From assembly GCA_963729695.1 (NCBI GenBank), contig CAVSOT010000007.1:425332-489331 (forward strand): a stretch of 64,000 bases of DNA. The letters run 5' to 3'. Numbering within the stretch: position 1 is the stretch's first letter; each line of letters begins with the position of its first letter. The notes under the pieces are model-generated. The model was not told where the DNA came from, ran no database searches, and was given only the letters and a program-made list of their open reading frames with translations. Shown in pieces: positions 1 through 64,000 of this stretch. The translations under genes were made by a program, and so were the position numbers. The DNA is from an uncultured Acidimicrobiaceae bacterium (GTDB taxonomy: Bacteria > Actinomycetota > Acidimicrobiia > Acidimicrobiales > Palsa-688).

Positions 1-851
1 TCCGAGGGGGCGGTATCGAACAGTTGGCCAACAATGTCAATCCGGCCTACAACCGAGAACGGTTCGCGGAGGCCCACGATCTGCTGATCAAGACGTGGAC
101 GGTGCCCGGCCCCTGGCGATGGGAGGGTGAGCACTATCAGGTCCGGGTGGTCAACCCCTGGTCGCTGCCGCTGCAGATGCCACATCCGCGGATTCTCGTC
201 CCGGGCGTTACGAGCCCGGAGTCGATCGTCTTCGCCGCCGAGCACCAATATCCCTACATCTGCCTGAACATGACCCTTCCGGTGACGAAACGGATCTGGG
301 CGACCTACGACGAAGCGGCTGCCCGGGCCGGTTACACGGCTGGACCCGAGCACCGGGGCTACTTGATGCGCTGCCACGTCCAACGAGATGGGGACAAAGC
401 CCGGGCTATTGCGGCAGATTTCACCTGGATGATGGGAGACACCATCGGGTTGGGGAATCCGGCGTGGAATGCTCCCACCGGTTACAGCAGCTTCGATGCC
501 CGCCAGGCTCGAATCAAGGCGTTGAAGGAGTACAGCGTCCCGATAGAGCAGCAGTTCGAGAACCTGACCTTGATCGCGGGCACGCCCAAAGAGGTGATCC
601 AAGGCATCCGGATCTGGCTCGAAGAGACCCGCCCAGGGATGCTGATCTTTATGCCGAACGAGGGTCGAGTCACCCACGACGATGCGATGGAGTGCATCAG
701 ACTCATGGGCGAGGAAGTGCTCCCTGCCGTAAGGGACATGGCCAAAGAGCTCGACCTTCCCGGTCCTTTCGAGGCCGACTCGGGCATCAGCCCCGCGGCC
801 CGGGCCGCAACATGGCCGGAGCCGTCTCCGGTGGCGTCGCCGGTGGCCTGA
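1..851 (+). CDS. LLM-class (luciferase-like) flavin-dependent oxidoreductase, C-terminal fragment (5' end outside window)
   Basis: Frame is open from the window edge to TGA 849-851. The C-terminal half aligns by eye with the complete paralog at 24653..25810 (VNPWSLPLQMPHPRILVPG vs VNPWPRPIQTPHPPIWIPG). Confidence 0.8.
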   Translation, partial: RGGGIEQLANNVNPAYNRERFAEAHDLLIKTWTVPGPWRWEGEHYQVRVVNPWSLPLQMPHPRILVPGVTSPESIVFAAEHQYPYICLNMTLPVTKRIWATYDEAAARAGYTAGPEHRGYLMRCHVQRDGDKARAIAADFTWMMGDTIGLGNPAWNAPTGYSSFDARQARIKALKEYSVPIEQQFENLTLIAGTPKEVIQGIRIWLEETRPGMLIFMPNEGRVTHDDAMECIRLMGEEVLPAVRDMAKELDLPGPFEADSGISPAARAATWPEPSPVASPVA

Positions 852-879
852 TGGCGACCCCCCGGGGCGGCGACGCCGA

Positions 880-1818
880 TCAGGACCTCGGCGCGACCAC
901 CCGGGCGAGCCAATCGCTGACCATCCGCTGGCAGCGCTTGGTCACCTCGGCGTTGGGAGCGGCCGATTCGAATCCATGGGGTAAGCCGGGATAGACGTGG
1001 AGCTCGGTAGCCACACCAGCCTGGTAGAGCCTCATGGCGTAGACGACGTCCTCGTCGCAAAATCCGTCCAGGGTCCCGACATAGACCAGGGCGGGTGGCA
1101 GGCCGCAGAGGTCGGGGGATCGGCTGGGTGCTGCCAGATACGGAACATCGACGCCATACAGGTCACCGAGATAGCAACGCCAGCCGAACTCGTTGTCGGC
1201 CGGCGTCCAGGTAGGTACGTGCCACCCGCTCGTCTCGGTTGTCTGGCGGTCGTCGATCATCGGGTAGGCCAGCATCTGGAAGGCGACAGGCAACTCGCCT
1301 CGATCGCGGGCCAGGAGAGCGAGGGCTGCAGCCAGACCCCCGCCGGCGCTGGCCCCTCCGATGCCGATTCTCGTCGGGTCGACACCTAGGTCAGTGGCGT
1401 GCTCGAACACCCACTTCAAGCCGGCGTAACAATCGTCGAGTGGCCCCGGGTATGGGGTTTCGGGGGCCAGCCGGTACTCGACCGACACCCCGACAAGACC
1501 GATATCCGCGCACCAGCGATCAAAACGGGGATCGTCCATCGACCGGTGCCCCAGCACGTACCCGCCGCCGTGAATGTGGTACAGGCACGGAGCCGCCGGC
1601 TGCACATCCGTAGGAACGTGGACTCGAACGGTCACGTCGGGCGCCCCTGGCGCCCCCGGTACCACGTAGTCCTGGCGCGTCACCGCTTCGGTGGAGGCCA
1701 AGGTGTCCATCGCGGCAAGGAACTGGCGGGCTTCGGCGAGGCGATCCAAGCCGAGCGGCGGCGAGGCGCCGCGAGCTCGTAGAGCCGCTTCGATCTCAGG
1801 GTCCAGGGTGACAACCAT
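880..1818 (-). CDS. alpha/beta hydrolase, hormone-sensitive-lipase-type esterase
   Basis: HGGG oxyanion motif (YHIHGGGYVLG) and GxSxG nucleophile elbow (GGASAGG). Start placed at ATG 1818 (MVVTLDPEIE...) because the 54 upstream codons of ORF 880..1980 look non-coding. Confidence 0.85.
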   Translation of the reverse strand: MVVTLDPEIEAALRARGASPPLGLDRLAEARQFLAAMDTLASTEAVTRQDYVVPGAPGAPDVTVRVHVPTDVQPAAPCLYHIHGGGYVLGHRSMDDPRFDRWCADIGLVGVSVEYRLAPETPYPGPLDDCYAGLKWVFEHATDLGVDPTRIGIGGASAGGGLAAALALLARDRGELPVAFQMLAYPMIDDRQTTETSGWHVPTWTPADNEFGWRCYLGDLYGVDVPYLAAPSRSPDLCGLPPALVYVGTLDGFCDEDVVYAMRLYQAGVATELHVYPGLPHGFESAAPNAEVTKRCQRMVSDWLARVVAPRS

Positions 1819-2000
1819 CAAAATGGATGTTAGCGGGCAGACGTCCAGGCCTGCTCGTTTGATGCACCCCGATATGAGGTCCAGCCCGGTGAATACAACT
1901 GAATAGAGGGAATGCAAGTGAATAGAATGGCGGTCACGTCGAGGTATCGAGGGACCGTCGCCGGACTCTCGAGGAACCAAAGTCGAGGTTCAAGGAAGCC

Positions 2001-3353
2001 GTGACCGCCCCCACTTCGCTGGAGGAAATTGCCGACGGCCTGGTGGCCGTGGTCAGGAGCAGTTGCCCGACGTGCGTGACCGTGGCTCCGGTTCTCGCCG
2101 AGCTGGCGTCGGAAGCCTCGTTGACGGTCATCAGCCAGGACGACCCGGGATTCCCTGACGGGGTCGAGTCGGTGGTCCTCGACCAGGATCTCCACCTGTC
2201 CTGGCTTCTCGGCATCGAGACGGTGCCAACCCTCCTCCGCGTAGCCGACGGGCGCGAGTCGGCCCGAGAGATCGGCTGGCACCGCAGCCGTTGGGAGACC
2301 CTCAGCGGCGTCCGGGAGTTGGGTGAGGGGCTTCCCGAACAGCGGCCGGGATGCGGCTCGCTGTCGGTCGAACCCGGTGTGGCCGAGGCGCTCGACGTCC
2401 GCCACCGACGCCAGATCATGCGCTCCCGTCGAGTCGAGTTCTCCGTGCTGGAGGACGAGTTCGAGGGCATGTGGGCGCGAGGGTGGACCGATGGGTTGCC
2501 GGTGGTGCCGCCAACCGAGGCGCGGGTCTTGGCCATGCTGGACGGCGCCCGGCGCGACCCCGACGAGGTGGTCGGGATCGTGGCGCCGAATCTGGTCCCG
2601 GTGACGGTGGAGAAGGTCGCGGTCAACGCAGTAATGGCCGGATGCCGTCCCGAGTACCTTCCCGTCGTCCTCGCTGCGGTCGAAGCCACCTGCACTGAAG
2701 GGTTCAACATCCACGGGGTGTTGGCCACCACGTTCTCCGTGGGGCCGGTGATCATCGTCAATGGTCCAGTGGCCCGCGCTATCGGTGTGAACAGCGGCGT
2801 CAACGTCCTGGGCCAGGGCAACCGGGCCAACTCGACCATCGGTCGGGCCCTTCAGCTGGTGGTTCGCAACGTCGGGGGCGGCCGTCCCGGCGGCGTCGAC
2901 CGAGCCACCCTCGGCAACCCCGGGAAGGTCGGTTTGTGTTTCTCAGAGGACGAGGAGGGTTCGCCTTGGGAACCGCTCTCGGTAGAGCGGGGAGTGCCCG
3001 ACGGAGTTTCCGCCGTCACCGTGTTCGCTGGAGGGGGGACGCACTCCATCTCCGACCAGACGGCCCGGACACCTGAAGATCTCAGCCGTACCCTGGCGTC
3101 CGGGTTGCGATCGGTGGACACCCTGCTGCTGGTCTCGCCTGATCACGGCCGGACCTTTCGGGACGGTGGCTGGTCGAAGGCCCGGTTGCGCGCCGCACTC
3201 GAACAGCCGAACCAGCGAACCGGGATGCTCGGAAGCCGAGAGTTGCTGATCGTGTATGCGGGTGGGGGCGCCGGGCTCTTCTCCGGCGCCATGGAGGGCT
3301 GGGGTGGTGGCCCCATGGGTAGCATGCACGTGACACGGGAGGTTCGACCATGA
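2001..3353 (+). CDS. fusion protein: N-terminal thioredoxin-fold domain (CPTC) + uncharacterised ~300-aa 'domain X'
   Basis: GTG start preceded by AAGGAAG. SSCPTCVTVAPVL...ETVPTLL is a thioredoxin-like CxxC fold. The C-terminal part (about 2433..3353) has two paralogs in the window (about 30410..31425 and 32109..33189) sharing GLPxxPPT, AGCxPEY, NGP, RANxTxGRA and FCFxED motifs. Confidence 0.85.
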   Translation: MTAPTSLEEIADGLVAVVRSSCPTCVTVAPVLAELASEASLTVISQDDPGFPDGVESVVLDQDLHLSWLLGIETVPTLLRVADGRESAREIGWHRSRWETLSGVRELGEGLPEQRPGCGSLSVEPGVAEALDVRHRRQIMRSRRVEFSVLEDEFEGMWARGWTDGLPVVPPTEARVLAMLDGARRDPDEVVGIVAPNLVPVTVEKVAVNAVMAGCRPEYLPVVLAAVEATCTEGFNIHGVLATTFSVGPVIIVNGPVARAIGVNSGVNVLGQGNRANSTIGRALQLVVRNVGGGRPGGVDRATLGNPGKVGLCFSEDEEGSPWEPLSVERGVPDGVSAVTVFAGGGTHSISDQTARTPEDLSRTLASGLRSVDTLLLVSPDHGRTFRDGGWSKARLRAALEQPNQRTGMLGSRELLIVYAGGGAGLFSGAMEGWGGGPMGSMHVTREVRP

Positions 3354-3395
3354 CGCCGATCGAGATGCCGTCGGGCGGGTATCGCGCTGAGTACC

Positions 3396-3923
3396 TTGCT
3401 GGACCCGACGGCTGAGCTCGCCCCCGCGAGCAGGGCGCTCGTCTCCCGCCCTGCTGGCCTCGACGGGTTGACCATCGGTCTGCTCGACATCTCCAAGCCC
3501 AGAGGTGACGTGTTCCTCGACCAGCTCGCGCAGCGACTGCACGGGCGGGGATGGAGCGTCCTGCGCTATGCAAAACCAACCTTCACCAAGCCGGCGCCCA
3601 TCGATCTTCGCCAGGAGATCGCCGTCCAGTGCGACGTGGTGATCGAGGCCCTCGCCGATTGAGGCAGCTGTACGTCGTGCAGTGTGCACGACATCGCCGA
3701 CCTGGACTCGCGAGGCGTGCCAGGCGTGTTTGTGGCGTCCCGCGAGTTCATCCCTGCCGCCGCGGCCCAGTCCGAAGGTCTCGGTTTTCCCGCCGCCGCG
3801 GTCTTTGTCGACCACCCGATACAGGATCGCACCGACGAGGAGGTCAGAGCCCTGGCTGACGGCGCCCTGCCTGCGCTTCTCGCCGCGCTCACCAACCCTG
3901 CGCCCACCCGCAGCGCGGACTGA
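3396..3923 (+). CDS. UGSC-motif selenoprotein (TGA 3660-3662 read as selenocysteine); function unknown
   Basis: ORF-track fragments 3396..3662 and 3684..3923 share one frame and are split only by TGA. Read-through gives ...VVIEALAD-U-GSCTSCSVHDIADL.... A paralog with the same TGA context lies at 31761, a hairpin lies 11 nt downstream, and the sel genes are in the window. The start is uncertain (TTG 3396, or ancestral ATG 3350 in another frame). Confidence 0.8.
3674..3692 (+). promoter_or_regulatory. SECIS-like RNA hairpin downstream of Sec codon
   Basis: Perfect inverted repeat GTCGTGCA-GTG-TGCACGAC starting 11 nt after TGA 3660-3662. The apical region contains GU. Confidence 0.55.
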
Positions 3924-4004
3924 GCGACCACTGTCGCCGGCGGACCCCGTCGGCGGACCCCTCCGGCCGAACCTGGGGAGGACCGCGACGTCTACGATCT
4001 CGGT

Positions 4005-4838
4005 GTGCACTGGGGGATCGGCTCCGTTCGGGTGACCAAGGTGGTCGAGTACGAGACGTCCGGCCCGTTCCCGAGACTGCTGCTTGGAGCCCCAACCGAC
4101 CTCGCCGAGAAGCACAGGTGGCTCTCCCCGCATTTCGTGACCGACGACGGCGAGGCCCGAACGTCGATTCACGGCCTGGTTGTCGATACCGGGGCCCACC
4201 GGATTCTCGTCGACACCTGTATCGGGAGCATGCGGGAGATGTCGAGCGTGCCCCTCTCACCCAGCGGGTTCCTGGACGCCCTGAACGCAGCCGGCTACGG
4301 CGTGGACGATATCGACACCGTCTTGTGCACCCATCTCCATTTCGATCACGTCGGTTGGAACACCCGCTTGGTGGACGGTCAGTGGCAGGTCACCTTTCCA
4401 AAGGCCCGTTATCTGTTCAGCCGGTCGGAATGGGAGCATTGGCAGACGGCGACCAGCGGGCTGGTGGACATCGCCCACACCGTGGAGCCCGTGGTGGCGG
4501 CCGGCCAAGCCGAGATGGTCGAAGTCGACTGCGTGGTCTGCGACGAGGTTCGGCTTGAGCCGACACCCGGCCATACGCCCGGCCACGTCAGCGTGGTGAT
4601 CGAGAGCGCCGGCGAGCGGGCCGTGATCACGGGCGATCTGGCCCACCATCCGGTCCAGTTCGCCGAGCCACAGCTCGGCAGCCCCGCGGACTCCGATCGG
4701 GCCGAGGCGGTGGAGACGCGCCGTCGCTTCCGGGAGGAGCGTGGCGCCGACGGCGCCTTGGTCATCGGCACCCACTTTGGCGGACCTACTGCCGGGCGGA
4801 TCGTCTGTGAGGGAACGTCATGGCGCTTCGCTGTCTAG
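4005..4838 (+). CDS. MBL-fold metallo-hydrolase (lactonase-like)
   Basis: HxHxDH motif (CTHLHFDHVGW) and a later HTPGH. The GTG start is uncertain by a few codons. Confidence 0.8.
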   Translation: MHWGIGSVRVTKVVEYETSGPFPRLLLGAPTDLAEKHRWLSPHFVTDDGEARTSIHGLVVDTGAHRILVDTCIGSMREMSSVPLSPSGFLDALNAAGYGVDDIDTVLCTHLHFDHVGWNTRLVDGQWQVTFPKARYLFSRSEWEHWQTATSGLVDIAHTVEPVVAAGQAEMVEVDCVVCDEVRLEPTPGHTPGHVSVVIESAGERAVITGDLAHHPVQFAEPQLGSPADSDRAEAVETRRRFREERGADGALVIGTHFGGPTAGRIVCEGTSWRFAV

Positions 4839-4889
4839 AGGGTCGAGGTGTGAGTCGGTTCGGCTTGGGAACGGGCTGTCGACGGCCGC

Positions 4890-5861
4890 TCAGGATTGAC
4901 TCGGAGCGGGAAGGCGCAAGCGTGGCCATACCTCTCGCACCGCCAGCTCGATGACGTCCAGGCTGTCCTCGAAGACCGCAGGCGAGATGATAAAGGTGCG
5001 GGCGCCGGCATCGACAAACGCCTGGAGCCGAGCGGCGACCTCAGCGGGCGTCCCAGCCGGCGCAACCCGCTCGGCCTTGGCCACCTTGTCGGGAGTCCGG
5101 TAGGCGTACCCGAAGAAGCGGCCGATCTCGTCTCGCGCCTGGTCCCCATCCTTGCGGATGGCGCACTTCACGGTCAGCATCCACTCGAATCCGTCGAGGT
5201 CTCGGCCCCGACGCGTCGCCTCCTCGCGGACGACCCGCACGGACTCCGCGTACGCCCGGGGTGACACGAGGTACGGCATCCAGCCGTCGCCGGCCCGGGC
5301 GGCGCGGCGCATCGCCGCCGGCTTACGACCCGATATGACCACAGGCAACTGGCGCGGGCGGGTCGCCGTCTCGTCTGCCCCGAGGGGCTGGACCCGGTGC
5401 AACTGGACGTCGTCGAGGTGGAAGTAGCGCCCGTGGTGGGTCACCGGCTCACCGGTCCACAGCGCCCGCATGACTTCGAGGGCTTCGTCGGTTCGCTGGC
5501 CTCGCTCTGTGATCGGGCTCCCGACCGCTTCGAACTCTTCGGGAAATTCGCCGCCGACACCGATGCCGACCGCAAGCCGGCCGCCCGAGTGGGCGTCGAG
5601 GTCGGCCAACTGCTTGGCCACCAGCACGGGATGATAAAGAGGTAGGACGAGCACCGCCGTGCCGATGCGTACCCGTTCGGTCCATGCCGCGAGCAGGGCG
5701 ACGCGTGTGATCGTCTCGCCCCGCGGGCCCCGAGGAAGGATGTGACCGCCGTGCCAGATGGACTCGATGGGCAGGCGTTCCGCCGCGGCCAACCAGGCTC
5801 GATCCGGCTCGGGGATTGCCGCGGCCCCGAACACGATGCGGTCGGCTATCGCCGCTGGCAT
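4890..5861 (-). CDS. LLM-class (probably F420-dependent) oxidoreductase
   Basis: Luciferase-like TIM-barrel signature stretches (RVRIGTAVLVLPLYHPVLVAKQLADLD, GRLAVGIGVGG). Start trimmed to ATG 5861 (MPAAIADRIVFG...), since the upstream 79 codons of the ORF are Arg/Pro-rich and non-coding-like. Confidence 0.8.
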   Translation of the reverse strand: MPAAIADRIVFGAAAIPEPDRAWLAAAERLPIESIWHGGHILPRGPRGETITRVALLAAWTERVRIGTAVLVLPLYHPVLVAKQLADLDAHSGGRLAVGIGVGGEFPEEFEAVGSPITERGQRTDEALEVMRALWTGEPVTHHGRYFHLDDVQLHRVQPLGADETATRPRQLPVVISGRKPAAMRRAARAGDGWMPYLVSPRAYAESVRVVREEATRRGRDLDGFEWMLTVKCAIRKDGDQARDEIGRFFGYAYRTPDKVAKAERVAPAGTPAEVAARLQAFVDAGARTFIISPAVFEDSLDVIELAVREVWPRLRLPAPSQS

Positions 5862-5955
5862 GGATCGTCCCTGATGGCCGAGCACGCTACTGCAAGCCCG
5901 AAGGGGTCCCACCGTCCGGGCGGAGGGAGTGGCGGGTGGGCCGCTGCTCGTGATG

Positions 5956-6000
5956 TTCGGGGTGCGCCGGCGTTTTCGGGGTGCGCCGGCGTTTTTCGGA
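5956..6000. repeat. ~19-nt direct repeat, about 2.3 copies (TTCGGGGTGCGCCGGCGTT), each containing the palindrome CGCCGGCG
   Basis: Read directly. Lies in the divergent intergenic region between the LLM gene (start 5861, minus) and the CoxL-like gene (start 6146, plus). Confidence 0.6.
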
Positions 6001-6145
6001 CGCGCCTGGCGACAAATGGACATCTGTGCAGCCTCAGGCTGTACAGACGTCCAAAGAATGAGACCTCGCCGCTGGAGGACCACCGGCTCGGCCGCCACCT
6101 ACCCGGCGGTCCCCAACAGTGGTTCCCCAACAACGGGGCCATAGG

Positions 6146-8422
6146 ATGCCCCCCATGGCACTGTTGGGTACGCCGCTGACCCGTCGCGAAGACGAGCGGC
6201 TTCTCACCGGCCGCGCCCAGTACGTCTCGAATCTCGATATCCCAGGCGCCGCGTTTGCCGTGTATGTGACCTCGACCGTGGCCCACGGTCGCATCCTCTC
6301 CGTCGACCTCAGCGACGCGCGTACCGCTCCGGGAGTGCTCGGGGCGTACAGCGCCCACGACGTCGATTTCGGCCCGTATCCGCTGGGAGATCCCACCGCG
6401 CCCGTGGCCATCGTCCGTCCGCTTCTGGCGGGCGACACCGTCCATTTTGTGGGCGAACCGATCGCGGTTGTCGTCAGCGAGACACGCGAGGCAGGCGTCG
6501 ACGCAGCCGGACTCGTCGTGGTCGACATCGATCCGCTCCCGGCTCTCCCGAGCCTCGAGCGGGCCCTTCAAGGCGACGTACTGCTGTACCCCGAGGCCGG
6601 TTCGAATGTGGTGAAGCGCGAAGAGGGAGGCGATCCAGAGGCGGAGGCCCTGCTCGACGCCTGCGAGGTGGTCGTCCGGGCCACCATCCGGAGCCCACGC
6701 GTCGCGCCCTGCCCCCTCGAGACGAGAGCGGGGGCGTCCCGATGGGAGGAAGACGGCCGGCTGACGCATTGGTCGGCGTGCCAGGGTCCCCACCCCATCC
6801 GAACCCTGCTGGCATCGCTCTACGACCTGCCGGCTGACCGGATTCGGGTCATCGCCCCCGACGTCGGTGGCAGTTTCGGCGCCAAGGCGCGTGCGTACCC
6901 GGAGGAGACGTTGCTGCCATGGCTGGCGGAGCGGGTGGGTCGGCCGGTGCGCTGGGTGCCCACCCGGTCCGACGACATGGTTGGCCTGGGGCACTCCCGC
7001 TGCCAGCAACAGCACGTGGCCCTGGGCGGCAGCCGGGACGGGACCCTGGAAGTGCTGAGCGTCAAGGTCGTCGCCGACGCAGGCGCGTATCCGATGTCCG
7101 CCGCGCTCTTGGCGCGCAATACGGGTTTGCTGTCGCCCGAGATCTACCGCATTGGCAAGGTCCACTGGGAGACCGAGGTGGTGGTTACTTCGACCACTCC
7201 GGTGACGGCCTATAGAGGTGCCGGCCGCCCCGAGGCGGCGGCGGTCACGGAGCGGGCGGTCGAGCTGTTCGCCCGGGAGATCGGAATGGATCCCGTCGAA
7301 CTTCGTCGGCGCAACCTTCTTCGTTCGTCGCAGTTTCCCTATACGACGCCGACCGGCCTCGTCTACGACAGCGGCGATTACGAAGTGTTGCTGGACCGGG
7401 TCCTCGACGCGGCCGGATATCAGCAGCTACGCAACGAACAGTCCTGCCGTCGGGCCGAACAAACCCCCGTTCAGCTCGGCATCGGTGTGGCGATGTTCCT
7501 CGACCGCACCGCCGGGTTCCCCGGCAGCGAGTACGCGCGCACGCAGCTTCGATCAGACGGTTCGGTTCTCCTGACCACCAGCTCGACGCCGCACGGTCAA
7601 GGTCATCACACGGTGTGGGCGATGCTCGTGGCCGATCGCACCGGCCTTCCCCTTGAGAAGGTCGAGGTTGTCCATGGCGACACGGACCTGATGCCCTACG
7701 GCAGCACGACGGGGGGCTCGGTATCGGCGCAACGGGCCGGGTCGGCCGTGGCGCTGGCGGCCGAGCAGCTGGTGGAGCTGGGCCGCAATGCCGCTGCTGA
7801 TCTCTTGGAGGCCGCCGTCGAGGACATCGTCCTCGACGCGGGGGGCCCGGCCTGCTTCCACGTGGCCGGGTCGCCGTCGACCGCCTTGAGTTGGGAGGAC
7901 ATCGCCGTCGCTGCGGCTTCCGCCTCGGACTCGGGCCTGGCCTGCGAGTCGGACTGCAGCAGTGCCGCCACCTTCCCGGCCGGCGCGTACGTCGCCGTGG
8001 TCGAGGTCGACACCGAGACGGGTGCCGTCAGCGTGCGACGGCTGGTTACCGTGGACGACGCGGGGACCGTCCTGAACCCGTTGCTGGCCGAAGGGCAGGT
8101 GCACGGCGGTTCGGCTCAAGGGATAGCCCAAGCGTTGCTCGAGGAATTCGTATACGACGACGCGGGTAATCCGCTCACATCCAACTTTGCCGACTACGCA
8201 GTGATCTCCGCCCCCGAGCTCCCGTCCTTCGAATCGTTCATGGTGGAGACTCCCTCGCCCAACAATCCGCTCGGCGCCAAGGGCATTGGCGAGTCGGGTT
8301 CGATCGGGGCTCCTCCCGCTGTGCAAAATGCGGTCATCGACGCCCTCCTGCCCTTCGGTGTCACCCACGTCGACATGCCGTGCACACCCCAGCGGGTCTG
8401 GCAGGCCATGCGGGGGATATGA
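6146..8422 (+). CDS. xanthine dehydrogenase family molybdopterin-binding subunit, form-II CoxL-like
   Basis: N-terminal LGTPLTRREDERLLTGRAQYV and the AYRGAGR motif (VTAYRGAGRPEA) typical of form-II CODH-like large subunits. ATG 6146 or 6155 is more plausible than GTG 6119. Confidence 0.85.
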   Translation: MPPMALLGTPLTRREDERLLTGRAQYVSNLDIPGAAFAVYVTSTVAHGRILSVDLSDARTAPGVLGAYSAHDVDFGPYPLGDPTAPVAIVRPLLAGDTVHFVGEPIAVVVSETREAGVDAAGLVVVDIDPLPALPSLERALQGDVLLYPEAGSNVVKREEGGDPEAEALLDACEVVVRATIRSPRVAPCPLETRAGASRWEEDGRLTHWSACQGPHPIRTLLASLYDLPADRIRVIAPDVGGSFGAKARAYPEETLLPWLAERVGRPVRWVPTRSDDMVGLGHSRCQQQHVALGGSRDGTLEVLSVKVVADAGAYPMSAALLARNTGLLSPEIYRIGKVHWETEVVVTSTTPVTAYRGAGRPEAAAVTERAVELFAREIGMDPVELRRRNLLRSSQFPYTTPTGLVYDSGDYEVLLDRVLDAAGYQQLRNEQSCRRAEQTPVQLGIGVAMFLDRTAGFPGSEYARTQLRSDGSVLLTTSSTPHGQGHHTVWAMLVADRTGLPLEKVEVVHGDTDLMPYGSTTGGSVSAQRAGSAVALAAEQLVELGRNAAADLLEAAVEDIVLDAGGPACFHVAGSPSTALSWEDIAVAAASASDSGLACESDCSSAATFPAGAYVAVVEVDTETGAVSVRRLVTVDDAGTVLNPLLAEGQVHGGSAQGIAQALLEEFVYDDAGNPLTSNFADYAVISAPELPSFESFMVETPSPNNPLGAKGIGESGSIGAPPAVQNAVIDALLPFGVTHVDMPCTPQRVWQAMRGI

Positions 8423-8429
8423 GCCTTGT

Positions 8430-10133
8430 CTATTTCCCGCGGCGCCCGTCTCGACCGGCCCTCAGCAGCTGTCCGGCGCGCACGTCGGTGGCTTCGCCGT
8501 CGCGGGTGAACACCTGGCCATTGACGACGGTCGCCACGTAGCCCTGGGCGCGCTGCACCAAACGCCTGGCCCCGCCGGGCAGATCCTGCACCAGTTGCGG
8601 CATGTCGGGGGCGACGGTTTGCGGATCGAAGATCGTGATGTCTGCCGCGTATCCCGGTGCCAATGTGCCTCGGTCGTGCAGTCGCCACACTCGCGCCGGC
8701 TGGCTGGTGATCATCCGGACGGCCTCCTCGAGCGAGAACACTTCTCGCTCGCGTACCCAATAGGCGAGGAGATAGGTCTGGATCGATGCATCCGCCACTT
8801 GGCTGACATGAGCACCTGAGTCGGAAAATGTCATCGCCGTGTGCGGGTTTCGCAACAGCGCCACCAACTCGTCTTCCGGTTGCATCGTCAGAAGTTGGGG
8901 AAAGAGGGCGTCGAAATTGCTCTCGAGGGCGACGTCGATCATCGCCTCCACCGGGTCGGTGCCGCGGCGTGTGGCCTCCTCGGCGACCGATGGATTCGGG
9001 AGCCACGGCGAGCGCATGATGAAGATGGTGTCGTAGTCGGGTGTCCGAGCTTCGGCCCCGATAGCCTCGCCGTACTTGCCGTGCCGGGCCGCCTGCACCA
9101 ACCGAGCCCGGACCTCGGGGTTCTGGAGGAGCACCTGCTGCTCTCCGAGCGGGCGGCTCCGGATCGGCTGCCATTCCGGCAGGGTGTCGAAGGCCAGGCG
9201 GGTCCGGAAGGACTGCATCGTCGAGACACCCCGACAGTGGGTCAACCCGTACATCTCGCCGCCGCGCGCCACCGTGTCCTCGATGACCCCCAGGGCGCCA
9301 GTGAAGCTCGGCGACGCGAACAGGCCGAACACGACGGGCACGCCGGTCCTCAGAGCCAGCTGCTGGATGCGCCGGTAGTAGTCGTCACGTTCCTCTGCGT
9401 CACCGGCCGCGGCCGGCTCGGGGGCGAGCTGGAAGACCGCGCTGCTCTCGCTTCCGACCACCTCCACTAGGGACGCCACCTCGTCCCACGAGGCCAGGCG
9501 GGAAGCCACCGGCCGCCCGTCGGATGTGGCATGGGCCGAGCTCCGCGACGTGGTGAAGCCCGCCGCGCCCGCCTGCAGGGCGTCGGTCAGCTCTCGCCGC
9601 ATGACGTCGAGATCGGTCTCCGTGGCCGGCCCGGCAAAGGCCCGTTCGCCCATGGCCCAGGTGCGGAGGGCGGAATGCCCTATCGATCCGGCATAGTTGA
9701 CGCCTTTCGGCAACCGGTCCACCGCGTCGAAGTACTCGGAGAACGTCGACCACGTCCAGGGGACTCCCTCCGCCATGGCGTCGCCCGAGATGTCTTCCGC
9801 TCTCTCGAGGTTCCGTACCACGAGCTCTCGTTGGTCGGAACGGGCCGGAGCCAGAGTAAAGCCGCAATTGCCCATCACGACCGTGGTCACCCCCTGCCAG
9901 CACGACGAAGTGCCGAGCTGGTCCCAGAACACCTGGGCGTCCATGTGTGTGTGTCCGTCGACAAAGCCGGGGGCCACGACGAGACCGTCGGCGTCGATTT
10001 CCTGGCGCCCGGAGTCGTCCACCTCGCCGACTGCTGCGATCCGATCCCCGAGGACAGCCACATCCCCCCGGACCCCAGGGGCCCCGGTGCCGTCGATCAC
10101 GAGTCCGTTGCGAATCACCAAGTCGTACTGCAC
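8430..10133 (-). CDS. N-acyl-D-amino-acid deacylase family amidohydrolase
   Basis: N-terminus MQYDLVIRNGLVIDGTGAPGVRGDVAV...APGFVDGHTHMD (metal-binding HxH). Paralog of 10322..12058. Confidence 0.85.
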   Translation of the reverse strand: MQYDLVIRNGLVIDGTGAPGVRGDVAVLGDRIAAVGEVDDSGRQEIDADGLVVAPGFVDGHTHMDAQVFWDQLGTSSCWQGVTTVVMGNCGFTLAPARSDQRELVVRNLERAEDISGDAMAEGVPWTWSTFSEYFDAVDRLPKGVNYAGSIGHSALRTWAMGERAFAGPATETDLDVMRRELTDALQAGAAGFTTSRSSAHATSDGRPVASRLASWDEVASLVEVVGSESSAVFQLAPEPAAAGDAEERDDYYRRIQQLALRTGVPVVFGLFASPSFTGALGVIEDTVARGGEMYGLTHCRGVSTMQSFRTRLAFDTLPEWQPIRSRPLGEQQVLLQNPEVRARLVQAARHGKYGEAIGAEARTPDYDTIFIMRSPWLPNPSVAEEATRRGTDPVEAMIDVALESNFDALFPQLLTMQPEDELVALLRNPHTAMTFSDSGAHVSQVADASIQTYLLAYWVREREVFSLEEAVRMITSQPARVWRLHDRGTLAPGYAADITIFDPQTVAPDMPQLVQDLPGGARRLVQRAQGYVATVVNGQVFTRDGEATDVRAGQLLRAGRDGRRGK

Positions 10134-10321
10134 GAGCTTGCCCTCCCGTTCTGGTTGTCGACGTCATCCCCAGGTCGGTATTCGTTTCGGCCCCGGCCGG
10201 GTCGATCGTCTCCAGCAGTTCTAGCGCAGGGAGGTGGGGCGGTCCAGATGGCTCTAATGGACACTCGTGTCGTTAGATGTACCTGATTGACGCTGTCTGC
10301 GGACGGGCGTAGCGTGACGGC

Positions 10322-12058
10322 GTGGCTGATCTCGTGATTCGGAACGGGTTGGTGATCGACGGTACCGGGGCGCCGGGGGTCGTGGCCGACGTGGCCGTCG
10401 AGGGGGGCCGGGTGGTGGAAGTAGGTCAGGTGGCCGAGCGGGGGACCCGGACGATCGATGCCTCCGACCTGGTGGTTGCCCCTGGCTTCGTCGACATCCA
10501 CACGCACTACGACGCCCAGGCCTTTTGGGATTCGACGCTGAGCCCGTCACCCCTGCACGGTGTGACGACGGCCGTGAGCGGGAATTGCGGGTTCACTATT
10601 GCGCCGTTGTCGGGCAACGCCGACGACAGCGACTACCTCCTGCGCATGCTGGCCCGGGTCGAGGGGATGCCACTGGCGTCGTTGCAGCAGGGGGTCCCGT
10701 GGGATTGGCAGTCGACTGCGGAGTATCTCGACCGCCTCGACGAGCGCGGGTTGGGTCCGAATGTCGGTTTCCTGGTGGGCCATTCGACTCTCCGGCGCTT
10801 GGTGATGCGAGACGATGCGGTCAGCCGCCCCAGTACCGAGGCGGAGCTGGCGGCGATGCAGCAGCTCTTGCGGGATGGTCTGCGGGCCGGCGGCTTCGGC
10901 TTTTCCTCTACGTGGGCCCGTTCGCACAACGACCACGAAGGCCATCCCGTCCCCTCCCGCCATGCCACGGCCGAGGAGCTGGTGGCGCTCTCCGCCGTAG
11001 TGGGCGAGTTTCCCGGGACGACCCTGGAGTTCATTCCTGGGGTTCCGCCATTCAGCGACGATCTGTTCGCTTTGATGGCGGCTATGAGCCGGGCCGCCAA
11101 CCGGACGATCAACTGGAACGTTCTGGCGGTCTTTCCCGACAATCAGGACCTGGTGCAACGCCAGCTCGCCGGCGCGGATTACGCGGCGGAGATGGGAGGC
11201 CGCGTCGTGGGCCTGACGCTAGCCGACGGCATCAGAAACCGGCTCAACTTCAAGAGCGGTTTCGTGCTCGATGTCCTGCCCGGGTGGGACCGGCTGATGG
11301 CGTTACCCGACGACGAGAAGCTCGCATTCATGGCGGACCCCTCTTCGCGTGCCGAGATGGACCGGCTGGCCCAGAGCGTGCAGGGCATGGCTACCATCAT
11401 CCCCCGCTGGAATCAGTATGTGATCCTGGAGGCCTTTTCCCCTGAGACCAAGCCGTTCCAGGGCATGACGGTCGAAGAGATCGCGGCGCGCACCAATCGC
11501 AGCCCGTGGGACGCGTTGGCGGACATCGTCGTGCAGGACCGGCTGCGGACCGTCATTCTCAACGAGGACCGCGGCCAGACCAGGGAGACGTGGCGCCTCC
11601 GGGCCGAGCTGTGGCGCGACCCTCGCGTGGTCATCGGGGCCTCCGACGCCGGAGCGCACCTGGACATGATCGACACATTTTCCTATCCGACCGCCATGAT
11701 CGCCAAGGCGGTTCGGGAGCACGGCCTCCTACCGTTGGAGGAGGCGGTCCACTATCTCACGGGAGTACCCGCCGGCTTGTACGGCATCCGGGATCGTGGT
11801 GTGGTCCGACCCGGAGCCTGGGCCGACCTGGTGATCTTCGATCCGCAGACGATCGGCCCGGACCTCGTCTCGACCCGGTTCGACCTCCCTGGTGGCGCTC
11901 CCCGGGTGTACGGAGGTGCCATCGGGATGGAGCATGTCATGGTGGCCGGCCGTGACATCGTCACGAGCGGGGAGTTCACTGACGACCGGCCCGGGCGAGT
12001 GCTTCGTGCCGGCCGGGACAGCACCACCGTGACCGCAGCCCCCGTCGAGCACCCCTAG
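10322..12058 (+). CDS. N-acyl-D-amino-acid deacylase family amidohydrolase (divergent paralog)
   Basis: MADLVIRNGLVIDGTGAPGVVADVAV...APGFVDIHTHYD. Divergently transcribed from 8430..10133. Confidence 0.85.
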   Translation: MADLVIRNGLVIDGTGAPGVVADVAVEGGRVVEVGQVAERGTRTIDASDLVVAPGFVDIHTHYDAQAFWDSTLSPSPLHGVTTAVSGNCGFTIAPLSGNADDSDYLLRMLARVEGMPLASLQQGVPWDWQSTAEYLDRLDERGLGPNVGFLVGHSTLRRLVMRDDAVSRPSTEAELAAMQQLLRDGLRAGGFGFSSTWARSHNDHEGHPVPSRHATAEELVALSAVVGEFPGTTLEFIPGVPPFSDDLFALMAAMSRAANRTINWNVLAVFPDNQDLVQRQLAGADYAAEMGGRVVGLTLADGIRNRLNFKSGFVLDVLPGWDRLMALPDDEKLAFMADPSSRAEMDRLAQSVQGMATIIPRWNQYVILEAFSPETKPFQGMTVEEIAARTNRSPWDALADIVVQDRLRTVILNEDRGQTRETWRLRAELWRDPRVVIGASDAGAHLDMIDTFSYPTAMIAKAVREHGLLPLEEAVHYLTGVPAGLYGIRDRGVVRPGAWADLVIFDPQTIGPDLVSTRFDLPGGAPRVYGGAIGMEHVMVAGRDIVTSGEFTDDRPGRVLRAGRDSTTVTAAPVEHP

Positions 12059-12125
12059 CCGACACCAAGACCGACGCCACGCCGCACCGGCCTCCTCAGG
12101 GGGCGAGGACCCAGGGTGCGGACAT

Positions 12126-12992
12126 TCAACCCGGGCCGAGCCGGACCAGCGCCGCCAGGTGGTCGCTGCTCGGGTTCCCCGAGATCATCACCACGTCGTC
12201 GAACCCGAGTTCGCCGAGTCGCTCCAGCCTCTGCCGGGCCTGGTCGGGGGGGCATCGCAGATTCACCGATGCATCCGGCCCGTCCGGTCCGTCGCCGTCG
12301 AGGTCCGCAATGACGCTGACGAGCACGGCCCGCCCGCCGCCGGCCGCCCGAAAACGAGCCATCGCCCTCTCGACCTGCCCCCAGGTGGCATGGGCGCCGG
12401 ATCCGATCCATCCATCGAATTCCTCGGCTGCCCGCTCGACCCACCTGCTGCCCCACGCGCCGATCAGCACGGGCGGTCCTCCCAGGCCGTCCGGCCACGG
12501 ATCGAGCTGGGCGGCGCCGACCCGCTCGCCGTTCCACAGCCGCCGCATGGCGGCGAGCGATCGATCCAGCGTGGTGAACCGGGACTGGAAGTCCTGCCCG
12601 ACCGCCTCGAAATCGGCGGGCGTGGAACCAGCGCCGACGCCGAGAACGAAGCGATCGTGAGCCACCAGCGCGGTAGTGAGGACGCGCCGGGCCAGGCTGA
12701 CGGGATTCGCCAGCGGAACCTGCAGGATGCAAGTTCCGAGTTCCAGACGCGAGGTGGCACCGGCGACCGCAGCCAAGCCGACCAGCGGGTCGAGAAGGAA
12801 ATGGCCGCGGCCGATCACGTCGGCCATCCAGATGCCCGCGTATCCGAGCTCTTCTATGTGTTTCGCCCCCTCGATGAGCTCCGGGCCGCTCACCGGGACG
12901 CCCCGGGTGGGAGCGGGCGTCGGAAAGGAGACACCAAGACGGGGAGTGACGCTCCGCCTTGGCTGCTCGACGGAGGGAATGGGCGATGTCAC
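12126..12992 (-). CDS. LLM-class flavin/F420-dependent oxidoreductase
   Basis: Luciferase-like stretches (LELGTCILQVPLANPVSLARRVLT, FVLGVGAGSTPADFEAVG). GTG 12992 is preceded by AAGGAG. The rest of ORF 12126..13478 overlaps the thiolase-like gene and looks non-coding. Confidence 0.75.
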   Translation of the reverse strand: MTSPIPSVEQPRRSVTPRLGVSFPTPAPTRGVPVSGPELIEGAKHIEELGYAGIWMADVIGRGHFLLDPLVGLAAVAGATSRLELGTCILQVPLANPVSLARRVLTTALVAHDRFVLGVGAGSTPADFEAVGQDFQSRFTTLDRSLAAMRRLWNGERVGAAQLDPWPDGLGGPPVLIGAWGSRWVERAAEEFDGWIGSGAHATWGQVERAMARFRAAGGGRAVLVSVIADLDGDGPDGPDASVNLRCPPDQARQRLERLGELGFDDVVMISGNPSSDHLAALVRLGPG

Positions 12993-13014
12993 GATGGCAC
13001 TCCTTTCGCCTGGT

Positions 13015-14187
13015 TCAGCGGGTGAGCAGCGCCGCGCCGCCCTCGAGGACTCCGGCACTGGTAACCACTGCGACCTCGGCACCAGCCACCTGACGTCCCC
13101 GGGCCTCGCCCCGCAGCTGGCGAACGGCCTCGGCGATGTGTCCGAAGCCGGCGTGGAGCCGGCCGCCCGAGAGCTGGCCGCCCCACGTATTGAGGGGCAG
13201 CTCCCCTCCGACAGAGATACGTCCCCCTCCCTCGATGAAACTCCCGGCCTCGCCGGTGCCGCAGAATCCGAGCGCTTCGAGCCAGCAGACGACGGAGATG
13301 CTAAAGCCGTCGTACAGCTGGGCGACGTCGACGTCGGTGGGTTTGAGATCAGTGCGACTCCACAGCGCGGCGGCCGTCCGGCGACCCAGGGCTTCGATGC
13401 GGTCCACCTGATACCAGGACGTTGCTCCTTCGCGGACGCCGGCCATGGACTCGATCCGAATGGGAGCCCGGAGATCACCCGACGTCTCGGCTGCCGAGAC
13501 GACGATCGCGGTTGAAGCGTCTACCGGCACGTCGCAGTCAAACAGGCACAACGGCGTCGAGATCATCCGCGACTGCAAATAGTCCTCGACGGTCAAGGGA
13601 TCGCGGTAGACCGCGTCCGGGTTTGCCGAGGCGTGAGCCCGTTGCGTGACGGAGATCCAGGCCAATTGGTCTCGTCTGAGCTGGTAGTCGTGCATGTACC
13701 GCGCCGCGATCGGCGCCAGCTGGCAGGCTACGGACAATCCGCCGATGGGCAGCACCCAGGCGAGCGCTCCAGCCGCGGTGGGGGAGGTGGATCCGTACGC
13801 CGGGCGTCCACCCGCTCTGCGGCCCGCGCTGCCCTCCTTGACGGTTCGATAGAGGACCACGTGGCGCGCCTGGCCGGTAGCCACGGCCATGACCGCGCCC
13901 GACAGAGGACCGGCCGAGCCGACGCCGCCGCTCCACGACGTGGTGAGGCGAAGCGCCTCGTGAATCTCCGCCAGGTCTGGGTTGGACGCCCCGGGCACGC
14001 CACCGCCTCCCGAAGGAAACGCCGAGATGCCGTCGATGTCGTCGAGGACGAGGCCGGCATCAGCGACGGCGGCGCAGATGGCATCGAGGGTGAGCTGAAA
14101 TCCCGACCGTTCGATCTGCCGACCGATGGCGGAGTGCCCGATGCCTGAGATGACGGTGCGGCGCTCGCACTGTTCGTTTCGGATCAG
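13015..14187 (-). CDS. thiolase-fold (SCP-x / lipid-transfer-type) protein
   Basis: C-terminal thiolase-like region, with the conserved N-terminus RRTVISGIGHSAIGRQ in frame upstream of the ORF-track start (GTG 13998). There is no ATG/GTG/TTG between in-frame TAG 14197-14199 and 13998. A GGGGAGG Shine-Dalgarno lies just upstream of in-frame CTG 14187 / ATC 14184. Confidence 0.7.
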   Translation of the reverse strand: MIRNEQCERRTVISGIGHSAIGRQIERSGFQLTLDAICAAVADAGLVLDDIDGISAFPSGGGGVPGASNPDLAEIHEALRLTTSWSGGVGSAGPLSGAVMAVATGQARHVVLYRTVKEGSAGRRAGGRPAYGSTSPTAAGALAWVLPIGGLSVACQLAPIAARYMHDYQLRRDQLAWISVTQRAHASANPDAVYRDPLTVEDYLQSRMISTPLCLFDCDVPVDASTAIVVSAAETSGDLRAPIRIESMAGVREGATSWYQVDRIEALGRRTAAALWSRTDLKPTDVDVAQLYDGFSISVVCWLEALGFCGTGEAGSFIEGGGRISVGGELPLNTWGGQLSGGRLHAGFGHIAEAVRQLRGEARGRQVAGAEVAVVTSAGVLEGGAALLTR

Positions 14188-14224
14188 GCACCTCCCCTAC
14201 GGCACGCGCTGATCGATGACGGGG

Positions 14225-16513
14225 TCACGTGGTCGCGACGATGCCATCGTCTGCCAACTTGGCTCGCTCCGCCGGGTCGAAGCCCAGCCTGGCCAGGACC
14301 TCGTCGGTGTGCTGACCGAGGCGTGGAATGAACGAGAGCGGGGGTGGCTGCGGCTTCGGGCCGAACCGCACGGGCAGGGAGAGCGTTTCGAGGCGCCCCC
14401 GCGGCTCCCAGTCGAAGGCTACCACCCGTCGGAGTTGATGGTTCACGGGATCGTCGAGTATCGCGGCGACGAACTCGACCCGGTCAGGCTCCGCCACCGG
14501 CTCAACCGCCACGCCGGCTCGGCGCAGCTCGCCCACCCACACCGACGCTGGCCGCCGGGCGAAGGCCTCTTCCAGGATTTCTTCAGCCGGTTGGCGCTCA
14601 CCCCGTCGCAATCGGAGCGGAGGCGGACGGTCCGGCACACCGGGTTCGGCGACGATCTTGCGCACCGCTTGCCACGAGGCCTCGTCGAGTATCGCCAGGG
14701 CGAACCAGGCGCCGTCCGAGCCTTGATAGAGGCGGTAGGTCGCGCCATAGCCGGTTTGACGGTCATCGAGCAGGGGGCCCTCGACGCTATCGTCGCCGAC
14801 CAGGAATACGCCCGACTTCAGGGTCATGCCCGCGCCGAGCAGGATGCTCGTGACGGACTGTGGAACTCCGCTTCTCCGCCTGGCGTACAACCCGGCGAGC
14901 ATGGCACAGGCCGCCAGCCAACCGTTGGTCCGGTCGACCGGCGCGGCCGGGAGGTGGGTGGGTGGTTGCCCTTCACCGCCCGCCGCGGCCTCGATGCCCG
15001 AAAGCGCCTGGATCAGGTGGTCGTTGGCCGGCAGGCGCGCCTTGGGGCCGAACGGCCCGAAGCCGCTGGCATGGCTGTAGATGACGTTGGGGTTCACCGT
15101 CCGTACCGTTTCCTCGTCGTAGCCGAGTCGCTCCGCCAAACCGATACGGGAACTGTGGTGCACCAGGTCGGCCCACTGGAAGAGTCGGTGCAGCACTGAT
15201 GCCGCTTCCGGAGCCTTGAGGTTCAAGGCGACGGCCCGCTTGCCGCGATGCGTCGACGCGAAGGAAGGGTCCATGCCCCGGTGGGCATCTCCGCTCGTGG
15301 GTTCGACCTTGACCACATCGGCGCCCAGCTCCGCCAGGATTCGGGCGCCGGTTGGGCCGGCACCGAAGGCCGACAAGTCCAGGAGCCGTACCCCCGCCAG
15401 CAACCGCTGCCCGTCGGCGGATCGGGCCGAGGGGTCGACGGAGAAATCTCCCCCAGGGACGGGAGTCACCCGGACGACGGGCCCGAGCACGGTGATGGTG
15501 CCTCGGTCGGGATCTTCCACGTCGACCCTCAGGCCGACCTCGGCCAGGTGGGGCTCGCGAAGCGCCTGACCCGGCCGCAACACCGGCTCGCACCGGAAGT
15601 CGCGCCCGGCCAGGTCGTCGACCCACCAGGCCCGCTCCCGGGTGAGGAACATCTTTTCCCAGCGCGTCGTTCGTTCGGCCAGGGAGCCGCTCAGGATGTC
15701 CGCCGCGTATCCCGCGTCGCTCGGCGGATCGCCGATATGGGCGAGGAAGGCCTGGTAGGCGCCTTTGGCTCCGAACCACAACTGCACGTACTCGCCGTCC
15801 GCGCAACCAAACGACAAGGCCATGTCCCATCCGCGCCCTTCCCACTGGCTGGCGGTGGAGGGGGTGGGAAACTCGACCCGCCCGATCAGCAGCGGGAGAA
15901 GCGCATGCATTCCGTCATAGAGGCTGGTCTCCACCCAACCGCCTCTGCCCGTCGACTCCCGCTCGTACAAAGCGGCCAGGGCGCCGACGGTGGCGCAAAG
16001 GGCTGCGCCCGTGCTGGCCAGGGACAGGTCGCAGAAGATGGGGCCGGGTCGATGACCCTCGAACTGCGAGAGGAGCCCGGTCCGGGCGTGTACCAGCATT
16101 TCGACGTCAGGGATGGGCCCGAGAGCGTTGTAGCCCGGCCGCACGCGGACGTGCACCAAGCGGGGATTCGAGCGCTCCAGTGCCGAATAGGTCAACCGAC
16201 GACGCTCGACCCATTCCTCGGCGCCGGCGATCAACACCACATCCGCCTGGCGCGCCAGAGCTGCGGCCGTCGCAGCCACGTCTTTTCCGTCGACCACCTC
16301 CAGGTGCTTCCCCCTATCCCACACCCGCTGGTATTCGACTCCCGCGTCGAGGGGGCACGCCTCGGACGATTGCACCCTGATGACGTCGGCACCCAGGTCC
16401 CTCAGGAGCGCGCCCGGGAGGCTGCCCGCCAACCCGGCACCGACCGCGCTGATCCCGGCTGCCACCTCGACCACCCGTACCCCGGCCAGAGCTGGCCCCG
16501 GATCGCTTGCCAT
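14225..16513 (-). CDS. tandem-domain family-III (CaiB/BaiF) CoA-transferase
   Basis: Two complete CoA-transferase units in one 762-aa protein: GVRVVEVAAG...LRDLGADVIRVQ and GVRLLDLSAFGAGPTGARILAELGADVVKVEP. Both keep the candidate catalytic Asp context (PDVEMLVHARTG; NDHLIQALSG). Confidence 0.85.
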   Translation of the reverse strand: MASDPGPALAGVRVVEVAAGISAVGAGLAGSLPGALLRDLGADVIRVQSSEACPLDAGVEYQRVWDRGKHLEVVDGKDVAATAAALARQADVVLIAGAEEWVERRRLTYSALERSNPRLVHVRVRPGYNALGPIPDVEMLVHARTGLLSQFEGHRPGPIFCDLSLASTGAALCATVGALAALYERESTGRGGWVETSLYDGMHALLPLLIGRVEFPTPSTASQWEGRGWDMALSFGCADGEYVQLWFGAKGAYQAFLAHIGDPPSDAGYAADILSGSLAERTTRWEKMFLTRERAWWVDDLAGRDFRCEPVLRPGQALREPHLAEVGLRVDVEDPDRGTITVLGPVVRVTPVPGGDFSVDPSARSADGQRLLAGVRLLDLSAFGAGPTGARILAELGADVVKVEPTSGDAHRGMDPSFASTHRGKRAVALNLKAPEAASVLHRLFQWADLVHHSSRIGLAERLGYDEETVRTVNPNVIYSHASGFGPFGPKARLPANDHLIQALSGIEAAAGGEGQPPTHLPAAPVDRTNGWLAACAMLAGLYARRRSGVPQSVTSILLGAGMTLKSGVFLVGDDSVEGPLLDDRQTGYGATYRLYQGSDGAWFALAILDEASWQAVRKIVAEPGVPDRPPPLRLRRGERQPAEEILEEAFARRPASVWVGELRRAGVAVEPVAEPDRVEFVAAILDDPVNHQLRRVVAFDWEPRGRLETLSLPVRFGPKPQPPPLSFIPRLGQHTDEVLARLGFDPAERAKLADDGIVATT

Positions 16514-16566
16514 TACTCTCCTCCTGCCCCTGGGTGATACACGCGGTGTTGATTCAGGATCCCAGA

Positions 16567-17775
16567 TCAGGCGGTAATGCCGAAATAGCGGTCCAGGCCG
16601 TAGACCCGGATGGCGTTCTCGCGGACGAGCAGGCTGGTCTCGCGGTCGTCCAGACCGGCAGCCGTGATCAATTCGATCGTGCGCTTCTCGGAGTGGGGAT
16701 AGGTGGAGTCCACGTGGGGAAAGTCCGTCTCGATCATGATCTGGCCGATCCCAACCGCATCCCGATCCAGCAGCCCGCGCAGATCGTCATAGATGCAGCC
16801 GAAGACGTGATCGGGAACAATGCTGCTCGGCAGCTCGGTGGCTCGCCTGCCTCCATGATCAACGTTTTGACCGGTCTTCAGCCACACCTCGTCGATGCGC
16901 TGCATGAGGAACGGCATCCATCCGACCTGGCCCTCGGAGAGCACGATTCGAAGCTTCGGGAATTCCTGCAGGACTCCGGAGTAGAGCCAGTCGGCGAAGG
17001 CCAGCTCGGAGTTGACGAATAGCAGGCTGATGCCCATGTCGACGGGTGCGTCCGCGCTCACGAGCTGCCGGGAGGAGGATCCCACATGCATGTTGAGAAC
17101 TGTGTCCGTCTCCTCACAAGCGATGAACAACGGGTCCCACTCTCGGGTGAAGACACTCGGCAGACCGAGAGCGGGCGGCCCCTCGGGGAAGGAGACGGCG
17201 TGTGATCCCTTGGCCGCGCAGCGACGCACCTCGGCTGCTGCCAGCTCTGGGTCCCAGAGCGGCACCAGGGTGAGCGGCACCAGCCGGGCCGGCCGTTCGG
17301 TGCCGCACCACTCCTCGATCATCCAGTCGTTGTACGCCTGCACGCCGAGCAGGGCGACTTCCTTGTCCTTGCGCTCGAGAAATATCTGGCCGCAGAATCG
17401 AGTGATGTTCGGGAAGCAGATCGACACGTCGGTATGGTTTTCGTCCAGGACGGCGATCCGGGCGTCGCGCTTATACGTGCCTGGCATGACCTCGTCGTAG
17501 GTGACCACTCGACTGGTTACGTCGTCGACGAAGCCGGACTGGGCGAGGCCACGCAACAGCGGCGCCACCAAGTCGTCGTAGTACCAGACGTCTGCCCACG
17601 CCGCGTCGTCGCCCCCCAGGGTCCAAGGTCCTCTTCTCGGGTCGCTCAGGACACCTCGTTCCCGCCGCACGTGGGGACCTTGCTCTCGCTGCTTGGCCGG
17701 AAGCCGGGACCACCACAGATCGGGCGGCTCGAGCACGTGGTCGTCGACCGAGATCAGGCGGGGCAACGTGGTCAT
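16567..17775 (-). CDS. amidohydrolase-2 family protein (ACMSD / decarboxylase-hydrolase type)
   Basis: N-terminal ISVDDHVLEPPDLW metal-binding motif and TIM-barrel length. Paralog at 52106..53281. Confidence 0.8.
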   Translation of the reverse strand: MTTLPRLISVDDHVLEPPDLWWSRLPAKQREQGPHVRRERGVLSDPRRGPWTLGGDDAAWADVWYYDDLVAPLLRGLAQSGFVDDVTSRVVTYDEVMPGTYKRDARIAVLDENHTDVSICFPNITRFCGQIFLERKDKEVALLGVQAYNDWMIEEWCGTERPARLVPLTLVPLWDPELAAAEVRRCAAKGSHAVSFPEGPPALGLPSVFTREWDPLFIACEETDTVLNMHVGSSSRQLVSADAPVDMGISLLFVNSELAFADWLYSGVLQEFPKLRIVLSEGQVGWMPFLMQRIDEVWLKTGQNVDHGGRRATELPSSIVPDHVFGCIYDDLRGLLDRDAVGIGQIMIETDFPHVDSTYPHSEKRTIELITAAGLDDRETSLLVRENAIRVYGLDRYFGITA

Positions 17776-17904
17776 CTCGACACTCCTTTGAGAGGCGACC
17801 TTCCGGAAGCGGACGTAGCCACGGCGTGTGGCGACGGGACCGCTGCGGTTCCCCCGCCAGCCTAACCGTGGGAGCGATGCCAGGCCCGACGCCGGACCCA
17901 GACT

Positions 17905-19107
17905 TCATGCCCCTTCGAGTCGCGGATCGAACGACAGGTTCAGCGCCATCGGGCCGCGCGAGCAGCCCGAGTCGTATGGGACCCAGTCGTCTCGAAGCCG
18001 AATGTTCCCCATCCGGGAAAGGATCTGCCCCAGCGCCACCCGCAACTCCAAGCGGGCCAAATGGACGCCGAGGCAGTAGTGGGCTCCGTAGCCGAAGGTG
18101 AGATTGAGACCCTGACGACGAAAGTCCAGCTGCTCCGGGTCCTCGAATTCCCTCGGATCCCGGTTGGCGGACGCCACGAGCAGCAGAACCCGGTCGCCGG
18201 CGGGGATCTCGTCGCCGCCGATCACGATGTCACGGCTGGCCGTGCGCACGAGACCCCCGGCGGGCGGCCGGCAACGCAACAACTCCTCGATGGCACCCGG
18301 GAGCAGACCCGGGTCTGCGACCAGCTGGGCCAGCAGTTCCGGACGTTCCGATAGTCGGTGCATGATGATGCCGAGGGAGTGGACCGTGGTGTCGAGGCCG
18401 GCCGCGATGAGCAGCATGACCGTGCGAAAGATCTCGTCGTCGGTGAGCGCCCTGTCGAACACGGTCCCGTACAAAAGCGCATCTACGACATCGGGACGAC
18501 GGGGCTCGGCCCGTCGGCGGGCGATCAACCCGGCGATGAGTTCCATGAAGTTCTGGTGGATGAGGGGGGCGTCCGGCTTGTCCAGGTCGTGCATGATCGC
18601 CATCGTCCAGTGGTACGCCGCTTCCAGCTCGGAATCCGGGAGTCCCAGGAACAGCTGAAAGATCACCGCCCCGGGAAGGGGCCGGGCGAAGTCGGCAATG
18701 AACTCGCACTCGCCCCGATCGATGAAGCTATCGATGAGCTCGTCGACGATCTGGCGGATGCCCTCCTCGTACTTCGCGATGGCTCCGGCCCGAAAGTACG
18801 GGTCGAGCAACCGCCGGAATCCCCCGTGCACGTCCGGCTCGCATTGCAGCGGCAGCACGGGAACGGCCCCCGGATTGGGGGGAATGGTCGTGGTGGGAAC
18901 GCTCGAGAGCCCATCGTTGTCGGCGAAGCCGGTTCGCACGTCGGCGAACCGGGTGACCGTCCAGAACGTGCCCTGGGCGTCGCTGTGGGCGACCGGACAC
19001 TCTTCCCTGAGCGCGTCGACGACCTCGAAGAAGTGGTCCCCGCATTCGGGGTCGAAGGGGTCGAACCGCTCGAGCAGCCGACGAAAAGGAGAATCCTGCG
19101 AGATCAT
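17905..19107 (-). CDS. cytochrome P450
   Basis: Heme Cys-ligand loop FGYGAHYCLGVHLARLE and ExxR (EELLR). The N-terminus RFDPFDPE is shared with the other two P450s. Confidence 0.9.
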   Translation of the reverse strand: MISQDSPFRRLLERFDPFDPECGDHFFEVVDALREECPVAHSDAQGTFWTVTRFADVRTGFADNDGLSSVPTTTIPPNPGAVPVLPLQCEPDVHGGFRRLLDPYFRAGAIAKYEEGIRQIVDELIDSFIDRGECEFIADFARPLPGAVIFQLFLGLPDSELEAAYHWTMAIMHDLDKPDAPLIHQNFMELIAGLIARRRAEPRRPDVVDALLYGTVFDRALTDDEIFRTVMLLIAAGLDTTVHSLGIIMHRLSERPELLAQLVADPGLLPGAIEELLRCRPPAGGLVRTASRDIVIGGDEIPAGDRVLLLVASANRDPREFEDPEQLDFRRQGLNLTFGYGAHYCLGVHLARLELRVALGQILSRMGNIRLRDDWVPYDSGCSRGPMALNLSFDPRLEGA

Positions 19108-19171
19108 GACGTGGCCTCACTTGCGTTCGATCGATCCGACATCGACGTCGACATCCGCCGGCTCTGCCGGG

Positions 19172-19657
19172 TTACCAAGGATCTGCCCCCTGCTGGTAAC
19201 TCCCACACAGGATCGTCCCGAGCACGTCCCGTTGTGCGGCATCAACCAACTCGATCCACGTCGTACCCGGCCGGGACAGGTACGCAAATGCCCTGGGTCG
19301 CCCGTCCTGGTCCCGCGTCGTGACCTCGAGCGTCCAGCCGGCCGCCTCCGCGGCAGCCACGCTGGCCCTCATGTCGTCGACCCAGTAGCCGACATGGTGC
19401 AGGTGGGTACCGCGGTCCGGTTCGTAGATGGTGCCCAGTTCGGATCGAACCAGCTCCACGTGCATGGGTCCTTCCGAAGACCACACCACCCGGCTGGATG
19501 GTCTTGTCGGCCCGTTCGGCGTGTCGTGCTGCACGGGAGGGCGGGGGAGGTCGACCCAGGTCAAGTGCATCACCGGACCGAGCGTCTGCATCAGCAACTC
19601 GACGTCAGGAGTGGCAATGCCGACATGAAACGGCGGTTCTCCGACGGGATGGAGCAT
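19172..19657 (-). CDS. VOC (glyoxalase/bleomycin-resistance/dioxygenase) family protein
   Basis: Size and motif pattern (PFHVGIATPD..., HHVGYWVDD). Confidence 0.7.
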   Translation of the reverse strand: MLHPVGEPPFHVGIATPDVELLMQTLGPVMHLTWVDLPRPPVQHDTPNGPTRPSSRVVWSSEGPMHVELVRSELGTIYEPDRGTHLHHVGYWVDDMRASVAAAEAAGWTLEVTTRDQDGRPRAFAYLSRPGTTWIELVDAAQRDVLGTILCGSYQQGADPW

Positions 19658-19959
19658 GGGCCCCCGATTGTATGGCGTTCCTTGGCGAACCCGCGTAAGC
19701 GGTGCGGCCTGCTCGGCCCAGGAACCCCCTGCTACGTTGCCATGGCAGCTTCGGGATCCGAGACTTGATCACGGAGGGAGGTGAGCGTGGTCCGTCGTCT
19801 TTGAGGCTTGGAAGTGCCGTCTGGTCGGACGGTGACACGGGCTGCGCCTCGCTGCTCTCGGAGGGGTGTCGGCGCAGTCCTCAGGGTATAGCCCGTTTCT
19901 CGCGGAAGAAGGAATGATGATTCGAGGACTGGACGCGTTGCCAGCGCGTCATCGACGAA

Positions 19960-21036
19960 GTGGTGAGGCCGGCTGCAGGGCAAGTTGACGTAAATGGGGT
20001 ATTTCCCAGGGCGTCGATCGAGGCCCTGGGTGAAGCCGGGCTGTTGGGGTTGACCGTCGCCGAGGAGGCGGGCGGAGGAGGCGGTGGTCTCGCTGATGCC
20101 AGCACGGTCGTGAGAAGCCTGGCGGGGGCCTGCGGCTCGACCGCAATGGTGGTGCTGATGCACTATTCGGCGGTCGTGTTGTTCGAGAAGTACGGCCCGC
20201 AGGATGTGCGCGAGGCGGTTGCCTCCGGTCAGCATCTGAGCACGCTGGCCTTCTCCGAGGTCGGCTCCCGTAGCCACTTCTGGGCGCCGCTGAGTACGGC
20301 GACGGCCTCAGACGGCAAGGTGAGACTCGACGCCCGCAAGAGCTGGGTGACTGCGGCCGGCGAAGCTGACACCTACGTGTGGTCGAGTCGACCACTCGAC
20401 GCCGAGGGCCTGATGACCCTGTGGCTCGTTCCCTCCAACGCCGCCGGTCTTTCGGCTCCGGGCGCCTTCGACGGACTTGGTTTGCGCGGGAACCGTTCGG
20501 CGCCGATCAGTGCCGATGGGGTCATGGTCGCACGGGACAGCATGCTGGGCGAGGATGGCGCCGGTCTCGACATCGCCCTCGCCAATGTGCTGCCGTGGTT
20601 CCTGGTCCTCAACGCGGCCTTCAGCGTTGGCTTGATGGAGTCGGTAACCGCCGAGACCGGCGCGCACCTGAGCGGTACCCGGTTGGAGCATCTGGATCAG
20701 ACCTTGGCCGATATTCCGGTCACACGGGCGGATCACGCCCGGATGCGCATCGCTACCGACCAGGCCGCGGCGCTGCTCGGTGACACGATCGCCGCGCTCA
20801 GCCAAGGGCGAGACGACGCCATGCTGAGAGTCCTCGAAGTGAAAGCCGCCGCCGGCGAAAGTGCAGCCGCAGTGACGGATCTGGCCATGAAGGTGTGCGG
20901 CGGGGCGGCCTTCCGGAAGGAGCTGGGCATCGAACGGCGCTTTCGCGACGCCAGGGCCGCACGAGTCATGGCGCCTACCACCGATGCCCTCTTGGACTTC
21001 GTCGGCCGAGCGATCAACGGGATGGCCTTGCTGTGA
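19960..21036 (+). CDS. acyl-CoA dehydrogenase family protein
   Basis: ACAD-like sequence throughout (FPRASIEALGEAGLLGLTV; C-terminal RDARAARVMAPTTDAL). The N-terminus is probably longer: in-frame FEDWTRCQRVIDE precedes GTG 19960 but is closed by TGA 19918-19920. Confidence 0.85.
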   Translation: MVRPAAGQVDVNGVFPRASIEALGEAGLLGLTVAEEAGGGGGGLADASTVVRSLAGACGSTAMVVLMHYSAVVLFEKYGPQDVREAVASGQHLSTLAFSEVGSRSHFWAPLSTATASDGKVRLDARKSWVTAAGEADTYVWSSRPLDAEGLMTLWLVPSNAAGLSAPGAFDGLGLRGNRSAPISADGVMVARDSMLGEDGAGLDIALANVLPWFLVLNAAFSVGLMESVTAETGAHLSGTRLEHLDQTLADIPVTRADHARMRIATDQAAALLGDTIAALSQGRDDAMLRVLEVKAAAGESAAAVTDLAMKVCGGAAFRKELGIERRFRDARAARVMAPTTDALLDFVGRAINGMALL

Positions 21037-21857
21037 CCGACGCGGTTCTTCTGGGGGCGGTGGCGTACGATCCCAAGGTCGTCACCATCTGGGACGGGTT
21101 CCGGACCTGGCTGCGCCGGCAGGACCTGGAGTTCGATTATGTCCTGTACTCCAACTATGAACGGCAGTCCGAAGAGTTGGTGCAAGGCCGCATCGATGTG
21201 GCGTGGAACTCGCCGCTCGCCTGGGTGCGGGTTCGGCGTATGGCCCCATCCGCCCAGGCGTTGGTAATGCGGGATACGGACCGGGATCTCACCTCTGTGG
21301 TGGTCGTGCGCTCCGACTCGACGGTGACGGATATCGCCGGCCTGTCGGGAGCAAGAGTGGGAGTTGGTGCGGTTGACTCTCCGCAGGCCACCCTGCTGCC
21401 GCTGGCGCTTTTCGGCGACATTCCTATTTCCGTTCGCCGCTTCGACGTCGGCGTCGGTCTGCACGGCGATCACATCGGTGGCGAGCGCCAGGCCGCCCAC
21501 GCCCTCGTGGACGGAGAGATCGATGCCTCGTGCATGATCGATGCCAACCACTTGCGCTTTACCACCGAGGGAACCCTGCCGGCGGGCGGGACCAGGGTGA
21601 TTGCCCAGACACCGCCCTATGACCACTGCAATATGACGGTTGCCGACCGGCCCTCCGCGGTGCTGGACCGCTTTTTCACCCTGCTCTTGGCCATGGACTA
21701 CGCCGACGCGGAAGTGCGACCCCTGCTCGATCTGGAGGGCCTGACCAGGTGGCTGCCTGGTCGGACCACCGGCTACGCGCCATTGGAAGCCGCCGTCGAC
21801 CGCTTCGGTTTCTACGACGAAAAAGGCCAGGTGACCGCGGACGACTACACACCCTGA
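21033..21857 (+). CDS. PhnD/SsuA-type periplasmic-binding-fold protein without signal peptide
   Basis: GTG 21033 overlaps the ACAD stop (GTGA). Phosphonate-binding-like fold suggested by YSNYERQSEELVQGRIDVAWNSPLAW. No N-terminal hydrophobic leader. Confidence 0.65.
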   Translation: MTDAVLLGAVAYDPKVVTIWDGFRTWLRRQDLEFDYVLYSNYERQSEELVQGRIDVAWNSPLAWVRVRRMAPSAQALVMRDTDRDLTSVVVVRSDSTVTDIAGLSGARVGVGAVDSPQATLLPLALFGDIPISVRRFDVGVGLHGDHIGGERQAAHALVDGEIDASCMIDANHLRFTTEGTLPAGGTRVIAQTPPYDHCNMTVADRPSAVLDRFFTLLLAMDYADAEVRPLLDLEGLTRWLPGRTTGYAPLEAAVDRFGFYDEKGQVTADDYTP

Positions 21858-21945
21858 GGAACGCCCCGTCACGGCTACGGTCGACATCGGCCATCTAGGC
21901 CTCGACCGGGGTGGTCATCTCCTTGTCCAGAGAGCGCTCTCCCGT

Positions 21946-23070
21946 GTGCAACCGGGACAACGAGTTGGCGTGCACGGCACCGACCCCACCCTGCGTGTGC
22001 ACCTGCCGGCGTGGGCGCGCCAGCAGGGCCATCGCGTCGAGGCCGACACCGGGATGGGTGACCCACGGCCGGGTGACGCGCCACTTGTCGTCGTCCGGGG
22101 GGAGGCTGAGGAGCTTCGCTGGGCGGGGGCGGAGCGAGCGGGCAGCCCGGCCGGGGTCGTCGATCGCGCCCCTGCAAGCTGGGGATTCGCTGCTCGTGGT
22201 GCCCTGGTCGAGCAGGGGGGACCGCCCCTGACCGGTGCTGGCCTCGACCGAGCCGACGTCGTGTGGAGTGACCAAGCCCCGAAGCTCTACGCCCAGGCCG
22301 TGGCCAATCAATGGAATCCGGCCACCGCCATCGACTGGACGCCGCCCAGCCTCCCCCGGGAGGTCGAGCTGGCGGTCGTGCAAACCATGACCTACCTGGT
22401 CGAAAACGAACAGGCCGCCCTGGCGGTTCCTGCTCGTTTCATTGGTCGCATCCACCCGCACTTCCGCGAGGTCATCGGCTTTCTGGCCACCCAGCTGGCG
22501 GACGAAGCCCGTCACGTCGAAGTCTTCACCCGACGAGCGGCTCTATGTGGACACTCGCCGGGCATCTCGGGAGCAGGAGGGAGAGCGTCGTTGCAAACCC
22601 TGCTTGACGAACCTGACTGGGCCAACGCGTCCTTCCTGCTCTCCGTCCTGGGGGAGGGGAGCTTCCTCTCGCTGCTGTCGTTCCTGTCCGAGCACGCACC
22701 GGATGCGGTCACGGCTCGCATATCGCAGCTGGCCTTGGCCGATGAGGCTCGCCATGTGGCGTTCGCCCTCGGGCACCTGGGCGAGCACGTCGCCCAGACG
22801 GCCAACCAGCGGGATCGCCTCGCCGCTGCCGTCGGGCGCCGGCACGGCGCCCTGGTCAGCACCGCCGGTCTGGCTCCATCGGTGCACGACAGCCTGGTCG
22901 TCCTCGCGGCCGGCGCCTGGACACCGGAAGCCATCCAGGCCGGATGGGACGCGGTCCACGCTTTGCAGGCTGATATGGACGAAGGCCGGCGGCACCGCCT
23001 GGCTCGACTCGGCTTCGGCGATCGAGAAGCCGCCGAGCTCTCGGCGCTCCACACGACGAACTTCATGTAG
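21946..23070 (+). CDS. ferritin-like di-iron protein with degenerate TusA-like N-terminal domain
   Basis: Two ExxH motifs (LADEARHVEVF, LADEARHVAFA). The N-terminal part resembles TusA (GQRVGVHGTDPTLRVHLPAWARQQGH), and that similarity continues upstream of GTG 21946 with no canonical start codon. Confidence 0.7.
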   Translation: MQPGQRVGVHGTDPTLRVHLPAWARQQGHRVEADTGMGDPRPGDAPLVVVRGEAEELRWAGAERAGSPAGVVDRAPASWGFAARGALVEQGGPPLTGAGLDRADVVWSDQAPKLYAQAVANQWNPATAIDWTPPSLPREVELAVVQTMTYLVENEQAALAVPARFIGRIHPHFREVIGFLATQLADEARHVEVFTRRAALCGHSPGISGAGGRASLQTLLDEPDWANASFLLSVLGEGSFLSLLSFLSEHAPDAVTARISQLALADEARHVAFALGHLGEHVAQTANQRDRLAAAVGRRHGALVSTAGLAPSVHDSLVVLAAGAWTPEAIQAGWDAVHALQADMDEGRRHRLARLGFGDREAAELSALHTTNFM

Positions 23071-23122
23071 CGGCCTCCCCCAGGTCGCTGCCGTTCACCG
23101 GGCGGCTCGCGCATCGAACGAA

Positions 23123-23249
23123 GGCCGGGGCCGATCTCCAGGGCCGGGGCCGATCTCCAGGGCCGGGGCCGATCTCCAGGGCCGGGGCCGATCTCCAGGG
23201 CCGGGGCCGATCCCCAGGGCCGGGGCCGATCCCCAGGGCCGGGGCCGAC
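23123..23249. repeat. 19-bp tandem repeat, about 6.7 copies (GGCCGGGGCCGATCTCCAG)
   Basis: Read directly: four identical units, two GATCCCCAG variants and one truncated unit. Intergenic, between the ferritin-like gene and the Rieske oxygenase gene. Confidence 0.9.
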
Positions 23250-23363
23250 CGCCGAAGAGTCGACGGGACGGTCCTTGCGAGCGAACGCTTACTTGACCGT
23301 GATAATCCGCTCAGACTAGGCTTACCTCTGTAACCGCATTGATGCGTAAAGGGGGATTCCCTG

Positions 23364-24647
23364 ATGGCAAAGAGCCTCGACGTTAACGCCGTATCATATC
23401 CGTTGTGGGGGACAGGCGAGGCCGTCCAGATTTCGACGGATCGTTATGTCTCCAAGGAGTTCACCCGGCTCGAAAATGAGCGCCTGTGGCCATATACCTG
23501 GCAGCTGGCCTGCCGCGAAGAGGAAATATCTGACGTGGGAGATTTCCTCGAATACGAGATATTGGATCAGTCTATATTGCTCATTCGGACGAGTCCCGAC
23601 GTGATCAAGGGCTACCGCAATGCCTGTTTGCATCGCGGCACACAACTGAAAAAGGGCTGCGGTTGGACGGCGGCGTTGACCTGTCCGTTCCACGCCTGGA
23701 CTTGGAATCTGGATGGCAGCATCAACACGGTTGTCGGCCGGGAGGATTTCCCAGGCCTGGAGGACGCGGAGCTGCAACTGCCGGAGTGTGCCGTGGGTCG
23801 CTGGGAGGGGTTCGTGTTCGTGAACCTCGATGTCGACGCCGTACCCCTGGATGAGTTCCTCACGCCCGTGGCCGAGCACCTGGCGCCCTGGCAGCTCGGG
23901 CGCCATCGGTTGACCTCCTGGCGCACCACGATCATCAAGTGCAACTGGAAGGTTGCGGTCGAGGCGTTCGAGGAGTACTACCACGCGCTCGGGACCCATC
24001 CCCAGGCGCTCCCGATGTCGGACGATGTCAACACGTCGTACGACAACTTCGGCCCGCATTCCCGGATGATCGTGCCGACCGGCGTGGCCAGTCCTCGGCT
24101 CGGTGCCTTCACCGAAAAGGACGTGCTCGACGCCATGATCGCCTCGTTGCAGGACGTGCAGCTGGCCGCCGACGAGGCCGGCGCGCTCGGGGAGGTGGAG
24201 CTGCCGGCGGGTAAAACGGCCCGCCAGATGTTCCAGGACATGGCTCGCGAGCGCTACGCCCGGGTGCTGACCGACCTGGAGGGTGACCAGTGGCTCGACG
24301 ACTGGGAGTACACGATCTTCCCCAACTACGTGTTCAACTGTCTCCCGGGGGAGGTGTTCAGCTTCGCCGCCCGGCCCCATGGGGACGATCCCGACTCGTG
24401 CTACTTCGACGTGATCAGCCTGAGCCTCGATCCATCCGGTGAGGAGGCGCCCAAGGTCGAGCGCCAGTTTGTGGAGGACTCCCTGGATCCCAGCTGGGGA
24501 GGGACGCTGCTGCAGGACATGCGCAACCTGCCGCGGATCCAGGCCGGCATGCACTCCCGGCCTTTTGTCCGGCTGGCTGCCTACCAAGAGAAGCGGATGC
24601 TCAACCGTCACAACTACGTCGACAAGTACATCGAAGCCAGGAGCTGA
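23364..24647 (+). CDS. Rieske (2Fe-2S) aromatic-ring-hydroxylating oxygenase, alpha subunit
   Basis: Rieske motif CLHRGTQLKKGCGWTAALTCPFHAW. RBS AAAGGGGGA lies upstream of the ATG. Confidence 0.9.
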   Translation: MAKSLDVNAVSYPLWGTGEAVQISTDRYVSKEFTRLENERLWPYTWQLACREEEISDVGDFLEYEILDQSILLIRTSPDVIKGYRNACLHRGTQLKKGCGWTAALTCPFHAWTWNLDGSINTVVGREDFPGLEDAELQLPECAVGRWEGFVFVNLDVDAVPLDEFLTPVAEHLAPWQLGRHRLTSWRTTIIKCNWKVAVEAFEEYYHALGTHPQALPMSDDVNTSYDNFGPHSRMIVPTGVASPRLGAFTEKDVLDAMIASLQDVQLAADEAGALGEVELPAGKTARQMFQDMARERYARVLTDLEGDQWLDDWEYTIFPNYVFNCLPGEVFSFAARPHGDDPDSCYFDVISLSLDPSGEEAPKVERQFVEDSLDPSWGGTLLQDMRNLPRIQAGMHSRPFVRLAAYQEKRMLNRHNYVDKYIEARS

Positions 24648-24652
24648 GCTGG

Positions 24653-25810
24653 GTGGAGGTCTTCAACTTCAACTTGATGCCCTGGCCTTACCTGCCTGCG
24701 GATTACTCCGATCCGGCCTGGGTGACATGCCCCAACGCCCTCTACGATCCGATGCTCGGCCACCAGCTGTACAACGACTATCTCGATCAGCTCGAGTACT
24801 CCGAAGAGCTGGGTTTCGACGGCGTCGTGATCAACGAGCACCATCAGACTGCCTATGGCGGCATGCCGAGTCCCAACGTGGTGGCTGGCATGCTGGCCCG
24901 GCGGACTTCGAAGGTCAAGATCGCGGTCATGGGCGCGGCGTTGCCCCTGTACAACCCGCCGCTTCGGGTCGCGGAGGAGTATGCCCTGCTCGACGTGGTG
25001 ACAGGCGGCCGTCTCATCGCCGGGATGGTGCTCGCCGCCGGTCCCGAATATCTCAACTTCGGTATCAAACCGACTGAAGCGAGGGCCCGGTTCAACGAGG
25101 CGCTGGAGCTCATCCTGCAGGCCTGGACCCGCCCCGGGCCCTTCGAGTTCAACGGCCGGTTCAACAAGGTGAAGTACGTCAACCCGTGGCCGAGACCTAT
25201 CCAGACGCCACATCCGCCGATCTGGATCCCGGGTGCCGGCTCGCTGGAGACCATCGAACTGGTCTCTCGTCACGGGTTCGGATACGCAGGCATCCCCTTC
25301 TTCGATAGGGGCTACCTGGGCAAGACCTACCAGACCTTCCGGCGGAAGTGGCAGGAGGCCGGCCGGGCGCCCGACCCCGGTAAGATGGCCTTGCTGATGC
25401 CCATATTCGTCGGCGAGAGCGACCGCGCGGCACGTGAACAGTTCGAGCCGCACATGTGGTACTTCGTCCGGAAGCTGATCAATGGGATCGGCTTGGCCCC
25501 GCCCGGCTACATGTCGCCGGAGTCGACCATGCGGATGATGGCCTCGGTCGGCAGCATCATCCAATCCGCGGAGACGTGGGACGATATCGATAAAGGCGAG
25601 TACGTGATTGTTGGTAGCCCAGAGACCGTCACCGAGCGGTTGTCGGAGCGGATCGCCGAAATAGGCGCCGGAAACCTCTACGCCATCATGCAGTTCGGCT
25701 CGATGCCCAACGATATGGTCCGCAGGAATCTCGAGCTGTTCTCGGAGGAGGTCTTGCCCTCTATCCGTAAGGAGTTCCCGGCAGGGGCTCCATGGCCAAA
25801 GGGGGAGTAG
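24653..25810 (+). CDS. LLM-class flavin-dependent oxidoreductase
   Basis: Luciferase-like N-terminus (GFDGVVINEHHQTAYGGMPSPNVVAGMLA, LRVAEEYALLDVVTGGRLIAG). Paralog of the fragment at 1..851. Confidence 0.85.
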   Translation: MEVFNFNLMPWPYLPADYSDPAWVTCPNALYDPMLGHQLYNDYLDQLEYSEELGFDGVVINEHHQTAYGGMPSPNVVAGMLARRTSKVKIAVMGAALPLYNPPLRVAEEYALLDVVTGGRLIAGMVLAAGPEYLNFGIKPTEARARFNEALELILQAWTRPGPFEFNGRFNKVKYVNPWPRPIQTPHPPIWIPGAGSLETIELVSRHGFGYAGIPFFDRGYLGKTYQTFRRKWQEAGRAPDPGKMALLMPIFVGESDRAAREQFEPHMWYFVRKLINGIGLAPPGYMSPESTMRMMASVGSIIQSAETWDDIDKGEYVIVGSPETVTERLSERIAEIGAGNLYAIMQFGSMPNDMVRRNLELFSEEVLPSIRKEFPAGAPWPKGE

Positions 25811-26622
25811 GGGTGGAGACACTCTCAGTCGACGGCAAGACGATCCGCATCTACTCCGGCGGGAGCGGACGCCCCCTCGTCTATCTCCATTCCGCCTTCG
25901 GCGAAGTCGGCCCCATCGCTGTGTTCAAGGCCCTGGAGGAGCGGGGCTTTGCCATCACTGCGCCGGAGCTGTCGGGATTTGGTAAGTCGGAGACGATCAC
26001 CGACTGGGACTCGATCGAAGACGTGGTGTACTACCTTCGCCGCGTGCTGGACGAAGCCGGCGTCGGGCGGGCGATCCTGGCCGGATCGTCGATCGGTGGC
26101 TGGCTGGCCGCGGAGCTGGCCGTGTGGTTCCCCGACCGGGTGGCCGGGCTCGTGCTCCTCGACGCGGCTGGGCTCCGGCTCGACGAGGTCCCGCTGATGG
26201 ATCTGTTCATGGCCCCCCAGGATCAGGCGATGGCCGCCTCGAATCCACGCGGGGTCGATCTCATCGCCGCCCTGCAACCCGGGCTGGAGATCGAAGGCGA
26301 CCCGGAAGCGGCGATCATGATGCACTTTCTCCGAGCCATGGACACGGTCGCTCGCATCGGGTACAGCCCCTATCTGCACGACCCGAAGCTGCAGGCCCGG
26401 CTGGCTCAAGTCAAGGCGCCCACGCTCGTTCTCTGGGGCGATCAAGATGGCTTGATACCCCTGGCCTACGGCGAAGCGTACGCATCCGGGATCGAAGGAG
26501 CTCACTTGGAAGTCATCGCCGATTCAGGGCATCTACCGGCTTTGGAACAGCCGGTCGCGGTGGCCGACGCCATCGCCCGCTTCTCCGAGAAGCTGCCTGA
26601 TACTGCGGAGGTCGGGGTATGA
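25792..26622 (+). CDS. alpha/beta hydrolase (meta-cleavage-product-hydrolase-like)
   Basis: GxSxG (GSSIGGW) and a C-terminal SGHLP His motif. Alternative start GTG 25813 preceded by GGGGGAG. Confidence 0.85.
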   Translation: MAKGGVGVETLSVDGKTIRIYSGGSGRPLVYLHSAFGEVGPIAVFKALEERGFAITAPELSGFGKSETITDWDSIEDVVYYLRRVLDEAGVGRAILAGSSIGGWLAAELAVWFPDRVAGLVLLDAAGLRLDEVPLMDLFMAPQDQAMAASNPRGVDLIAALQPGLEIEGDPEAAIMMHFLRAMDTVARIGYSPYLHDPKLQARLAQVKAPTLVLWGDQDGLIPLAYGEAYASGIEGAHLEVIADSGHLPALEQPVAVADAIARFSEKLPDTAEVGV

Positions 26623-27071
26623 GCGCCGAGAGCCAGGTCGGCGCCGATCAGGTGGAGACCGACCCGGTCGAGGTGATTCGACAGCTGCTCGAGCGGACCT
26701 CGGAGCTCGACAGGGACGGGGTGGCGGCCCTGTTCGACGAAAACATCCGGTTCGAACACATGTTCATGCCTGACGGCGAGCCGATGATCATCACATCGGG
26801 CGAAGAGCTGGCCAGGAGCCTGACCGACACGCTGCGTCGTTTTGACAGCTGGCACATCTGGATGACCAACGCCTACCGTCTGGTCGGGGATCCTTCGACC
26901 GTGATCTCGGAGTGGGCGAGTGAGGGTCGTTTGAAAAACGGCCACGAGTACCGCAACACCTACATAGGCATCCACAAGGTCGTCAATGGGCGCATCGTGT
27001 TCTGGAGAGAATACGCCCACCCCAGCCCCATGGAATTGGTCTGGCCCGAAGATCATCGCCCTGATATCTGA
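26619..27071 (+). CDS. SnoaL/NTF2-like (ketosteroid-isomerase-fold) protein
   Basis: 150 aa with a typical NTF2-like pattern (VIRQLLERTSELDRDGVAALFDENIRFE ... NGRIVFWREY). ATGA overlap with the upstream gene. Confidence 0.7.
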   Translation: MSAESQVGADQVETDPVEVIRQLLERTSELDRDGVAALFDENIRFEHMFMPDGEPMIITSGEELARSLTDTLRRFDSWHIWMTNAYRLVGDPSTVISEWASEGRLKNGHEYRNTYIGIHKVVNGRIVFWREYAHPSPMELVWPEDHRPDI

Positions 27072-27155
27072 GCCTCCTCCGGGTGTTCTAGATCACGCAT
27101 GGCAGGGGCCCGGGCCGGCCGGCTGACTGCGGCGTAGCCGCCCGGAAGGATCGGA

Positions 27156-28397
27156 GTGATGACACAGTCCAGGTTTGTACGCCTCATAGAGCGGTTCGAT
27201 CCGTTCGATCCCGAGTTCGTACAGCACTTCAACCAGGTTTGCGGAGACCTCAGGGAGCAATGCCCGGTTGCCCACAGTTCGGCGCACGGAGGGTTTTGGA
27301 CCTTCAGCCGGTTCGACGAGGTGCTGCACGGCTTTGCCGACAACGATGGCCTGTCGGCGGTTCCCACGGCGACGATTCCCCCCAATCCCAACGCGGTGCA
27401 CCTCCTGCCCCTTCAGGCGGACCCGGCCGAACACGGCGACCTCCGTCGATTCCTCAACCCGTACTTTCGGGCGGGGGCGGTTGGCAAATTCGAAGCGGGC
27501 ATCCGATCCGAGGTCACCGCGCTCATCGACGATTTCATCGAAGCCGGGCGCTGCGAGTTCATCGCCCAATTCGGTCGGCGCCTACCCGGCGCCGTCATCT
27601 TCCGCCAGCTGCTCGGGCTTCCCGAAAGCGAAGTGGACGAGGCCTACCACTGGGTGATGGCCATCATGCACGGCCACAACACCGACGAGTTCGGTCATAT
27701 CTTCGACAGTTTCTCGACTCTGGCCGCAGGCATGCTCGAACGCCGGCGGAACGAGGACCGCCGCGACGACGCCGTCGATGCCCTCCTGCACGGAACGATA
27801 GGGGACCGGCTCCTCACCGACGACGAGATCATCCGGACGCTCATGCTCCTCATCGCGGGTGGGCTGGACACGACCGCGCATGCCCTCGGCAACTTTGTCA
27901 TCAGGTTGGCGCACGACCCGGAGCTGCGGGGGCGCCTCGAAGCCGAGCCGCAGCGCATACCGGGAGCCATCGAGGAGCTGCTGCGCATCGACCCGCCGGC
28001 CGGTGGGCTCGTGCGCACGGCGGTGCGCGACCTGGTGATCGACGGCGCGGAAGTACGGGAGGGCGACCGGATCCTGCTCCTGGTCGCGGCGGCGAATCGA
28101 GACCCCCGCGAGTTCGAGGCGCCCGAGCGCATCGATCTCGACCGCACCCGCAATCGGCATCTGTCTTGGGGATACGGCACCCACTTCTGTCTCGGCGTGC
28201 ACCTGGCCCGCCTGGAACTACGGGTGGCGTTCGAGGAGATCCTCGACCGGCTCCACGACATTCAGGTGCTCGACCATCCCGTCCCCTACGACACGGGCTG
28301 TTCTAGGGGCCCCGTCGCCCTGCGCATCGGCTTCACGCCGGGACTGCGACGTGAGCCCCAGAGGTCAGCTGCGCACGCGTCCCCGAACGATGGCTGA
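27156..28397 (+). CDS. cytochrome P450
   Basis: Heme loop WGYGTHFCLGVHLARLE and EELLR. Confidence 0.9.
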   Translation: MMTQSRFVRLIERFDPFDPEFVQHFNQVCGDLREQCPVAHSSAHGGFWTFSRFDEVLHGFADNDGLSAVPTATIPPNPNAVHLLPLQADPAEHGDLRRFLNPYFRAGAVGKFEAGIRSEVTALIDDFIEAGRCEFIAQFGRRLPGAVIFRQLLGLPESEVDEAYHWVMAIMHGHNTDEFGHIFDSFSTLAAGMLERRRNEDRRDDAVDALLHGTIGDRLLTDDEIIRTLMLLIAGGLDTTAHALGNFVIRLAHDPELRGRLEAEPQRIPGAIEELLRIDPPAGGLVRTAVRDLVIDGAEVREGDRILLLVAAANRDPREFEAPERIDLDRTRNRHLSWGYGTHFCLGVHLARLELRVAFEEILDRLHDIQVLDHPVPYDTGCSRGPVALRIGFTPGLRREPQRSAAHASPNDG

Positions 28398-29286
28398 ATC
28401 CGCGCTTGGTATGGTGCTCGACTGGTTCGGCTGCGCGACCTTCCGGCTGCGGGCGCAGGGCGTGACGATCTTTCTGGACGCCTACATCGATCGGGTCGCG
28501 GGGGCTCCGGGCCCCGCCCTCACTGCCGATGACGTCGACGAGTGCGATTGGATGGTGATCGGCCACTCGCACTTCGATCACCTTTACGGTGCGGATCGCA
28601 TTGCCAGCTCGACCGGGTGTCGGATCATCGGCAGCTACGAGACGATCCGTGTCCTCGAATCGTGCGGGGTTCCGATCGACCAGATGATCTGCGTCTCCGG
28701 TGGGGAGCGCATCGAGCTGGCCGATGGGCTCCGGGTTTCGGTGTACCCGAGCCAGCATTCCTGCGTGTGGACCCACCGCCAGATGCCGCGGGTCGACGAG
28801 GTGTGCATCGGCGACCTCGGCGTCACGTGGCAGGAGCAGGCGGCGCGACTCGCCGACCTGGGCGCCTACTACGCCGGGCTCGGGGGCGCCCTGTTCGACC
28901 ATCTTCGGTCGACGCATCAAGGCGCAAGGGGCGACGGTGGCTCGTTGGTGTATCTCTTCGAGACGCCCGAGGGTTCGCTTCTCTACCAGGACACTTCGGG
29001 ATGCTGGACGGGGGTGCTCCGTGACCTCCGACCGGATGTCGCCATTCTGGCCGCGGCTGGTCGGGGCAACCTCGATGGGGATCCCATCCAGGGGAGCCTG
29101 GCCCAGTTCGTCGCTCGGGAGGTGGCTCTGCTGAGGCCCCGACAGGTCGTGCTCAGTCACCATGATGACTGGCTCCCCGGGTTTTCCGTCGAGACTGACG
29201 TCGGGCCTATCCGATCTGAGCTTTCCCGCCTGGCCCCGAGCGCCGAGCTGCGGGAAATCGGGTATCTCGATGGGACGGTGCTGTAG
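28390..29286 (+). CDS. MBL-fold metallo-hydrolase
   Basis: HxHxDH (VIGHSHFDHLYG). ATG 28390 (MAESALGMVLDWFG...) overlaps the P450 stop by 8 nt. Confidence 0.75.
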   Translation: MAESALGMVLDWFGCATFRLRAQGVTIFLDAYIDRVAGAPGPALTADDVDECDWMVIGHSHFDHLYGADRIASSTGCRIIGSYETIRVLESCGVPIDQMICVSGGERIELADGLRVSVYPSQHSCVWTHRQMPRVDEVCIGDLGVTWQEQAARLADLGAYYAGLGGALFDHLRSTHQGARGDGGSLVYLFETPEGSLLYQDTSGCWTGVLRDLRPDVAILAAAGRGNLDGDPIQGSLAQFVAREVALLRPRQVVLSHHDDWLPGFSVETDVGPIRSELSRLAPSAELREIGYLDGTVL

Positions 29287-29298
29287 CCGGCCCGGTCG

Positions 29299-31425
29299 GT
29301 GCACTCATCGTGGTTGACACCCGGCGGACCGTGTGAGACGGTGATGTTTGCTTTGAGCCGAGCAGGTAGTTCGTTGAGGACAACCGCTGTCGTCGGAGCC
29401 GGGGCCAGCGGCCTGTCGGCCGCCTGGCACGTGGCCCGTCGGGGTCATCACGTCATCCTGATCGACCATCAGGGGGCCGGGGGACAACTGTTGAACGTTG
29501 GCGTCATCGAGTCCGTTCCTGGTCTCGGGTCGTCGGTACGGGGGCCCGACCTGGTCGCTCGAATGGTGCAGCAGATGGATGAGCAGAAGATCGAGTGGCT
29601 GCACGAGCGGGCTGTCAACATCGGGCACCGGTCGAACCGGTTCCGGATCCTCACCGACGCGGGTTCCGAGGTCGTGGCCGACGCCGTCATCGTGGCAACC
29701 GGATCTTGGCACCGCCAACTCGGTGTTCCCGGCGAGGACGCCCTCGAGCACCGGGGCGTGTCCCACTGCGCCGTCTGTGACGGCCCGCTCTACCGGGATC
29801 GACCAGTAGCAGTGGTGGGTGGCGGCGACGCGGCCGCCGACGCCGCCGCCTACCTGGCCGGCATCTGCTCGCGGGTTCACCTCGTGCACCGAGCGGGTCG
29901 ACTCGAAGCGGTTGATGCCTTGTGTCGCCGGCTCTATGGGCTCCCCAACGTGGAGCATTGGCCCGACACGGAGGTGCGTCGCATCGGTGGGGACACAGCG
30001 GTCGAGGCGGTGGAGATCGAAGACGGCGCCGGGGGGAGGCGGAGCATCGAAGTAGCCGCTGTCTTCGTCGCCGTCGGGATGGATCCCGACGCCTCCTTGG
30101 TCGCCGGCCTCGCCCAGCTCGACCCCTCAGGATGCGTGGCGGTCGATGCCGGCCTGATGACAAACGTCCCGGGCCTGTTCGCCGTGGGAGCGGTCCGGGC
30201 GGGGACCTCCGGCCAGCTGGCGGGCTCCATCGGCGACGGTGTCGCCGCCGCCGCGGCCGCGGATGGGTGGCTTCGGTCCCAGCGCCCGCCGGCCGGTAGT
30301 CCAGGGTTGGCTCGTAGTCCAGGGTCGGCTCGTAGTCCAGGGTCGGCCCTTCGTCCGGGATGGGCCGGTGGTCCCGGATGGCCCGGCAACGCCACTCGCA
30401 CCCGTCGTCTCGACGATGGCTCGGACTACGTCGACTACGGCGACTTCTTCGACTCGATGGGCGAAGTCGGGGTCGGCGATGGATTGCCTCTTGTGCCGCC
30501 TACACCGGCGCGTTTCGACCGCTTCGCCACCGCGTTGGCGTGCGATCCCTACGAACTGCTGCCGGCTCTTCCGGACGGCCGCCGGCTGCGCTACGCCGAC
30601 CTCGTCATGTCCGCCATCCTGGCCGGCTGCCGCCCGGAGTACATGCCGGTGGTCGCGGCCGCAGCCGAGTCGCTGTTGACGGATCTCGCCGGCCGGCAAC
30701 CGCGACTGCCCGACTCCGTTGCGGTCGTCCTCGTCAACGGTCCCGTCCGGGAGACGATCGGCCTCAATTGCTCGGACGGCCTCTTCGGGCCGGGGTGGCG
30801 AGCCAATGCCACCATCGGGCGGGCCGTTCAGCTGTTCCTCCGTGGGCAGGTCGACGATCGCCGGCCGACCGGGTTCGGCGACGCCGGACAGATCGCGTTC
30901 TGCTTCGGAGAAGATGAACAAACGTCGCCCTGGACGCCACTGCACGTCCAGCGGGGATTAGATCCAGGCCAGAGCACGGCCACCGTTTTCGTGGCCAACG
31001 CCTACCGGCACATGCTGGACCGTCAGAACACTGATGCGGACGGGATCATCGAGTACCTGCGGCTGTTCCTTCGCGGCCGGGCCTCAGGAACCCGACTGTT
31101 CGGCGACGTCCCGCTAACCCTGATGGTCGTCATCGGTCGGGAGCTGCGGCGCCAGTTGGCCCCGCGCTATTCGAAGGCGGAGCTATCCGAACGGCTGTTC
31201 GACCTTCTGACCCTGGACGACGGGACGCCCTTTGGGCCAATCGACGTGCCCGATGCCGACCACGTTCTGATCGTCGGGGCGGGAGGCGTCGCCACCCCCG
31301 CACTATGGTGCTTTGTCGCGGCGGCGTCGCCGCCCGTTACCGTGCCGGTCCGCGATCCGGGACTCGCCTTCGGATCTGGGCCGCCGCCACGAGCTCGAGA
31401 GATGAGCCAAGGAGAAGCGAGATGA
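29299..31425 (+). CDS. fusion protein: thioredoxin-reductase-like flavoprotein (CAVC) + Pro/Gly-rich repeat linker + domain X
   Basis: VVGAGASGLSAAWHVARRG (FAD GxGxxG), GVSHCAVCDGPLY (TrxB-type redox disulfide), VVGGGDAAADAA (NADPH site) and GLFAVGAV. The C-terminal DGLPLVPPTPAR...LAGCRPEYMPVV...VNGPV...WRANATIGRA...FCFGEDEQ is domain X. Start may be ATG 29344. Confidence 0.85.
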   Translation: MHSSWLTPGGPCETVMFALSRAGSSLRTTAVVGAGASGLSAAWHVARRGHHVILIDHQGAGGQLLNVGVIESVPGLGSSVRGPDLVARMVQQMDEQKIEWLHERAVNIGHRSNRFRILTDAGSEVVADAVIVATGSWHRQLGVPGEDALEHRGVSHCAVCDGPLYRDRPVAVVGGGDAAADAAAYLAGICSRVHLVHRAGRLEAVDALCRRLYGLPNVEHWPDTEVRRIGGDTAVEAVEIEDGAGGRRSIEVAAVFVAVGMDPDASLVAGLAQLDPSGCVAVDAGLMTNVPGLFAVGAVRAGTSGQLAGSIGDGVAAAAAADGWLRSQRPPAGSPGLARSPGSARSPGSALRPGWAGGPGWPGNATRTRRLDDGSDYVDYGDFFDSMGEVGVGDGLPLVPPTPARFDRFATALACDPYELLPALPDGRRLRYADLVMSAILAGCRPEYMPVVAAAAESLLTDLAGRQPRLPDSVAVVLVNGPVRETIGLNCSDGLFGPGWRANATIGRAVQLFLRGQVDDRRPTGFGDAGQIAFCFGEDEQTSPWTPLHVQRGLDPGQSTATVFVANAYRHMLDRQNTDADGIIEYLRLFLRGRASGTRLFGDVPLTLMVVIGRELRRQLAPRYSKAELSERLFDLLTLDDGTPFGPIDVPDADHVLIVGAGGVATPALWCFVAAASPPVTVPVRDPGLAFGSGPPPRAREMSQGEAR
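30296..30385 (+). repeat. in-frame 18-nt (6-aa) tandem repeat, 5 diverging copies, forming the inter-domain linker
   Basis: GTAGTCCAGGGTTGGCTC / GTAGTCCAGGGTCGGCTC / GTAGTCCAGGGTCGGCCC / TTCGTCCGGGATGGGCCG / GTGGTCCCGGATGGCCCG, encoding GSPGLARSPGSARSPGSALRPGWAGGPGWPG. Confidence 0.7.
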
Positions 31426-32112
31426 ACCCTCTGGTGCGTCCGGTGAACGTTCGAAACGAGGTCGGAGTGGTGTGCGACCCGCTCGCTCCCTTGCCGGCCG
31501 GCGATGGCCGCGCCGAGCGGACCGTTGCCTCCCGGCCCTCGTCGCTCGACGGCAAGGTGCTCGCCGTGATCGACAACGGGATGGGCCAGCAAGCTCCAGG
31601 ACTGGGTTTCGGAGAGGTCTTGGTCCGGAAGCTGAAGGAGGTGGCCGACATTGCCGATGTCATCTACGTTCGCAAGGACGCGGTCAACGTCCCCCCTCGC
31701 CCAGAGGACTGGATGGAGATATGCCGTCGTGGCGACGTCGGTCTGGCCCTCTACGGCGCTTGAGGGAGTTGCAGCTCGCGCAGTTTCGCGCGACGCCATA
31801 GAGCTCGAGTGGGCTGGCATACCGGCAGTAGCGGTGGTGCACGAGGCGCTGGCCGGCTCGGCCGACGCCATGAGGTTGATGTCGGGGATCCCGCACTATC
31901 CGTTTCTCGAGGTCAACTTCCCGTTACCCCCGGTCGGCCCGTGGACCGTCGAGCAGGTTGAGGCTGTGTGCGACGAGCTGCTCCCCGGAGTGATCGAACA
32001 ATTGACCCACGACATCGCCGGGCCCGCGGCGCGTGACCAGCAGTCCGCCCCTGCGCTGGTCCCTGCCGGTGATGCCGTCGCAGAGGATCGGCCGAGGGCC
32101 CCGGCGCCGTGA
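31422..32112 (+). pseudogene. UGSC-motif (seleno)protein paralog; needs TGA 31761 recoding and a +1 frame correction near 31779 (pseudogene or assembly indel)
   Basis: ATG 31422 overlaps the upstream stop (ATGA). Frame 0 gives ...DVGLALYGA-TGA-GSCSS. The homologous continuation AVSRDAIELEWAGIPAVAVVHEAL...PFLEVNFP is in the +1 frame through TGA 32110-32112. The span is 3n+1 nt. Confidence 0.6.
31776..31793 (+). promoter_or_regulatory. SECIS-like hairpin downstream of second in-frame TGA
   Basis: TCGCGC-AGTTTC-GCGCGA, starting 12 nt after TGA 31761-31763. The loop contains GU. Confidence 0.4.
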
Positions 32113-33189
32113 CAGCCGGCGGTCAGACCCGGACGTTCGCCGATTATGACGATTTCTTCGATGACTTTGTCGAGCGCGGCGCTACGGATGGGCTTCCCAT
32201 CATCCCCCCGACCCCAGCCCGAGTGGACGCTGCTCTGGCCGCGGCCGGGCTGGATGGACGCGAAGTGTTGGGGGAGATTCCCACCCGGGATGTCGTGGTG
32301 GACGCCCGGCGGGTCGCGATCAACGCAGTCATGGCGGGGTGCTTGCCCGAGTACATGCCTGTCGTGGCGGCCGCGGTGCGAGCGTGGACGCATCCGCTGG
32401 CCAATGGGCACGGCGTCACCGGGAGCCTCGCCGGGCCGACCAATCCCATCATCATCAATGGTCCCATCGCGACGGAGCTCGGGTTCAACGGTGGGGCGGG
32501 GTGCTTCGGGCCGGGCTGGCGAGCCAATGCCACGGTGGGACGAGCACTTCGTCTGATCGTCAGGAACGTCGCTCTGTCGATACCCGGCTTCGCCGATCGC
32601 GCCGCCTACTCCCAGCCTGGGCGCTTCACGTTCTGCTTCTGCGAAGACCAACAATCGACCGTCTGGAACCCACTCCACGTCGAGCGCGGCTACCGCCCCG
32701 AGGACAGCGTGGCAAGCGTGCATTCGAACACGGACATCTTCACCTATCGCAGCGAGGAGCCCGACCCGGAGGGCCTCCTCGACGGCCTCGTGACCCTCGC
32801 TCGGGCTCGTCCGGTCCAGAAGGAGGACTTCGTGGGCCAGTGGCGCAGCGTGGTCATCGGTAATTGGACCGGATCACCGCGACGTCCTGGAGCGCAACGG
32901 ATGGTCGAAGGCAGCTGTCCGCGAGTATTTGCATCCTCGGTTGACGATGCCGGACACGTTCGAGCCGGGCGCTCGGACCGTCTGGGGTAGCCAACCGACG
33001 GGAAGCCTGGGTGAGTACTCGTTCTATATCCCGAACGCCGACAACGTCCTCCTCGTTGCCGCCGGGGGGAGGTCGGCCTTCCAATCTGTCGTTTTGTACC
33101 CCCACGTGTCCAGCACCGTCTCCGCCGAGGTCACCTTCGACGGTTCGCGCGGCCGGTTGGTCCCCGACGACAGCATCGTGTGCGGTTGA
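32109..33189 (+). pseudogene. stand-alone domain-X paralog with +1 frame discontinuity at about 32862 (pseudogene or assembly indel)
   Basis: GTG 32109 overlaps the upstream stop (GTGA). Frame 0 carries DGLPIIPPTPAR...MAGCLPEYMPVV...INGPI...WRANATVGRA...FCFCEDQQ...WRSVVIG. The homologous C-terminus (IGPDHRDVLERNGWSKAAV...LLVAAGG) continues in the +1 frame to 33189. The span is 3n+1 nt. Confidence 0.6.
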
Positions 33190-33236
33190 GGCGCCCTGGC
33201 TTTTCTTTGGGGAGGTCAGGGTTGTTGGGCGGGCGG

Positions 33237-33764
33237 TCAGGGCGTGGGAAGGTACCGGTCCCTGTACAACTGATGGATGCGAGCTGACTGACCGACCTCT
33301 TGAAACTGGATCAGGTTGCCGTCTGGGTCCTGCAGGAATCCCGGCGCCGGAGGTTCGACGCCGAGGGAACGGGCCTTGGCAAAGAAGGCGTCCAGGTTGC
33401 GGACATCGAACGCCAAGTGGGTGTATCCCAAGCGGTCGAGCTTCTCCGACGGCCGCCCCCCGAGCTCGTCGCCCGGGTGGCCGATGAGCGTCAGGCTGAT
33501 GCCGCCGACGCGCTCGAAGATCACCATGCGCCGTATGGCGTGGACGCTGTCGTAGATCGCCCCCTCTGACGCCGTGGCCAGCTCGACGACTTCACCATCC
33601 TGCACGGCAAACCCGCCGAAGGTGCTCTCGCCGTCGACCCGTACGTTGGTCAGCACCCGCAATCCCACGACGTCCTCGTAGAAGCGCGTGGCTGCCTCTA
33701 TGTCGCGCACCGTAATGGTGATGTGGTCGATGCCGACGAGGTCCGATTCCTCGCTCATGGCCAA
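33237..33764 (-). CDS. VOC (glyoxalase) family protein
   Basis: GIDHITITVRDIEAATRFYEDVVGL and HLAFDVRN motifs. RBS GAGGGAGGA. Confidence 0.75.
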   Translation of the reverse strand: MAMSEESDLVGIDHITITVRDIEAATRFYEDVVGLRVLTNVRVDGESTFGGFAVQDGEVVELATASEGAIYDSVHAIRRMVIFERVGGISLTLIGHPGDELGGRPSEKLDRLGYTHLAFDVRNLDAFFAKARSLGVEPPAPGFLQDPDGNLIQFQEVGQSARIHQLYRDRYLPTP

Positions 33765-33865
33765 TAGTCCTCCCTCTCGATCCGTCGAATGCTATCGCTC
33801 GGCCCCGGGCGGCCCAAAGTGGCTCGCAGACGGGATGAACACGAGGAGGCGGGAGCGTGGAGGTC

Positions 33866-34870
33866 TCAGTCGAGCGCGACCATGGGCGGTCCGGGCCCGA
33901 CCTCTCCAATCTCCCACCACCCGTTTCCGGCCAGGACCCCAGCGTCGTCGGGATGGACCGAGACGAGGAGTCCTCCCGAGGTTTGGGGGTCGATGGCCAG
34001 AGCCTCCAGGCTGGGTTCGGCCGCCGACGACAGATGGCCCTGCAAGTAGGCCCGGTTTCGGGCATCACCGCCCGTGCGCACCCCGGCCGTGGCGGCGCGC
34101 TTGGCCCCCGGATACAGAGGGAGGGCGGCCGAGTCGAACCGGATCGAGGCGCCTGACCTCTCGGCAATTTCCCAACCGTGACCAACCAGGCCGAACCCGG
34201 TCACGTCGGTGACTGCGTGCGCCGCCGGCCCGTAGTCTCGATCAGGAAGCTGCGCCAGTTGCTGCGCCGCCTTCCTGTTGAGCACTCGCATCTGCCCGAT
34301 CGTGGCCGTTTTCGAGCCTTCGTCGGTGCTGGCCAGCACGATGCCGGAGCCCAGCGGTTTGGAGAGGAGCAAGCGATCCCCCGCCAGGGCGCCGCCTTTG
34401 GTCCAGATCCGCTCGGGATCCACCAGCCCTTGGACAGCGAGGCCGAAGATCGGTTCGGCCGACCGGATCGTGTGGCCGCCGGCAATCGTCCCCCCGGCTT
34501 CGGCGACCACGGCGGCGGCCGCCTCCAGGATGGCTGCGATCGCATCTGGGGGGAATTCCTCGGGAAAGGCGGCAATGTTGAGAGCGGTGATCACCCGTCC
34601 TCCCATGGCGAATACGTCGCTGCAAGCGTTCGCGGCTGCGATGGCCCCGAAGTCGGCCGGATCGTCCACCAGGGGTGGGAAGAAGTCGGTGGTGGACACG
34701 ACCGCCAGTTCGGGCGATAGCCGGTACACAGCGGCGTCGTCGAAGGGGGCCAGACCGACGAGGAGATCAGCGTCCTCGGTCCCGGCGACCAGGTCCACCA
34801 GCCCGCTCAACGCGGCGCCGCCCCATTTGGCCGCGCACCCTCCACAGGATGTCCATTCGGTCAGTTTCAC
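33866..34870 (-). CDS. selD: selenide, water dikinase (selenophosphate synthetase), Cys-type
   Basis: LTEWTSCGGCAAKWGG N-terminal active-site loop followed by the AIR-synthase-like fold (DDAAVYRL..., DFFPPLVDDP, TDVTGFGLVGH). GTG 34870 overlaps the selA stop (GTGA). The longer ORF-track N-terminus overlaps selA and looks non-coding. Confidence 0.9.
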   Translation of the reverse strand: MKLTEWTSCGGCAAKWGGAALSGLVDLVAGTEDADLLVGLAPFDDAAVYRLSPELAVVSTTDFFPPLVDDPADFGAIAAANACSDVFAMGGRVITALNIAAFPEEFPPDAIAAILEAAAAVVAEAGGTIAGGHTIRSAEPIFGLAVQGLVDPERIWTKGGALAGDRLLLSKPLGSGIVLASTDEGSKTATIGQMRVLNRKAAQQLAQLPDRDYGPAAHAVTDVTGFGLVGHGWEIAERSGASIRFDSAALPLYPGAKRAATAGVRTGGDARNRAYLQGHLSSAAEPSLEALAIDPQTSGGLLVSVHPDDAGVLAGNGWWEIGEVGPGPPMVALD

Positions 34871-36180
34871 GGACCAGATCCTTCCGTTGGTGAGGGGGCC
34901 GCGTGGGCGGGCCCTGACAACGCCGCTCGTATCGCCTCGCCGAGGTCGCCGTCCTGGTGCTCGAAAACGGCGCGCATCTCGCAGAGGGTGCGGCCCTTTT
35001 CGACCCTGGGGATCACGGGAGGTTGCCAGCTGCGCAGGGGCGCGGAGATATCGCCTTCGATGGCCACGGCAACCGAGGGGATGAGCACGCCGGGGAGCGT
35101 TCCACCCCCCATGGGAGCCGCCGTATCGACCACCTCGCCGACAGCCAGGCGCTGTGCCCTTTGGCGGAGATCCGGCAACGGAGTCGTGGCCAGCTTCCAC
35201 AGCGGCACGGTGGACCCGGCGTCACGCCGCAGGTAGGCCAAAGCGACGTTCTGAAGTGCTTCCAGGACCAGGCCGCCCGGGCGGAGCACCCGGGCCAGCG
35301 GGTGCCGGCGGCACCTGTCCACCAGGGTGCTCGAACCGGCGATGATGCCGGCCTGCGGGCCGCCGAGCAGCTTGTCGCCGCTGAAGGTGATCAGGTCGGC
35401 TCCAGCCGACAGCGTCTGGCGGCACGCCGGTTCTCCCCCCAGCCAGTCTGGTGGACCGTCGGAGAGCCACGGGCAGGCCGCGTCCAGCAGCCCGGACCCG
35501 AGGTCGACCACCACCGGTGCTCCCAGCCCTTTGAGCTCCCGGACGGCGACCGACTCGGTGAAGCCACTGACGCGAAAGTTGGAGGTGTGGACCTTGAGCA
35601 CCAACGAGGTGAGAGGACCGATGGCCGCCTCGTAATCTCCTCGCTTGGTCCGGTTGGTGGTCCCAATCTCGACCAGCTGCGCACCCGAGGTCGCCAGGAT
35701 CTCCGGTATCCGGAATCCTCCGCCGATCTCGACGAGCTCTCCCCGGCTCACGATCACCTGGCCACCGCCACCGGCGAGCGCGGTGAGGGCGAGGAGGACG
35801 GCGGCCGCTCCGTTGTTGACCACCAGGGCCTCCTCGGCGCCGCACGCTTTGGCGATCAGGGTGGCGGCGTGCGCGGAGCGGTCGCCCCTGCTGCCGGCAT
35901 TGACGTCGAATTCGAGATTTGAGTACCCCGCCACGCGCTCGACGGGCAGCGGCGCTCTGCCGAGATTGGTGTGCAACAGCACCCCGGTTGCGTTGACGAG
36001 AGGCCGGAGGAGGCGCCGCCGGGTGTCGGCGGCTACGGCGGCCGCCCGTTGCAGGATGGTGTCCCCGTTGCCGTCCTCGCGGAGGACCGTCCTGGCCACG
36101 TCGACCAGAATCGGATGAGGCAGACCTGACGGCGCCAGCTGGCGGGCCAACGAGTCCACCGATGGTGGGCGGTGCGCCAC
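34867..36180 (-). CDS. selA: L-seryl-tRNA(Sec) selenium transferase
   Basis: VNATGVLLHTNLGRAPL, and the PLP-lysine motif FSGDKLLGGPQAG. Confidence 0.9.
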   Translation of the reverse strand: MAHRPPSVDSLARQLAPSGLPHPILVDVARTVLREDGNGDTILQRAAAVAADTRRRLLRPLVNATGVLLHTNLGRAPLPVERVAGYSNLEFDVNAGSRGDRSAHAATLIAKACGAEEALVVNNGAAAVLLALTALAGGGGQVIVSRGELVEIGGGFRIPEILATSGAQLVEIGTTNRTKRGDYEAAIGPLTSLVLKVHTSNFRVSGFTESVAVRELKGLGAPVVVDLGSGLLDAACPWLSDGPPDWLGGEPACRQTLSAGADLITFSGDKLLGGPQAGIIAGSSTLVDRCRRHPLARVLRPGGLVLEALQNVALAYLRRDAGSTVPLWKLATTPLPDLRQRAQRLAVGEVVDTAAPMGGGTLPGVLIPSVAVAIEGDISAPLRSWQPPVIPRVEKGRTLCEMRAVFEHQDGDLGEAIRAALSGPAHAAPSPTEGSGP

Positions 36181-36258
36181 GCCCGTAGGCTAGCCCTGAT
36201 GAGCATCGCCGACAGAGCCTGCATCCGCGTCGTAGTGGGGCGGGGCGGGCTGCTCCGG

Positions 36259-36351
36259 CGGAGGTGGACGGGAATCGAACCCGCCGCTGTGGGTGCGCCA
36301 CAGCCAACCGCTTTGAAGGCGGCGGAGTCCACCAGGTACTCGGACACCTCC
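36259..36351 (-). tRNA. selC: tRNA-Sec (anticodon UCA)
   Basis: The reverse complement reads GGAGGTGTCCGAGTACCTGGTGGACTCCGCCGCCTTCAAAGCGGTTGGCTGTGGCGCACCCACAGCGGCGGGTTCGATTCCCGTCCACCTCCG. It has a 7-bp acceptor (GGAGGTG/CACCTCC), anticodon loop CTTCAAA, a long variable arm (GCTGTGG-CGCAC-CCACAGC) and a 6-bp T-stem with loop TTCGATT, giving 13 stacked acceptor+T base pairs as in tRNA-Sec. It lies between selA and selB. Confidence 0.85.
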
Positions 36352-36452
36352 GCGTGGGAGTGTAACGACGGTCAAAAGCGGCCGGCAAGCCGGCGCAGGG
36401 GCCGTCAGCTCGACCATCAGGCGCGCCACGCGACCATCGCGGTCGAGGTCCT

Positions 36453-38183
36453 ATGGCGGTAATCGCGACAGCCGGTCACGTCGATCACGGGAAGTCGACA
36501 TTGGTATTGGCCTTGACCGGCGTCGATCCCGATCGTCTCCCTGAAGAGCAAACGAGAGGCATGACGATCGATCTGGGGTTCGCCCACACCACGCTGAAAT
36601 CGGGTCGACAGGTTTCTTTTATCGACGTTCCCGGACACGGGCGATTCGTGAAGAACATGTTGGCCGGTGTGACAGGAGTGGACGGCGTCCTTTTCGTCGT
36701 CGCCGCCACGGAAGGGTGGAAAGCCCAGTCGGAGGAGCATCTGGCCATATTGGAACTGACCGGCGCCCCGGCCGGGGTGGTGGCGTTCACCAAGGTTGCC
36801 GGAGTTCCACGAGCCCAGCTCGAGGCCGTGGTGGCGGACTGCCGCCGCTTTCTGTCTGGTTCTTTCCTCGCTGATGCGGAGATCGTTTTCGTCGATGTGC
36901 CGCACAACGTCGGACTGCCAGAGCTGCAGGATGCCCTCGACAGATTGGTCGGTAAGGTCGCTGCGCCAGTGGACTGCCGGCGGCCCAGACTGTGGATCGA
37001 CCGTTCCTTTTCCGTTCGGGGGACTGGGACCGTGGTGACGGGGACACTCAACGATGGGCCGCTCGCGGTAGGGGACATCGTCGCCGTGCAGCCGGGGCGT
37101 CGCCCCGTGCGGATCCGGGGCCTCCAGAGCAACGGTCGCCCGCTCTCGGACGCGTCGCCGGGCTGTCGGCTGGCGGTCAACCTGGCGGATACGGCGGTGA
37201 CCGAGGTGCGTCGCGGTCAGGCCGTGGTGCGACCCGACGAGTGGCATCTGACGCGGACGTTCGACGCCTCCCTCCAGGTGCTGCGGTCGGTCGCCCACGA
37301 GATTTCCCAGAAGGGCGCCTTCACGGTCCACATCGGCACGTCTGCGGTTCCGGTCCGGATCCGCGTGATCGGCGAGGAAACCCACCTGGGAGCTGGCGAG
37401 GAAGGATTCGTTCGGGTGTGGATGCAAAGGGGCTCCACCCTTCCGTTGGTACCCGGTGACCGGTACATCCTTCGGGAAGCCGGCCGAGCCGAAACGGTCG
37501 GAGGTGGCGAGGTCCTCGATGTCGATCCGTTGCTGGGCGCCAAACGGGCGATGCCTTCGAAATCGGCAGAGCGGGTGGTCAGCGAGCGCGGCTGGGTGGA
37601 CGTGGACGAGCTGCAACGGCTGACCGGGCAGACGCTGGCGCCCAACGCCGGCCGGTGGGTCGTGGACCCCGCCGTGCTGGCTGCCCAGCGGGAAGACCTG
37701 AAGGCCAGGTGTCGGGCGGCCGGTCGGAGCGGTTTGGACACGGCCACCCTGGATGACCTGCAGCGTGCCATTCTCGACTTGGGCCTCGACGGTATCCGCG
37801 TGGCGCATGGACGAGCGGTTGACGAGTCCTCCTCGGAGGAGCTCAGCACGGATGAAACCCGGGTGCTCCGCATTCTCGAGTCGAGTCCCTGGGACCCCCC
37901 GGATCTGCCGCTCGGAGACAGAGGGGCCTTGCGGCGGCTGCAACGCCTGGGACTCGTCGTGGAGTCCGAGAGCATCTGGTTTGCCACCTCAGCGGTGGAA
38001 AAGGCCATGGCGGTGATCGTCGGGCTCGTCCGGGATCACCAGGAGGGATTCACCGTTGCCCAATTTCGCAGTGCGCTCGGCACGAGTCGCAAATTTGCCC
38101 TGCCGCTCCTGCGTTATGCAGATACCGCAGGCCTCACCAAACGCGAGGGTGATTTCCGGAAGCTGAGGCATACCGAAAGTTGA
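36453..38183 (+). CDS. selB: selenocysteine-specific translation elongation factor
   Basis: G-domain AGHVDHGKSTL, DVPGH and a C-terminal winged-helix extension. 576 aa. Divergent from tRNA-Sec/selA. Confidence 0.9.
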   Translation: MAVIATAGHVDHGKSTLVLALTGVDPDRLPEEQTRGMTIDLGFAHTTLKSGRQVSFIDVPGHGRFVKNMLAGVTGVDGVLFVVAATEGWKAQSEEHLAILELTGAPAGVVAFTKVAGVPRAQLEAVVADCRRFLSGSFLADAEIVFVDVPHNVGLPELQDALDRLVGKVAAPVDCRRPRLWIDRSFSVRGTGTVVTGTLNDGPLAVGDIVAVQPGRRPVRIRGLQSNGRPLSDASPGCRLAVNLADTAVTEVRRGQAVVRPDEWHLTRTFDASLQVLRSVAHEISQKGAFTVHIGTSAVPVRIRVIGEETHLGAGEEGFVRVWMQRGSTLPLVPGDRYILREAGRAETVGGGEVLDVDPLLGAKRAMPSKSAERVVSERGWVDVDELQRLTGQTLAPNAGRWVVDPAVLAAQREDLKARCRAAGRSGLDTATLDDLQRAILDLGLDGIRVAHGRAVDESSSEELSTDETRVLRILESSPWDPPDLPLGDRGALRRLQRLGLVVESESIWFATSAVEKAMAVIVGLVRDHQEGFTVAQFRSALGTSRKFALPLLRYADTAGLTKREGDFRKLRHTES

Positions 38184-38339
38184 GTTGAAGACGGTGCTGA
38201 TTTCGGAGCAAGGCTGGATCCGCCTTTCTGGTCGACCAGCCGAAAAGGTGGGCATCCCAGCGCCCGGCGTGAGCAGCCAAGGGCATGCCGCCTGACGCCG
38301 GGCTCGATTGACGGGGTGAGCGGGCGCTGCTAGCTTCGG

Positions 38340-38903
38340 ATGCAAAACCTTGACCTGTCGCGAGCCGGAAGGGATTCGAGCGTGAACTGGCTGGGACGTG
38401 AGGCCGATGAGGCCACGGAGCTCGAGCGGGTGTTGGGTCTTCTCCCGGACGCTCACGAAGCGGTGAGGGAGTTCTATTCCATCTTTTGGGTGGACGAGCT
38501 GGTCGATCCGGTCCTCCTCGAGTTGATCCGCCTCAGGGTGGCGATGTTGCACGGGGTCCAATCGGAGCTCCTTGTCCGCTATGACGTCGCCAGGGAGCGG
38601 GGCCTGACCGAGGAAAAGGTTGCCGTTCTGTCGTCGTGGCCGACGTCGCCGCTCTTTACCGAGCTCGAGCGCCGGGTGCTGGGCCTGACCGAGCAATTCG
38701 TGATGGACCCCCATGGCGTCACCGACGACGACGTGTTGCCGATCAAGGAGGCGCTGACATCGGCCGGGTTGGTTGCGCTCGTCAATGCCATGGCCCTGAT
38801 CGACCACTTGGACCGCGTTCGCGTGGCCTTTGAAATTCCGCCCGCCGACGGAGACCGGGTGCTGGTCGTGGCCGGGCCCGGCCCCACGTCGCCTTTGTAC
38901 TGA
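38340..38903 (+). CDS. carboxymuconolactone decarboxylase (AhpD-like) family protein, Cys-less
   Basis: AhpD-like helical pattern (LIRLRVAMLHGVQSELLV, where CxxC normally sits). The protein contains no cysteine. Confidence 0.7.
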   Translation: MQNLDLSRAGRDSSVNWLGREADEATELERVLGLLPDAHEAVREFYSIFWVDELVDPVLLELIRLRVAMLHGVQSELLVRYDVARERGLTEEKVAVLSSWPTSPLFTELERRVLGLTEQFVMDPHGVTDDDVLPIKEALTSAGLVALVNAMALIDHLDRVRVAFEIPPADGDRVLVVAGPGPTSPLY

Positions 38904-38926
38904 GCCCATCGACGAGGAGAAACCTG

Positions 38927-39517
38927 ATGACCGTTAGCTCTGATCCCGTAGCGACGAAAGAGCCCCGCAGGTACCGGTTGAGTCATACCGGGGAGTTGTT
39001 CCCGCTGGGTTTCAAGCCCGCCTCGTCCCCCCGCATCGACGCAGACGTCGAGAGCAACCCCTTGCCGACATGGGACGGTCAGCCCGGCTTGGCCAAAGCG
39101 TTCATGAAGCACGACGAGGCCGTGTTCTGCCGGGATGGGAGCGGCCTGATTCCCATGGACGTCAAGGAGCCCGTCCGTCTCCGCGTGGCCCGAGTCGGGG
39201 GCTGCAAGATCTGCAGCAACACTCGAAACGCGGTGGCGCGCGATCAGGGCGTCAGCGAAGAGATGCTCGACCAGGTCACGGATCACTACGAGGAGTCGGG
39301 GCTTACCGATTACCAGAAGGTGGCGCTTCGTTACGCCGATGCGATCCTGTTGTCGACGCCCCCGTCGGACGAGTTGAAGCGCGAGCTGCTGCAACACTTC
39401 ACGGTCGAGCAGATCGTCGAGCTCACTCTCTTTGTGAGCCAGTGCCGGGTGTTCGCTGCCGTCACGATCGTGGAAGGAATCCAGCCTGACGAGATGCCGG
39501 AGAAGTGGGTCCACTGA
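38927..39517 (+). CDS. carboxymuconolactone decarboxylase (AhpD-like) family protein with CxxC
   Basis: LRVARVGGCKICSNTRN (CxxC at the AhpD core position). Confidence 0.75.
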   Translation: MTVSSDPVATKEPRRYRLSHTGELFPLGFKPASSPRIDADVESNPLPTWDGQPGLAKAFMKHDEAVFCRDGSGLIPMDVKEPVRLRVARVGGCKICSNTRNAVARDQGVSEEMLDQVTDHYEESGLTDYQKVALRYADAILLSTPPSDELKRELLQHFTVEQIVELTLFVSQCRVFAAVTIVEGIQPDEMPEKWVH

Positions 39518-39543
39518 TGCCTGGCGGGTGCTGAGGCGCACCC

Positions 39544-40785
39544 ATGACGACAACGGAGAATGCTGGATCCGCGGATCGCCATGGCGATGCCGGCCTGCTC
39601 GCCGCCATCGAGGATTTCGATCCTTTCGATGATGGGCTGGTCAATCGGTTCGACGAGACCTTTGCCGTCATGCGGCAGAAGTGCCCAGTCGCCCATAGCA
39701 CCGCGCACGGAGGGTTTTGGACCGTCACCCGGTTCGACGAAGCGGCCACCGTGTTGCAGGACGCCAACCTGTTCAGCAACCGGGCGTCGGGTTCGGTCCG
39801 GCAGGACTCGGTCAAGCTGCCACTGATACCGATGACGATCGACCCGCCGGAGCAGCGGGAGTTCCGTAGGCTACTCAACCCCCACTTCACCCCCGCGGCC
39901 ATGGCCGTGCACGAACCGGCGATCCGGCGGGTATGTACCCGGCTGATCGACGCGTTTGTCGACCGGGGCCGGTGTGAGTTCGTCGCCGAGTTCGCCGCGC
40001 CGTTGCCGGAGAACGTCTTCTTCGGTGAGGTCCTGCACCTGCCGCCGGCCGATGCGGAAGCGCTGCACCACAACATCCACCGGTTGCTGCACCGAAGCCT
40101 CGCTGAATCCGACGCCGCTTATCAGGAGATGCGTCGTTACGCCAAGGGCGTTCTGGATCGTCGCCGGGCCGAACCTCGAGTCGACGACTTCATCGACGCC
40201 CTTCTCCACGCCCAGATATTCGACGAACCGCTCGACGAGGATCGGATGCTGCGGACGCTGGTGTTGCTTATGATCGCCGGCCTCGACACCACGACTCGGA
40301 CAGTCGCCAATATCTGCCGTCACCTGGCGGAGCGGCCCGATCTGACCGAGCGGCTGCAAAGGAGCCCGGAGCTGATTCCTACCGCGATCGAGGAATTCAT
40401 CCGGTTCGAGTCGGTCGGTGGCGGCATCGTACGGTTAACCCGCGAGGACGTGGAGGTAGGCGGCCAGTCCGTTCCGGCCAGCGAGCGAATACTGGTCGTG
40501 ATCGCATCGGCCAACCGGGATCCGGAGGCCTTTCCCGACGCCGACGACATCGTGCTCGATCGCAATCCCAACCGCCACCTGGCCTTCGGCATCGGCCCGC
40601 ACCGCTGCCTGGGGGCCAGCTTGGCCCGATTGGAGTTGCGGGTGGCAACCGAGGAGATCCTGAAGCGGCTGCCCGAGCTCGAGATCGATTCCTCGGTCCC
40701 CCTGCACTACACCAACAGCACCTCACGGGGGTTGACGCAACTCGACATCACCTTCCGGCCCGGTTCGAGATCGGCCGCCGGGTAA
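39544..40785 (+). CDS. cytochrome P450
   Basis: Heme loop FGIGPHRCLGASLARLE and EEFIR. Confidence 0.9.
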   Translation: MTTTENAGSADRHGDAGLLAAIEDFDPFDDGLVNRFDETFAVMRQKCPVAHSTAHGGFWTVTRFDEAATVLQDANLFSNRASGSVRQDSVKLPLIPMTIDPPEQREFRRLLNPHFTPAAMAVHEPAIRRVCTRLIDAFVDRGRCEFVAEFAAPLPENVFFGEVLHLPPADAEALHHNIHRLLHRSLAESDAAYQEMRRYAKGVLDRRRAEPRVDDFIDALLHAQIFDEPLDEDRMLRTLVLLMIAGLDTTTRTVANICRHLAERPDLTERLQRSPELIPTAIEEFIRFESVGGGIVRLTREDVEVGGQSVPASERILVVIASANRDPEAFPDADDIVLDRNPNRHLAFGIGPHRCLGASLARLELRVATEEILKRLPELEIDSSVPLHYTNSTSRGLTQLDITFRPGSRSAAG

Positions 40786-40792
40786 GAGCTCC

Positions 40793-41293
40793 TTAGTCCT
40801 CTGGGACGGATTTGTACAGCCGCTGGAGGCTGTCCATCGCGGCCCCCACCTCTTGCTCGTTGATCTGATCGGCGAGCTTCGCCCCGCCGGATTCACGGAG
40901 CATGTCGTCGAGGCGGTACCGAATACGGCTGGTCGCCCATTCGAAGGGATCCCCCGCGGCGACGACGTCGATCTCGTACACGACGTGAAAATCCTCGTGT
41001 GGCTTCATGTAGTGGTAATGGGGCTCGTTGTGGAAGCAGTCGAACCGCAGATACTCGAGCCCATCGCCGGTCCCGAACACGTGGATGGTCGGACCGTCGT
41101 CGCCGACCCCGCGCTCCCGGTGGTCGACCAGGTCCTGGACGGCTTCCTCGTCCGCCCGGCCCTGATAGAAGTCGGAGACGATAGCCGGGCTGAGCTGGCG
41201 CATCTCGAGCCCGAAGGTCACGGGCCCGGCAGGGATTCGTCTGGTCGCCGCTTCGACGGGGGCGATGGGCTCGACGAAGTTCTTTCTTCCCAT
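40793..41293 (-). CDS. hypothetical protein
   Basis: 166-aa ORF with coding-like composition and a His-rich motif (FDCFHNEPHYHYMKPHEDFH). No family recognised. Confidence 0.6.
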   Translation of the reverse strand: MGRKNFVEPIAPVEAATRRIPAGPVTFGLEMRQLSPAIVSDFYQGRADEEAVQDLVDHRERGVGDDGPTIHVFGTGDGLEYLRFDCFHNEPHYHYMKPHEDFHVVYEIDVVAAGDPFEWATSRIRYRLDDMLRESGGAKLADQINEQEVGAAMDSLQRLYKSVPED

Positions 41294-41360
41294 GGTCGTT
41301 TACCTGCCTATCGTTCGCCGTCAACCCTAGACCAACAACCAGAAACCTGGCGAGGGCAGC

Positions 41361-42341
41361 TCAGGCGCCGGATCCGGACTCCAACAGGGGCACGATCCGA
41401 TCGGAGAGGAATCGGTAGGCCCAACCCGGACCGTCGAGCGGGAGTTCCTTGGCGGTCGCGTCCGAGCCGTAGATCTCCTCCCAATGTTCGAGGACATCCT
41501 CGGCCTCGAACGGTTCTGGACCAGCTACCCAGCCATCGCCGGCGACGATCCACGCCCTGGAAAACCATCCGGCTCGGGCGAGGAACACCTCGCCCGTCAC
41601 CGGGCAGCTCGGGTGGCAGAGGACCGCCACTATCGGCGCGACCCTCTCCGGGGTAAGCCACTCCCGGGCCGGCATTGCGGTCGGGTCCAGGGGTTCGGCC
41701 CTGGCCCGAAAGCGAAACGCGTTGGGATCGTCTGCTCGCCGGGTCGCCGCCCCTGGAGATATGGCGTTGGCCTTGATGCCGTATTGCCGGCCTTCGACTG
41801 CCAGCGAGCGCACCAACCCAACCACCCCCATTTTGGCCGCCGCGTAGTTGCTCATGAGCGGGGCGCCAAGCAGCCCGGCAGCCGACGTGGTGAGCACGAA
41901 CCGCCCCCCACCGCTTTGCTGCATGGCGGCGAAAGCCGGTTGGGCCACATAGAACCCTCCGAGCAGGTGCACATCGACCACGGCCTGGATCTCTTGGGTT
42001 GTCATCTCCGCAAAATGATTGTCCCGCGTAAAACCCGCGTTATGGACCACCGCATCCACCCTGTCCCACGCGTCGAGCGCGGCGCGCACGATGGCCTTTC
42101 CCCCTTCGGGATCTGCGACGCTGTCCTGGTTGGCCTCGGCTACTCCTCCTGCCGCCCGGATGGCGTCGACGGTTGCCGCCGCGGGGTTAGGCGAGGAGCC
42201 GCCTCCGCTTGGGTCGGCACCGAGGTCGTTGACGAGCACCCTGGCCCCCCGCCGGCCCAGCTCGAGCGCATAGGCGCGGCCGAGCCCAGCTCCCGCCCCG
42301 GTGACGATGACGACATCCCCATTGAACGTCAAGCTGCTCAT
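41361..42341 (-). CDS. SDR family NAD(P)-dependent oxidoreductase (MFE-2-like dehydrogenase domain)
   Basis: VIVTGAGAGLGRAYA (TGxxxGxG) and YAAAKMG (YxxxK). Confidence 0.85.
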   Translation of the reverse strand: MSSLTFNGDVVIVTGAGAGLGRAYALELGRRGARVLVNDLGADPSGGGSSPNPAAATVDAIRAAGGVAEANQDSVADPEGGKAIVRAALDAWDRVDAVVHNAGFTRDNHFAEMTTQEIQAVVDVHLLGGFYVAQPAFAAMQQSGGGRFVLTTSAAGLLGAPLMSNYAAAKMGVVGLVRSLAVEGRQYGIKANAISPGAATRRADDPNAFRFRARAEPLDPTAMPAREWLTPERVAPIVAVLCHPSCPVTGEVFLARAGWFSRAWIVAGDGWVAGPEPFEAEDVLEHWEEIYGSDATAKELPLDGPGWAYRFLSDRIVPLLESGSGA

Positions 42342-42471
42342 GGCACCTCCCTAACCCGGCGACGGCGATTCTGGCCGTGGCTATGGGCCCAATCAGACTA
42401 CTCACAGATTGACAACGCACCCGCTGCCTTGGTAACTTTCCCGCCTTGTACTGGTTGCCTCAGGGAGGGCA

Positions 42472-43632
42472 ATGGGGCCCTTAACCGGCATTCGAATCAT
42501 CGAAATGGGCGGCGCCGGCCCCGGACCATTCACTGCCATGGTGCTCGCCGATCTCGGCGCTGATGTCATCCGCATCGACCGGCCCAGCCTGGCGGATCCC
42601 GGCACGCCGAAGTCACGCAGCGTTTTGGTCAACGGCCGCAGTCGACGGTCGATCGCAGTCGACCTGAAGGCACCGGGCGGTGCCGCACTCGTCCTGCGTC
42701 TGGTGGCTCAGGCGGATGGATTCCTTGATGTTTACCGGCCAGGGGTCGCGGAGCGTCTGGGAATCGGGCCCTCTGAATGTCTGACCCACAATCCTCGTCT
42801 CGTCTACGTGCGAGTAACGGGTTGGGGCCAGGACGGTCCCTACGCGCAGGCTCCCGGTCACGACCTCAACTACATCGGTCTGACAGGTGTCCTTCACGCC
42901 ATCGGTGCGCCGCCCGCTCCGCCGCCCGTCCCGCTCAACGTCATTGGTGACTACGGCGGAGGGGGAATGCTCGCCGCCATCGGCATGCTGGCCGCCCTCT
43001 TGGAAAGCCGCCGCTCCGGAAAGGGGCAGGTGGTGGACGCCTCCATGCTCGACGGGGTCGCCCTGCTTTCGACGCTGTTCCACGGCCAGCGCGCCGAGGG
43101 CGAATGGCTCGACGAACGCGCCGCCAATTCGCTCAATGGCGGCGCCCACTTCTACAATGTCTACGAGACCTCCGATGGGAGGTTCTTGACTATTGCCTCT
43201 GGGGAGCCGCAGTTCTATGAAGCCCTCCTGCGAGAGCTCGACCTCCCCCCAGAGGAATTCCCTCAGTACGACCTGGATAAGTGGCCGGAGATGAAAGTTC
43301 GGATAGCTGCGATTATCAAAACCAAGCCGCTGGCCCACTGGTCCGCACTGGCCGGTGACCGTTCGCAGTGTGTCGCTCCGGTTTGGAGCTTTGCCGAGGC
43401 CCCCTCGGATCCGCACAACCAGGCCCATGGCACCTTCGTCGAGGTCGATGGGGTCACGCAGCCGCAGGTAGCACCTAGATTCGCCCGGACTCCGGGGCGG
43501 GTCGGGCCGGTCGCGACACCGGGGCAACACACCCGCGCCGTCTTGAAGGAGTGGGGCTTGGCCGATGAGGAGGTCGCCGCCTTGGAAGAGCAGGAGACCA
43601 TTCGCCAGCGGCCCGTCACCCACACGCCATGA
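42472..43632 (+). CDS. family-III CoA-transferase, alpha-methylacyl-CoA racemase-like
   Basis: GIRIIEMGGAGPGPFTAMVLADLGADVIRIDRP and the GHDLNYIGLTG (His/Asp racemase-type) motif. Confidence 0.85.
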   Translation: MGPLTGIRIIEMGGAGPGPFTAMVLADLGADVIRIDRPSLADPGTPKSRSVLVNGRSRRSIAVDLKAPGGAALVLRLVAQADGFLDVYRPGVAERLGIGPSECLTHNPRLVYVRVTGWGQDGPYAQAPGHDLNYIGLTGVLHAIGAPPAPPPVPLNVIGDYGGGGMLAAIGMLAALLESRRSGKGQVVDASMLDGVALLSTLFHGQRAEGEWLDERAANSLNGGAHFYNVYETSDGRFLTIASGEPQFYEALLRELDLPPEEFPQYDLDKWPEMKVRIAAIIKTKPLAHWSALAGDRSQCVAPVWSFAEAPSDPHNQAHGTFVEVDGVTQPQVAPRFARTPGRVGPVATPGQHTRAVLKEWGLADEEVAALEEQETIRQRPVTHTP

Positions 43633-45335
43633 CCGAATGGGATTTCCTCACTGACACGTTGATCGTCGGCAGCGGCGGCGGCGCGTTGTGCGCCGCACTG
43701 GTGGCGCGATCCCACGGTCTGGACGCGCTCGTGGTGGAGAAGACGGAGTACGTGGGCGGCTCCACGGCCATGTCCGGTGGGGGGGTATGGATCCCCAACA
43801 ACCCGGTCATGCGATCGGCCGGGGTGCCGGATTCGGCTGCAGACGCCCTCACCTACTTCGACGCCGTGGTCGGCGACGTCGGTCCGGCGTCCTCGGAGGA
43901 ACGACGACAGGCGTACGTGGACAGCGCGCCCCGGATGGTGTCGTTCTTGCAGGATCTGGGTGTTCCGTTCAGTCGGGGTGACGGATATGCCGATTACTAC
44001 AGCGAAGCGGCGGGTGGCAGCGAACGGGGCCGCACCATCGAGGTCCACGCATTCGACTTGCACAAGCTCGGTCCCTGGCAGCGCAAGCTTCGACCCGGAA
44101 TGACCGCGAGCCTGGGTATCGTCGCCACGACCCCTGAGCTCACGGCGATGCTCTACTACAACCGGAGCGTGAAGGGGCTGCTGGTCAGCGCCCGCGTCCT
44201 GGCCCGGACCTTCGCCGGGAAGGTGCGGGGCCAGGCCCTCGTTTCCAACGGTGGGGCGCTGACCGGAAGGCTGCTCGAGTTGGTCGTCGACCGTGGCGCC
44301 CAAATCTGGACGGAGTCGTCCCTCAAGGACCTGATCGTCGACGGCGGCGTGGTCGTGGGTGCGATCGTCGAGCAAGGTGGCAGGCAGCGACGCGTCGGTG
44401 CCCGCTACGGGGTGCTGCTGGCGGCCGGGGGTTTCTCCCGCAACGATGCCATGCGGAAGCGCTACGGCGGCGAGCAGGCGCACTCCGCAGCGTGGTCGAT
44501 TGCCGGTCCGGGGGACACTGGCGAGGTGCTCCAGACCGCGGTGGCGCACGGAGCGGCCACGGACTTGCTCGACGAAGCCGTGTGGATCCCCACCCCCCGG
44601 CAGGCCGACGGGAGCCTGCCGACCTATCCGGCTCGCCGGATGCTGTCGTTCTCCCGGTTCCGGTGGCGGCCGGGGACGATCATGGTCGACGCGGCCGGAG
44701 AGCGTTTCGCCAACGAGTCGATGAGTTACATGGAGCTCGGGCAGCTGATGTTCGCCCGGGATCGAAAGGTGCGCTCCGTGCCGAGCTGGCTGGTGTTCGA
44801 CGACGCCTGCCGACGCCGGTCGCTCTTCGGGGTGCTTCCGGGTCGGCTCCCTGCCCGGTGGATCCGCGACGGGTTCATCGTTCGGGCGGACACTCTCGCC
44901 GAGCTGGCCACCCGGTGCGGCGTGGATCCGGTCGGCCTCGAAGCCACTGTGCAACGCTTCAACGGTTTCGCCCGAACTGGAGTGGACGCCGATTTCCACC
45001 GGGGTGAGAGCGCCGCCGACCGGTTCGCAGCCGATCCGAGCATCCGCCCCAACAGCTGCCTGGCGCCGCTGGATCGGCCACCGTTCTACGCGGTCGCCAT
45101 GTACCCGTGCGACGTCGGAACGAGCGGTGGTCTGCTCACCGACGGGCACGCCCGGGTGCTTGGAACGGACGGCCGGCCCATCCCTGGGCTGTACGCCGCC
45201 GGCAACATCACGGCCAGCGTGATGGGCCGGCGTTACCTGGGCGCCGGCGGCAATATAGGGCCGGCGTGCACCTTTGGGTTCGTGGCCATGGAGCACATCG
45301 CGTCGCAGGCAGCCGCTCCGGTCACCCGGTCCTAA
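43629..45335 (+). CDS. FAD-dependent oxidoreductase, 3-ketosteroid-delta1-dehydrogenase / fumarate-reductase flavoprotein-like
   Basis: LIVGSGGGALCAALVA...VVEKTEYVGGSTAMSGGGVWIP, and C-terminal GLYAAGN. ATGA overlap with the upstream gene. Confidence 0.85.
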   Translation: MTEWDFLTDTLIVGSGGGALCAALVARSHGLDALVVEKTEYVGGSTAMSGGGVWIPNNPVMRSAGVPDSAADALTYFDAVVGDVGPASSEERRQAYVDSAPRMVSFLQDLGVPFSRGDGYADYYSEAAGGSERGRTIEVHAFDLHKLGPWQRKLRPGMTASLGIVATTPELTAMLYYNRSVKGLLVSARVLARTFAGKVRGQALVSNGGALTGRLLELVVDRGAQIWTESSLKDLIVDGGVVVGAIVEQGGRQRRVGARYGVLLAAGGFSRNDAMRKRYGGEQAHSAAWSIAGPGDTGEVLQTAVAHGAATDLLDEAVWIPTPRQADGSLPTYPARRMLSFSRFRWRPGTIMVDAAGERFANESMSYMELGQLMFARDRKVRSVPSWLVFDDACRRRSLFGVLPGRLPARWIRDGFIVRADTLAELATRCGVDPVGLEATVQRFNGFARTGVDADFHRGESAADRFAADPSIRPNSCLAPLDRPPFYAVAMYPCDVGTSGGLLTDGHARVLGTDGRPIPGLYAAGNITASVMGRRYLGAGGNIGPACTFGFVAMEHIASQAAAPVTRS

Positions 45336-45382
45336 GCCGGACGATATTCCGCGCCAGACCGAAGCCCACGGTGACGATTTTC

Positions 45383-45417
45383 GGTATCTAAACCGCGTAT
45401 TACGCGGTTTAGATACC
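45383..45417. terminator. perfect 35-nt AT-rich palindrome between convergent genes (possible bidirectional terminator or protein-binding site)
   Basis: GGTATCTAAACCGCGTA-T-TACGCGGTTTAGATACC, flanked by TTTTC on the left and AAAAAA on the right. Confidence 0.5.
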
Positions 45418-45477
45418 AAAAAAGCCTCGGGGATTGATGAGCGATGCTCGACGGGCCGGGTGACGCGTCCTGTCAGC

Positions 45478-46299
45478 TCACGAGGTGTGGGACTGACCGG
45501 ACTGACCGGACTGGCCGGACTGACCGGACTGGCCGGACTGACTGCTTGCGACCGCCGGAAACTGCTTGGCGAACGTTTCCATCACGGCCGTCGTCTCAGG
45601 GGCGACCGCCTCGTTGAGGAAGGTGCCCAAATCGAATCCGGGCAAGGTGCGTCGAACCGTGTACTTGTATTCTCGAAGCGAGTAGGCGTCGTAGGTGGCG
45701 AGCTGACCGGCCAACTCCATCGTTGCCGCCTCGAGCTCACTCGGGGGATGAACTTCCGAGATCATTCCCCAGTCGAGCGCCTGGGGCGCCCCGATCTTCT
45801 TCGCCGTGAAGAGCATGTACTTCGTGCGCTCCACCCCGATCCTCGCCGCCAACCGGGTGGCGGTATAGGGTTCGTACAGGCCACGCGTCGCCATTGGCGT
45901 GCAAAAACCGGCGGTCTCTGCTGCGATCGCCAGGTCGCTGTAGAGGATGAACCCCAGGCCCCCCGCATAGGTATCGCCATTGACCATGGCCACGATGGGC
46001 TTGGGGAGCCACTCCATGAGCGAGAAGATGTCGACGGTCCGCATGGACATCGCCACGGTGTTGTGGAGCGCGTTCTGCCGTTCACCCAGCGTCGTGGTCA
46101 GATCCCCGCCCGCGCAGAAGAACCGGCCGTTGCCAGTGACCACGACCACCTTCACGTCGGGGCTGGCAGCGGCTCGGGTGAGCTCCTCAGAGATGGCATT
46201 GAGGAGGTCGGCATTCATGGCATTGAGCTTCTCGGGTCGATTGAGCCGGATGGTCAGAACACCGGATGCAAAGTCGCTGGTTACGGTTGGGTTGCTCAC
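45478..46299 (-). CDS. enoyl-CoA hydratase/isomerase family protein with C-terminal (SGQ)n tail
   Basis: Crotonase motifs LNRPEKLNAMN and FFCAGGDL. The C-terminus reads SSQSGQSGQSGQSGQSGQSHTS. Confidence 0.85.
   Translation of the reverse strand: MSNPTVTSDFASGVLTIRLNRPEKLNAMNADLLNAISEELTRAAASPDVKVVVVTGNGRFFCAGGDLTTTLGERQNALHNTVAMSMRTVDIFSLMEWLPKPIVAMVNGDTYAGGLGFILYSDLAIAAETAGFCTPMATRGLYEPYTATRLAARIGVERTKYMLFTAKKIGAPQALDWGMISEVHPPSELEAATMELAGQLATYDAYSLREYKYTVRRTLPGFDLGTFLNEAVAPETTAVMETFAKQFPAVASSQSGQSGQSGQSGQSGQSHTS
45490..45543 (-). repeat. 9-nt tandem repeat, about 6 copies (GGACTGRCC), encoding the (SGQ)n tail
   Basis: Read directly at the 3' end of the hydratase gene. Confidence 0.8.
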
Positions 46300-46360
46300 G
46301 CCGGCGAGTCTAGGGTCTTACCGTCCAGGACGAACAAGGGCGCACGAGGGAGATGAACCG

Positions 46361-47977
46361 GTGACGGGATGGGGACGCGCAACCGAGGCCACGTTGGCGC
46401 CGATATTGTCCGATCGAGTCCAACAACATCCAGAAAAGGCGCTCTTTATCGTCGAAGGGCGAGCCGTCTCCTACGCCGAGCTCGATCGCAAGTCAAATGG
46501 CTTCGCCCGTCGATTCCAGGAACTCGGTATCGGTCCGGGTGACACCGTAGCCACGTTGATGCTCAACTGCGAGGAGATCGTCTATAGCTGGTTCGCCTGC
46601 GCCAAGTTGGGAGCCATCCACGTGCCCATGCACGCCGAGTGGGGAGAACAGCTGATCGACCAGCTCACCACGGCGGAGGCCAAGGTGGTCCTGGCCGATC
46701 CCGACCTGGCCGCGCACCTGGCCGGCTCCATGCAGGCCGTGCCGCACCTCGAGCACATTGTCGTGCGGGCAGGGGAGGACCGTACGGTGGAAATCACCAC
46801 TGATGGCAAGGCGAGCCTTCACCCCATGGACTACCTCCTCGGCGGCGACGAATCCGGCGTACATCCGGTGAGAGAACCGCGCTGGGACGATCTCTCGGCC
46901 ATTCTGTTCACGGGCGGGACGACCGGTCGTTCCAAAGGCGTCGCCATCTCGCACAACTACGTGGTGACCATGGCTCGAGCCGCGGCTGCTCAAGTGGGCT
47001 TCACCTCTAATTCGGTCGCCTTTCAGCCGAGTCCCCTGTACCACGTGGGGGCCACCATCGGGGCGGTCATGTGTCCGCTCGTGAGCGGCGGAACCGGGGC
47101 GACCGAGCTTCGTTTCGACCCGACCACGTACTGGCAGCGCACCCGTGCCTACGGGGCCACGAGCGTCAGCTTGCGAATGCCGATGATCGTCATGCTCTTG
47201 GCCGAGCCCTCGCGTGAGGATGATGCCGACAACCCGGTGCGGTTTTCCACCGCTCCCCAGATTCCCAAGGACGTGCGCCTCGAGTTCGAACAGCGGTTCG
47301 ACCTGCAAATCGTCCACTCGTACGCCAACTCGGAGGCGATTCCCATCCTCGTCGGCCTCGCTGCCGATCCGCCGCCGCCCGGTCGGTCCGGCCAGCCCAA
47401 TCCGGACATGGAGGTACGCCTGTTCGACGACCAGGACCGGGAAGTAATCTCAGGAGACGTCGGCGAATTTGTCGTTCGACCGCGTCGGCCTTGCATCATG
47501 TTCTCGGGCTACTTCAACAACGCGGCGGCCACGGTCAAGGCGTGGCGGAACCTGTGGTTTCACACCGGCGACCTCGGGAGGGTGCACGAGGACGGATGGT
47601 GGTCCGTGATCGATCGCAAAGGGGACGAGCTCCGAGTAGGCCGGGAGGTCTACTCGACCTTCGAGATCGAGGGTTCCGTCCTGCGATTTCCCGGCGTGAA
47701 GGAGGCTGCCGTCTACTCCCTGCTCGGCCCGGAGGGCGCCGAGGTGAAGATGAGCCTGCGTCTCGGCCACCCCGAGCTGGACTTCGAGGCCTTCGTTCGT
47801 TTCTGCGAGGAGAAGTTGCCGGTCGTCCCGCGGTATATCGAGGTGGTCGACGATTTCCCCCGTGGGGCTGCCAGCCGGGTGCAGAAATACAAGCTGCGCC
47901 AGCTTGGCCTGACCGCCCAGACGTGGGACCGTTCCACCGGATCGTTTTGCTGCCTCGCGCCGGGGGAGAGACGGTAG
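46361..47977 (+). CDS. AMP-dependent synthetase/ligase (acyl-CoA ligase)
   Basis: AMP-binding motif LFTGGTTGRSKGV. Start set to GTG 46361 (GGGAG upstream) because the ORF-track N-terminus overlaps the divergent hydratase gene. Confidence 0.8.
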   Translation: MTGWGRATEATLAPILSDRVQQHPEKALFIVEGRAVSYAELDRKSNGFARRFQELGIGPGDTVATLMLNCEEIVYSWFACAKLGAIHVPMHAEWGEQLIDQLTTAEAKVVLADPDLAAHLAGSMQAVPHLEHIVVRAGEDRTVEITTDGKASLHPMDYLLGGDESGVHPVREPRWDDLSAILFTGGTTGRSKGVAISHNYVVTMARAAAAQVGFTSNSVAFQPSPLYHVGATIGAVMCPLVSGGTGATELRFDPTTYWQRTRAYGATSVSLRMPMIVMLLAEPSREDDADNPVRFSTAPQIPKDVRLEFEQRFDLQIVHSYANSEAIPILVGLAADPPPPGRSGQPNPDMEVRLFDDQDREVISGDVGEFVVRPRRPCIMFSGYFNNAAATVKAWRNLWFHTGDLGRVHEDGWWSVIDRKGDELRVGREVYSTFEIEGSVLRFPGVKEAAVYSLLGPEGAEVKMSLRLGHPELDFEAFVRFCEEKLPVVPRYIEVVDDFPRGAASRVQKYKLRQLGLTAQTWDRSTGSFCCLAPGERR

Positions 47978-49555
47978 ATGCCAATTGGGGAAGTGCTTCC
48001 CGAGATGGTGCGCAGGCGGGCCGAGGAGTCACCGACGCGGGTGTTCCTCCGGGAAGTGGACGGGCCGGCGTTGACCTGGGCGGAGCTCCACCGCGGGGCC
48101 ACGACATGGGTCTCTGCCCTCAAAGCCGCGGGGGTGAAATCCGGCGACGCCGTGGCCGCCATGATGCCCCACGGGGTGGAGGCCTATTTCGCCTGGCTGG
48201 CGTGCGGCTGGTTGGGGGCGATCGAGGTGCCCGCCAACCTGGCCTACAAGGCGAGATGGCTCCAACACGTGCTCAACCTGCCTCGCGCCCGGTTCCTGGT
48301 GATCTCCGAGCGCTACCTCGACCGCCTCGCTGACATCTGGGGGGACCTGTCATGGTTGGACACGGTCATCGTGTTCGATGCTCAAGACGCTCTCCCCGAA
48401 TTGCCGTTTCGAACCTTGGATCGCAAGGAGTTCCTCTCGGGCGCGCCGCCTACGGACGACGAGCGCCTGGTCGCACCATCCCCGCACGACATCTCCTGCA
48501 TCATCTACACCTCCGGTACCTCCGGTCCGACCAAGGGGGTGCTGGTCACCTGGGCCATGCTGCACGACGCCGTCGAATCCGCGGTGCCAGCGACGTGGGG
48601 GAAAGGCGACGTGTGGTACGGGACGGCCCCGCTGTATCACGTCTCCGGAAAGTCCTCCCTGCTGGTCGGAGCTCACTACAACTCCGAACTGGTGGTGAGG
48701 GAGACCTACAGCACCGGCGCGTTTTGGGAGGATATCCGCAACTACGGCTGTACCGGGGCAGCCCTCGTCGGGGCAATGGTGAACTATCTTTTCCGGCAGC
48801 CTCCGCACGAAGGCGACGCCGATTCGCCACTCCGTTATGTACGCATGACGCCGTTGATCGAAGAGCTCGAAGAGTTCCGGCGGCGGTTTGGGGTGGAGGT
48901 CTACACCGCCTATGGCATGACGGAGATAACCCCGCCGATCAGCTTCGCGAGCAAAGAGGTGGATGCCGGGCACTGGAAGAGTTGTGGTCGGGTCCGTCCG
49001 GGCCTCGACGTTCGGGTGGTCGACGATTTCGATCGGCCGCTGCCGCCCGGGGAAGTGGGCGCTCTGGTCGTCCGCAGTCACGAGCCGTGGCTGATCACAC
49101 CGGGCTACGTCAACATGCCGGAGGAAACGGCCAAGGCCTGGCAGAACGGCTGGTTTCACACCAATGATGCCTTTACTTACGACGAAGACGGCTATTTCTA
49201 CTTCCAGCCGGGCGTGAAGAAGAAGGACATGATCCGGCGGCGAGGGGAGAATATCTCCGCCTTCGAAGTCGAGGTCGCGGTAAGGCAGCATCCCGATGTC
49301 GCGGATTGCAAGGCCATGGCCGTGGCCTCCGAGTGGGGGGAGGACGAGGTGAAGGTCGTGGTGGTGGCCAGGCCCGGCCGGATGATCGAGCCCCGGCAGT
49401 TGGTCGACTTCCTCGACCCTTTCATGCCCAGATTCGCGTTACCTCGGTTCGTCGAGCTCGCTTCGAGCTTGTCGGAGCACCCCACCGGATCCAGGGCGAG
49501 CCTGCGAGCCCATTCCCGGACTGCGAGGGTGTGGGATCGGGAGCAACCGGCCTGA
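47978..49555 (+). CDS. AMP-dependent synthetase/ligase (acyl-CoA ligase)
   Basis: IIYTSGTSGPTKGV, YGMTE and WFHTNDAF motifs. The ATG immediately follows the upstream stop. Confidence 0.85.
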   Translation: MPIGEVLPEMVRRRAEESPTRVFLREVDGPALTWAELHRGATTWVSALKAAGVKSGDAVAAMMPHGVEAYFAWLACGWLGAIEVPANLAYKARWLQHVLNLPRARFLVISERYLDRLADIWGDLSWLDTVIVFDAQDALPELPFRTLDRKEFLSGAPPTDDERLVAPSPHDISCIIYTSGTSGPTKGVLVTWAMLHDAVESAVPATWGKGDVWYGTAPLYHVSGKSSLLVGAHYNSELVVRETYSTGAFWEDIRNYGCTGAALVGAMVNYLFRQPPHEGDADSPLRYVRMTPLIEELEEFRRRFGVEVYTAYGMTEITPPISFASKEVDAGHWKSCGRVRPGLDVRVVDDFDRPLPPGEVGALVVRSHEPWLITPGYVNMPEETAKAWQNGWFHTNDAFTYDEDGYFYFQPGVKKKDMIRRRGENISAFEVEVAVRQHPDVADCKAMAVASEWGEDEVKVVVVARPGRMIEPRQLVDFLDPFMPRFALPRFVELASSLSEHPTGSRASLRAHSRTARVWDREQPA

Positions 49556-49601
49556 CTCGCCCGACGAGGTTCGGGAGGCCGCTCTCGAAGCGGGATGCCG
49601 C

Positions 49602-52109
49602 CTACTTCCGTGGCGAGCGTTCGTCTAGCGCCCCGACGACCCCCAGCGAGACCAGGCGGCTGATTTCTTTGTTGGTGTAGCCGTATTCAGCGAGTATGTC
49701 CCGCGTGTGCTCCCCGACAGCCGGGCTCCGCAGATGGTTGCGGCCGGGGGTGAGCGACATCCCCACGAGCAGTCCCCCTTGGTCGAACCTCCCGAGCTCC
49801 GGGTGGACGTAGCTGCTGGTCCAACCCAGGCTGGCCAGCTCCTCGTCGTCGAACAGGTCGTCCAGCGTGACTTGTCGGGATTGCTCACAGGGAACGTCAT
49901 GCTGATCGAGCAGCTCGACCCAGAAGGCGGCCTTCTGCGTGAGGAACACCGACTCGAGCAACCGGGCCAACTCGTATCTGTTCGCTTCGCGCCGTTCTGC
50001 TGTGCCGAATCGGGGATCGATGGCGAGGTCCGGGCGACCAATGGCCCGGCACAGTCGGGGCCAGTGGTCCGGGAGCACCGCTTCGATACAGATCCAGTCC
50101 GACGCCGTCGGGTACAACATGTCCAGGGCACCGACGCCCCGGTGATCGCGGTCCAACTCCGGTTGTCGCAGCTCCCGTCCCTCCTCGTCCAGACAGACAT
50201 AGGAGTTGTTGAGGAGGCATGCGTTCAGGAGCGAGGTGCTCACGTTCTGCCCGAGGCCCGTCCTGTCTCGAGCGATCAAACCCAACATGACCGCGGTCGC
50301 CGACAGATAACCTGCCCCGACGTCGCCCATGGGGGTCAAAGCCCAGAAGGGCTTCCCCCCGTTGGCGCACGCGCCGTCCTCCCACTGCACTCCGGATATC
50401 CCGGCGACGATCTGGTCGTTGGCGGGGCGCTCCGATCGCGCCCCCCTTTCAAAGCCGCGAATGTGGCTGTAGACCAGTCGAGGGTTGAGCCGAGCCATGG
50501 CCGGGTAGCCGAGGCCCAATCGCTCGGCTGCTCCCATCCTCATGTTGTGCTGGAGAACATCCGCCCCCGACACCAGACGGCAGACGACCTCGTAGCCGGC
50601 TGGGTGTTTCAGATCGATCGCAATGCTCCGTTTTCCCCTCGTGGTGGCTTGGATCATCTGGTTGGAGTCGCCGGCCCCGTCGTAGCGGGCGTGGACCTTG
50701 ATCACCGTCGCCCCGAGCTGGGCGAGTACCTGGGTTCCGTAGGGTGCCGAGACCGCCAATCCCAGGTCGACGACCACGATCCCGCTCAAGGGGTGCTGCA
50801 ACTCGCGGTGGCGCGATCCGGAGCCGTCGCCGTTGGGGCGGCTGTTTGGGCGGAACGAGCTGCTCTCCCTCCGAACTGCCTCGGTGTCCTCTCCAGCTCG
50901 AGGTTGCGGTCCTCGAATCAGCCCCGGATAGGACTCCAGAGAGAAGGCGAACCCGGCCTGGCGAGTCGTACCTGAGTCGCTGCTGGCGACCTCGAGGACA
51001 GTCCCGTCGACCAGGTAGGCCGAATCGTCGAGCGCCTCTTTCGTGGATCGGACCGGGGCGATGGGCGCGCCGACCTGGGCCCCGAGAGCGACCCAGTCCT
51101 CTGAGGGGAATTGGGCGAAGATCTTCACCATTTCGGGGTAATAGTGCCAGTAGATGGCCAGCTCCCAGATGTCCAACTGGAGCCGATCGGGGTCCTGGCG
51201 TGGGCCGGTCGTGTTTTCGTCAACGCTGAGCTGATCCTTGTCGCGCTGCGAGAGCACGAGGCGGGGGCTCGGCAGGGCATAGTGGATCCAGCGGCCGTCC
51301 GAGCACAGGAAGCTCTCTTGGGGGGCTCGCGCGTCGAGTAGCCAGCTGGCGTACCCCGGCGCCTCCGGGTGGTCCAGCCGTTGCCAGACAAAGGCGGCGC
51401 TGGCCATGGCGCCCTGAAAGAGGGAGGTCTCGACCAGCTGACCTGCACCGGTGCGTTCTCGGGCGTAGAGCGCGGCGGCGATGCCGGTCGTCGCCAGGTG
51501 ACAAGCGCCGAGGCTGGGCCAGCGGGACGAAGAGAACAGCGGCCCCTCCCGCGCCGGGCCGCCTCTGTCGGCGAATCCCGTCTGGATCTCAGGAAGCGGG
51601 AGCTCGCTCGTTGGAGCATGTCCAAAGGCCCCACCATCAGGACCGCGCTGCTCCCATTGAAGACCGGTCCTGGCCGCCACCAAGGCGTCGTAGCCGGGCC
51701 TTCCGGCGTGGTTCGTCTGGGCGCCGTAGCCCGTTATAGAACAGTAGATCAAGCGAGGATTCCTCTCGCGAAGGGTCGGCCAATCGATCCCCAGTCGCGC
51801 CGTCGTACCCGGGCTGAAGCTCTCGATGAGGACATCGGCATTGCCGGCCAGCTGCACGAAAAGCTCGTGGTCGGATGCCCTCTTCAGGTCGAGCACGGCG
51901 CTGCGTTTTCCTCGATCCCACACCCGGTAGCCAGCTTGGAAGCGGAAAGGATCTCCACCCGGTGGCTCGACTTTGATGACCTGGGCGCCCTGATCGGCCA
52001 AGAGCCGTGCAGTCATGGGGCCGGCGATGCCCCAGGACAGGTCGAGGACGGTGAGATCGTCGAGAAGTCCGGGGATCCCAGGAAATACTTGGCCAGAATG
52101 GGTTGTCAA
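49602..52109 (-). CDS. tandem-domain family-III (CaiB/BaiF) CoA-transferase
   Basis: Two CoA-transferase units (LTVLDLSWGIAGPMTARLLADQGAQVIKVEPP; IVVVDLGLAVSAPYGTQVLAQLGATVIKV). Asp contexts GYDALVAARTG and ANDQIVAGISG. Confidence 0.85.
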   Translation of the reverse strand: MTTHSGQVFPGIPGLLDDLTVLDLSWGIAGPMTARLLADQGAQVIKVEPPGGDPFRFQAGYRVWDRGKRSAVLDLKRASDHELFVQLAGNADVLIESFSPGTTARLGIDWPTLRERNPRLIYCSITGYGAQTNHAGRPGYDALVAARTGLQWEQRGPDGGAFGHAPTSELPLPEIQTGFADRGGPAREGPLFSSSRWPSLGACHLATTGIAAALYARERTGAGQLVETSLFQGAMASAAFVWQRLDHPEAPGYASWLLDARAPQESFLCSDGRWIHYALPSPRLVLSQRDKDQLSVDENTTGPRQDPDRLQLDIWELAIYWHYYPEMVKIFAQFPSEDWVALGAQVGAPIAPVRSTKEALDDSAYLVDGTVLEVASSDSGTTRQAGFAFSLESYPGLIRGPQPRAGEDTEAVRRESSSFRPNSRPNGDGSGSRHRELQHPLSGIVVVDLGLAVSAPYGTQVLAQLGATVIKVHARYDGAGDSNQMIQATTRGKRSIAIDLKHPAGYEVVCRLVSGADVLQHNMRMGAAERLGLGYPAMARLNPRLVYSHIRGFERGARSERPANDQIVAGISGVQWEDGACANGGKPFWALTPMGDVGAGYLSATAVMLGLIARDRTGLGQNVSTSLLNACLLNNSYVCLDEEGRELRQPELDRDHRGVGALDMLYPTASDWICIEAVLPDHWPRLCRAIGRPDLAIDPRFGTAERREANRYELARLLESVFLTQKAAFWVELLDQHDVPCEQSRQVTLDDLFDDEELASLGWTSSYVHPELGRFDQGGLLVGMSLTPGRNHLRSPAVGEHTRDILAEYGYTNKEISRLVSLGVVGALDERSPRK

Positions 52110-53281
52110 ACCACGTGGTACACGCGTGCCGCGTTGTCGTGCAACACCTTGCGCATGATGTCGTCTCCTACGATGCCGGTGGCTCGATCGATCACCTCGG
52201 CCGGAGAGGGGGAGATGGTGGCCGGACCCGGGTACAGGCAGGTCGGGTGGGGAAAATCCGTCTCGAACATGATGTTGTCCTGATATCGGGGCAGGACCTC
52301 GAGTACTTGACTCTCGAACCAGAACATTCCGTAGACCTGACGGCGAAAATACTCACTGGGCATCAACCGCTCTGGGTAGGAGTGCTGCCCCCCGACATTG
52401 GCCCAGTTCCAGTCGAGTGCCTCCAACAGGAAGGGGAGGTAGCCGAAACCGCTCTCCACCGAAACAAAGTTGAGCCTCGGGAAGCGATCGCATACATCAC
52501 TGAGCACGAGGCTGCCGATGGTCCGCGAGTTCCCGAGCAGGAACAGGGTGGAGCGGAGGGCGGAGGCCGCCGGGTTGAACTCATTGCGGTACATGGCCAG
52601 GATGGCGTCGATGTCCTCCCGTGTCTCGCCCACACCGACGTGAAAGTTCATCGACATACCGAGGTCCTGAGCTACTGCGTACAGCGGGTCCCAATGCGTC
52701 TCGGTGAAATCCGGGAGCCCATGCCTGTCGAAGGTGGCAGCCCACAGCACCCCCCGGTGGCCCGTCTCGTGGCAGCGCCGGAGCTCTGCGATCGATGCCT
52801 CGAGATCCCAGAAGGGCAGCACCGCCAGGGTGATAAACCGGTCGGGTGCGACGGAAGCAAACTCGGACTGATAATCGTTGTAAGTTCTGACACACGCCAG
52901 CTTCAGGTCCTCGTCCTTGAGCGCCATAATGGCGAAGCCCTCGAACGCCAAGATGTTCGGGTAGAGGACCTGGGCATAGATCCCGTTCTGATCCATGTGG
53001 GCGAGGCGGGCTTTGGGATCGAAGGCGGCCGGATGCGCCTCCTCCAACGACGGTGGGCAGGAGGGCGGGAACTCGGGCCAGCCGGCGACGCTGTAGTTGG
53101 CGACCATGCTGCCCAAGCGGTCGCCGATCAGCCAGCGCCAGGATCTCGTGGCGTCGTCGTAGGTGACCCTCGGCGCAGCATCTCGAAAACGGGCTGGGAT
53201 CCGAGCCGTCCACAGGTCCACCGGTTCGGTCAGGTGCGTGTCGGCATCGATGACCCGGACTGGTGTCGCCGCTACTGCCAT
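52106..53281 (-). CDS. amidohydrolase-2 family protein
   Basis: RVIDADTHLTEPVDLW N-terminal metal motif. ATG 53281 preceded by GAGGGGGAA. 4-nt overlap with the downstream CoA-transferase gene. Confidence 0.8.
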   Translation of the reverse strand: MAVAATPVRVIDADTHLTEPVDLWTARIPARFRDAAPRVTYDDATRSWRWLIGDRLGSMVANYSVAGWPEFPPSCPPSLEEAHPAAFDPKARLAHMDQNGIYAQVLYPNILAFEGFAIMALKDEDLKLACVRTYNDYQSEFASVAPDRFITLAVLPFWDLEASIAELRRCHETGHRGVLWAATFDRHGLPDFTETHWDPLYAVAQDLGMSMNFHVGVGETREDIDAILAMYRNEFNPAASALRSTLFLLGNSRTIGSLVLSDVCDRFPRLNFVSVESGFGYLPFLLEALDWNWANVGGQHSYPERLMPSEYFRRQVYGMFWFESQVLEVLPRYQDNIMFETDFPHPTCLYPGPATISPSPAEVIDRATGIVGDDIMRKVLHDNAARVYHVV

Positions 53282-53369
53282 GGTCGATTCCCCCTCGTCG
53301 GCGGGCGTTGTTCCACTGGCCTCAGTATATAAAGCGCCACGATGGGCAGCCTGGCGCAGATCGACAACC

Positions 53370-54995
53370 TCAACCGGCGTGTCGAGCGTCCCAGGTTTGG
53401 GGGTTGAGCGGGTTGGTTCGCAGCGCCGGTTTCTTGATGCGCAGCATGGCTTCGGTGCGCTCGGGGTTGTCGATGAACTCGATGTAGCGGGGCACCATAA
53501 AGGTCGGCATGCGGGCATCCAAGTACTCGTGCAGCTCGGCGTGGGTCAGAGAATGCCCATCGCGGCGCAGGACGCAGATCTTGACCTCGTCTTCGCCGAG
53601 CTCGGAGGGCACGGCGATGGCGGCCGATTCGAACACGGCCGGGTGGCGGTTGACGTAGGCCTCCACCTCCATGGATGAGATGTTCTCTCCCCGGCGGCGC
53701 ATGGAATCGGTGATGCGATCCACGAAGTGGTACCGGCCCCGCTCGTCCCGCACGAAACCGTCACCGGTGTGGAACCAGCCGTTACGCCAGGCCTCGGCGG
53801 TCTTCTCGGCCATCCCGAAATAGCCCACGATCATCCGCCACGGCTCCGACGTCCGCACCAACAACTCACCGGCCTGGCCTTGCGGCACCTCGTAGTCGTG
53901 CTCATCCACCACGCGCACCTGATAGCCCGGTGCCGGCCATTTCCCCGTGGACTCTCTATCGGCCGACACATCCGGTCCCGCGTAGAGGGGCATGCCCGTC
54001 TCCCCCGACGAGTACACCGTCCGCATCTGCACCCCGAAGCGGCTCTTGAATTCGTCCACCCGGGAGACCACGGGGGCCCCTGCGACCACCCGCAACGGGT
54101 TGTCCAGGTCGTCTGCTCGGGGGGGCTGGTCGAGCAGCCAGTTCATCATCACCGGGATCAAGGCGGTCATCGTGCAGCCGAAGGCCCGCACCTCCTCCCA
54201 GAACAGCCGGGTCTTGAACCCGTCCCGCAACACCACCCGCCCGCCGGGAAAGGCCATCCACCCGAGCGCGGACAGTCCCGACAGGTGGAAACAGGGGAAC
54301 GGGTCGTAGCAAGCGTCGTCGCCGGTCAGGTCCATCCAAACTTCTTCGGGCCACAGGCGTCCCCAGGGGACCAGGATGCCCTTGGAAGCCCCAGTGGTGC
54401 CCGAGGTGTACGTGATGCAAGCGATCTCATGGCGCATCGGCACGGCCAAGTCCCGAGCCGCCTCCGCCCCCTCCCACACCTCAGCCGCCGTCACCAACCG
54501 AAACGGAAACCCCTCCGGCACCTCCACCACCGCCGCATCGGGCACGACCACCAACTCCAGATACTCCAGCTGCGACGCCACCTCCGCCACCCGCTCCAAG
54601 AACGGCAACCCGCAGATCATGTGCCGGGCCCGGCAGTTGTTCAACACATAGGCCAACGAGCTGCCCCGAAAGTCCGTGTTCACCCCAGTGTGCACCGCCC
54701 GCAACCAGCCCAACCCGACCCAGTGCTCACACGTCGAAATCGACGTCTGCACCATGGCCGCCACGTTGTCACCCGCCCCGATACCCAACCGGCGAAACCC
54801 GTCCGCCCAGCGCAGCACCGCCTGATGAAACTCCCCATAGGTGCGCGACCCCCCACTCACCTCCTGCAGAAACAGGCGACCACCATCACGCTCCGCCCAC
54901 TCCCGCACCACCCCAGGCAACGTCTCACTCGGCTCGAACGTAGGCGTCGCTACCCCCTCTGTGACGCGGGACGGGCGGGCTGGGCTAGGCCGCAC
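53370..54995 (-). CDS. AMP-dependent synthetase/ligase (acyl-CoA ligase)
   Basis: ITYTSGTTGASKGI, SSGETG and WFHTGDGF motifs. The exact start is uncertain. Confidence 0.8.
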   Translation of the reverse strand: MRPSPARPSRVTEGVATPTFEPSETLPGVVREWAERDGGRLFLQEVSGGSRTYGEFHQAVLRWADGFRRLGIGAGDNVAAMVQTSISTCEHWVGLGWLRAVHTGVNTDFRGSSLAYVLNNCRARHMICGLPFLERVAEVASQLEYLELVVVPDAAVVEVPEGFPFRLVTAAEVWEGAEAARDLAVPMRHEIACITYTSGTTGASKGILVPWGRLWPEEVWMDLTGDDACYDPFPCFHLSGLSALGWMAFPGGRVVLRDGFKTRLFWEEVRAFGCTMTALIPVMMNWLLDQPPRADDLDNPLRVVAGAPVVSRVDEFKSRFGVQMRTVYSSGETGMPLYAGPDVSADRESTGKWPAPGYQVRVVDEHDYEVPQGQAGELLVRTSEPWRMIVGYFGMAEKTAEAWRNGWFHTGDGFVRDERGRYHFVDRITDSMRRRGENISSMEVEAYVNRHPAVFESAAIAVPSELGEDEVKICVLRRDGHSLTHAELHEYLDARMPTFMVPRYIEFIDNPERTEAMLRIKKPALRTNPLNPQTWDARHAG

Positions 54996-55070
54996 ACGCT
55001 ATCCTGCAGACATCGGACCGGCAAGTGGGCCAGGTGATCGAGCGACCGTGAAGAAAAGGGGTTCTGGCCA

Positions 55071-55448
55071 ATGACCAAGTGGACCGTGCGGCCCGAGCAG
55101 CCGATTCCAGGTTTATCGGCCGCAGCGGTTGCCAACGGTACGGTATACGTCACCGGGCAGGTCGCGTTTGGACCGGATGGACAGCTCGTGGGCCGGGGAG
55201 ATGCAGAAGCACAGTCGCGTCAGTGTTTTTCCAACATCGCACGCATCATCTCTCAGGCCGGATGCGGCATGGAGGACATCGTGTCGCTCACGGCTTATCT
55301 CGCGGACCATGCGGTTGGTGCGTCGTATTTCGCAGTGCGACGCGAGCTCTTCCCAGTCGACCCGCCGGCTACCACGACCATCGTGGCTCAGCTGTCCAAC
55401 CCCGACTACCTCGTCGAGATACAGGCGATTGCTGTCGTGCCCTCATGA
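55071..55448 (+). CDS. RidA (YjgF/UK114) family protein
   Basis: 125 aa with VANGTVYVTGQVAF...VEIQAIAV, typical of RidA. Confidence 0.85.
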   Translation: MTKWTVRPEQPIPGLSAAAVANGTVYVTGQVAFGPDGQLVGRGDAEAQSRQCFSNIARIISQAGCGMEDIVSLTAYLADHAVGASYFAVRRELFPVDPPATTTIVAQLSNPDYLVEIQAIAVVPS

Positions 55449-56605
55449 GCACGACTCCAGCCATCAGGTTCGGCGGCGGCCTACCGGATCCCGGTTATGC
55501 CCCACCTTTGGCCGACCTTTTCGACGCGGTGCTGCACGAAGATCCCGAGGCCTTCACCTACGACCAGACCCATCTGCGCGGTGGCGGCGTCTGGGGTCAT
55601 GAGCCCCTCCGCAACGCCATCGCGAATCGCCTTGGCGGGCGGTCAGGCGCCTCGCTCGACGCCGGCAACGTGGTGTTGGTCAACGGTGCGGCCGGCGCCA
55701 TCGAGCTGGTTGCCGCCAACCTGGTCCGTCCGGGCACCACGGTGGCAGTCGAGGAGTTGACCTATCCCGCGGCGCTGAAGGTGTTGCGCCGCCGCGGTGC
55801 CACCGTCTTGAGCGTACCGTTGGACGCGGACGGATTGCGAGTCGATGCGCTCAGCCAGATGCTGAGTCAAGGTCGAAGCGCCCCTTCTGTCCTGTACACC
55901 ATCGCGACCGGGCAGAGCCCGACGGGGACCACCCTGGCCGCCGGGCGCCGGCAGGCGCTGGCTCGTCTGGCGGAGCAGTATCACATGACCATCGTCCAGG
56001 ACGACACCTACGGCGAGGTGATCTTCGCTCAGGATCCCCCGACGCCGCTCATCGGGCTGGCGCCGGATCGCACCGTTCACGTGGGATCGTTCAGCAAGAC
56101 CCTCGCCCCGGGGCTTCGCCTCGGATGGGTCGCGGCCGGGACCGACGTGTGCGAGGCCATTGCTCGCGAGCGCACCGATCTCGGGCAGACGCCGATCGTC
56201 CAGTACGTGGTGGGTCGGTTTTTCCAGTCCGGTCGTTTCGAGCCTCACCTGGCCCGGATCACTGATGCCTACCGCCAGAAGCGGGACGTCCTCGTCGAGG
56301 CGCTCGACCGATACTGCTCGAACCTGGTCACCTGGACCGTTCCCGAAGCCGGGTTTTTCGTCTGGGCCACGCTCATCGACGGTGACGTGGACGAGGTGGC
56401 CCGCCTCGGTCTCGAGGAAGGCGTGTCGTTTGTGGGCGGGCCCTACTTCGGCGTGGACGAGCCCAATCACCGCGGCATACGGCTCGCCTACTCCGAGCTC
56501 ACGGCCGCACAGCTCGACGAGGGATGCCGAAGGCTGGCCAGGGCCATCGAGCGCGCCGTGGCATCCGGAGACGAGGCCAGCCGCGCCCCGTCCAGCCTGA
56601 CCTGA
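55445..56605 (+). CDS. PLP-dependent aminotransferase, class I/II fold
   Basis: ATGA overlap with the RidA gene. PLP-lysine context SFSKTLAPGLRLGW. Confidence 0.8.
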   Translation: MSTTPAIRFGGGLPDPGYAPPLADLFDAVLHEDPEAFTYDQTHLRGGGVWGHEPLRNAIANRLGGRSGASLDAGNVVLVNGAAGAIELVAANLVRPGTTVAVEELTYPAALKVLRRRGATVLSVPLDADGLRVDALSQMLSQGRSAPSVLYTIATGQSPTGTTLAAGRRQALARLAEQYHMTIVQDDTYGEVIFAQDPPTPLIGLAPDRTVHVGSFSKTLAPGLRLGWVAAGTDVCEAIARERTDLGQTPIVQYVVGRFFQSGRFEPHLARITDAYRQKRDVLVEALDRYCSNLVTWTVPEAGFFVWATLIDGDVDEVARLGLEEGVSFVGGPYFGVDEPNHRGIRLAYSELTAAQLDEGCRRLARAIERAVASGDEASRAPSSLT

Positions 56606-56608
56606 AGG

Positions 56609-57796
56609 TTATCCCCGGTCTGCGCCGAGGACGGTGAGCGCGCTCACCAGCGAACCCGGCTCGCCCCCAAGGTTGTGAGTGAGGGCCTTCGTCCTGCCGT
56701 TGCTGACCTGACGCTCGCCGGCTTCACCGCGGAGCTGGAGCCACGCCTCGAAGACCATACGAAGGCCTGACGCCCCGATCGGATGCCCAAAGCTCTTCAA
56801 GCCTCCATCCGTGTTCACCGGGAGCTCACCATCGAGATCGAAGCAGCCCGCGAGCACGTCCTCCCATGCCTCGCCGCGCTCCGAGAAACCCAGGTCTTCC
56901 ATCAGCACCAGTTCAGTCGGCGTGAAGCAGTCGTGCACCTCGGCCATGCAGAACTCGGCCCTCGGGTCGTTGATCCCGGCTTGGGCGTAGGCTTCGTCCG
57001 CACAGTGGACGACCTCTGGGAACGTGGTGAAGTCCTGGTTCGGATTGATGGAGCCATCGCCCGGGCCGGCCACCAGGGTGATGGCCTTGACGTACACCGG
57101 TTGACCCGGGTACTCGTGGGCCTCGTCCGCCGGGACGACGATCGCCGCCGCGGACCCATCGGACAGACCTGAGCAGTCGAACACCCCGAGCTGGCCGGCG
57201 ACGGAGGGGGAGGAACAGATCTGCTCTATCGGAACCTCACGACGGAACGCGGCCCGGGGGTTGCGCGCCCCGTTGCGATGGTTTTTCCAGGCGATACGGG
57301 AGATGGCGTCCTTCACTTTCCCGGTGTCGATATCGTATTTGGCGGCGTACGCGGGCACGATGAAGGAGAAGGCCGCCGGTGACGACAGCCAGCTCCGGGT
57401 GCCATCGCTTGCGGCCTGAGCGTTGGGCATGCCGGCATACGGGTAGTCCTTGAGCTTCTCCATTCCGATTGCCATCGCCACGTCGCACGCTCCGGCCGCG
57501 ACCGCGTAGACAGCCTGGCGCAGGGCATCCGTCGCCGTGGCGCACATGTTTTCGGTCCTGCTCACCGGCTTGTAGCCGGTTCTGAGGGGCCTCGACAACG
57601 AGAGTCCACTCACACCCGACACCACCGTGCCGAAGAAGTAGGCGTCGATATCGTCGATCTTCAACTCTGCGGCGTCGAGTGCTTCGGAGGATGCCTGGAC
57701 GAGCAGATCGTCGCCGGACCGGTCGAAGTGGTCGCCGAAAGGTGTACATCCCATGCCGACGATCGCCACCTTGTCTCTGATACTGCGGTTCGCCAT
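56609..57796 (-). CDS. thiolase (SCP-x / lipid-transfer-protein type)
   Basis: KVAIVGMGCTPFG and catalytic Cys context ENMCATATDAL. ATG 57796 lies 1 nt after the upstream stop. Confidence 0.85.
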   Translation of the reverse strand: MANRSIRDKVAIVGMGCTPFGDHFDRSGDDLLVQASSEALDAAELKIDDIDAYFFGTVVSGVSGLSLSRPLRTGYKPVSRTENMCATATDALRQAVYAVAAGACDVAMAIGMEKLKDYPYAGMPNAQAASDGTRSWLSSPAAFSFIVPAYAAKYDIDTGKVKDAISRIAWKNHRNGARNPRAAFRREVPIEQICSSPSVAGQLGVFDCSGLSDGSAAAIVVPADEAHEYPGQPVYVKAITLVAGPGDGSINPNQDFTTFPEVVHCADEAYAQAGINDPRAEFCMAEVHDCFTPTELVLMEDLGFSERGEAWEDVLAGCFDLDGELPVNTDGGLKSFGHPIGASGLRMVFEAWLQLRGEAGERQVSNGRTKALTHNLGGEPGSLVSALTVLGADRG

Positions 57797-57797
57797 C

Positions 57798-59216
57798 TCA
57801 GTGCCTCCTTGGCCCACGACTCAGGCGGGCCTTCCAGAAGTAGTTGTGGCCGTCCGCGGTCGTGGAAAGCCGGCGAAACGTCATCTCGACCCGATCGCCG
57901 ACGCGGATATCCTCCGCTTCGACGTCGGTGACCTCGACGGTCGCTCGCCCGCCGCCGTCGAAGTCGATGACCGCGTCGACGACCGCGGACGCGGGCGAGT
58001 AGGACCCATGATCGACGGTCACGGCCGCGACGGTCGCCTCCACGTCCGCCATCCGGACGGGGACCATATCGTCGATCGCTCCGCCCTCCGAGGATACGCG
58101 AGCTGGTGGGAGATGGAGGTAGCCGTGGTCGTCGCGCGACGCCACCAGACCGTATTTCCAACGCGTGTTTCGTTCGGCTGCCACCGCGCTGTACGGCTGG
58201 GGGTCGGCCAGGCGTGGGGCCTCCGTCAGAAGGGTCCCCCGCCAGCTCGCAAATCGGCCGTACGGCAGGCTGGCCCGACTCTCGAGTTGATCGGCGAGCG
58301 ACGGAATCTGGCGCCGGGTGCGCTCGGCCCGGTACGCGTCCAACTGGTTGGTCGTGTGGAACACCATCGCCGTGACACCGTCGGCCATCGCCACGACCAC
58401 GATGTGCTGATCCGGTTCGCCCCGGTCGAGCACATCGGTGAGCACGAGCGGCCAGTGGGCAGTGCCGCAGTATCCGATCTCGTCCGACAGGTCCCCGGCC
58501 AGAATGTCTTTTCGCCCTCCCAGGGACCGAACGACGGTACGGCCGACTCGTGGGTTGGCGGCGCTGATGATCAGGTGCTGCACGTCCGCGTCGCTGATGT
58601 CCGCCGCCTTGAGTGCATCCGCCATGGCCCCGTCGATGAGCTTGCTATAGAAGAACTCGACGGAGCGCTGGTCCGTTGAGTGGCTGGTCTTCTCGGCGGG
58701 CAGCCGCCATCTCTCCATGAACTCGTGCGTCGCATGGCCCGTACCGACGAGCTCGGCGATGACCCGGTAGTCGCCGAACAAGAGGGCGGCCGCCCCGTCA
58801 CCACCGCTGGATTCGTCTACAGACCCGGCGGGGCCGTTGCGCATATCGGACGCCACCACGATGCCGCCGAGCTCGGCTGCCGCCATTACCGCCGGCACAC
58901 TCGATCGCGCGTTGCCGACCAGATCAAACGCCGGCGTCGCCCTATCGAGGTCGAGTGCGGCATGGATGGCATTGGCGTTGCTCTTGTCCAGATAGGCCGG
59001 CTCCGACGTGGCGAAGAAGACCGGACGGTTTCCGAGGTCGTCCACCGAGCGAAGGGCATTGCGAGCGGCCTCGACACCCATCGTGGTCGTGTCCTCGTCA
59101 TAGGAGGCCGCCGTGCGCCAACCCGGGCTGCGCCGCCCTCCGATGGCTGAGGTAATGCCCGTTCGGTCGACCCGCCAGTAGGGAACGTAGGCCCCGTAGC
59201 CCACGACACCAATCAT
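57798..59216 (-). CDS. HMG-CoA-synthase-like thiolase-fold domain fused to C-terminal DUF35/OB-fold domain
   Basis: N-terminal IGVVGYGAYVPYWRV...YDEDTTTMGVEAARNAL (HMGCS-like). C-terminal ...ATVEVTDVEAEDIRVGDRVEMTF (OB-fold, DUF35-like). The expected catalytic Cys position reads FDLVGNARSS. Confidence 0.75.
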   Translation of the reverse strand: MIGVVGYGAYVPYWRVDRTGITSAIGGRRSPGWRTAASYDEDTTTMGVEAARNALRSVDDLGNRPVFFATSEPAYLDKSNANAIHAALDLDRATPAFDLVGNARSSVPAVMAAAELGGIVVASDMRNGPAGSVDESSGGDGAAALLFGDYRVIAELVGTGHATHEFMERWRLPAEKTSHSTDQRSVEFFYSKLIDGAMADALKAADISDADVQHLIISAANPRVGRTVVRSLGGRKDILAGDLSDEIGYCGTAHWPLVLTDVLDRGEPDQHIVVVAMADGVTAMVFHTTNQLDAYRAERTRRQIPSLADQLESRASLPYGRFASWRGTLLTEAPRLADPQPYSAVAAERNTRWKYGLVASRDDHGYLHLPPARVSSEGGAIDDMVPVRMADVEATVAAVTVDHGSYSPASAVVDAVIDFDGGGRATVEVTDVEAEDIRVGDRVEMTFRRLSTTADGHNYFWKARLSRGPRRH

Positions 59217-59258
59217 GTCTTCCTCCGGGAGTTATGGGATCGGGCGGTTCCGAGCGCT

Positions 59259-60662
59259 CTATGACCCACGCCGACCGGGGCCATGACCGTTGACGTCGGG
59301 TGCAGAGGTCTGCTCGGTGGCGGTTGGGTTTTCATCGAAGATGTAGGTGTCCAACCCGCGGTGCATCGTGGAGACCCGGGATTCCTGGCGTCGGGACAGA
59401 TGAATGTTCTTGGAGCCCCCGGCCCGCAGGCCGCGCTGGATTTCCGGCAGGTTGGTGAAATCCTGGTTGAGAATGTGACCCCACGTCGCCTCGCGCTCGT
59501 CGTGGTCGTCGCTCCAGGGCACCACCTGGTGGCCTCGACTTCGGTGACCCGGCTCGGGAAAGCGCAGGCTGATTTCGTCGAACCAGCACTCGTTTGGGTC
59601 GTCCCCGACCGGCCTCGCCCGGAAGCCGTAGTACTCACCGGGAAAGATGTTGAACGTGATATTCGGGAAAAGATAAAAGTTCCAGTTCTCGCCGTACTGG
59701 GCGTTTGAGAGCGCCTGATTGTCGTACCCTCGCTGCTTCAGCCGGGCCCGATTCATTTGGGCAAAGAGATCCTGCAAGGTGACATCATTCGGCAAGGCGA
59801 TCTCGCCGGCCCGCAGCAGCTTGAGGTACGCCAGCTGATCGGGCGTCACCTTTTGGATAGACAGCATCGTCTTCACCATCTCAGGCATCAACCGGTCGAC
59901 ATCGTGCTCGTCGAGGCGCGGGCTGGGGACACCGGACGGCGTGATCATCCGCCCGTGAGGAGGGAACGTGTCGTACCTGGTGTTGACGTCGTCGCTCGCC
60001 GAGATGGCATCTGGGTGGGTGCCGAACAAGTGGTAGGTCTCGTTGAAGGCGTCGATGGCCGTCTTCCAATTGGCCGGCAGTCGCACCGTGCGCCAGTTCA
60101 TGATCCGCATGTCGGCGATCCGGTAGGGCTCGACTTGGTCGACGAGAGGCTGGAGGAAAGTGAGGAGGGGGGCAGCGTCAGGGTCGAGGTTGACAAATAC
60201 GAAGCCGGCCCATGTCTCGACCCGGCACTCGTGCAGGCTGAGCTTGGCGGGATCGAGGCCGGGGAAGTCATCGAGGTCGATGACCTCGACGTTGGTGCCG
60301 TCAAGGGCCCACCGCCATCCGTGGAAAGGACAGCGAAGCTCCTCGGCCTTCCCGCAGCCGGTGCGCAGGCGCGTGCCCCGGTGGAGGCATGAGTTGAAGA
60401 AGCCTTTCAGCGTCCTCCGGCCCGAGCGGACCAGCAGGATCGACACGTCCCCGAGCTCGTATTCCAGATAGTCCCCGACGTTGGGGATGTCCTCCTCCCG
60501 GCAGGCCATCTGCCACACCCGCGGCCAGAGGTGCTCGTACTCCAGATCAGCCCACTGCACCGACGTATAGCGGTCTTTTGGAACCGTGACATGCGAGCCG
60601 TCTGCGGCCGCGACAGGAGCGAGACCCGGACCGCTGGGTCGGTTGGTGGACACCAAAGTCAC
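59259..60662 (-). CDS. Rieske (2Fe-2S) aromatic-ring-hydroxylating oxygenase, alpha subunit
   Basis: CLHRGTRLRTGCGKAEELRCPFHGW. Paralog of 23364..24647. Confidence 0.9.
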   Translation of the reverse strand: MTLVSTNRPSGPGLAPVAAADGSHVTVPKDRYTSVQWADLEYEHLWPRVWQMACREEDIPNVGDYLEYELGDVSILLVRSGRRTLKGFFNSCLHRGTRLRTGCGKAEELRCPFHGWRWALDGTNVEVIDLDDFPGLDPAKLSLHECRVETWAGFVFVNLDPDAAPLLTFLQPLVDQVEPYRIADMRIMNWRTVRLPANWKTAIDAFNETYHLFGTHPDAISASDDVNTRYDTFPPHGRMITPSGVPSPRLDEHDVDRLMPEMVKTMLSIQKVTPDQLAYLKLLRAGEIALPNDVTLQDLFAQMNRARLKQRGYDNQALSNAQYGENWNFYLFPNITFNIFPGEYYGFRARPVGDDPNECWFDEISLRFPEPGHRSRGHQVVPWSDDHDEREATWGHILNQDFTNLPEIQRGLRAGGSKNIHLSRRQESRVSTMHRGLDTYIFDENPTATEQTSAPDVNGHGPGRRGS

Positions 60663-60829
60663 GGAATTACTCTACTGACGGCCCGGCGGTACCGTCCAGA
60701 CCAGGGCCTGACTAGCCTGTTCAGTCCCGCTGCACGTGCACCTTGCGAGACATGTCGTTCCGCTTCCGTTTGCGTCGGCGCGAGCAATAAATTGACGTAC
60801 CGCCCGACCACCACGTCAGGAGAACGCTC

Positions 60830-62230
60830 ATGGCTATCGCCACCATCAACCCCGCGACGGGGGAAACGGTCAAGACGTTCGAGGAGCTGAGCGACGACGA
60901 GATCGACCGCTGCCTCACCAGAGCCGTAGAGACGTTCGCGACCTACCGGTTGACGAGCTTCGCCGAACGGGGTGTGTGGATGCGCCGGGCAGGTGACATC
61001 CTCGATGACGAGCTCGAGCCGGTCGCCCGGTTGATGACGACCGAGATGGGCAAGACCGTGGCCGCGGCCAAGCAAGAGGTTCAGAAGTGTGCCAAGGCCT
61101 GCCGGTACTACGCCGACCACGCCGAGGGTTTCCTCGCCGGTGAGGCCGTGGACCCGGATTCGGTGGGCGCCATCCAGGCCTTCACTCGATACCAGCCGCT
61201 CGGTCCGGTGTTGGCGGTGATGCCCTGGAACTTCCCCCTCTGGCAGGCCATGCGTTTCGTCGTCCCGGCGCTGATGGCGGGCAACGTCGGGTTGCTGAAG
61301 CACGCTTCCAACGTCCCGCAGACCGCTCTTTATATCCAGGATCTGGTGGAGCGGGCCGGCTTCCCCCGAGGCGCCTTCCAGACGCTACTCATCGGGTCTG
61401 GCAAGGTGGAAGCCGTCCTCCGCGACAAGCGGGTCGTGGCCGCCACGCTGACGGGCTCCGGGCCGGCTGGAAGTTCAGTGGCATCGACTGCCGGAGCCGC
61501 GCTCAAGCCAACTGTGCTCGAGCTCGGCGGGAGCGACCCGTTCATCGTGATGCCTTCCGCTGATCTCCAACGAGCCGCCAACATCGGGGTGGGGGCGCGC
61601 CTTCTCAACAATGGCCAGTCGTGCATCAACGCCAAGCGCTTTATCGTCCATCGAGACGTGTACGACGAATTCGAACGGCGCTTCGTCGAGGTGACAGCGG
61701 CCAAGGTCGTCGGCGACCCGATGGACGGGAAGACCGACGTCGGTCCGTTGGCGTCCGCCCAGCAAGTCAAGGACGTGGCCGAACTGGTGGAGGACGCGGT
61801 CGCTAAGGGCGTAAAGGTGCTCTGTGGCGGCCAGGCCATCGACGGTCCGGGCTTCTACTACCAACCCACCGTGCTGGCGGGCGTCACGCCAGAGATGCGG
61901 GTCCACCTGGAGGAGGTATTCGGACCGGTGGCGACCCTCTATCGCGTCGACAGCATCGACGAAGCGATCGAGCTGGCGAACGTGACCGAGTTCGGATTGG
62001 GCTCCAACGTGTGGACCGATGACGAAGGGGAGCGAGCTCGATTCCTCCGGGATCTGGCCGCGGGAATGGTCTTCATCAACGGGAGCACTACCAGCTATCC
62101 CGAGCTCCCGTTTGGCGGCATCAGGGCGTCGGGCTACGGGAGGGAGCTGTCGGCCCACGGGATCAGGGAGTTCTGCAATCTGCAGACGGTGTGGATAGGG
62201 GAGGCATCGGTTCCCTCGATCTCTGAATAG
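60830..62230 (+). CDS. NAD(P)-dependent aldehyde dehydrogenase, succinate-semialdehyde-dehydrogenase-like
   Basis: MAIATINPATGE..., VLELGGSDP, catalytic Cys in NNGQSCINAKR, and ELPFGG. RBS AGGAGAA. Confidence 0.9.
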   Translation: MAIATINPATGETVKTFEELSDDEIDRCLTRAVETFATYRLTSFAERGVWMRRAGDILDDELEPVARLMTTEMGKTVAAAKQEVQKCAKACRYYADHAEGFLAGEAVDPDSVGAIQAFTRYQPLGPVLAVMPWNFPLWQAMRFVVPALMAGNVGLLKHASNVPQTALYIQDLVERAGFPRGAFQTLLIGSGKVEAVLRDKRVVAATLTGSGPAGSSVASTAGAALKPTVLELGGSDPFIVMPSADLQRAANIGVGARLLNNGQSCINAKRFIVHRDVYDEFERRFVEVTAAKVVGDPMDGKTDVGPLASAQQVKDVAELVEDAVAKGVKVLCGGQAIDGPGFYYQPTVLAGVTPEMRVHLEEVFGPVATLYRVDSIDEAIELANVTEFGLGSNVWTDDEGERARFLRDLAAGMVFINGSTTSYPELPFGGIRASGYGRELSAHGIREFCNLQTVWIGEASVPSISE

Positions 62231-62315
62231 TCCGGGCCGAAGGCGGGGGTCGCGTTCCCGGTTGCCGCCCGATTCCCTCGCGCATAGAGTGAGCGTTCAG
62301 TGACAAGTGACGCGA

Positions 62316-62333
62316 GGGAGGAGAGGTCCTCCC
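62316..62333. terminator. GC-rich hairpin between convergent genes (possible tail-less terminator)
   Basis: GGGAGGA-GAGG-TCCTCCC. No U-tract follows it. Confidence 0.3.
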
Positions 62334-62426
62334 GCTCAGAGGCCCGAAGGGTCGGAGCCATCGACCCGTCGTAGGCCTCCGGGGTGATGGTCGGCGTGGG
62401 CCACTCCGGCCTTCCGACGGGGTCGA

Positions 62427-63317
62427 TCACCAGGGAACGAGGCCGGGCACGTCCACCTCGGTGGCCTCGATCCACCCATCGGAGAAGACCGACGGATCGC
62501 CCTTGGGCGGGGGCGGGGTGGTGCAGATGAACAGGGTCTTCAGATCCGGGCCTCCGAGCGCACAGGCCAGCGCCCACTTGCGGTCGGGGAGGGCGACGCG
62601 ATCGACCAGTTCGCCACCGAGAAACCGCCGCGCCTCATGACCGAAGGCGGTGCCGACCCACACGGCTCCAACCGAGTCGAAGCAGAGGCCGTCCCAGCAT
62701 CCGCGTCCCAGCGTGGCGACCACCGTCCTATCGTGGAGAGAACCGTCGCCGGCGATGGAGAAGCCGAGCAGGCGAGCCCCCGCGGGCTGGCCGCCGGTGC
62801 CCATGGATTCTCCGACGACGAGCTGCGTTCCGTCTCCGGAGATGGCGATGCCGTTGGGGGCCAGGATGTGCTCTGCCGCGATGTGGGGCGTGCCGTCGGG
62901 CTCTACGACGATGATCCTCCCGACGGGGGCCCATCCTTCGGTGAATGGATCAAGCCCGGCATCGCCGATGTAGGCCCGTCCCGCGCCGTCCACGGCCATG
63001 TCGTTGAGGCGGTGAGTCGTGGCCGACAGATCCAGGCTCTCGACCACGGTTCCGTCCCGGACCGTGTGCAACCACGCTTTCTTGTCGACAGCCGTCTGGT
63101 GTACCTCGTTGCCGGTGGCGACGAGAAGGTCGCCGTCGGGCCGGAATCCCAGCGACGTCGGGTGGTCGAAGCGGGCGACAGTCTCCACCGCGCCATCCGC
63201 GAGCCGGTTGATCCGGCCTTGCAGCATGTCGACGAACCACAACGCGCCGTCGTGCCATCGTGGGCTCTCAGGCAGCAGGAAGCCACCAGCGAGTGTCGTC
63301 AGCGGTCTGTCCGCCAT
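62427..63317 (-). CDS. SMP-30/gluconolactonase/LRE family protein
   Basis: PESPRWHDGALWFVDMLQGRI and repeated beta-propeller blade patterns (NDMAVDGAGRAYIGD, PNGIAISGDG). Confidence 0.8.
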   Translation of the reverse strand: MADRPLTTLAGGFLLPESPRWHDGALWFVDMLQGRINRLADGAVETVARFDHPTSLGFRPDGDLLVATGNEVHQTAVDKKAWLHTVRDGTVVESLDLSATTHRLNDMAVDGAGRAYIGDAGLDPFTEGWAPVGRIIVVEPDGTPHIAAEHILAPNGIAISGDGTQLVVGESMGTGGQPAGARLLGFSIAGDGSLHDRTVVATLGRGCWDGLCFDSVGAVWVGTAFGHEARRFLGGELVDRVALPDRKWALACALGGPDLKTLFICTTPPPPKGDPSVFSDGWIEATEVDVPGLVPW

Positions 63318-63387
63318 GGGACCTCCTTGCCTACCTCGGTGTGACCTACTCGGGGTTAATGGTGACGGTCACCGCTGGTCCAGGCCG

Positions 63388-64000
63388 CTAAAGACCTTGA
63401 CCGGCCGCCCCGAAGACCTCCGCAGCTGTGGGCTGATGCGCCAGGTAGCCACCGTCCACGCTCAGAACCTGGCCGGTTATGAACGCAGACTCTTCGCTGG
63501 CCAGGAAGACGACGGTCTCGGCGATATGTTCAGGCTTGCCGAGGTAGGGCGTCAGGACATGCCGCTCGAGGCGTTCCATGTGCTCCGGAGTGACGTCGCC
63601 CCACGCCGGTGTATGTACAGGGCCCGGTGCGATGGCGTTGCAACGTACCCCGCGCTTGCCGTAGGTCGCGGCTACGTGGAAGGTGAGGGCGTTCACCCCC
63701 GCTTTCGACGACCCGTAGGCGTGGCTCACCGGGTAGCCCGTGAGGCCCGATGTCGACGAGATGTTGATGATGGACCCGCCGCCTCCCTCGATCATCACCG
63801 GCACGGTGAACTTGCAAGTGAGGTACGGACCCCGCAGGTTCACGGCGAAGATCCTCTCCCATGCCTCGGGTTCGATGTTGACCACGTCTTTGTCGATCGC
63901 ATGTGCGGCCGGACCGAGGAGGGACGCGTTGTTGTCGAGGATGTCGATCTGCCCGAACGTGCCCACGGCGACGTCGACCATCCGCCGCACCTCGTCGATC
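63388..64000 (-). CDS. SDR family oxidoreductase, C-terminal part (5' end outside window)
   Basis: NNAS, catalytic YGSSKAG (YxxxK) and IAPGPV. The frame is open to the window edge. Confidence 0.8.
   Translation of the reverse strand, partial: IDEVRRMVDVAVGTFGQIDILDNNASLLGPAAHAIDKDVVNIEPEAWERIFAVNLRGPYLTCKFTVPVMIEGGGGSIINISSTSGLTGYPVSHAYGSSKAGVNALTFHVAATYGKRGVRCNAIAPGPVHTPAWGDVTPEHMERLERHVLTPYLGKPEHIAETVVFLASEESAFITGQVLSVDGGYLAHQPTAAEVFGAAGQGL

Follow-up and report, generated by a model that had tools for sequence, protein, structure and literature searches.

Domain fusions and gene pairing suggest that the UGSC selenoprotein and its partner family form a thioredoxin-driven, selenocysteine-dependent reductase

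The window we analysed, 64,000 nucleotides from an uncultured Acidimicrobiaceae bacterium (contig CAVSOT010000007.1), contains two modules in which a gene for a UGSC selenoprotein directly follows a gene encoding a domain of about 300 amino acids, here called domain X. In module A the upstream gene (2001..3353, forward strand) encodes a protein of 450 amino acids, Trx::X, with the N-terminus ...VVRSSCPTCVTVAPVL and the motif CPTC at residues 22–25. Residues ~1–102 form a thioredoxin fold. This part matches PDB thioredoxins both in a family profile search (E 2e-4) and in a Foldseek search with the AF2 model (probability 1.0, TM to target 0.55–0.63); the model itself has a pLDDT of 85 and a pTM of 0.84. 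On the thioredoxin model TIGR01068 it reaches 18.5 bits, below the equivalog level (cut-off 96.8), and judged by these profiles it is a Trx-fold domain and not a canonical TrxA. The reading frame, the profile and the structure matches all bear out the sequence-only reading of this gene, in which a CPTC thioredoxin fold and a ~300-residue domain are joined in one protein encoded upstream of a UGSC gene.

The two domains are joined by a linker that is ordered and contains a conserved RPGCGS motif (residues 115–120, nt ~2343..2360). Domain X itself occupies residues ~150–450 and has two cysteines in conserved columns, Cys215 in MAGC (nt 2643..2645) and Cys313 in C.SEDE (nt 2937..2939). Across the Trx::X family the redox motifs are well kept: CxTC is retained in 70 of 72 members and the linker cysteine ([RK]PGC) in 63 of 72.

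The UGSC gene of module A (UGSC-A; 3396..3923, forward strand) has 175 codons, a TTG start and an in-frame TGA at 3660..3662 that serves as selenocysteine codon. Around the TGA it reads ...EALAD-TGA-GSCTSCSVHD, which gives the motif U89-G-S-C92-T-S-C95. With Sec written as Cys, the product scores 145.4 bits on Pfam PF24696 (2.5e-42, cut-off 25) and 151.1 bits on NCBIfam NF041046 (2e-44, cut-off 125); profile matches of this kind assign both UGSC genes of the window to the PF24696/NF041046 family. Selenocysteine is decoded here. Folding reveals a SECIS-type hairpin, GUCGUGCA-GUG-UGCACGAC, at 3674..3692 on the forward strand, beginning 14 nt past the U of the UGA. Its core stem is near-invariant in nucleotides over 75 loci, with GC replaced by GU in 24, GC by AU in one and CG by UA in two. 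In related loci the Sec codon is TGA in 75 of 77 and 80 of 80 cases, and the window itself holds the means of decoding: tRNA-Sec, selA, selB and selD are all present.

Module B (29299..33189) consists of TrxR::X, a second UGSC gene and a third domain X. The TrxR::X gene (29299..31425, forward strand, 708 amino acids) was identified from its ORF, from Pfam and NCBIfam matches and from homologous fusions (P0387–P0397); a metagenome scan returned no close relatives of the protein. Residues ~25–330 form a flavoprotein part that resembles low-Mr thioredoxin reductase, with the motifs GAGASG and HCAVCDG (the redox motif being CAVC), and a Pro/Gly-rich linker joins it to domain X (nt ~30400..31422). 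Residues 29–324 match the full TIGR01292 model of thioredoxin-disulfide reductase at 1e-78 with 264 bits, below the equivalog cut-off of 343; by profile the N-terminus is a homologue. The second UGSC gene (UGSC-B; 31422..32112, forward strand, motif UGSCSSRS, in-frame TGA at 31761..31763) starts in an ATGA overlap with TrxR::X. Both the fusion to a low-Mr reductase-like flavoprotein and its position directly before a UGSC gene, as first proposed from the bare sequence, are upheld by this match and this overlap.

The third domain X is of the stand-alone type (32109..33189, forward strand, start in a GTGA overlap) and would have ~359 amino acids if intact. When aligned with the homologous operons of L087 and L088, both intact, the two downstream genes of module B each show a 1-nt insertion. 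In UGSC-B an insertion near 31787, visible as an extra C in the DNA alignment, shifts the frame by +1, and in tblastn the intact UGSC gene of L087 matches UGSC-B in two separate frames. In the third X, an insertion near 32858 likewise causes a +1 frameshift. Being frame-shifted, module B of this window may be non-functional; the insertions may mark pseudogenes or may be errors of the assembly. The sequence-only reading had overlooked these frameshifts.

Module B adjoins the selenocysteine machinery, which extends over 33866..38183 on mixed strands: selD (within 33866..35200, reverse), selA (34867..36180, reverse), tRNA-Sec (36257..36351, reverse) and selB (36453..38183, forward). Synteny of module B with sel genes is repeated in L087 and L003. 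On the other side, 12 nt upstream of TrxR::X, lies a gene for an MBL-fold protein (Lactamase_B_2 by Pfam; 28351..29286, forward strand). The module B operon probably begins with this gene, and one 85% identical to it occupies the same position in L087. It does not recur beside the other X–UGSC pairs examined. MBL genes flank both modules and occur in 18 of 80 loci. We rejected a general link to MBL-fold proteins: the three MBL genes come from unrelated subfamilies, and those of the window are missing from 160 other loci.

At 50% identity the domain X family splits into over 5,000 clusters. Its invariant residues include D, R, N, E, W and H. Neither 29 members nor single sequences gave a recurring Pfam or NCBIfam match, even at E≤10, and the same 29 members matched no Grd or Prd model at that threshold. 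Profile searches found no PDB sequence match. Foldseek searches with AF2 models found no PDB structure better than E ~0.03, and against the viral BFVD library they gave only generic alpha/beta matches. X thus matches no characterised family in Pfam, NCBIfam or the PDB; a match to a well-characterised non-redox family would have undone the original proposal. The MAGC cysteine is retained in ~330 of 366 family members, which shows that the conservation of this X cysteine extends well beyond this genome. Thousands of proteins thus form a family that neither Pfam nor NCBIfam models and to which no PDB structure is related.

The genomic association of X with UGSC is near-obligate in both directions. 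UGSC lies directly 3' of Trx::X in 77 of the 80 genome loci seeded with X, or in 77 of 78 informative ones, since in two of the other three the contig breaks off too soon. Conversely, X lies directly 5' of UGSC in 60 of 63 informative loci seeded with UGSC. The hosts of the Trx::X–UGSC pair include Actinomycetota, Myxococcota, Alpha-, Beta- and Gammaproteobacteria, Chloroflexota, Acidobacteriota and others. Because the same pair recurs in 77 of 80 loci from many phyla, the arrangement is not due to chance, and the co-occurrence predicted from this one genome holds elsewhere. Variants of the pair combine UGSC with stand-alone X, tandem X-X, redoxin-like::X or TrxR::X. Every other gene is conserved in at most 19 of the 80 loci, as judged by a clustering of neighbours in which reading frames were chosen by conservation because antisense shadow ORFs occur in high-GC genomes. 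Of the conserved neighbours, which the sequence-only reading had suggested as a guide to substrates, none in the surveyed loci points to one.

Domain X has been fused independently to several parts of the thioredoxin system. Trx::X fusions account for at least 8000 database matches, and TrxR::X fusions for ~11 clusters (P0387–P0397). In P0256, X is fused to the catalytic chain of ferredoxin-thioredoxin reductase (FeThRed_B). UGSC and X also occur as a single polypeptide, in Cys and Sec forms; the AF2 model of this fusion, in which residue 107 of P0270 is the Sec/Cys, has a pLDDT of 92.7 and a pTM of 0.92, which indicates confident packing of both domains. At locus L173 a single operon encodes UGSC::X, an MFS transporter, a NifU-like protein and separate TrxR and Trx genes (trxB, trxA). 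The Rosetta-stone argument, made originally from the Trx and TrxR fusions, is stronger than claimed, as X is also fused to the FTR catalytic chain and to UGSC itself and shares an operon with both thioredoxin components in L173. Some fusions are annotated as 'redoxin/AhpC-TSA'::X. We rejected a peroxiredoxin identity for them: the peroxidatic PxxxT/SxxC is missing from all ten examined, nine have CPTC and all ten have the PGC linker motif of Trx::X, as befits Trx-like domains.

The residues around the selenocysteine vary with the type of X. Six positions after Sec, Cys is found only with Trx-fold X, whereas Trp accompanies stand-alone or fused X and Arg accompanies TrxR::X. The Cys three positions after Sec is missing from many Cys-form fusions (CGTSTS, CGASTS), so the resolving step discussed below may differ between subfamilies.

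What does UGSC itself resemble? Its fold is predicted to be flavodoxin-like: Foldseek with the AF2 model gives weak, flavodoxin-like matches in the PDB, and sequence profile searches of the PDB find nothing relevant. This differs from the literature, where the fold is called 'likely Trx-like'. Profile comparisons show that the Sec core of UGSC is remotely related to the U-x-x-C core of GrdB and PrdB. Against PrdB-like proteins from GOS, hhalign pairs Sec with Sec in an alignment of 59 columns (E 3e-5), at a probability of only 73%. The spacing is identical, VVLLVP-U-P-V-C-...-LE..GI.TV in the PrdB-like proteins vs VVIEALAD-U-G-S-C-...-LD.RGVPGV in UGSC. Ten of 19 UGSC members match TIGR01917 (best E 8.9e-5), a weak, local match to model positions ~333–396 of 431, while eight match GrdF and five TIGR01918. 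UGSC stays below the cut-offs of the full-length selenoprotein B models (TIGR01917/01918, PF07355), and single UGSC sequences give no match to PF07355 (Pfam GRDB). As a control, X compared with the N-terminal region of the PrdB-like proteins yields an hhalign probability of 0.1%. A predicted flavodoxin-like fold and a distant likeness to GrdB and PrdB both suggest catalysis, something beyond a mere redox couple.

Taken together, our results favour a model in which X and UGSC make up one reductase of two parts, with the Sec of U-x-x-C as its redox centre and the thioredoxin system as the source of its re-reduction. We give this model a probability of roughly 0.7. X would supply a substrate pocket and a conserved cysteine. 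Once substrate is bound, the selenolate of UGSC would attack it; the third residue past Sec, a Cys, would resolve the resulting adduct into a selenenylsulfide, from which the selenol would be regenerated by reducing equivalents. In module A the cellular thioredoxin reductase would reduce the CPTC domain fused to X; this domain, probably aided by the PGC cysteine of the linker and the last Cys of U-G-S-C-T-S-C in UGSC, would reduce the Se–S bond of X-bound UGSC. The TrxR domain of module B would use NAD(P)H to reduce UGSC directly. We infer that X and UGSC bind each other physically, in which direction and order the thiol/selenol relay runs, and that Sec is the attacking residue, whereas the pairing, the fusions, the decoding of Sec and the remote relation to GrdB and PrdB are observed. 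The claim that X and UGSC form a thiol/selenol redox couple fed by NAD(P)H through Trx/TrxR is supported by pairing and fusions, though the pair appears to be more than a redox couple.

A bolder version of this model we hold only tentatively, at somewhat worse than even odds. X could serve an unrecognised class of Sec-dependent reductases as the subunit for catalysis or substrate binding, and its fold would be one outside the PDB. This class would be thioredoxin-driven, would derive distantly from the selenoprotein B core and would have diversified in aerobic aquatic and soil bacteria into Trx-, TrxR-, FTR- and UGSC-fused and tandem X-X subfamilies that act on different substrates.

The chemistry of such a reductase could be that of antioxidant defence or repair. 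X–UGSC would then reduce a peroxide, a sulfoxide, a protein or low-molecular-weight disulfide or a persulfide, much as Trx-fused Msr or AhpF/AhpC do. Over 80 loci the Trx::X and UGSC unit stands without conserved metabolic genes around it, as housekeeping defence genes typically do, the strong preference for Sec over Cys recalls peroxidases and MsrA/B, and the hosts are aerobic and aquatic (PMC2398784). But the fusions that seemed to provide a peroxidase contain Trx-like CPTC domains, both X and UGSC are unlike the Prx, GPx and Msr families, and other X–UGSC subfamilies sit in catabolic or transport contexts. On balance we regard this explanation as rather unlikely.

One could also argue for a chemistry like that of GrdB and PrdB, which is a narrower version of the main reductase model. 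With a small organic compound held by X as substrate, the selenolate would attack carbon and reductively cleave a C–N, C–S or similar bond; as with GrdB, GrdF, GrdH and PrdB, subfamilies would act on different imported compounds. UGSC shares the layout strand-U-x-x-C-helix-(E/D)xxG(I/V)P-strand with the Sec core of GrdB, GrdF and PrdB. Glycine reductase, too, is thioredoxin-dependent (PMC10298544); proline reductase has been reported to be linked to NADH and not to thioredoxin. Genes for transport and catabolism lie near X–UGSC pairs that lack a Trx fusion (TctC; DAO and Fer2_4 together with an ABC transporter; MFS; NitT/TauT-type ABC transporters in two unrelated loci). These transporters vary by locus, however, and are often on the opposite strand. 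The annotated recurring neighbour clusters of 80 loci include no GrdE/PrdA-type pyruvoyl proprotein, GrdA, GrdC or GrdD, X is unlike any Grd or Prd model or the N-terminal part of PrdB-like proteins, and the hosts are mostly aerobic heterotrophs. We consider this narrower chemistry improbable.

Less probable still is that UGSC is a dedicated electron carrier, a 'selenoredoxin', with X as a terminal enzyme that works through its own Cys, so that Sec never contacts the substrate. Fusions such as TrxR::X and X::FeThRed_B have no Trx domain, which suggests that UGSC could take the place of thioredoxin as substrate of the reductase, and X has many invariant polar residues besides its conserved Cys. 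Yet a second carrier would be redundant in Trx::X, which already includes a thioredoxin, the MAGC cysteine is lost in about 10% of X members, the UGSC::X fusion is modelled as a tightly packed unit, and the relation to GrdB and PrdB indicates a catalytic Sec. A role in selenium handling, such as selenide supply to SelD, instead of a general reductase is very improbable: X–UGSC does adjoin selD, selA, selB or tRNA-Sec in module B, L003, L087 and about 10 of 80 loci, but most loci have no sel genes nearby, Cys-form UGSC::X fusions exist, and joint inheritance of the Sec trait would account for a client selenoprotein beside the Sec machinery.

How much of this two-part reductase is new? The UGSC family, the 'UGSC-containing protein' of Zhang and Gladyshev, has been known since 2005–2008 and was the commonest selenoprotein family in most non-marine GOS samples (PMC2398784). 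Among cultured bacteria, Hyphomonas neptunium has been reported as a carrier of UGSC (PMC1976440). A 'UGSC/Unknown_1' fusion with an unnamed conserved domain was reported in 2008 (PMC2398784). UGSC is common in aquatic bacteria, and its function has been a puzzle for about 20 years, listed as unknown in reviews through 2026. The UGSC literature surveyed, through the same year, describes neither the partner family nor the near-obligate adjacency nor the thioredoxin-system fusions. Hence, to call the whole a candidate undescribed system, as the sequence-only reading did, goes too far for UGSC, a named family with a fusion on record; the X partner family and the thioredoxin link do appear to be undescribed. 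A near-obligate partner, a thioredoxin donor and a GrdB/PrdB-related core turn an orphan selenoprotein into an enzyme system that can be tested in the laboratory, as our findings define the proteins to co-express, the reductant to supply and the residues to mutate.

Among known systems, Trx–MsrA/B fusions and AhpF–AhpC have a thioredoxin or a flavoprotein disulfide reductase fused to, or encoded beside, a terminal thiol/selenol enzyme. X–UGSC has this design, from donor to terminal enzyme, in common with them, but neither X nor UGSC is related to the Msr and peroxiredoxin families in sequence or fold. Compared with UGSC, the PrdB-like selenoproteins of the GRDB family, which are abundant in the sea, are extended at the N-terminus by a long region without relation to X, and the pyruvoyl chemistry of PrdA has no visible counterpart in X–UGSC. 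Unlike the protein B systems, X–UGSC occurs in mostly aerobic hosts and has a partner subunit that carries Trx or TrxR as a fusion; of GrdB, UGSC covers no more than the final ~170 residues, and X is unrelated to GrdE. Like UGSC, however, GrdB, GrdF and GrdH carry Sec in U-x-x-C at a turn from strand to helix. Protein B of glycine, sarcosine and betaine reductase combines a selenoprotein with a substrate-side subunit (GrdE, GrdG or GrdI), as UGSC would be combined with X, and it receives electrons from NADPH through TrxB and TrxA, both of them encoded within the operon or close to it (PMC10298544), much as they are in the L173 operon.

Our results show that domain X, the partner domain of about 300 residues, and the selenoprotein UGSC are genetically coupled. 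Both modules of the window hold the genes that the sequence-only reading had described, and its observation is therefore confirmed. In module A, a forward-strand gene (2001..3353) encodes a 450-aa protein in which a thioredoxin-like N-terminus, with CPTC at residues 22–25, is fused to X (Trx::X). UGSC gene A follows 42 bases 3' on the same strand (3396..3923), and its product is a clear family member (PF24696, 2.5e-42; NF041046, 2e-44). Module B is a forward-strand operon of tightly overlapping genes. It begins with an MBL-fold gene (28351..29286), followed by a fusion of X to a thioredoxin reductase-like flavoprotein (TrxR::X, 29299..31425; TIGR01292, 1e-78; motifs GAGASG and HCAVCDG). This gene shares an ATGA overlap with UGSC-B (from 31422, TGA at 31761..31763), which in turn shares a GTGA overlap with a third X (from 32109).

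The same adjacency, proposed earlier as a check, is found elsewhere. X alone, searched against 1.84 billion representative proteins, yields 5,292 clusters at E≤1e-3, of which 1,377 also pass E≤1e-30. Scanning a single genome per species gave at least 597 loci. In 77 of the best 80 of these, UGSC lies directly 3' of Trx::X on the same strand, and two of the other three are contigs ending at that point. These 80 loci come from Actinomycetota, Myxococcota, Alpha-, Beta- and Gammaproteobacteria, Chloroflexota, Acidobacteriota, Nitrospirales, Spirochaetes and others. In the reverse test we seeded 80 metagenome loci with UGSC, using a pattern biased toward the subfamily with a third Cys, and among the 63 with sufficient sequence upstream, 60 have X directly 5' of UGSC; in one additional locus the end of an X gene was found 2.6 kb upstream. 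According to conserved-ORF clustering, only Trx::X (80) and UGSC (76) are general to the 80 genome loci. The next clusters (HhH-GPD glycosylase, MBL-fold protein, flavin reductase, acyl-CoA dehydrogenase, SelB and SelA) occur in at most 19 loci and look like lineage synteny.

Sec decoding is shown as well. The Sec-position codon is TGA in 75 of the 77 genome loci, TGC in one and TAG in one, and it is TGA in all 80 UGSC-seeded metagenome loci. UGSC gene A reads ...VVIEALAD-TGA-GSCTSCSVHD..., and 14 nt after its UGA starts a predicted RNA hairpin, GUCGUGCA-GUG-UGCACGAC. Its nucleotide sequence is near-invariant over 75 loci from many phyla, even at synonymous positions (e.g., the AGT Ser codon), and the changes GC to GU (24 loci), GC to AU (one) and CG to UA (two) preserve pairing. 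This behaviour is consistent with a bacterial SECIS element. The TAG belongs to a Blastococcus MAG (L020:1371-1373), where the UGSC gene is otherwise normal and the SECIS-like hairpin intact; possible explanations include a sequencing error and a pseudogene.

Next to module B, the window also carries a complete Sec toolkit (33866..38183): selD of the Cys type, selA, tRNA-Sec (36257..36351) and selB (36453..38183). L087 and L003 have the same neighbourhood, and SelA or SelB turns up in roughly 10 of the 80 related loci. Intact homologues of module B were found in two operons. L087 carries, in order, P450, MBL, TrxR::X (70% identical), UGSC(Sec), X (359 aa), glyoxalase, selD and selA; L088 carries TrxR::X, UGSC and X. 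Compared with both, UGSC-B has one additional base near 31787 and the third X one near 32858, each causing a frameshift. Module B is either decaying in this organism, with these two genes as real pseudogenes, or affected by assembly indel errors. P450-like genes (27156..28397 and 39544..40785) bracket module B and the sel region, the first syntenic with L087. MBL-fold hydrolase genes stand beside both modules (4005..4838 and 28351..29286), and in many Acidimicrobiia loci (18 of the 80 related loci). They fall into three unrelated subfamilies, and only that of module B is conserved, sharing 85% identity with its L087 counterpart. The window further contains several luciferase-like monooxygenase genes (including 24..851 and 4890..5930) and a molybdopterin oxidoreductase-like gene (6119..8422).

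X occurs as a stand-alone protein (about 371 aa), in X-X tandems (about 640–740 aa) and in a variety of fusions. A Trx fold precedes X in at least 8000 database matches, mostly named "thioredoxin family protein", and TrxR does so in about 11 clusters (P0387–P0397). Fusions annotated as redoxin, peroxiredoxin or TlpA have CPTC and [RK]PGC, as in Trx::X, and lack the peroxidatic motif; in the single redoxin-type locus examined, Sec-UGSC comes next. The 549-aa protein P0256 consists of the UGSC part after the Sec codon, X and a ferredoxin-thioredoxin reductase catalytic beta chain (FeThRed_B, 1.4e-16), an architecture suggestive of a variant system driven by ferredoxin. UGSC also directly precedes X in a single polypeptide (UGSC::X), with Cys forms (CGNC, CGSC) and Sec forms. 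Gene callers cut the latter at TGA; the sequence in L174 is ...NALGD-TGA-GSCTSWSVHD...GWGDG. Sec-UGSC likewise precedes stand-alone X and X-X tandems. In one operon (L173:7001-11584), Cys-form UGSC::X is followed on the same strand by MFS, NifU-like, TrxR and Trx genes. Fusion and adjacency thus link X to UGSC, and its links to the thioredoxin system are fusions of four kinds and a single operon; this strengthens the Rosetta-stone argument made earlier.

The neighbourhoods of the Trx-fused type were uninformative in the 80 genome loci. Other X-UGSC subfamilies have varied transporters and catabolic genes nearby, which hints at possible subfamily-specific small-molecule substrates. X-UGSC without a Trx fusion stands beside a polyamine-type ABC system with DAO and Fer2_4 genes in L090:4362-11914, and beside transporters in L172 and L174/L175; NitT/TauT-type ABC systems occur in two unrelated loci.

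The N-terminal domain of Trx::X matches thioredoxins (family profile against PDB, best E 2e-4), and the AF2 model (pLDDT 85, pTM 0.84) superposes on thioredoxins and ResA/CcmG-type proteins (Foldseek probability 1.0). With 18.5 bits on TIGR01068, whose cut-off is 96.8, it does not qualify as a canonical TrxA. An ordered linker with the motif RPGCGS (2343..2360) joins the Trx fold to X. CxTC is kept in 70 of 72 Trx::X proteins and the linker Cys ([RK]PGC) in 63, the latter likely as an additional relay thiol. The Sec+6 residue of UGSC (3678..3680) goes with the donor module attached to X: Trx-fold::X pairs with Cys (UGSCT[ST]C; 75 of 77 loci, and also L001, L003 and L091), TrxR::X with Arg (UGSCSSR; the window, L087 and L088), and stand-alone X, X-X and UGSC::X with Trp (UGSCTSW). 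Sec+6 Cys, linker Cys and CxTC would fit a multi-step thiol/selenol relay particular to the Trx-fused form.

The model of a natural UGSC::X fusion, P0270 (pLDDT 92.7, pTM 0.92), implies that UGSC packs confidently against X. UGSC is modelled as a five-stranded beta-alpha unit with Sec/Cys where strand 3 ends and a helix starts. Its Foldseek matches are weak and flavodoxin-like (best E 1.2e-3, TM to target at most 0.48), and on this basis we take the fold to be flavodoxin-like, where a 2008 paper (PMC2398784) had guessed a Trx-like one. Invariant in UGSC are Lys, U/C-G, Asp (HD), Gly, Phe and HP; the Cys at Sec+3 is absent from many Cys-form UGSC::X fusions. X has no Pfam or NCBIfam match, no match among PDB sequences and, with either model, none better than about E 0.03 among PDB structures. 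Its invariant or near-invariant motifs are GW.DGLPVVPPT, NAVMAGC.PEY.PVV, NGP, GPG.RANATIGRA, PGKY..C.AENE..SPWEPLHVERG, PEH and GGAG.HS, and the MAGC Cys is kept in about 330 of 366 members.

Most likely, X-UGSC acts as a reductase, and the thioredoxin system restores its selenol. We infer the geometry of the complex, the order of the relay and its chemistry as follows. By analogy with GrdB/PrdB-type enzymes, Sec would most likely be the catalytic nucleophile in an interface pocket shared with X. Resolution of the adduct formed on Sec would yield a selenenylsulfide, to be reduced in turn by the donor module. In module A, the fused Trx domain would regenerate the selenol and a separate TrxR would be required; in module B, the fused flavoprotein would pass electrons from NAD(P)H directly to it. 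One could also argue that X-UGSC is an antioxidant or repair reductase, that UGSC is a mere carrier, or that the pair serves selenium trafficking.

The earlier suggestion of an undescribed system holds in part. UGSC appears in the literature of 2007, 2008 (PMC2398784), 2022 and 2026 as a selenoprotein of unknown function, and a "UGSC/Unknown_1" fusion was already noted in 2008, Unknown_1 probably being X. Nothing in the literature covered describes the X family, the near-obligate adjacency of X and UGSC, the thioredoxin-system fusions or the relation to GrdB/PrdB, and a full-text search for the name "UGSC" returned no functional work.

This relation is one of remote homology. Single UGSC sequences weakly match the glycine reductase selenoprotein B model TIGR01917 (10 of 19 members, best E 8.9e-5), GrdF (8 of 19), TIGR01918 (5 of 19), PrdB (one) and GrdH (one), always over the Sec-holding region. 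The UGSC profile aligns Sec on Sec with a profile of 15 "proline reductase PrdB"-like GOS selenoproteins (supplement of PMC2398784; hhalign E 3e-5, probability 73%, 59 columns); X, as a control, reaches a probability of 0.1%. UGSC therefore looks like a stripped-down relative of the selenoprotein B Sec core. We do not assign it to that family: it fails the full-length models and, unlike selenoprotein B systems, has no pyruvoyl proprotein, GrdA or GrdC/D among the recurring neighbours annotated in the 80 genome loci. X-UGSC would be a thioredoxin-dependent selenoenzyme, a type already known, whose X part has no recognised PDB fold.

Follow-up and report, generated by a model that had tools for sequence, protein, structure and literature searches.

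Domain X, as we call the domain that occurs three times in the window (the whole 64,000-nucleotide stretch of DNA analysed here), is probably the second subunit of a selenium-dependent reductase present in many environmental bacteria, because it is almost always found beside, or fused to, a UGSC-family selenoprotein and thioredoxin-type modules. What identifies the domain is the fusions within the same genes and the selenoprotein genes located immediately downstream. It is reasonably likely that X serves UGSC as a conserved partner subunit and that the two proteins together form a two-component, selenocysteine (Sec)-dependent reductase, which would consume reducing equivalents through dithiol/disulfide exchange. 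In the window, the domain and its partners are encoded by the following features:

2001..3353, plus strand: gene 1 (ORF, 450 aa), thioredoxin-like module followed by domain X copy 1
2001..2432, plus strand: N-terminal thioredoxin-fold module of gene 1, with CPTC at 2064..2075 and the linker motif PGCGS at 2346..2360
2433..3353, plus strand: domain X copy 1, with the AGC Cys215 codon at 2643..2645 and the CFSED Cys313 codon at 2937..2939
3396..3923, plus strand: UGSC-family selenoprotein gene 1, with an in-frame TGA (Sec) at 3660..3662 in the motif D-U-G-S-C-T-S-C
3674..3692, plus strand: hairpin, a possible bacterial SECIS element, beginning 14 nt past the TGA
29299..31425, plus strand: gene 2 (708 aa), thioredoxin reductase (TrxR)-like flavoprotein, Pro/Gly-rich linker and domain X copy 2
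about 30412..31422, plus strand: domain X copy 2, the C-terminal part of gene 2
31422..32112, plus strand: UGSC-family gene 2, type B (U-G-S-C-S-S-R), with the Sec TGA at 31761..31763 and an ATG overlapping the gene 2 stop
32109..33189, plus strand: stand-alone domain X copy 3, with a GTG start overlapping the stop of UGSC gene 2

The initial annotation regarded the three regions as paralogous copies of one domain, and BLASTP comparisons bore this out for a domain of about 300 aa (E values from 2e-41 to 2e-49). Copies 1 and 2 were 40% identical (E=2e-41), copies 1 and 3 were 46% identical (E=2e-49), and copies 2 and 3 were 39% identical (E=6e-42). Every shared sequence block that had been described, including the late AGG block, was found in all three copies, with these start positions:

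DGLP block: 2490 (copy 1), 30478 (copy 2), 32187 (copy 3)
AGC block: 2637 (copy 1), 30622 (copy 2), 32334 (copy 3)
NGP block: 2760 (copy 1), 30736 (copy 2), 32457 (copy 3)
RAN(A/S)T block: 2823 (copy 1), 30799 (copy 2), 32520 (copy 3)
CFxED block: 2937 (copy 1), 30901 (copy 2), 32634 (copy 3)

Copies 1 and 2 are parts of larger genes (2001..3353, 450 aa, and 29299..31425, 708 aa, respectively). The start previously given for copy 2, about 30410, misses the reading frame by two bases and was moved to 30412, where the codon begins. Copy 3 is not a single ORF, as its C-terminal part lies in the +1 frame (frame 0, 32109..32990; +1 frame, 32929..33189). Compared with a 359-aa intact relative that is 96% identical (P0271, locus L008), it carries one extra G at about 32859-32860, an apparent 1-nt insertion; P0121 is another intact relative of 359 aa.

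The thioredoxin-like part of gene 1 is restricted to its N-terminal module. When the full-length AF2 model (pLDDT 85.8, pTM 0.84) was compared with the PDB by Foldseek, only thioredoxins were matched, all through this module, with probability 1.0 to ResA, TrxA and CcmG, and weak matches to TIGR01068 and TraF were obtained in the family scan. Only residues 1 to about 110 qualify for the thioredoxin superfamily (thioredoxin fold plus CxxC); the database name of gene-1 orthologues, "thioredoxin family protein", holds for the N-terminal quarter alone. The motifs CxTC and PGCG(S/A) are retained at 78 of the 80 loci orthologous to gene 1, and one relative of equal length (P0001) is 96% identical to it.

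UGSC gene 1 directly follows copy 1. With U replaced by C, its product scored 145.5 bits against PF24696 (cut-off 25) and 151.1 bits against NF041046 (cut-off 125); the neighbouring genes were assigned to the UGSC family on these profiles together with the U/C-G-S-C motif. The stem of the hairpin at 3674..3692 folds, but its z-score against shuffles is not significant, and the sequence is GC-rich.

In the second operon, the N-terminal part of gene 2 is TrxR-like, judging by its sequence. This flavoprotein part (aa 29-324, with CAVC at 29767..29778, aa 157-160) matched PF07992 with E=7e-40 and TIGR01292 with E=1e-78, at 264 bits, which is under the 343-bit cut-off of the latter model. The combination of a TrxR-like part with X recurs in locus L007 and in P0220; no record of the exact window gene 2 was found in public assemblies. 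UGSC gene 2, located directly after copy 2 and directly before copy 3, has an apparent 1-nt insertion near 31788, with its two halves matching PF24696 in different frames, while its intact orthologue in L007 reads UGSCSSRSLRDAVEMEWAGIP. The whole operon (TrxR-X, UGSC, X) was found again in L007. Selenocysteine machinery is encoded in the same window:

33866..34900, minus strand: selD (selenophosphate synthetase), with AIRS and AIRS_C domains
34867..36180, minus strand: selA-like gene (L-seryl-tRNA(Sec) selenium transferase), an ORF
36257..36351, minus strand: tRNA-Sec with anticodon tca, which reads UGA (ARAGORN; Rfam RF01852, 64.2 bits)
36453..38183, plus strand: selB (Sec-specific elongation factor), with GTP_EFTU, SelB-wing_3 and Beta-barrel_SelB domains

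The ORF at 34867..36180 is presumably selA-like, judging by its sequence and the features of SelA. At the related locus L001, a SelA match (PF03841) was present in a similar kind of neighbourhood.

The pairing of X with UGSC extends well beyond the window. At the best 80 genome loci of Trx-X genes, a UGSC gene was located directly downstream on the same strand in 76 cases, and in one more it was divergent. All UGSC genes with a readable motif had TGA at the Sec site (73/73), and the type-A partners read UGSC(T)(S/T)C in 73/73. The same pairing was seen in L001, L003-L007 and L009, while the DNA examined at two Trx-X loci and at both tandem X-X loci contained no UGSC gene. Fusions of the two domains, in both orders (UGSC-X and X-UGSC), made up 24 of 150 representative clusters; among these fusions are Cys forms (CGSC) and, in L010, a Sec form produced by read-through. 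An interim idea that UGSC-X fusions have no second Cys was dropped, since 22 of the 24 fusions retain it. X is also fused to several types of disulfide-reducing module, namely Trx/TlpA/AhpC-like modules, TrxR and the catalytic beta chain of ferredoxin:thioredoxin reductase (FTR; PF02943, E=2e-21).

The most recurrent neighbours at the 80 loci were flavin-reductase-like genes (20), MutY-like genes (18), and selA-like and selB-like genes (9 each). Clustering of these neighbours gave no conserved third gene that could hint at a substrate, only lineage-level synteny; tandem X-X genes adjoin genes for family-5 solute-binding proteins. The two metallo-beta-lactamase-fold genes flanking the window loci do not appear among the neighbour clusters that recur most at the 80 loci. 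Hosts of X include Acidimicrobiia, Myxococcota, Alpha- and Betaproteobacteria and Chloroflexota, and appear to be mostly aerobes, judging by the organism names.

X itself forms a very large family, with 5,775 clusters at 50% identity and at least 600 species genomes. Two cysteines, in the AGC and CFxED blocks, had been proposed as invariant, and both are indeed present in 3/3 window copies. In a census of 154 domain instances out of 150 clusters at 50% identity, the AGC cysteine was found in 151/154 (98%), with Ala at the Cys215 position in the other three. The CFxED cysteine was found in 135/154 (88%) and so is not invariant, being missing from many tandem X-X proteins and some fusions. As it is 98% conserved, the AGC cysteine, which was present in 80/80 Trx-X orthologues, is probably essential. 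Seven alignment columns, including Asn277, Arg282 and Glu316 (gene-1 numbering), were identical in 154/154 instances. Stand-alone X copies have extra, partly conserved cysteines (NCHS, GCFGPG, NVCRA), none of which occurs in copies 1 and 2.

The domain had been left without a named family, and the searches agree, with no match in Pfam or NCBIfam and no significant one among PDB folds. Neither Pfam nor NCBIfam gave a match even at E<=10, in single scans or with 50 diverse members, where only scattered one-off chance matches appeared, and the PDB sequence search with profiles A1 and A3 returned nothing meaningful. The Foldseek check proposed in the initial annotation was run on an AF2 model of domain X alone (copy 1; pLDDT 83.6, pTM 0.88), and there was no PDB neighbour at E<=1e-3, no known family and no Trx-like match. 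The best matches had E 5.6e-3, probability about 0.5, TM 0.2-0.3 and rmsd 11-17 Å. Class I (Fe-S) fumarate hydratase was rejected as the fold of X, as the superposition was not significant and the three cluster-binding Cys are not conserved, and the matches to Toblerone-fold cyclic amide hydrolases and YjgF were likewise judged non-significant. In the AF2 model, Cys215 occupies a turn that separates two helices and is located at the N-terminal end of a helix. A replacement of Cys by Sec inside X was suggested by P0232, which starts just past AGC; this protein is truncated by the contig end, and no TGA was present within the X region at any of the 80 loci.

By sequence, the partner UGSC is remotely homologous to the region of GrdB/GrdF/PrdB that contains Sec, with scores far under the curated cut-offs. 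Among 18 UGSC members, 13 matched the TIGR01917 GrdB model (best E 2e-5), 12 the GrdF model (best E 1e-5) and 6 TIGR01918 (best E 1.6e-4), while the window UGSC protein scored 12 bits against TIGR01917, for which the cut-off is 602, and is thus a remote relative and not a member. Type-A UGSC, including the window copy at 3660, contains UxxCxxC (Cys at +3 and +6 from Sec), a spacing identical to the published GrdB/F/H motif (PMC6778437), and type-B UGSC (UGSCSSR) keeps the UxxC part alone. No solved structure matching the UGSC profile was found. For X, there was no match to the GrdE/PrdA models (PF09338 Gly_reductase and NCBIfam equivalents) at E<=10 with 50 diverse members. X adjoins a GrdB/PrdB-type selenoprotein, as expected of a GrdE/PrdA-type subunit, with homology that is remote only; as X has no detectable likeness to GrdE, PrdA or any other family, the analogy with Grd and Prd rests on UGSC and not on X.

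D-proline reductase (PrdA/PrdB) and protein B of glycine, sarcosine and betaine reductase (GrdE/GrdB, GrdG/GrdF and GrdI/GrdH) resemble X/UGSC in having a small Sec subunit (U-x-x-C(-x-x-C)) and a larger partner, and the arrival of electrons via thioredoxin in glycine reductase is another likeness. However, UGSC is only about 175 aa long, compared with about 430 aa for GrdB, no GrdA, GrdC/D, PrdC or PrdH-type gene is among the recurrent neighbours of X, and a Trx or TrxR module is fused to the partner subunit in the X system. Furthermore, Grd and Prd are found in amino-acid-fermenting anaerobes, whereas the hosts of X look like aerobic environmental bacteria. MsrA/B-Trx fusions join a reductase to its own thioredoxin module and are similar to X in that one protein holds both a terminal reductase and the module recycling its oxidised Cys, but their fold is unrelated, and the X system adds a separate selenoprotein subunit.

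Zhang and Gladyshev (2008) described a fusion of UGSC to a conserved unknown domain with a conserved Cys ('UGSC/Unknown_1 fusion', PMC2398784). The UGSC-X fusions found here fit this description, which makes X a candidate for Unknown_1; motif searches for such a correspondence in the 2008 supplementary sequences found nothing. That paper, in which a Trx-like fold was proposed for UGSC, does not contain the near-obligate pairing, the Trx/TrxR/FTR fusions or the link to GrdB (PMC2398784).

In the mechanism that we propose, X and UGSC would form a physical complex in which X gives the substrate pocket, with the invariant polar residues Asp164, Arg275, Asn277, Arg282, Glu316 and Glu318 together with Trp323 (gene-1 numbering), and to which the near-universal Cys215 may also belong. 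UGSC would bring the Sec nucleophile in UxxCxxC, as GrdB and PrdB do; in Prd, Sec attacks a substrate bound on the partner subunit (PMC11229817). Turnover would yield a selenenyl-sulfide or disulfide, between or within X and UGSC. In gene 1, the thioredoxin-like module attached to X (CPTC) could re-reduce this bond, perhaps via the linker Cys in PGCGS, while in the second operon the TrxR-like module of gene 2 could re-reduce it directly from NAD(P)H, so that electrons would flow from these modules towards X and UGSC. The tandem X-X proteins found elsewhere suggest that copy 2 and the stand-alone copy 3 probably form a pair. With D-proline reductase as the analogue, the favoured reaction would be one that reductively cleaves a bond at a small solute resembling an amino acid. 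A more specific version, in which X has a fold that the PDB does not contain and is the substrate-binding catalytic subunit of a new class of Trx-driven Sec-dependent reductase that carries out Stickland-type cleavage of a common small solute outside anaerobic fermenters, is possible but tentative.

The kinship of UGSC with GrdB/PrdB could also mean that X is a strict analogue of GrdE/PrdA, a proprotein cut at Gly214/Cys215 with the Cys converted to an N-terminal pyruvoyl group, with which an amine substrate would form a Schiff base, to be attacked by the UGSC Sec. The Ala-Gly-Cys motif is almost universal in X, and in pyruvoyl enzymes a small residue typically precedes the cleaved residue. 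The pyruvoyl group of PrdA and GrdE does derive from an internal Cys (PMC11229817). We nevertheless consider such processing unlikely: X is not similar in sequence to the GrdE or PrdA models, a PrdH-like maturation gene is not among its recurrent neighbours, and a redox-active Cys explains the Trx, TrxR and FTR fusions more simply. In addition, known pyruvoyl sites use a strand-loop, and the turn between two helices that holds Cys215 in the AF2 model is not of this kind. Another explanation, to which we give a small but somewhat larger chance, is that X and UGSC form a general antioxidant or repair system (a peroxidase, or a sulfoxide or protein-disulfide reductase) and not a metabolic reductase. 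AhpC/TSA-like and Trx module fusions are typical of such systems, and the hosts appear mostly aerobic from organism names. Moreover, the Trx-coupled selenoproteins of aquatic metagenomes are mostly Prx/Trx/Msr-like, and oxic waters are very rich in UGSC-family members (PMC2398784). However, UGSC resembles GrdB/PrdB and not the Prx, Msr or Trx folds, X is a large domain whose invariant charged and polar constellation suggests a specific small ligand, and tandem X-X genes have solute-binding-protein genes beside them.

The conserved cysteines had been interpreted as a redox, metal or cofactor site, of which the redox part fits the fusions and the adjacency to UGSC, while for a metal there is no conserved His/Cys cluster. 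Binding of a metal or an Fe-S cluster is therefore very unlikely, although the additional Cys of the stand-alone copies, and the Fe-S-dependent class I fumarate hydratases among the weak top Foldseek matches, could be cited for it. Only one Cys is near-universal, X has no conserved His, the extra Cys are absent from copies 1 and 2, and the Foldseek matches are not significant (E>=5.6e-3, TM<=0.32, rmsd 11-17 Å). The presence of selD, selA and selB beside X genes in the window and in L001 could instead point to selenium handling, with X involved in selenide delivery, or in selenite or selenosulfide reduction feeding SelD, and not itself part of a Sec-dependent enzyme. This is likewise very unlikely in our estimate, as sel genes are near X at only about 9/80 loci and Cys-form (CGSC) fusions exist; clustering of selenoprotein genes with sel genes is common and can have other causes.

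UGSC has a fixed partner of about 300 aa, and fusions have repeatedly joined this partner to thioredoxin, to thioredoxin reductase, to FTR or to UGSC. UGSC is also a much smaller relative of the Sec subunit found in glycine and proline reductases. With these three findings, the orphan selenoprotein becomes a defined two- or three-component enzyme system, which is open to reconstitution and substrate screening. If the chemistry is indeed Prd/Grd-like, many aerobic environmental bacteria would share the reductive selenoenzyme chemistry of anaerobic fermenters. With thousands of sequence clusters, the X family merits a model of its own in Pfam or NCBIfam; at present, its members carry the names 'thioredoxin family protein' or 'hypothetical protein'.

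The three stretches that the initial annotation had read as copies of one domain, here called X, gave pairwise BLASTP E values of 2e-41, 2e-49 and 6e-42 at 39-46% identity, and are therefore paralogues rather than chance resemblances. Every motif block listed for them was found in copies 1, 2 and 3, and re-reading the sequences confirmed both cysteines in each (in AGC and CFxED; Cys215 and Cys313 in the numbering of gene 1). The start of 30410 that had been given for copy 2 was two bases out of frame. The X genes, as read from ORFs, and the genes beside them, including those of the selenocysteine (Sec)-containing UGSC family, are as follows.

2001..3353, gene 1 (450 aa): a thioredoxin-fold module with a CPTC motif, a conserved PGCGS linker, then X copy 1 as the C-terminal two-thirds
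3396..3923, UGSC-1, directly 3' of gene 1: in-frame TGA at 3660..3662 in ALAD-U-GSCTSC
29299..31425, gene 2 (708 aa): a thioredoxin-reductase-like flavoprotein part with a CAVC motif, a Pro/Gly-rich linker, then X copy 2 as the C-terminal half
31422..32112, UGSC-2: TGA at 31761; its ends overlap the gene 2 stop and copy 3 start codons
32109 (start), X copy 3: split over two frames
33866..38183, Sec-insertion genes, directly following the second X/UGSC operon: selD (-), selA-like (-), tRNA-Sec (-), selB (+)

No match to X was found in Pfam or NCBIfam even at E<=10, including one-by-one scans of 50 diverse members, nor any PDB sequence match. The AlphaFold2 models were of high confidence (full-length gene 1, pLDDT 85.8 and pTM 0.84; X alone, 83.6 and 0.88), and a Foldseek search of the X-only model against the PDB returned nothing at E<=1e-3, the best sub-threshold matches being class I fumarate hydratase, Toblerone-fold amidohydrolases and YjgF (TM 0.2-0.3, rmsd 11-17 A). 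X therefore stays outside the named families, as the initial annotation had left it. The family is nevertheless large. A word-indexed search gave at least 8,000 relatives at E<=1e-3, with all candidates listed passing; the few that bear names, mostly from Acidimicrobiales, are annotated as 'thioredoxin family protein' or 'hypothetical protein', and no Pfam domain lies over X in the named relatives among the matches listed. When 1.84 billion cluster representatives were searched exhaustively with a profile, 5,775 clusters passed E<=1e-3, of which 1,703 also passed E<=1e-30, and a one-genome-per-species scan gave at least 600 matching stretches. Among the matches listed, the hosts were Acidimicrobiia and other Actinomycetota, Myxococcota, Alpha- and Betaproteobacteria, Chloroflexota, Acidobacteriota and others.

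In an alignment of 154 domain instances from the best 150 representatives, the proposed invariance of the two cysteines held nearly completely for Cys215 (151/154, with Ala in the remaining three) but not for Cys313 (135/154), which is often absent or shifted in tandem X-X proteins of about 710 aa. Seven columns were identical in all 154 instances (Ala213, Gly214, Gly255, Asn277, Arg282, Glu316 and one more Ala), and Asp164, Arg275, Glu318 and Trp323 were near-invariant. In spatial terms, which are taken from the secondary structure of the model only, Cys215 is in a short turn with a helix on either side, and Cys313 is on a beta-strand just ahead of an acidic EDE loop.

X is paired with UGSC. 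In each of the best 80 genome loci the X gene was a Trx(CxTC)-PGCG(S/A)-X fusion, and a UGSC gene was directly 3' on the same strand in 76; in one it was divergent and upstream, one locus ended at the X gene, and in two the DNA fetched around X contained no UGSC. All 73 partners with a readable motif, U-G-S-C-x-(S/T)-C, had TGA at the Sec position. Stand-alone X genes with UGSC alongside were found too (loci L005 and L006), and the second operon of the window (TrxR-X / UGSC / X) is found entire and intact in the related locus L007. The neighbour survey of the best 80 loci gave no third conserved gene around the pair.

Domain architectures among 150 representatives of the X family (clusters)
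X alone, or N-terminally truncated: 88
UGSC-X or X-UGSC fusion, both orders: 24
Trx/TlpA/AhpC-like module with X: 22
Other N-terminal extensions, including one FTR-beta-X: 8
Tandem X-X: 7
TrxR-X: 1 (P0220; P0200 is also TrxR-X, counted with other extensions)

Several UGSC fusions had been split by gene callers precisely at the Sec TGA; when read through it, locus L010 encodes signal peptide-UGSC(U)-X. Cys forms (CGSC) are also present among these fusions. The thioredoxin module of gene 1 matched ResA, TrxA and CcmG with probability 1.0 in Foldseek, with weak profile matches, and the flavoprotein part of gene 2 matched PF07992 (E=7e-40) and, under its cut-off, TIGR01292 (E=1e-78). In protein P0173, X is fused to the catalytic beta chain of ferredoxin:thioredoxin reductase (CPC...CPC...CHC; PF02943, E=2e-21), which would imply ferredoxin-driven reduction in some lineages. 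X has therefore been joined independently to UGSC and to several unrelated types of disulfide-reducing module.

When 18 diverse UGSC proteins were scanned individually, 13 matched TIGR01917 (glycine reductase selenoprotein B; best E 2e-5), 12 matched GrdF of sarcosine reductase (best E 1e-5), six matched TIGR01918 (the general glycine/betaine/sarcosine/D-proline selenoprotein B; 1.6e-4) and three matched GrdH of betaine reductase. The match of the window UGSC covers residues 75-143 against model positions 333-396 and includes the Sec. UGSC thus shows remote homology to the Sec region of these proteins and carries UxxCxxC, the published signature of GrdB/F/H (PMC6778437), and PrdB of D-proline reductase is a recognised GrdB homologue (PMC13188914). 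The scores are far below the family cut-offs, so UGSC is a remote, miniature relative rather than a member.

We class X and UGSC as a proposed Sec-dependent, thioredoxin-coupled reductase of the glycine/D-proline reductase (Grd/Prd) type, differing from these in that the partner subunit, X, has no detectable relatives. Proline reductase binds its substrate on the larger subunit for attack by the Sec of PrdB, after which the oxidised enzyme is re-reduced (PMC11229817); in glycine reductase the electrons come from thioredoxin. By this analogy and from the fusion pattern, X would be the substrate-binding, catalytic partner in a complex with UGSC, which would provide the Sec nucleophile. Turnover could leave a selenenyl-sulfide or disulfide that includes Cys215, with Cys313, the extra UGSC cysteines and Cys118 of the linker as possible resolving or relay thiols. 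The reduced state would be brought back by the fused Trx module in gene 1 and by the fused TrxR module in gene 2, for which a heterodimer of copies 2 and 3 is the probable target. The ligand may be small and either polar or zwitterionic, to judge by the invariant Arg, Asn, Asp, Glu and Trp residues.

Less probably, X and UGSC could serve as an antioxidant or repair system of a general kind. The hosts, which appear to be mostly aerobes, and the fusions to Trx and AhpC-like modules agree with this, but it leaves the GrdB-like partner and the large conserved polar pocket unexplained. X could possibly be a strict pyruvoyl proprotein like GrdE or PrdA, cleaved at Gly214|Cys215; neither the sequence, the predicted local structure nor the neighbouring genes support this. 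Near-universal conservation is confined to one cysteine, which makes the metal site considered in the initial annotation, or an Fe-S site, unlikely. Nor is X likely to act in selenium trafficking, given that sel genes are near it in only about a tenth of loci.

Since the metagenome surveys UGSC has been recognised as a highly abundant selenoprotein whose function is not known (PMC2398784), and a 2026 review still places it in that group (PMC13188914). A UGSC fusion to an 'Unknown_1' domain was described in 2008 (PMC2398784); that domain is probably X. We found nothing in the literature that describes the X family, reports that it is near-obligately paired with UGSC or fused to Trx, TrxR or FTR, or relates UGSC to GrdB.

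The PGCG(S/A) linker (2346..2360), kept in 78/80 orthologues, is a high-confidence region of the AlphaFold2 model and is absent from the TrxR fusion; its cysteine may be an extra relay cysteine. The linker of gene 2 (30290..30400) is a Pro/Gly-rich short repeat (SPGLARSPGSARSPGSALRPGWAGGPGWPG) with a weak DUF1388 match. Metallo-beta-lactamase-fold genes flank both X/UGSC loci of the window, after UGSC-1 (4005..4838, +) and before gene 2 (28351..29286, +); no such gene figured in the neighbour clusters that recur most often at the 80 related loci. Judged by translation, ORFs 24..851, 4890..6098, 6119..8422 and 27156..28397 appear to belong to ordinary oxidoreductase metabolism, resembling luciferase-like monooxygenases, molybdopterin hydroxylase large subunit and cytochrome P450, with no visible tie to X. 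The tandem X-X proteins (about 710-740 aa) at L091 (266..2491) and L092 (6001..8154) adjoin family-5 solute-binding-protein genes, and the DNA fetched around these two contained no UGSC. Such proteins often have no second cysteine. They may form a branch of the family that does without UGSC and acts on a solute brought into the cell.

When C was put in place of U, UGSC-1 matched PF24696 with about 145 bits and NF041046 with 151 bits (UGSC (seleno)protein family), and a hairpin begins 14 nt 3' of its TGA; gene 1 and UGSC-1 are both intact. UGSC-2 is disrupted by a 1-nt insertion near 31788, and copy 3 carries one extra G at about 32859-32860 compared with an intact 359-aa relative (96% identical). 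The close relatives L007 and L008/P0271 are intact at these points. Either the genes of the second system have recently become pseudogenes, or the assembly is in error here. Each insertion (31785..31792 and 32855..32865) adds a single G or C to a GC-rich stretch, and both are in the same operon. The tRNA-Sec of the window has the anticodon tca, the selA-like ORF is a candidate assigned from its sequence, and SelD has Cys rather than Sec in its N-terminal SCGGCAAK motif.

In two Blastococcus genomes, L035 (7282..7284) and L029 (about 1371..1373), the Sec position of UGSC is TAG rather than TGA, in the context GAT TAG GGC TC. TGC. This fits with the UAG-decoded selenocysteine of Geodermatophilaceae, reportedly described by Mukai et al. 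in 2016.

Follow-up and report, generated by a model that had tools for sequence, protein, structure and literature searches.

In the 64,000-nucleotide stretch of DNA from an uncultured Acidimicrobiaceae bacterium analysed here (the window), the gene at positions 3396-3923 of the forward strand is a member of the UGSC family (NF041046/PF24696), and comparative sequence evidence identifies its in-frame TGA at 3660-3662 as a selenocysteine (Sec) codon inside one gene. The gene lies downstream of a partner gene to which it is translationally coupled, and this two-gene module is conserved in four phyla. The best explanation overall, which we consider likely, is a single UGSC selenoprotein gene whose UGA is read as Sec and whose product joins the upstream-encoded partner in a two-part reductase.

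The sequence-only reading had fused two open reading frames, 3396-3662 and 3684-3923, into one gene, and this was reproduced from the sequence. The two lie in the same frame, 288 nt apart, and are split by TGA 3660-3662, the sole in-frame TGA of 3396-3923, and seven sense codons. Read-through from the TTG start gives 175 codons including Sec (...CDVVIEALAD-U-GSCTSCSVHDIADLDSRGVPGVFV...; Sec-spanning peptide EALAD-U-GSCTSCSVHDIADLDSR) and ends at TGA 3921-3923. Sec takes position 1 of the U-G-S-C-T-S-C (UxxCxxC) motif at 3660-3680 (ALAD-U-GSCTSC), which contains the U/C-G-S-C signature of the UGSC family. Assignment to that family, suggested in the sequence-only reading, was borne out by both profile searches: the read-through product scored 151.1 bits against NCBIfam NF041046 (curated cut-off 125) and 145.4 bits against Pfam PF24696 (cut-off 25), covering model positions 2-171 of 172. 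We also considered a single long read-through product of four consecutive same-frame, TGA-separated open reading frames (1926-4838). This was rejected because the ends of the partner and UGSC genes agree with the family models and with the gene calls of L001, a contig that is ~96% identical over the UGSC gene and 92.5% identical over the shared 3.95 kb.

The family is already catalogued and has been known since 2005-2008, so that the window gene is a new member of it. It corresponds to the "UGSC-containing protein" of Zhang and Gladyshev (PMC2398784; also in PMC13188914). The sequence-only reading called it poorly characterised, but the family is not obscure: in the GOS survey it ranked among the most abundant families of selenoproteins (PMC2398784). 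The window protein shares with the family the full-length match above the cut-off, the U-G-S-C motif and a length of ~150-175 aa; members are mostly Sec forms, Cys forms being rarer, and have no experimentally defined function. The window copy differs in having lost its ancestral start by a one-nucleotide insertion, and nothing excludes its membership.

Of 81 related loci, which come from Actinomycetota, Chloroflexota, Myxococcota and Pseudomonadota, 80 have a TGA at the Sec position, and in distant homologs (for example L083-L086) a Cys codon, TGT or TGC, is aligned to it. The Sec column of the protein alignment is C in most full-length homologs. Downstream of the TGA, codons differ from those of L001 by 16 synonymous and 5 non-synonymous changes, all five of the latter in the C-terminal tail, and 17 of the 22 changed bases are third positions; by this pattern of substitution the downstream frame is under purifying selection. 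Both comparisons had been proposed in the sequence-only reading and came out in its favour. The Sec-decoding gene set that it had placed in the window was likewise located, at 33866-38183 on both strands: selD (33866-~35200, minus strand), selA (34867-36180, minus), tRNA-Sec (36257-36351, minus) and selB (36453-38183, plus), all of which look intact. CMD/AhpD-like genes adjoining selB were considered as additional selenoproteins and rejected because they contain no in-frame TGA.

The SECIS upper hairpin lies at 3674-3692 of the forward strand, beginning 11 nt past the UGA, with an 8-bp stem (GUCGUGCA/UGCACGAC) and the loop GUG; a lower stem, less strong, is often formed between the UGAGG region and ~3700-3705. 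Over 68 sequences, 98.2% of the hairpin cells are paired, compared with 1.7-59% in slid controls. Compensatory changes occur at pairs 18-30 and 21-27, and these double changes were matched by none of 500 shuffles. At third positions, most hairpin codons have an entropy of 0-0.2 bits and the flanks one of 1.2-1.9 bits; by this comparison the synonymous sites of the hairpin are frozen. The hairpin is absent from the distant Cys forms L083, L085 and L086, though the peptide motif is retained there. Single-sequence folding of 3660-3720 was no more stable than that of shuffles (z = 0.97), as expected for GC-rich coding sequence, and the case for a SECIS therefore stands on the comparative evidence, which points to RNA-level selection on a hairpin ~11 nt after the UGA. 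Scanned against Rfam, the entire window gave tRNA-Sec only and matched no SECIS family. As in the E. coli fdhF-type SECIS, the hairpin lies within the coding sequence with its upper stem 11 nt after the UGA, carries a conserved G-U in a small apical loop, and often draws the UGA into a weaker lower stem. It differs from that element in its perfect 8-bp stem without the bulged U of fdhF, in its loop of 3-5 nt, and in a sequence that is nearly invariant across phyla because the peptide TSCSVHD is also encoded there.

The partner gene (2001-3353, forward strand; 450 aa) lies directly upstream of the UGSC gene in 70 of the 71 loci having enough sequence, and its stop, TGA 3351-3353, overlaps ATG 3350; Cys-form UGSC genes are also preceded by it, with a 4-nt overlap. 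More than 8000 partner homologs were found. The protein comprises an N-terminal thioredoxin-fold domain with a CPTC motif that is nearly invariant among homologs, a conserved RPGCGS linker and an uncharacterised domain of ~330 aa with the motifs DGLP, AGC, NGP, GPGxRANATIGRA and CFGEDE and two nearly invariant cysteines. No Pfam family matched it, and a scan of 28 partner sequences against NCBIfam at E <= 10 returned thioredoxin-type models only, as weak matches recurring in 23 of the 28. A profile search matched the N-terminal domain to PDB thioredoxins, and Foldseek placed residues ~1-105 with thioredoxin, ResA and CcmG (probability 1.0, TM ~0.55-0.63), in keeping with a predicted thioredoxin fold bearing a CxxC. 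Foldseek against the PDB found this domain only and gave no match for the C-terminal domain, the model of which includes low-confidence stretches.

UGSC and the partner domain also occur as single fused polypeptides (P0300, P0302, P0322), and a fusion of UGSC with "Unknown_1" had already been recorded (PMC2398784). Partners fused to thioredoxin reductase were found in P0247 and P0264 and in the window itself. Clustering of the neighbourhoods of 76 loci gave no conserved gene besides the partner, and the module therefore comes without pathway context. Several Proteobacteria seem to carry selA, selB and tRNA-Sec in one island with the UGSC module, and in the cultured Halopseudomonas (pachastrellae/xiamenensis) and Noviherbaspirillum soli the order partner-UGSC-selA-selB-tRNA-Sec forms one such island. 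As a separate observation, MBL-fold genes stand near both window loci; they show no mutual relationship and no conservation at other loci.

The second of these loci is a paralogous module at 29299-32112. Its partner gene (29299-31425, forward strand) encodes a thioredoxin-reductase domain (TIGR01292, 264 bits, plus Pyr_redox_2) fused to the partner's uncharacterised domain, is 37% identical to the first partner over 235 aa (E = 8e-38), and overlaps with its stop the ATG at 31422 of a divergent UGSC-type gene (31422-32112, forward strand; TGA 31761-31763, stop 32110-32112). The latter had been described as having the same arrangement as the gene at 3396. The ...LALYGA-TGA-GSC stretch is indeed present, but the gene is frameshifted: frame 0 extends from 31422 to ~31785, one extra base within 31781-31788 breaks it 7-9 codons past the TGA, and the remainder (RDAIELEW...APAP*) is read in the +1 frame and ends at 32112. 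The UGA is followed at 12 nt by a candidate hairpin, UCGCGC-AGUUUC-GCGCGA. The motif is UGSCSSR, and this is the only TGA form within its subfamily, the five known relatives all being Cys forms. Because the frame-repaired product scored 67.5 bits against the NF041046 cut-off of 125 and all five homologs carry PF24696, the paralog is, by its sequence, a divergent subfamily of PF24696 and not an NF041046 equivalog.

To examine the fold, a structure model was made on the Cys homolog P0003, standing in for the window protein. The AlphaFold model has a pLDDT of 91.4 and comprises five beta-alpha units. In the PDB, Foldseek matched it best, at TM <= 0.5, to lumazine synthase, flavodoxin and CheY-like proteins, and these best matches included no thioredoxins; sequence and profile searches of the UGSC protein against PDB sequences gave spurious matches only (designed armadillo repeats, an acetyltransferase, a TET3 CxxC peptide). 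We infer from the model that the UGSC fold is flavodoxin-like alpha/beta and not thioredoxin-like, and the predicted structure does not support the thioredoxin-like fold assumed in the 2008 selenoproteome survey (PMC2398784). With the thioredoxin-fold selenoproteins that carry UxxC or CxxU (Trx-, Prx-, DsbA- and SelW-like) the UGSC protein shares a redox-type Sec/Cys pair, with two residues in between, at a helix N-terminus, and the interchange of Sec and Cys forms. It differs from them in its predicted five-stranded parallel beta-alpha sandwich, and the thioredoxin fold here belongs to the partner protein.

The sequence-only reading had also ventured a faint resemblance to selenoprotein B (GrdB/PrdB). 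This hunch gained a measure of statistical support. Among 21 UGSC members scanned, selenoprotein B was the only other family to recur among the weak matches (GrdF in 10 of 21, best E = 4.4e-4; GrdB in 9, TIGR01918 in 4, GrdH in 3), the matches with shown coordinates covering profile positions ~333-403 around the Sec region, and UGSCTSC fits the UxxCxxC pattern documented as the signature of GrdB/F/H (PMC6778437, PMC13188914). No curated cut-off was reached, though: scores against TIGR01917, TIGR01918 and NF040794 were 12-16 bits where 602-800 are required, and PF07355 (GRDB) was missing from the Pfam results for the 21 members even at E <= 10. Selenoprotein B, which comprises GrdB, GrdF, GrdH and PrdB (TIGR01917, NF040794, NF040795, TIGR01918, PF07355), likewise works with a non-seleno second subunit encoded next to it, and in both systems thioredoxin is the likely reductant. 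The differences are of size (~175 aa for UGSC, against ~430 aa for GrdB and ~240 aa for PrdB), of context, as GrdA and GrdC genes were absent from the regions scanned around UGSC loci, and of host, UGSC being found mostly in aerobic Actinomycetota, Chloroflexota and Pseudomonadota and not in Stickland-fermenting anaerobes. None of the tests run identified the partner as a pyruvoyl proenzyme of the GrdE/PrdA type, and the NCBIfam scan at E <= 10 detected no such similarity.

Taken as a two-part reductase, which UGSC and the thioredoxin-fused partner probably form, the system could work as follows. SelB and tRNA-Sec from the same window would read UGA 3660-3662 as Sec, directed by the hairpin within the TSCSVHD codons, to give a UGSC protein of ~19 kDa in which, according to the model, Sec would sit at the end of a beta-strand and the N-terminus of a helix. 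This protein would be the selenol-bearing redox subunit, and the substrate would be bound or activated on the C-terminal domain of the partner. The selenolate would attack or reduce the substrate and pass into a selenenyl-sulfide with the UxxC cysteine, three residues further along, which the thioredoxin domain of the partner would re-reduce. Thioredoxin reductase and NADPH would recharge that domain, and in the module at 29299-32112 the reductase is joined directly to the partner. In this logic, as in its UxxCxxC motif, the system is similar to selenoprotein B of the glycine, sarcosine, betaine and proline reductases.

Were TGA 3660-3662 an ordinary stop, the locus would encode two small proteins, one of 88 aa and one, from GTG 3684, of 79 aa. 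Automatic gene callers split related contigs in just this way (genes 5001-5312 and 5334-5573), and many database entries are ~97-103 aa long. That reading is effectively refuted by a frame kept across the TGA in 81 loci, by full-length Cys homologs and a single HMM that span both halves, by the conserved SECIS, and by a predicted fold that would need both halves. Loss of function at the start of the gene deserves more weight. The closest orthologs, whose UGSC proteins begin MTPMEMPSNGYRSSTLLDP..., start at ATG 3350, which forms an ATGA overlap with the partner stop and is served by the Shine-Dalgarno sequence GGGAGG at 3337-3342 (forward strand; read from the sequence, conserved in L001). In the window, ATG 3350 and the UGSC body are in different frames because of one extra G at ~3389 of the forward strand, the frames parting after ...YR(A/S) in the alignment with L001. 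What is left of the ancestral start is a forward-strand remnant of 21 out-of-frame codons at 3350-3415 (MTPIEMPSGGYRAEYLAGPDG*), ending at TGA 3413-3415. The copy may not be expressed, because its sole remaining in-frame start, TTG 3396, shows no obvious Shine-Dalgarno sequence when read from the sequence. Barring a sequencing error at the extra base, the insertion has uncoupled the gene body from its ancestral start, and expression would require initiation at TTG 3396. A recently inactivated pseudogene, with the extra G real, little or no UGSC protein made and the frameshifted paralog dead too, seems unlikely to us, but it has several points in its favour. The N-terminal extension is in frame in all close orthologs, apart from the extra G no coding-region indel separates the window from L001 in their shared 3.95 kb, and, with ~30 other window genes having unsplit domains, both breaks are concentrated in UGSC-type genes, where two random indels in 64 kb would both fall with a chance of ~3.5e-4. 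Against it, the conserved core, UGA, SECIS and stop are all intact, as is the look of the Sec-decoding genes, and TTG 3396 is exactly the first residue of the Pfam model. The 15 residues lost vary between family members and are disordered in the predicted model, re-initiation is plausible because the remnant frame ends only 17 nt past TTG 3396, and a single-base assembly error is possible.

At the level of the protein, UGSC might instead be a thioredoxin-like thiol/selenol oxidoreductase that works alone and lies next to the partner for operonic convenience only. The predicted position of UxxC at a strand-to-helix junction is indeed like that in CxxC oxidoreductases, but we give this very little credence, given a confident model of five parallel beta-alpha units (flavodoxin/Rossmann-like) whose PDB matches lack thioredoxins, an adjacency that recurs in four phyla with stop and start codons overlapping, and covalent fusions of the two proteins. 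A metal or iron-sulfur ligand set, or a selenium/sulfur carrier site, has also to be weighed for U/C-x-x-C-x-x-C-x-x-H-D in place of a cycling redox pair, since CxxCxxC is a classic cluster-binding spacing and, in the main family, the three close Cys/Sec residues and the His-Asp are nearly invariant. Only U/CxxC is universal, however: W or R stands in place of the third Cys in fused or paralogous forms (CGSCTAW and CGNCTSW in the former), and neither it nor the His is kept in the paralog subfamily (CGSCSSR..RD). As the fusions of the partner with thioredoxin and thioredoxin reductase also point to dithiol/selenol redox chemistry, we regard a ligand or carrier site as improbable and prefer the two-part reductase.

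In summary, ordinary gene callers break up the genes of a curated selenoprotein family, here into two fragment frames and likewise in most database entries, which matters for annotation and is not new biology. We put forward tentatively, at a little less than an even chance, that UGSC and its partner are an unrecognised, very widespread thioredoxin-driven selenoenzyme of aerobes, a compact relative of selenoprotein B with a new-fold catalytic domain. If this is true, several Proteobacteria seemingly keep their selA/selB/tRNA-Sec island for it alone. The family has ranked with the most abundant prokaryotic selenoproteins of environmental surveys since 2005-2008, and the analysis adds new context: an obligatory partner gene with Rosetta-stone fusions, a built-in electron input from thioredoxin and thioredoxin reductase, a predicted flavodoxin-like fold and a recurrent link to selenoprotein B. 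With these in hand, and with cultured hosts found, the function of UGSC becomes accessible to concrete experiments.

The gene at 3396-3923 (+) truly encodes a selenoprotein and belongs to a family that is known but functionally uncharacterised. Re-reading of the sequence confirmed that ORFs 3396..3662 and 3684..3923 share one frame and are separated only by TGA 3660-3662 plus seven sense codons; read-through of this TGA gives a 175-aa product that contains ALAD-U-GSCTSCSVHD. After substitution of C for U, the product matched NF041046, 'UGSC family (seleno)protein', in NCBIfam at 151.1 bits (curated cut-off 125) and PF24696 in Pfam at 145.4 bits over nearly the whole model, bearing out the family assignment that the sequence-only reading had suggested. 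A 'UGSC-containing protein' has already been described in marine selenoproteome surveys (PMC2398784), and the poor characterisation mentioned in that reading agrees with a 2026 review, where UGSC (NF041046) is listed with other selenoproteins whose 'biological functions remain largely uncharacterized' (PMC13188914). This locus thus adds one member to a family already on record, and the nearest relatives of its module are found in Acidimicrobiales/Acidimicrobiaceae MAGs. The stretch 1926-4838 (+) comprises four consecutive stop-to-stop ORFs in one frame with TGA codons alone between them: the partner gene, the N- and C-terminal halves of UGSC, and an MBL-fold lactonase-like gene. The middle TGA alone is a selenocysteine (Sec) codon, the others matching gene ends in relatives.

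Comparison with homologs supports the selenoprotein reading overall. Close database relatives (70-94% identity) are about 97-103 aa long and end exactly at ...EALAD because gene callers treat the Sec codon as a stop; distant relatives (45-68% identity) span the full length, mostly with Cys in the U column, as a check proposed earlier had anticipated. A DNA scan of reference genomes, unbiased and with only the protein part after the U position as query, returned at least 588 confirmed loci. Among the best 80 of these plus L001, a contig syntenic to this locus (81 loci from Actinomycetota, Chloroflexota, Myxococcota and Pseudomonadota), TGA directly precedes GSCT(S/T)C in 80 and TAG in one. Codon conservation past the TGA, likewise proposed as a check, was evident against L001, with 16 synonymous differences against 5 non-synonymous ones, which all lie in the last few residues; the downstream frame is therefore translated and under selection. 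The TAG (L050:5998-6000) still has an intact SECIS hairpin. This variant, the TGG of L082 and the TGT of L084 are either read errors or mutations that arose very recently.

The SECIS hairpin (3674-3692, +) starts 11 nt past the UGA and has 8 bp, GUCGUGCA-GUG-UGCACGAC. Its single-sequence folding energy is unremarkable for GC-rich DNA (z = 0.97), and the case for it is therefore comparative. Standard pairs occupy 98.2% of hairpin pair cells across 68 distinct sequences, compared with 1.7-59% in controls with slid partners. Pair 18-30 varies among G-C, G-U and A-U and pair 21-27 between C-G and U-A, and none of 500 shuffles gave as many doubly changed cells as observed. The frozen third positions are more telling than these pairing statistics: in the hairpin codons ACG TCG TGC AGU GUG CAC GAC, third-position entropy is 0-0.2 bits in five of seven, the His codon being an exception (0.78 bits) in which both variants keep pairing. 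Four-fold sites flanking the hairpin on either side reach 1.2-1.9 bits, and the preceding Ser codon even alternates between AGY and UCN. In the distant Cys forms L083, L085 and L086, other codons specify the same CTSC..HD peptide and the hairpin is missing; the closest Cys form (L084) and a Trp form with a true TGG (L082) keep it, as expected if their Sec-codon changes are very recent.

The complete Sec-decoding set claimed from the sequence was recovered: tRNA-Sec at 36257-36351 (-) by ARAGORN and Rfam (64 bits), with selA, selD and selB also in the window. Two CMD/AhpD-like genes (38334-39517, +), one with a CKIC motif and the other without a Cys pair, adjoin selB. AhpD-like proteins are a known selenoprotein class; these two were rejected as selenoproteins because neither contains an in-frame TGA. 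In Halopseudomonas, Noviherbaspirillum, Marinobacter and a betaproteobacterial MAG (L053, L061, L071, L072, L074, L080), tRNA-Sec lies on the same strand as UGSC, about 2.2-3.7 kb 3' of its Sec codon, in a region about 0.2-3.7 kb 3' of the gene. With selA and selB in between (confirmed in L074 and L053, inferred by ORF clustering in the others), this arrangement looks like a compact Sec island around a single selenoprotein.

Both UGSC-type genes in the window carry one extra base. Relative to L001, an extra G at ~3389, the single coding indel in the shared 3.95 kb, shifts ATG 3350 (with a GGGAGG Shine-Dalgarno sequence) into a frame that closes after 21 codons (3350-3415). ATG 3350 is the ancestral, translationally coupled UGSC start, which this insertion has put out of frame with the gene body; the sole in-frame start left is TTG 3396, precisely where the conserved core begins. 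The same arrangement had been claimed for the paralog (31422-32112, +), and this held in part: TGA 31761-31763 does precede GSC, but one extra base within 31781-31788 shifts the frame 7-9 codons past it. Removing any single base there restores UGSCSSRS(L/F)RDAIELEW, in agreement with the consensus of five homologs. The paralog belongs to a small divergent subfamily (CGSCSSR..RDAIELEW) whose five known homologs are all Cys forms, making it the sole one seen with TGA. Its UGA is followed 12 nt later by a hairpin that the Cys form L087 lacks, which favours a genuine Sec codon. Since about 30 other window genes have intact, unsplit domains, the UGSC-type genes are where the two frame breaks concentrate; these breaks may reflect a context-specific sequencing error or may be real inactivation. 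A 293-aa ORF (32109-32990, +), whose GTG start overlaps the paralog's stop codon, had no match in Pfam or NCBIfam and might supply a third component to the locus-2 module.

The partner gene (2001-3353, +; 450 aa) overlaps, by ATGA, the UGSC start used by close orthologs. It matched no Pfam family, and its more than 8000 homologs (58-95% identity) are named 'thioredoxin family protein' in the sources. In 70 of 71 loci with enough sequence it lies directly upstream of UGSC on the same strand; it precedes Cys forms too, with a 4-nt overlap, and is the one neighbour conserved across phyla. Residues 1-~105 adopt a thioredoxin fold in which CPTC is nearly invariant, and the remaining ~330 match nothing in the PDB by sequence or fold and are covered by no Pfam or NCBIfam model. 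This C-terminal domain (2418-3350 at locus 1, 30301-31422 at locus 2; homologs P0246-P0395) represents a large family, occurring in 3062 clusters in a search of 1.84 billion representative proteins. It is found alone (~320-360 aa), fused to thioredoxin (~450 aa) or thioredoxin reductase (~640 aa; P0247, P0264), in tandem (~710-740 aa), or with an N-terminal UGSC domain (P0300, P0302, P0322), always keeping DGLP, AGC, NGP, GPGxRANATIGRA and CFGEDE, which include two nearly invariant cysteines. The conserved adjacency, the second paralogous pair in the window and the covalent fusions show that UGSC and the partner domain work together.

A model of the Cys ortholog P0003 (about 65% identical; pLDDT 91.4) has five beta-alpha units, with the U/C residue between a strand and a helix N-terminus. 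Foldseek returned generic flavodoxin-like, lumazine-synthase-like and CheY-like matches (TM at most 0.5) and no thioredoxins; the model thus gives no support to the Trx-like guess in the literature. The motif U-GS-C-TS-C is, like that defining GrdB/GrdF/GrdH, of UxxCxxC form (PMC6778437, PMC13188914). When 21 family members were scanned against 18,950 NCBIfam models, 10 matched GrdF (best E = 4.4e-4), 9 GrdB, 4 the generic selenoprotein-B model and 3 GrdH, at profile positions ~333-403 where coordinates were shown, and no unrelated family recurred. The suspected GrdB/PrdB likeness thus gains recurrent weak matches, although all scores are far below cut-off and Pfam GRDB is unmatched; together with the motif, this supports a remote kinship with the Sec-bearing portion of selenoprotein B. 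The partner gives no signal for GrdE or PrdA.

In the mechanism we propose, UGSC would provide the selenolate and resolving Cys (UxxC), the partner's C-terminal domain would hold the substrate site, and NADPH electrons would arrive through its thioredoxin domain, a role that fused thioredoxin reductase would take in the paralogous module (29299-32112, +). The U/Cys motif might instead bind a cluster, but the third Cys and His-Asp are conserved in the main family only, leaving U/CxxC as the universal core, which argues for redox cycling. Stickland fermentation is unlikely because the hosts are mainly aerobes. By its gene content, the window itself is an aerobic catabolic region, with three luciferase-like monooxygenases, several amidohydrolases, a Rieske oxygenase, a P450, a xanthine-dehydrogenase-type molybdoenzyme, CoA-transferases and acyl-CoA ligases. 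For a family already known, the interest of this locus is moderate and lies chiefly in the conserved partner module and in the testable reductase model that the comparison offers.

Follow-up and report, generated by a model that had tools for sequence, protein, structure and literature searches.

A covarying stem-loop that begins 11 nt after the in-frame UGA of an Acidimicrobiia UGSC-family gene is very probably its SECIS element

The stretch of DNA analyzed here (the window, 64,000 nucleotides long) belongs to a MAG of a member of the Acidimicrobiia (Actinomycetota; genome G+C 66.5%) and carries two genes of the UGSC family, an intact one (copy 1) and a broken one (copy 2), as well as selD, selA, a tRNA-Sec gene and selB, all four of which lie in the same window as copy 1. 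The features discussed below, their coordinates and the evidence by which they were recognized are listed in Table 1. When the in-frame TGA of copy 1 is read as U, the open reading frames 3396–3662 and 3682–3923 become parts of a single 175-residue product, which matches the NCBIfam model NF041046 "UGSC family (seleno)protein" with 151.1 bits (cut-off 125) and Pfam PF24696 with 145.5 bits (cut-off 25), and the TGA falls at the U position of the family's motif. By these profile matches, TGA 3660–3662 is the Sec codon of a member of a known selenoprotein family. The UGSC-containing protein is among the most abundant selenoprotein families of the GOS selenoproteome, where 255 Sec forms were counted against 21 Cys forms (Zhang & Gladyshev 2008, PMC2398784), and the family is listed under NF041046 in a 2026 review (PMC13188914). 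Standard gene callers split UGSC-family genes at the TGA, and a single selenoprotein gene is the proper annotation for them in Acidimicrobiia.

Table 1. Coordinates (window numbering), strand and supporting evidence for the features discussed in the text; the last line gives homologous loci used for comparison.
Feature	Position	Strand	Evidence or remark
UGSC-family selenoprotein gene, copy 1	3396..3923	+	body read from TTG 3396, stop TGA 3921-3923, in-frame TGA 3660 = Sec
UGA selenocysteine codon of copy 1, motif D-U-G-S-C	3660..3662	+	TGA in 108/108 collected orthologue loci
Spacer, 11 nt, GGCAGCTGTAC (codons G-S-C + AC)	3663..3673	+	synonymous sites vary freely among orthologues
SECIS 5' arm (very probable), DNA GTCGTGCA, RNA GUCGUGCA	3674..3681	+	sequence, folding, alignment
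SECIS apical loop (very probable), GUG (DNA GTG)	3682..3684	+	G and U supplied by the rare Ser codon AGT
SECIS 3' arm (very probable), DNA TGCACGAC, RNA UGCACGAC	3685..3692	+	sequence, folding, alignment
UGSC-family gene, copy 2, broken	31422..32112	+	profile positions 22-75 matched by the first half, 76-147 by the second, in two frames
UGA Sec codon of copy 2 (A-U-G-S-C)	31761..31763	+	sequence; intact Sec-form relatives
Copy 2 hairpin as sequenced, UCGCGC-AGUUUC-GCGCGA	31776..31793	+	12-nt spacer; -9.6 kcal/mol
Extra base of copy 2	31787	+	absent from 7/7 aligned relatives; in TTCG 31785-31788, at the loop/3'-arm junction; shifts the frame
selD (selenophosphate synthetase)	33944..34867	-	TIGR00476, 321.7 bits; AIRS domains
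selA (selenocysteine synthase)	34930..36066	-	TIGR00474, 392.8 bits; PF03841
tRNA-Sec (selC), anticodon TCA	36257..36351	-	Rfam RF01852, 64.2 bits; ARAGORN
selB, Sec-specific elongation factor	36453..38183	+	TIGR00475, 257.7 bits; 283.1 with the same-frame C-terminal piece
Cys-form homologues without a compliant hairpin at the position of the copy 1 element, or with a 4-bp one elsewhere only	L036, L061, L065, L066, L067, L068, L070

The selB gene lies about 33 kb from the copy 1 hairpin, and the C-terminus of its product contains a SelB-wing_3 winged helix, the SECIS-binding domain (PF09107, 52.9 bits, residues 528–571). The genome contains five intact UGSC paralogues with one in-frame TGA each, in addition to the broken copy in the window. 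A genome-wide screen for in-frame TGAs that have a coding signal on both sides returned mainly adjacent genes in the same frame and one further convincing selenoprotein gene, a ResA-like WAxxUGC gene (NF041054, 300.8 bits) that is unrelated to the UGSC family. A hairpin with GU in its loop, CUGCC-CGUGU-GGCAG, starts 15 nt past the UGA of this ResA-like gene, and a single SelB that reads both kinds of message would explain the GU-loop signal that they have in common.

The initial annotation of this DNA had reported a perfect 8-bp inverted repeat 11 nt downstream of the copy 1 TGA with GU at its apex, and this description proved exact in both its letters and its coordinates: GTCGTGCA-GTG-TGCACGAC at 3674–3692 forms a perfect 8-bp stem with a 3-nt loop that begins 11 nt after the TGA. 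The calculated folding energy is −10.9 kcal/mol for the 19-nt stem-loop and −13.4 kcal/mol for the region 3660–3700. Counted from the U of the UGA, the stem begins at position 15 and the loop G and U are positions 23 and 24, so the distance from the UGA to the loop is 19 nt (11-nt spacer plus 8-nt arm). The hairpin is built from codons +4 to +10, which encode T-S-C-S-V-H-D, and its 21 nt are therefore constrained both as protein and as RNA.

The bSECIS model of Zhang & Gladyshev, in the outline given in PMC13188914, has a loop of 3–9 nt, a stem of 4–16 bp, a G at one or both of the first two positions of the loop (as a rule GG or GU), a distance of 16–37 nt from the UGA to the apical loop and a minimum free energy (MFE) of −7.5 kcal/mol or lower. 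The copy 1 hairpin agrees with this outline in every respect (loop 3 nt, stem 8 bp, G and U first in the loop, 19 nt, −10.9 kcal/mol). It also follows directly on an in-frame UGA within the reading frame of a selenoprotein-family gene, in a genome that encodes selA, selB, selC and selD, and it is conserved and covarying (below). There is no structural difference between it and the model as outlined there; it is, however, unusually frozen: its 21 nt scarcely vary across more than 100 genomes, where the model asks only for the shape and one G.

Folding of the RNA at both TGA sites, which the initial annotation had recommended, gave a divided answer: ViennaRNA does form the copy 1 and copy 2 hairpins, but dinucleotide shuffles fold with energies that are just as good (MFE z-scores from +0.94 to −0.20). 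The GC-rich window contains many perfect 8-bp hairpins with loops of 3–9 nt, 25 seen and about 16 expected from a first-order Markov null; because of this, and of the unexceptional energies, the hairpin alone is not beyond chance. Its position does exceed chance: such a hairpin falls in a given 6-nt start interval with a probability of about 0.2%, by arithmetic from the window hairpin count. The case for a SECIS element is carried by the comparative evidence, above all conservation and covariation, and not by folding energy.

The energy and abundance figures would suit a reading in which the palindrome is a by-product of coding, that is, the conserved peptide T-S-C-S-V-H-D written in preferred codons with no RNA function, and five of the seven codons (TCG, TGC, GTG, CAC and GAC) are indeed frequent in this genome. 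The synonymous sites speak against it. For this peptide and the codon usage of the genome, the exact codon string has a probability of only about 0.1% (product of frequencies), and when the region was randomly re-coded according to the genome's own codon usage and scored for an equally good model-compliant hairpin, only 1% of the synonymous re-codings of copy 1 contained one (P = 0.01; 0.04–0.11 for the four other intact paralogues of the genome).

The same sites were compared in a set of 108 orthologue loci, with 107 distinct sequences among them, in which the recoded codon is followed by codons for GSCTSCSVHD. One of the searches behind this set, seeded with 28 close orthologues, returned Sec forms only, with no Cys form that has the identical peptide. 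Codons +4 to +10 are nearly always ACG TCG TGC AGT GTG CAC GAC; their mean top-codon frequency is 0.976, versus 0.659 for 54 other conserved degenerate codons (n = 107), and four of the codons, ACG, AGT, GTG and GAC, are the same in all 107 sequences. Ser+7, the source of the loop G and U, is always AGT even though AGT makes up just 5.3% of the Ser codons genome-wide, while Ser+2, in the spacer, uses five codons (AGC 44, AGT 42, TCG 19, TCT 1 and TCC 1). Top-codon frequencies for the three spacer codons are 0.83 for Gly, 0.41 for Ser and 0.80 for Cys, and beyond the hairpin Asp+13 is GAT in 72 sequences and GAC in 29.

The register of the hairpin brings third codon positions opposite one another, and the positions so paired covary. 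The Ser+5/His+9 codon pairs are TCG/CAC in 95 sequences, TCG/CAT in 7 (a G·U pair) and TCA/CAT in 5, and TCA/CAC does not occur among them; a hypergeometric calculation by hand gives about 7 × 10−6 for this distribution, a value that overstates the significance because the orthologues are related. The orthologue counts are not independent events, and a small number of changes could account for the five TCA/CAT sequences. The initial annotation had named absence of the hairpin, or of covariation, in orthologues as the result that would count against it; instead, the hairpin is kept, its synonymous sites are frozen and its pairs covary.

A perfect Watson-Crick repeat, as found in copy 1, is by itself uninformative about the strand or the molecule on which it acts, and it could equally be a palindrome that functions in DNA, for instance as the operator of a dimeric regulator or as a recombination site. 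Several sequences nonetheless keep the pairing through G·U wobbles (TCG/CAT in 7 cases, TGT/GTG in 1, and those of loci L040 and L035), and these occur in the sense orientation only; on the other strand, or in duplex symmetry, they are A·C mismatches. In addition, the element lies in the middle of an ORF at a position tied to the UGA. We consider a role as a DNA palindrome to have next to no likelihood.

The structure is not limited to one set of letters. Paralogue subfamilies have hairpins in the same register with compensatory changes, as in UGG..GUC and UGG..CUC (C:G to G:C), and other subfamilies have GCGGGCA-GUU-UGCUCGC or CCCGCA-GUU-UGCGGG. In an alignment of 29 diverse Sec forms, 87.9% of the cells pair, versus 14–53% when the 3′ partner is slid by 1–3 columns; both-sided changes are present in four of the eight pairs, none of 500 shuffles reaches the observed covariation score, and RNAalifold independently predicts the core of the stem (the inner six pairs). 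The groups of Sec forms represented by L002, L037 and L044/45/73/74 have only weak simple hairpins at that spot in a scan that allowed no bulges, and for that reason their elements may have a different architecture.

Cys forms differ from the Sec forms in this respect. Of seven Cys-form homologues, six have no compliant hairpin here; the exception, L047, forms a comparable one, GUCGGC-GGUG-GCCGAC, at the corresponding site. Where Cys forms have Ser at +7, its codon is AGC, TCG or TCC and not AGT; in those whose peptide, TAYSVHD, is similar, it is AGC or TCG and there is no pairing. Taken with the covarying third positions and with the subfamilies that encode other peptides and still keep the pairing, this makes an origin of the palindrome as a mere consequence of its codons very unlikely, and the synonymous-site data largely refute it. 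The earlier suggestion of a structural rather than a purely coding constraint is thus borne out by the frozen synonymous sites, the covarying pairs and the absence of the hairpin from most Cys forms. On these comparative grounds the data demonstrate selection on a sense-strand RNA hairpin that is tied to the UGA forms, in a genome with a complete Sec pathway.

Conservation and covariation reveal a selected RNA structure and are silent on its binding partner, so the hairpin could in principle have a role that does not involve SelB, such as ribosome pausing at the UGA, protection of the mRNA or limitation of RF2 access; the absence of a bulged U of the E. coli type (below) would also fit such a role. 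It is nevertheless specific to the TGA forms and absent from most Cys forms, its loop has the invariant G and U at positions 23 and 24 that SelB recognizes in characterized systems, a SelB with an RNA-binding winged helix is encoded nearby, and the ResA-like gene, an unrelated selenoprotein gene of this genome, has the same loop signature after its UGA. We regard a function independent of SelB as improbable in the extreme, and the 19-nt stem-loop at 3674–3692 as very probably the SECIS element of this UGSC-family selenoprotein mRNA.

Were this the case, the hairpin would be expected to act as follows. With UGA 3660 in the ribosomal A site, the hairpin 11 nt downstream would stand just outside the mRNA channel, at its entrance, where, by analogy with known bacterial Sec decoding, the C-terminal winged helix of SelB would bind it through the apical G and U. 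The SelB·GTP·Sec-tRNA(Sec) complex would then be delivered to the UGA, and selenocysteine would be inserted in place of termination, in a read-through that should depend on the stem.

The initial annotation had likened the geometry of this hairpin to that of E. coli fdhF. As described in PMC8659212 (citing Liu et al. 1998), the essential upper stem-loop of fdhF is 11 nt from the UGA at positions 15–31; its loop contains G23 and U24, and it has a bulged U17, which E. coli SelB requires. In the features described there, copy 1 resembles fdhF in its stem that starts at position 15, 11 nt past the UGA, and in its apical G23 and U24, and it differs in its perfect 8-bp stem without a bulged U17 and in its loop of 3 nt; a lower stem that includes the UGA is also not evident in copy 1, and the host is of an actinobacterial lineage (Acidimicrobiia) with its own SelB. 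A bulge in the 5′ arm was found neither in copy 1 nor in any of the 107 orthologues. The comparison consequently holds for the 11-nt spacing and the loop G and U, but copy 1 is not a copy of the fdhF type in detail, since its stem has no bulged U17.

Rfam gave no closer relative. At gathering and at permissive thresholds, no SECIS model matched the coding strand of copy 1, and the best match, to RF01988 (SECIS_2), was on the minus strand with 17.7 bits (gathering threshold 70; E = 0.55); the copy 2 hairpin had no match in the Rfam scan. The Rfam bacterial SECIS families such as RF01988 are of the same functional class as copy 1 without a model that matches it. The UGSC-family literature describes the protein family, and the selenoproteins detected are said there to have SECIS elements (PMC2398784); a limited literature search found no specific description of a UGSC-family SECIS, nor of the way in which it coincides with the codons of the conserved peptide TSCSVHD.

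Copy 2 had been put forward as a paralogous instance of the same geometry, with a TGA at 31761 followed after 12 nt by TCGCGC-AGTTTC-GCGCGA. The TGA, the spacing and the letters are as described; the geometry of copy 2 as sequenced, however, is not that of copy 1, and the reason is a single extra base at 31787. The N-terminal half of the gene begins at ATG 31422, which overlaps the stop upstream of it, and stays in one frame across TGA 31761 and beyond; the C-terminal half fits the profile of the family in the +1 frame only. For comparison, copy 2 was aligned with the Sec-form sequences L158–L161, the Cys form L036 and two metagenome contigs, L162 and L163, the last two of which have the same hairpin letter for letter minus the extra base. 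A DNA search of nine other genomes of the genus yielded no copy 2 orthologue, a protein search across the order gave the four distant Sec-form relatives, and a metagenome pattern with 52 specified bases matched nothing, while a shorter pattern gave the two contigs.

Intact relatives of copy 2 read ...AGC UCG CGC AGU UUG CGC GAC..., which gives UCGCGCA-GUU-UGCGCGA, whose 7-bp stem closes a GUU loop and shares the pairing register of copy 1, and copy 2 as sequenced has a 6-bp stem and a 6-nt loop, offset by one. As judged from this alignment, the hairpin of this paralogous UGSC gene is a signal of the copy 1 kind in damaged form. The description "same geometry, different sequence" is correct for the copy 2 lineage, since the intact relatives share the copy 1 register, and it is strictly limited to those relatives because copy 2 changes frame inside the hairpin.

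The likeliest cause of the extra base is an assembly or base-calling error, which we think probable since the coding sequence to either side is undamaged and the base is absent from every aligned relative. Alternatively, the base could be real and the gene a recently inactivated pseudogene: the base is present in the assembly, the site is not a long homopolymer, and the other UGSC gene in the window also has a one-base frame mismatch, near its 5′ end at about 3394–3395. Against this, the rest of copy 2 is intact and coding-like on both sides, all seven aligned relatives lack the base, and the closest named relatives are long-read MAGs, a type of assembly in which single-base indels presumably occur; inactivation therefore appears the less likely cause, though a serious one. 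The third possibility is a programmed +1 frameshift inside the SECIS loop, which would entail two recoding events per mRNA. The site of the shift is indeed structured and follows, by 24 nt, a UGA that is slow to be decoded, but there is no slippery or hungry-codon motif (AGU-UUC-GCG), the insertion enlarges the loop and shortens the stem, and the arrangement is not conserved, as none of the seven relatives has it. Programmed frameshifting in copy 2 is accordingly very hard to credit. The broken copy 2 cautions that a single-base indel in a MAG assembly can pass for exotic recoding.

The copy 1 hairpin is a well-supported but ordinary case of a known mechanism, a textbook-type bacterial SECIS element, and it leaves the understanding of Sec decoding unchanged. 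It provides a signature for the UGSC family, UGA-N11-GUCGUGCA-GUG-UGCACGAC with natural compensatory variants, which could seed a covariance model since Rfam has no matching one, and the natural variants of the hairpin are ready-made controls for a reporter assay.

Its only mildly unusual aspect is the 21-nt core that is frozen across many genomes while it encodes a conserved peptide. Because these 21 nt recur in more than 100 genomes though paralogues tolerate compensatory variants, we consider, tentatively and as a speculation that is probably wrong, that the hairpin and the active-site-proximal T-S-C-S-V-H-D are mutually locked in a dual code, or that the SelB of this lineage reads the sequence of the stem as well as the loop. 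If such a dual-code lock is real, it could help to explain why conversion from Sec to Cys is rare in this family (255 versus 21 in GOS, PMC2398784).

Around the Sec codon of copy 1 (3657-3665 in the window), the codon preceding UGA is GAT in 91% of the 107 distinct copy-1 orthologues, although aspartate in the organism's own genome is encoded by GAC 75% of the time; the codon following UGA is GGC in 83% of them. The flanking codons appear to form a preferred context for Sec, GAU-UGA-GGC.

The SECIS core is identical in the orthologous loci L084, L128, L129, L088, L093 and L118, which come from MAGs labelled Acidobacteria, Myxococcota, Caldilineaceae or Bifidobacterium. Such identity across these labels could be due to binning or labelling errors or to horizontal gene transfer.

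Where the SECIS would lie, the Cys form L047 nonetheless carries GUCGGC-GGUG-GCCGAC, a hairpin of -12.9 kcal/mol; it may be left over from a recent replacement of Sec by Cys or have arisen by chance in GC-rich DNA. Perfect-stem hairpins are weak or absent at the usual position in the Sec-form UGSC loci L044, L045, L073 and L074 (YGH-U-GSCTTGTVRD subfamily), L037 and C4:798519, the last of them in the own genome; these genes may have a bulged or differently placed SECIS. The organism's own genome also encodes a ResA-like selenoprotein, in whose gene an in-frame TGA lies within W-G-S-Y-U-G-C and the hairpin CUGCC-CGUGU-GGCAG begins 15 nt 3' of that TGA.

Locations of UGSC-related and other selenoprotein features
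Feature	Location	Strand	Score	Remark
L047, Cys form (TGC) of UGSC family	G184:C1:32125-32559 (genome:contig:positions)	minus	168.7 bits	top score among family members found
Pyr_redox_2 flavoprotein gene, 708 aa	29299-31425			upstream of copy 2
ResA-like WAxxUGC selenoprotein gene	G000:C3:1228881 (own genome)		300.8 bits (NF041054)	outside the window

At the 5' end of copy 1 (3350-3413), ATG 3350 overlaps the upstream stop codon (ATGA) and has a Shine-Dalgarno sequence, GGGAGG, 6 nt upstream; the frame it opens is 21 codons long and is one base out of register with the UGSC body, whose start is TTG 3396. The closest named relative, L077, has the equivalent N-terminal tail MTPGQKFEPAAKVA-LLDP in frame, and the start codon in same-genus relatives is a GTG three codons upstream of LLDP. 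Either another one-base indel, located near CC 3394-3395, or the use of a different start codon may account for the frame mismatch.

Finally, several UGSC matches lie within open frames of ~560-680 aa, in the own genome (e.g., G000:C4:798292-798714) and at loci in genomes G008, G015, G006 and G070, and in these cases the UGSC domain is therefore fused to a larger protein.
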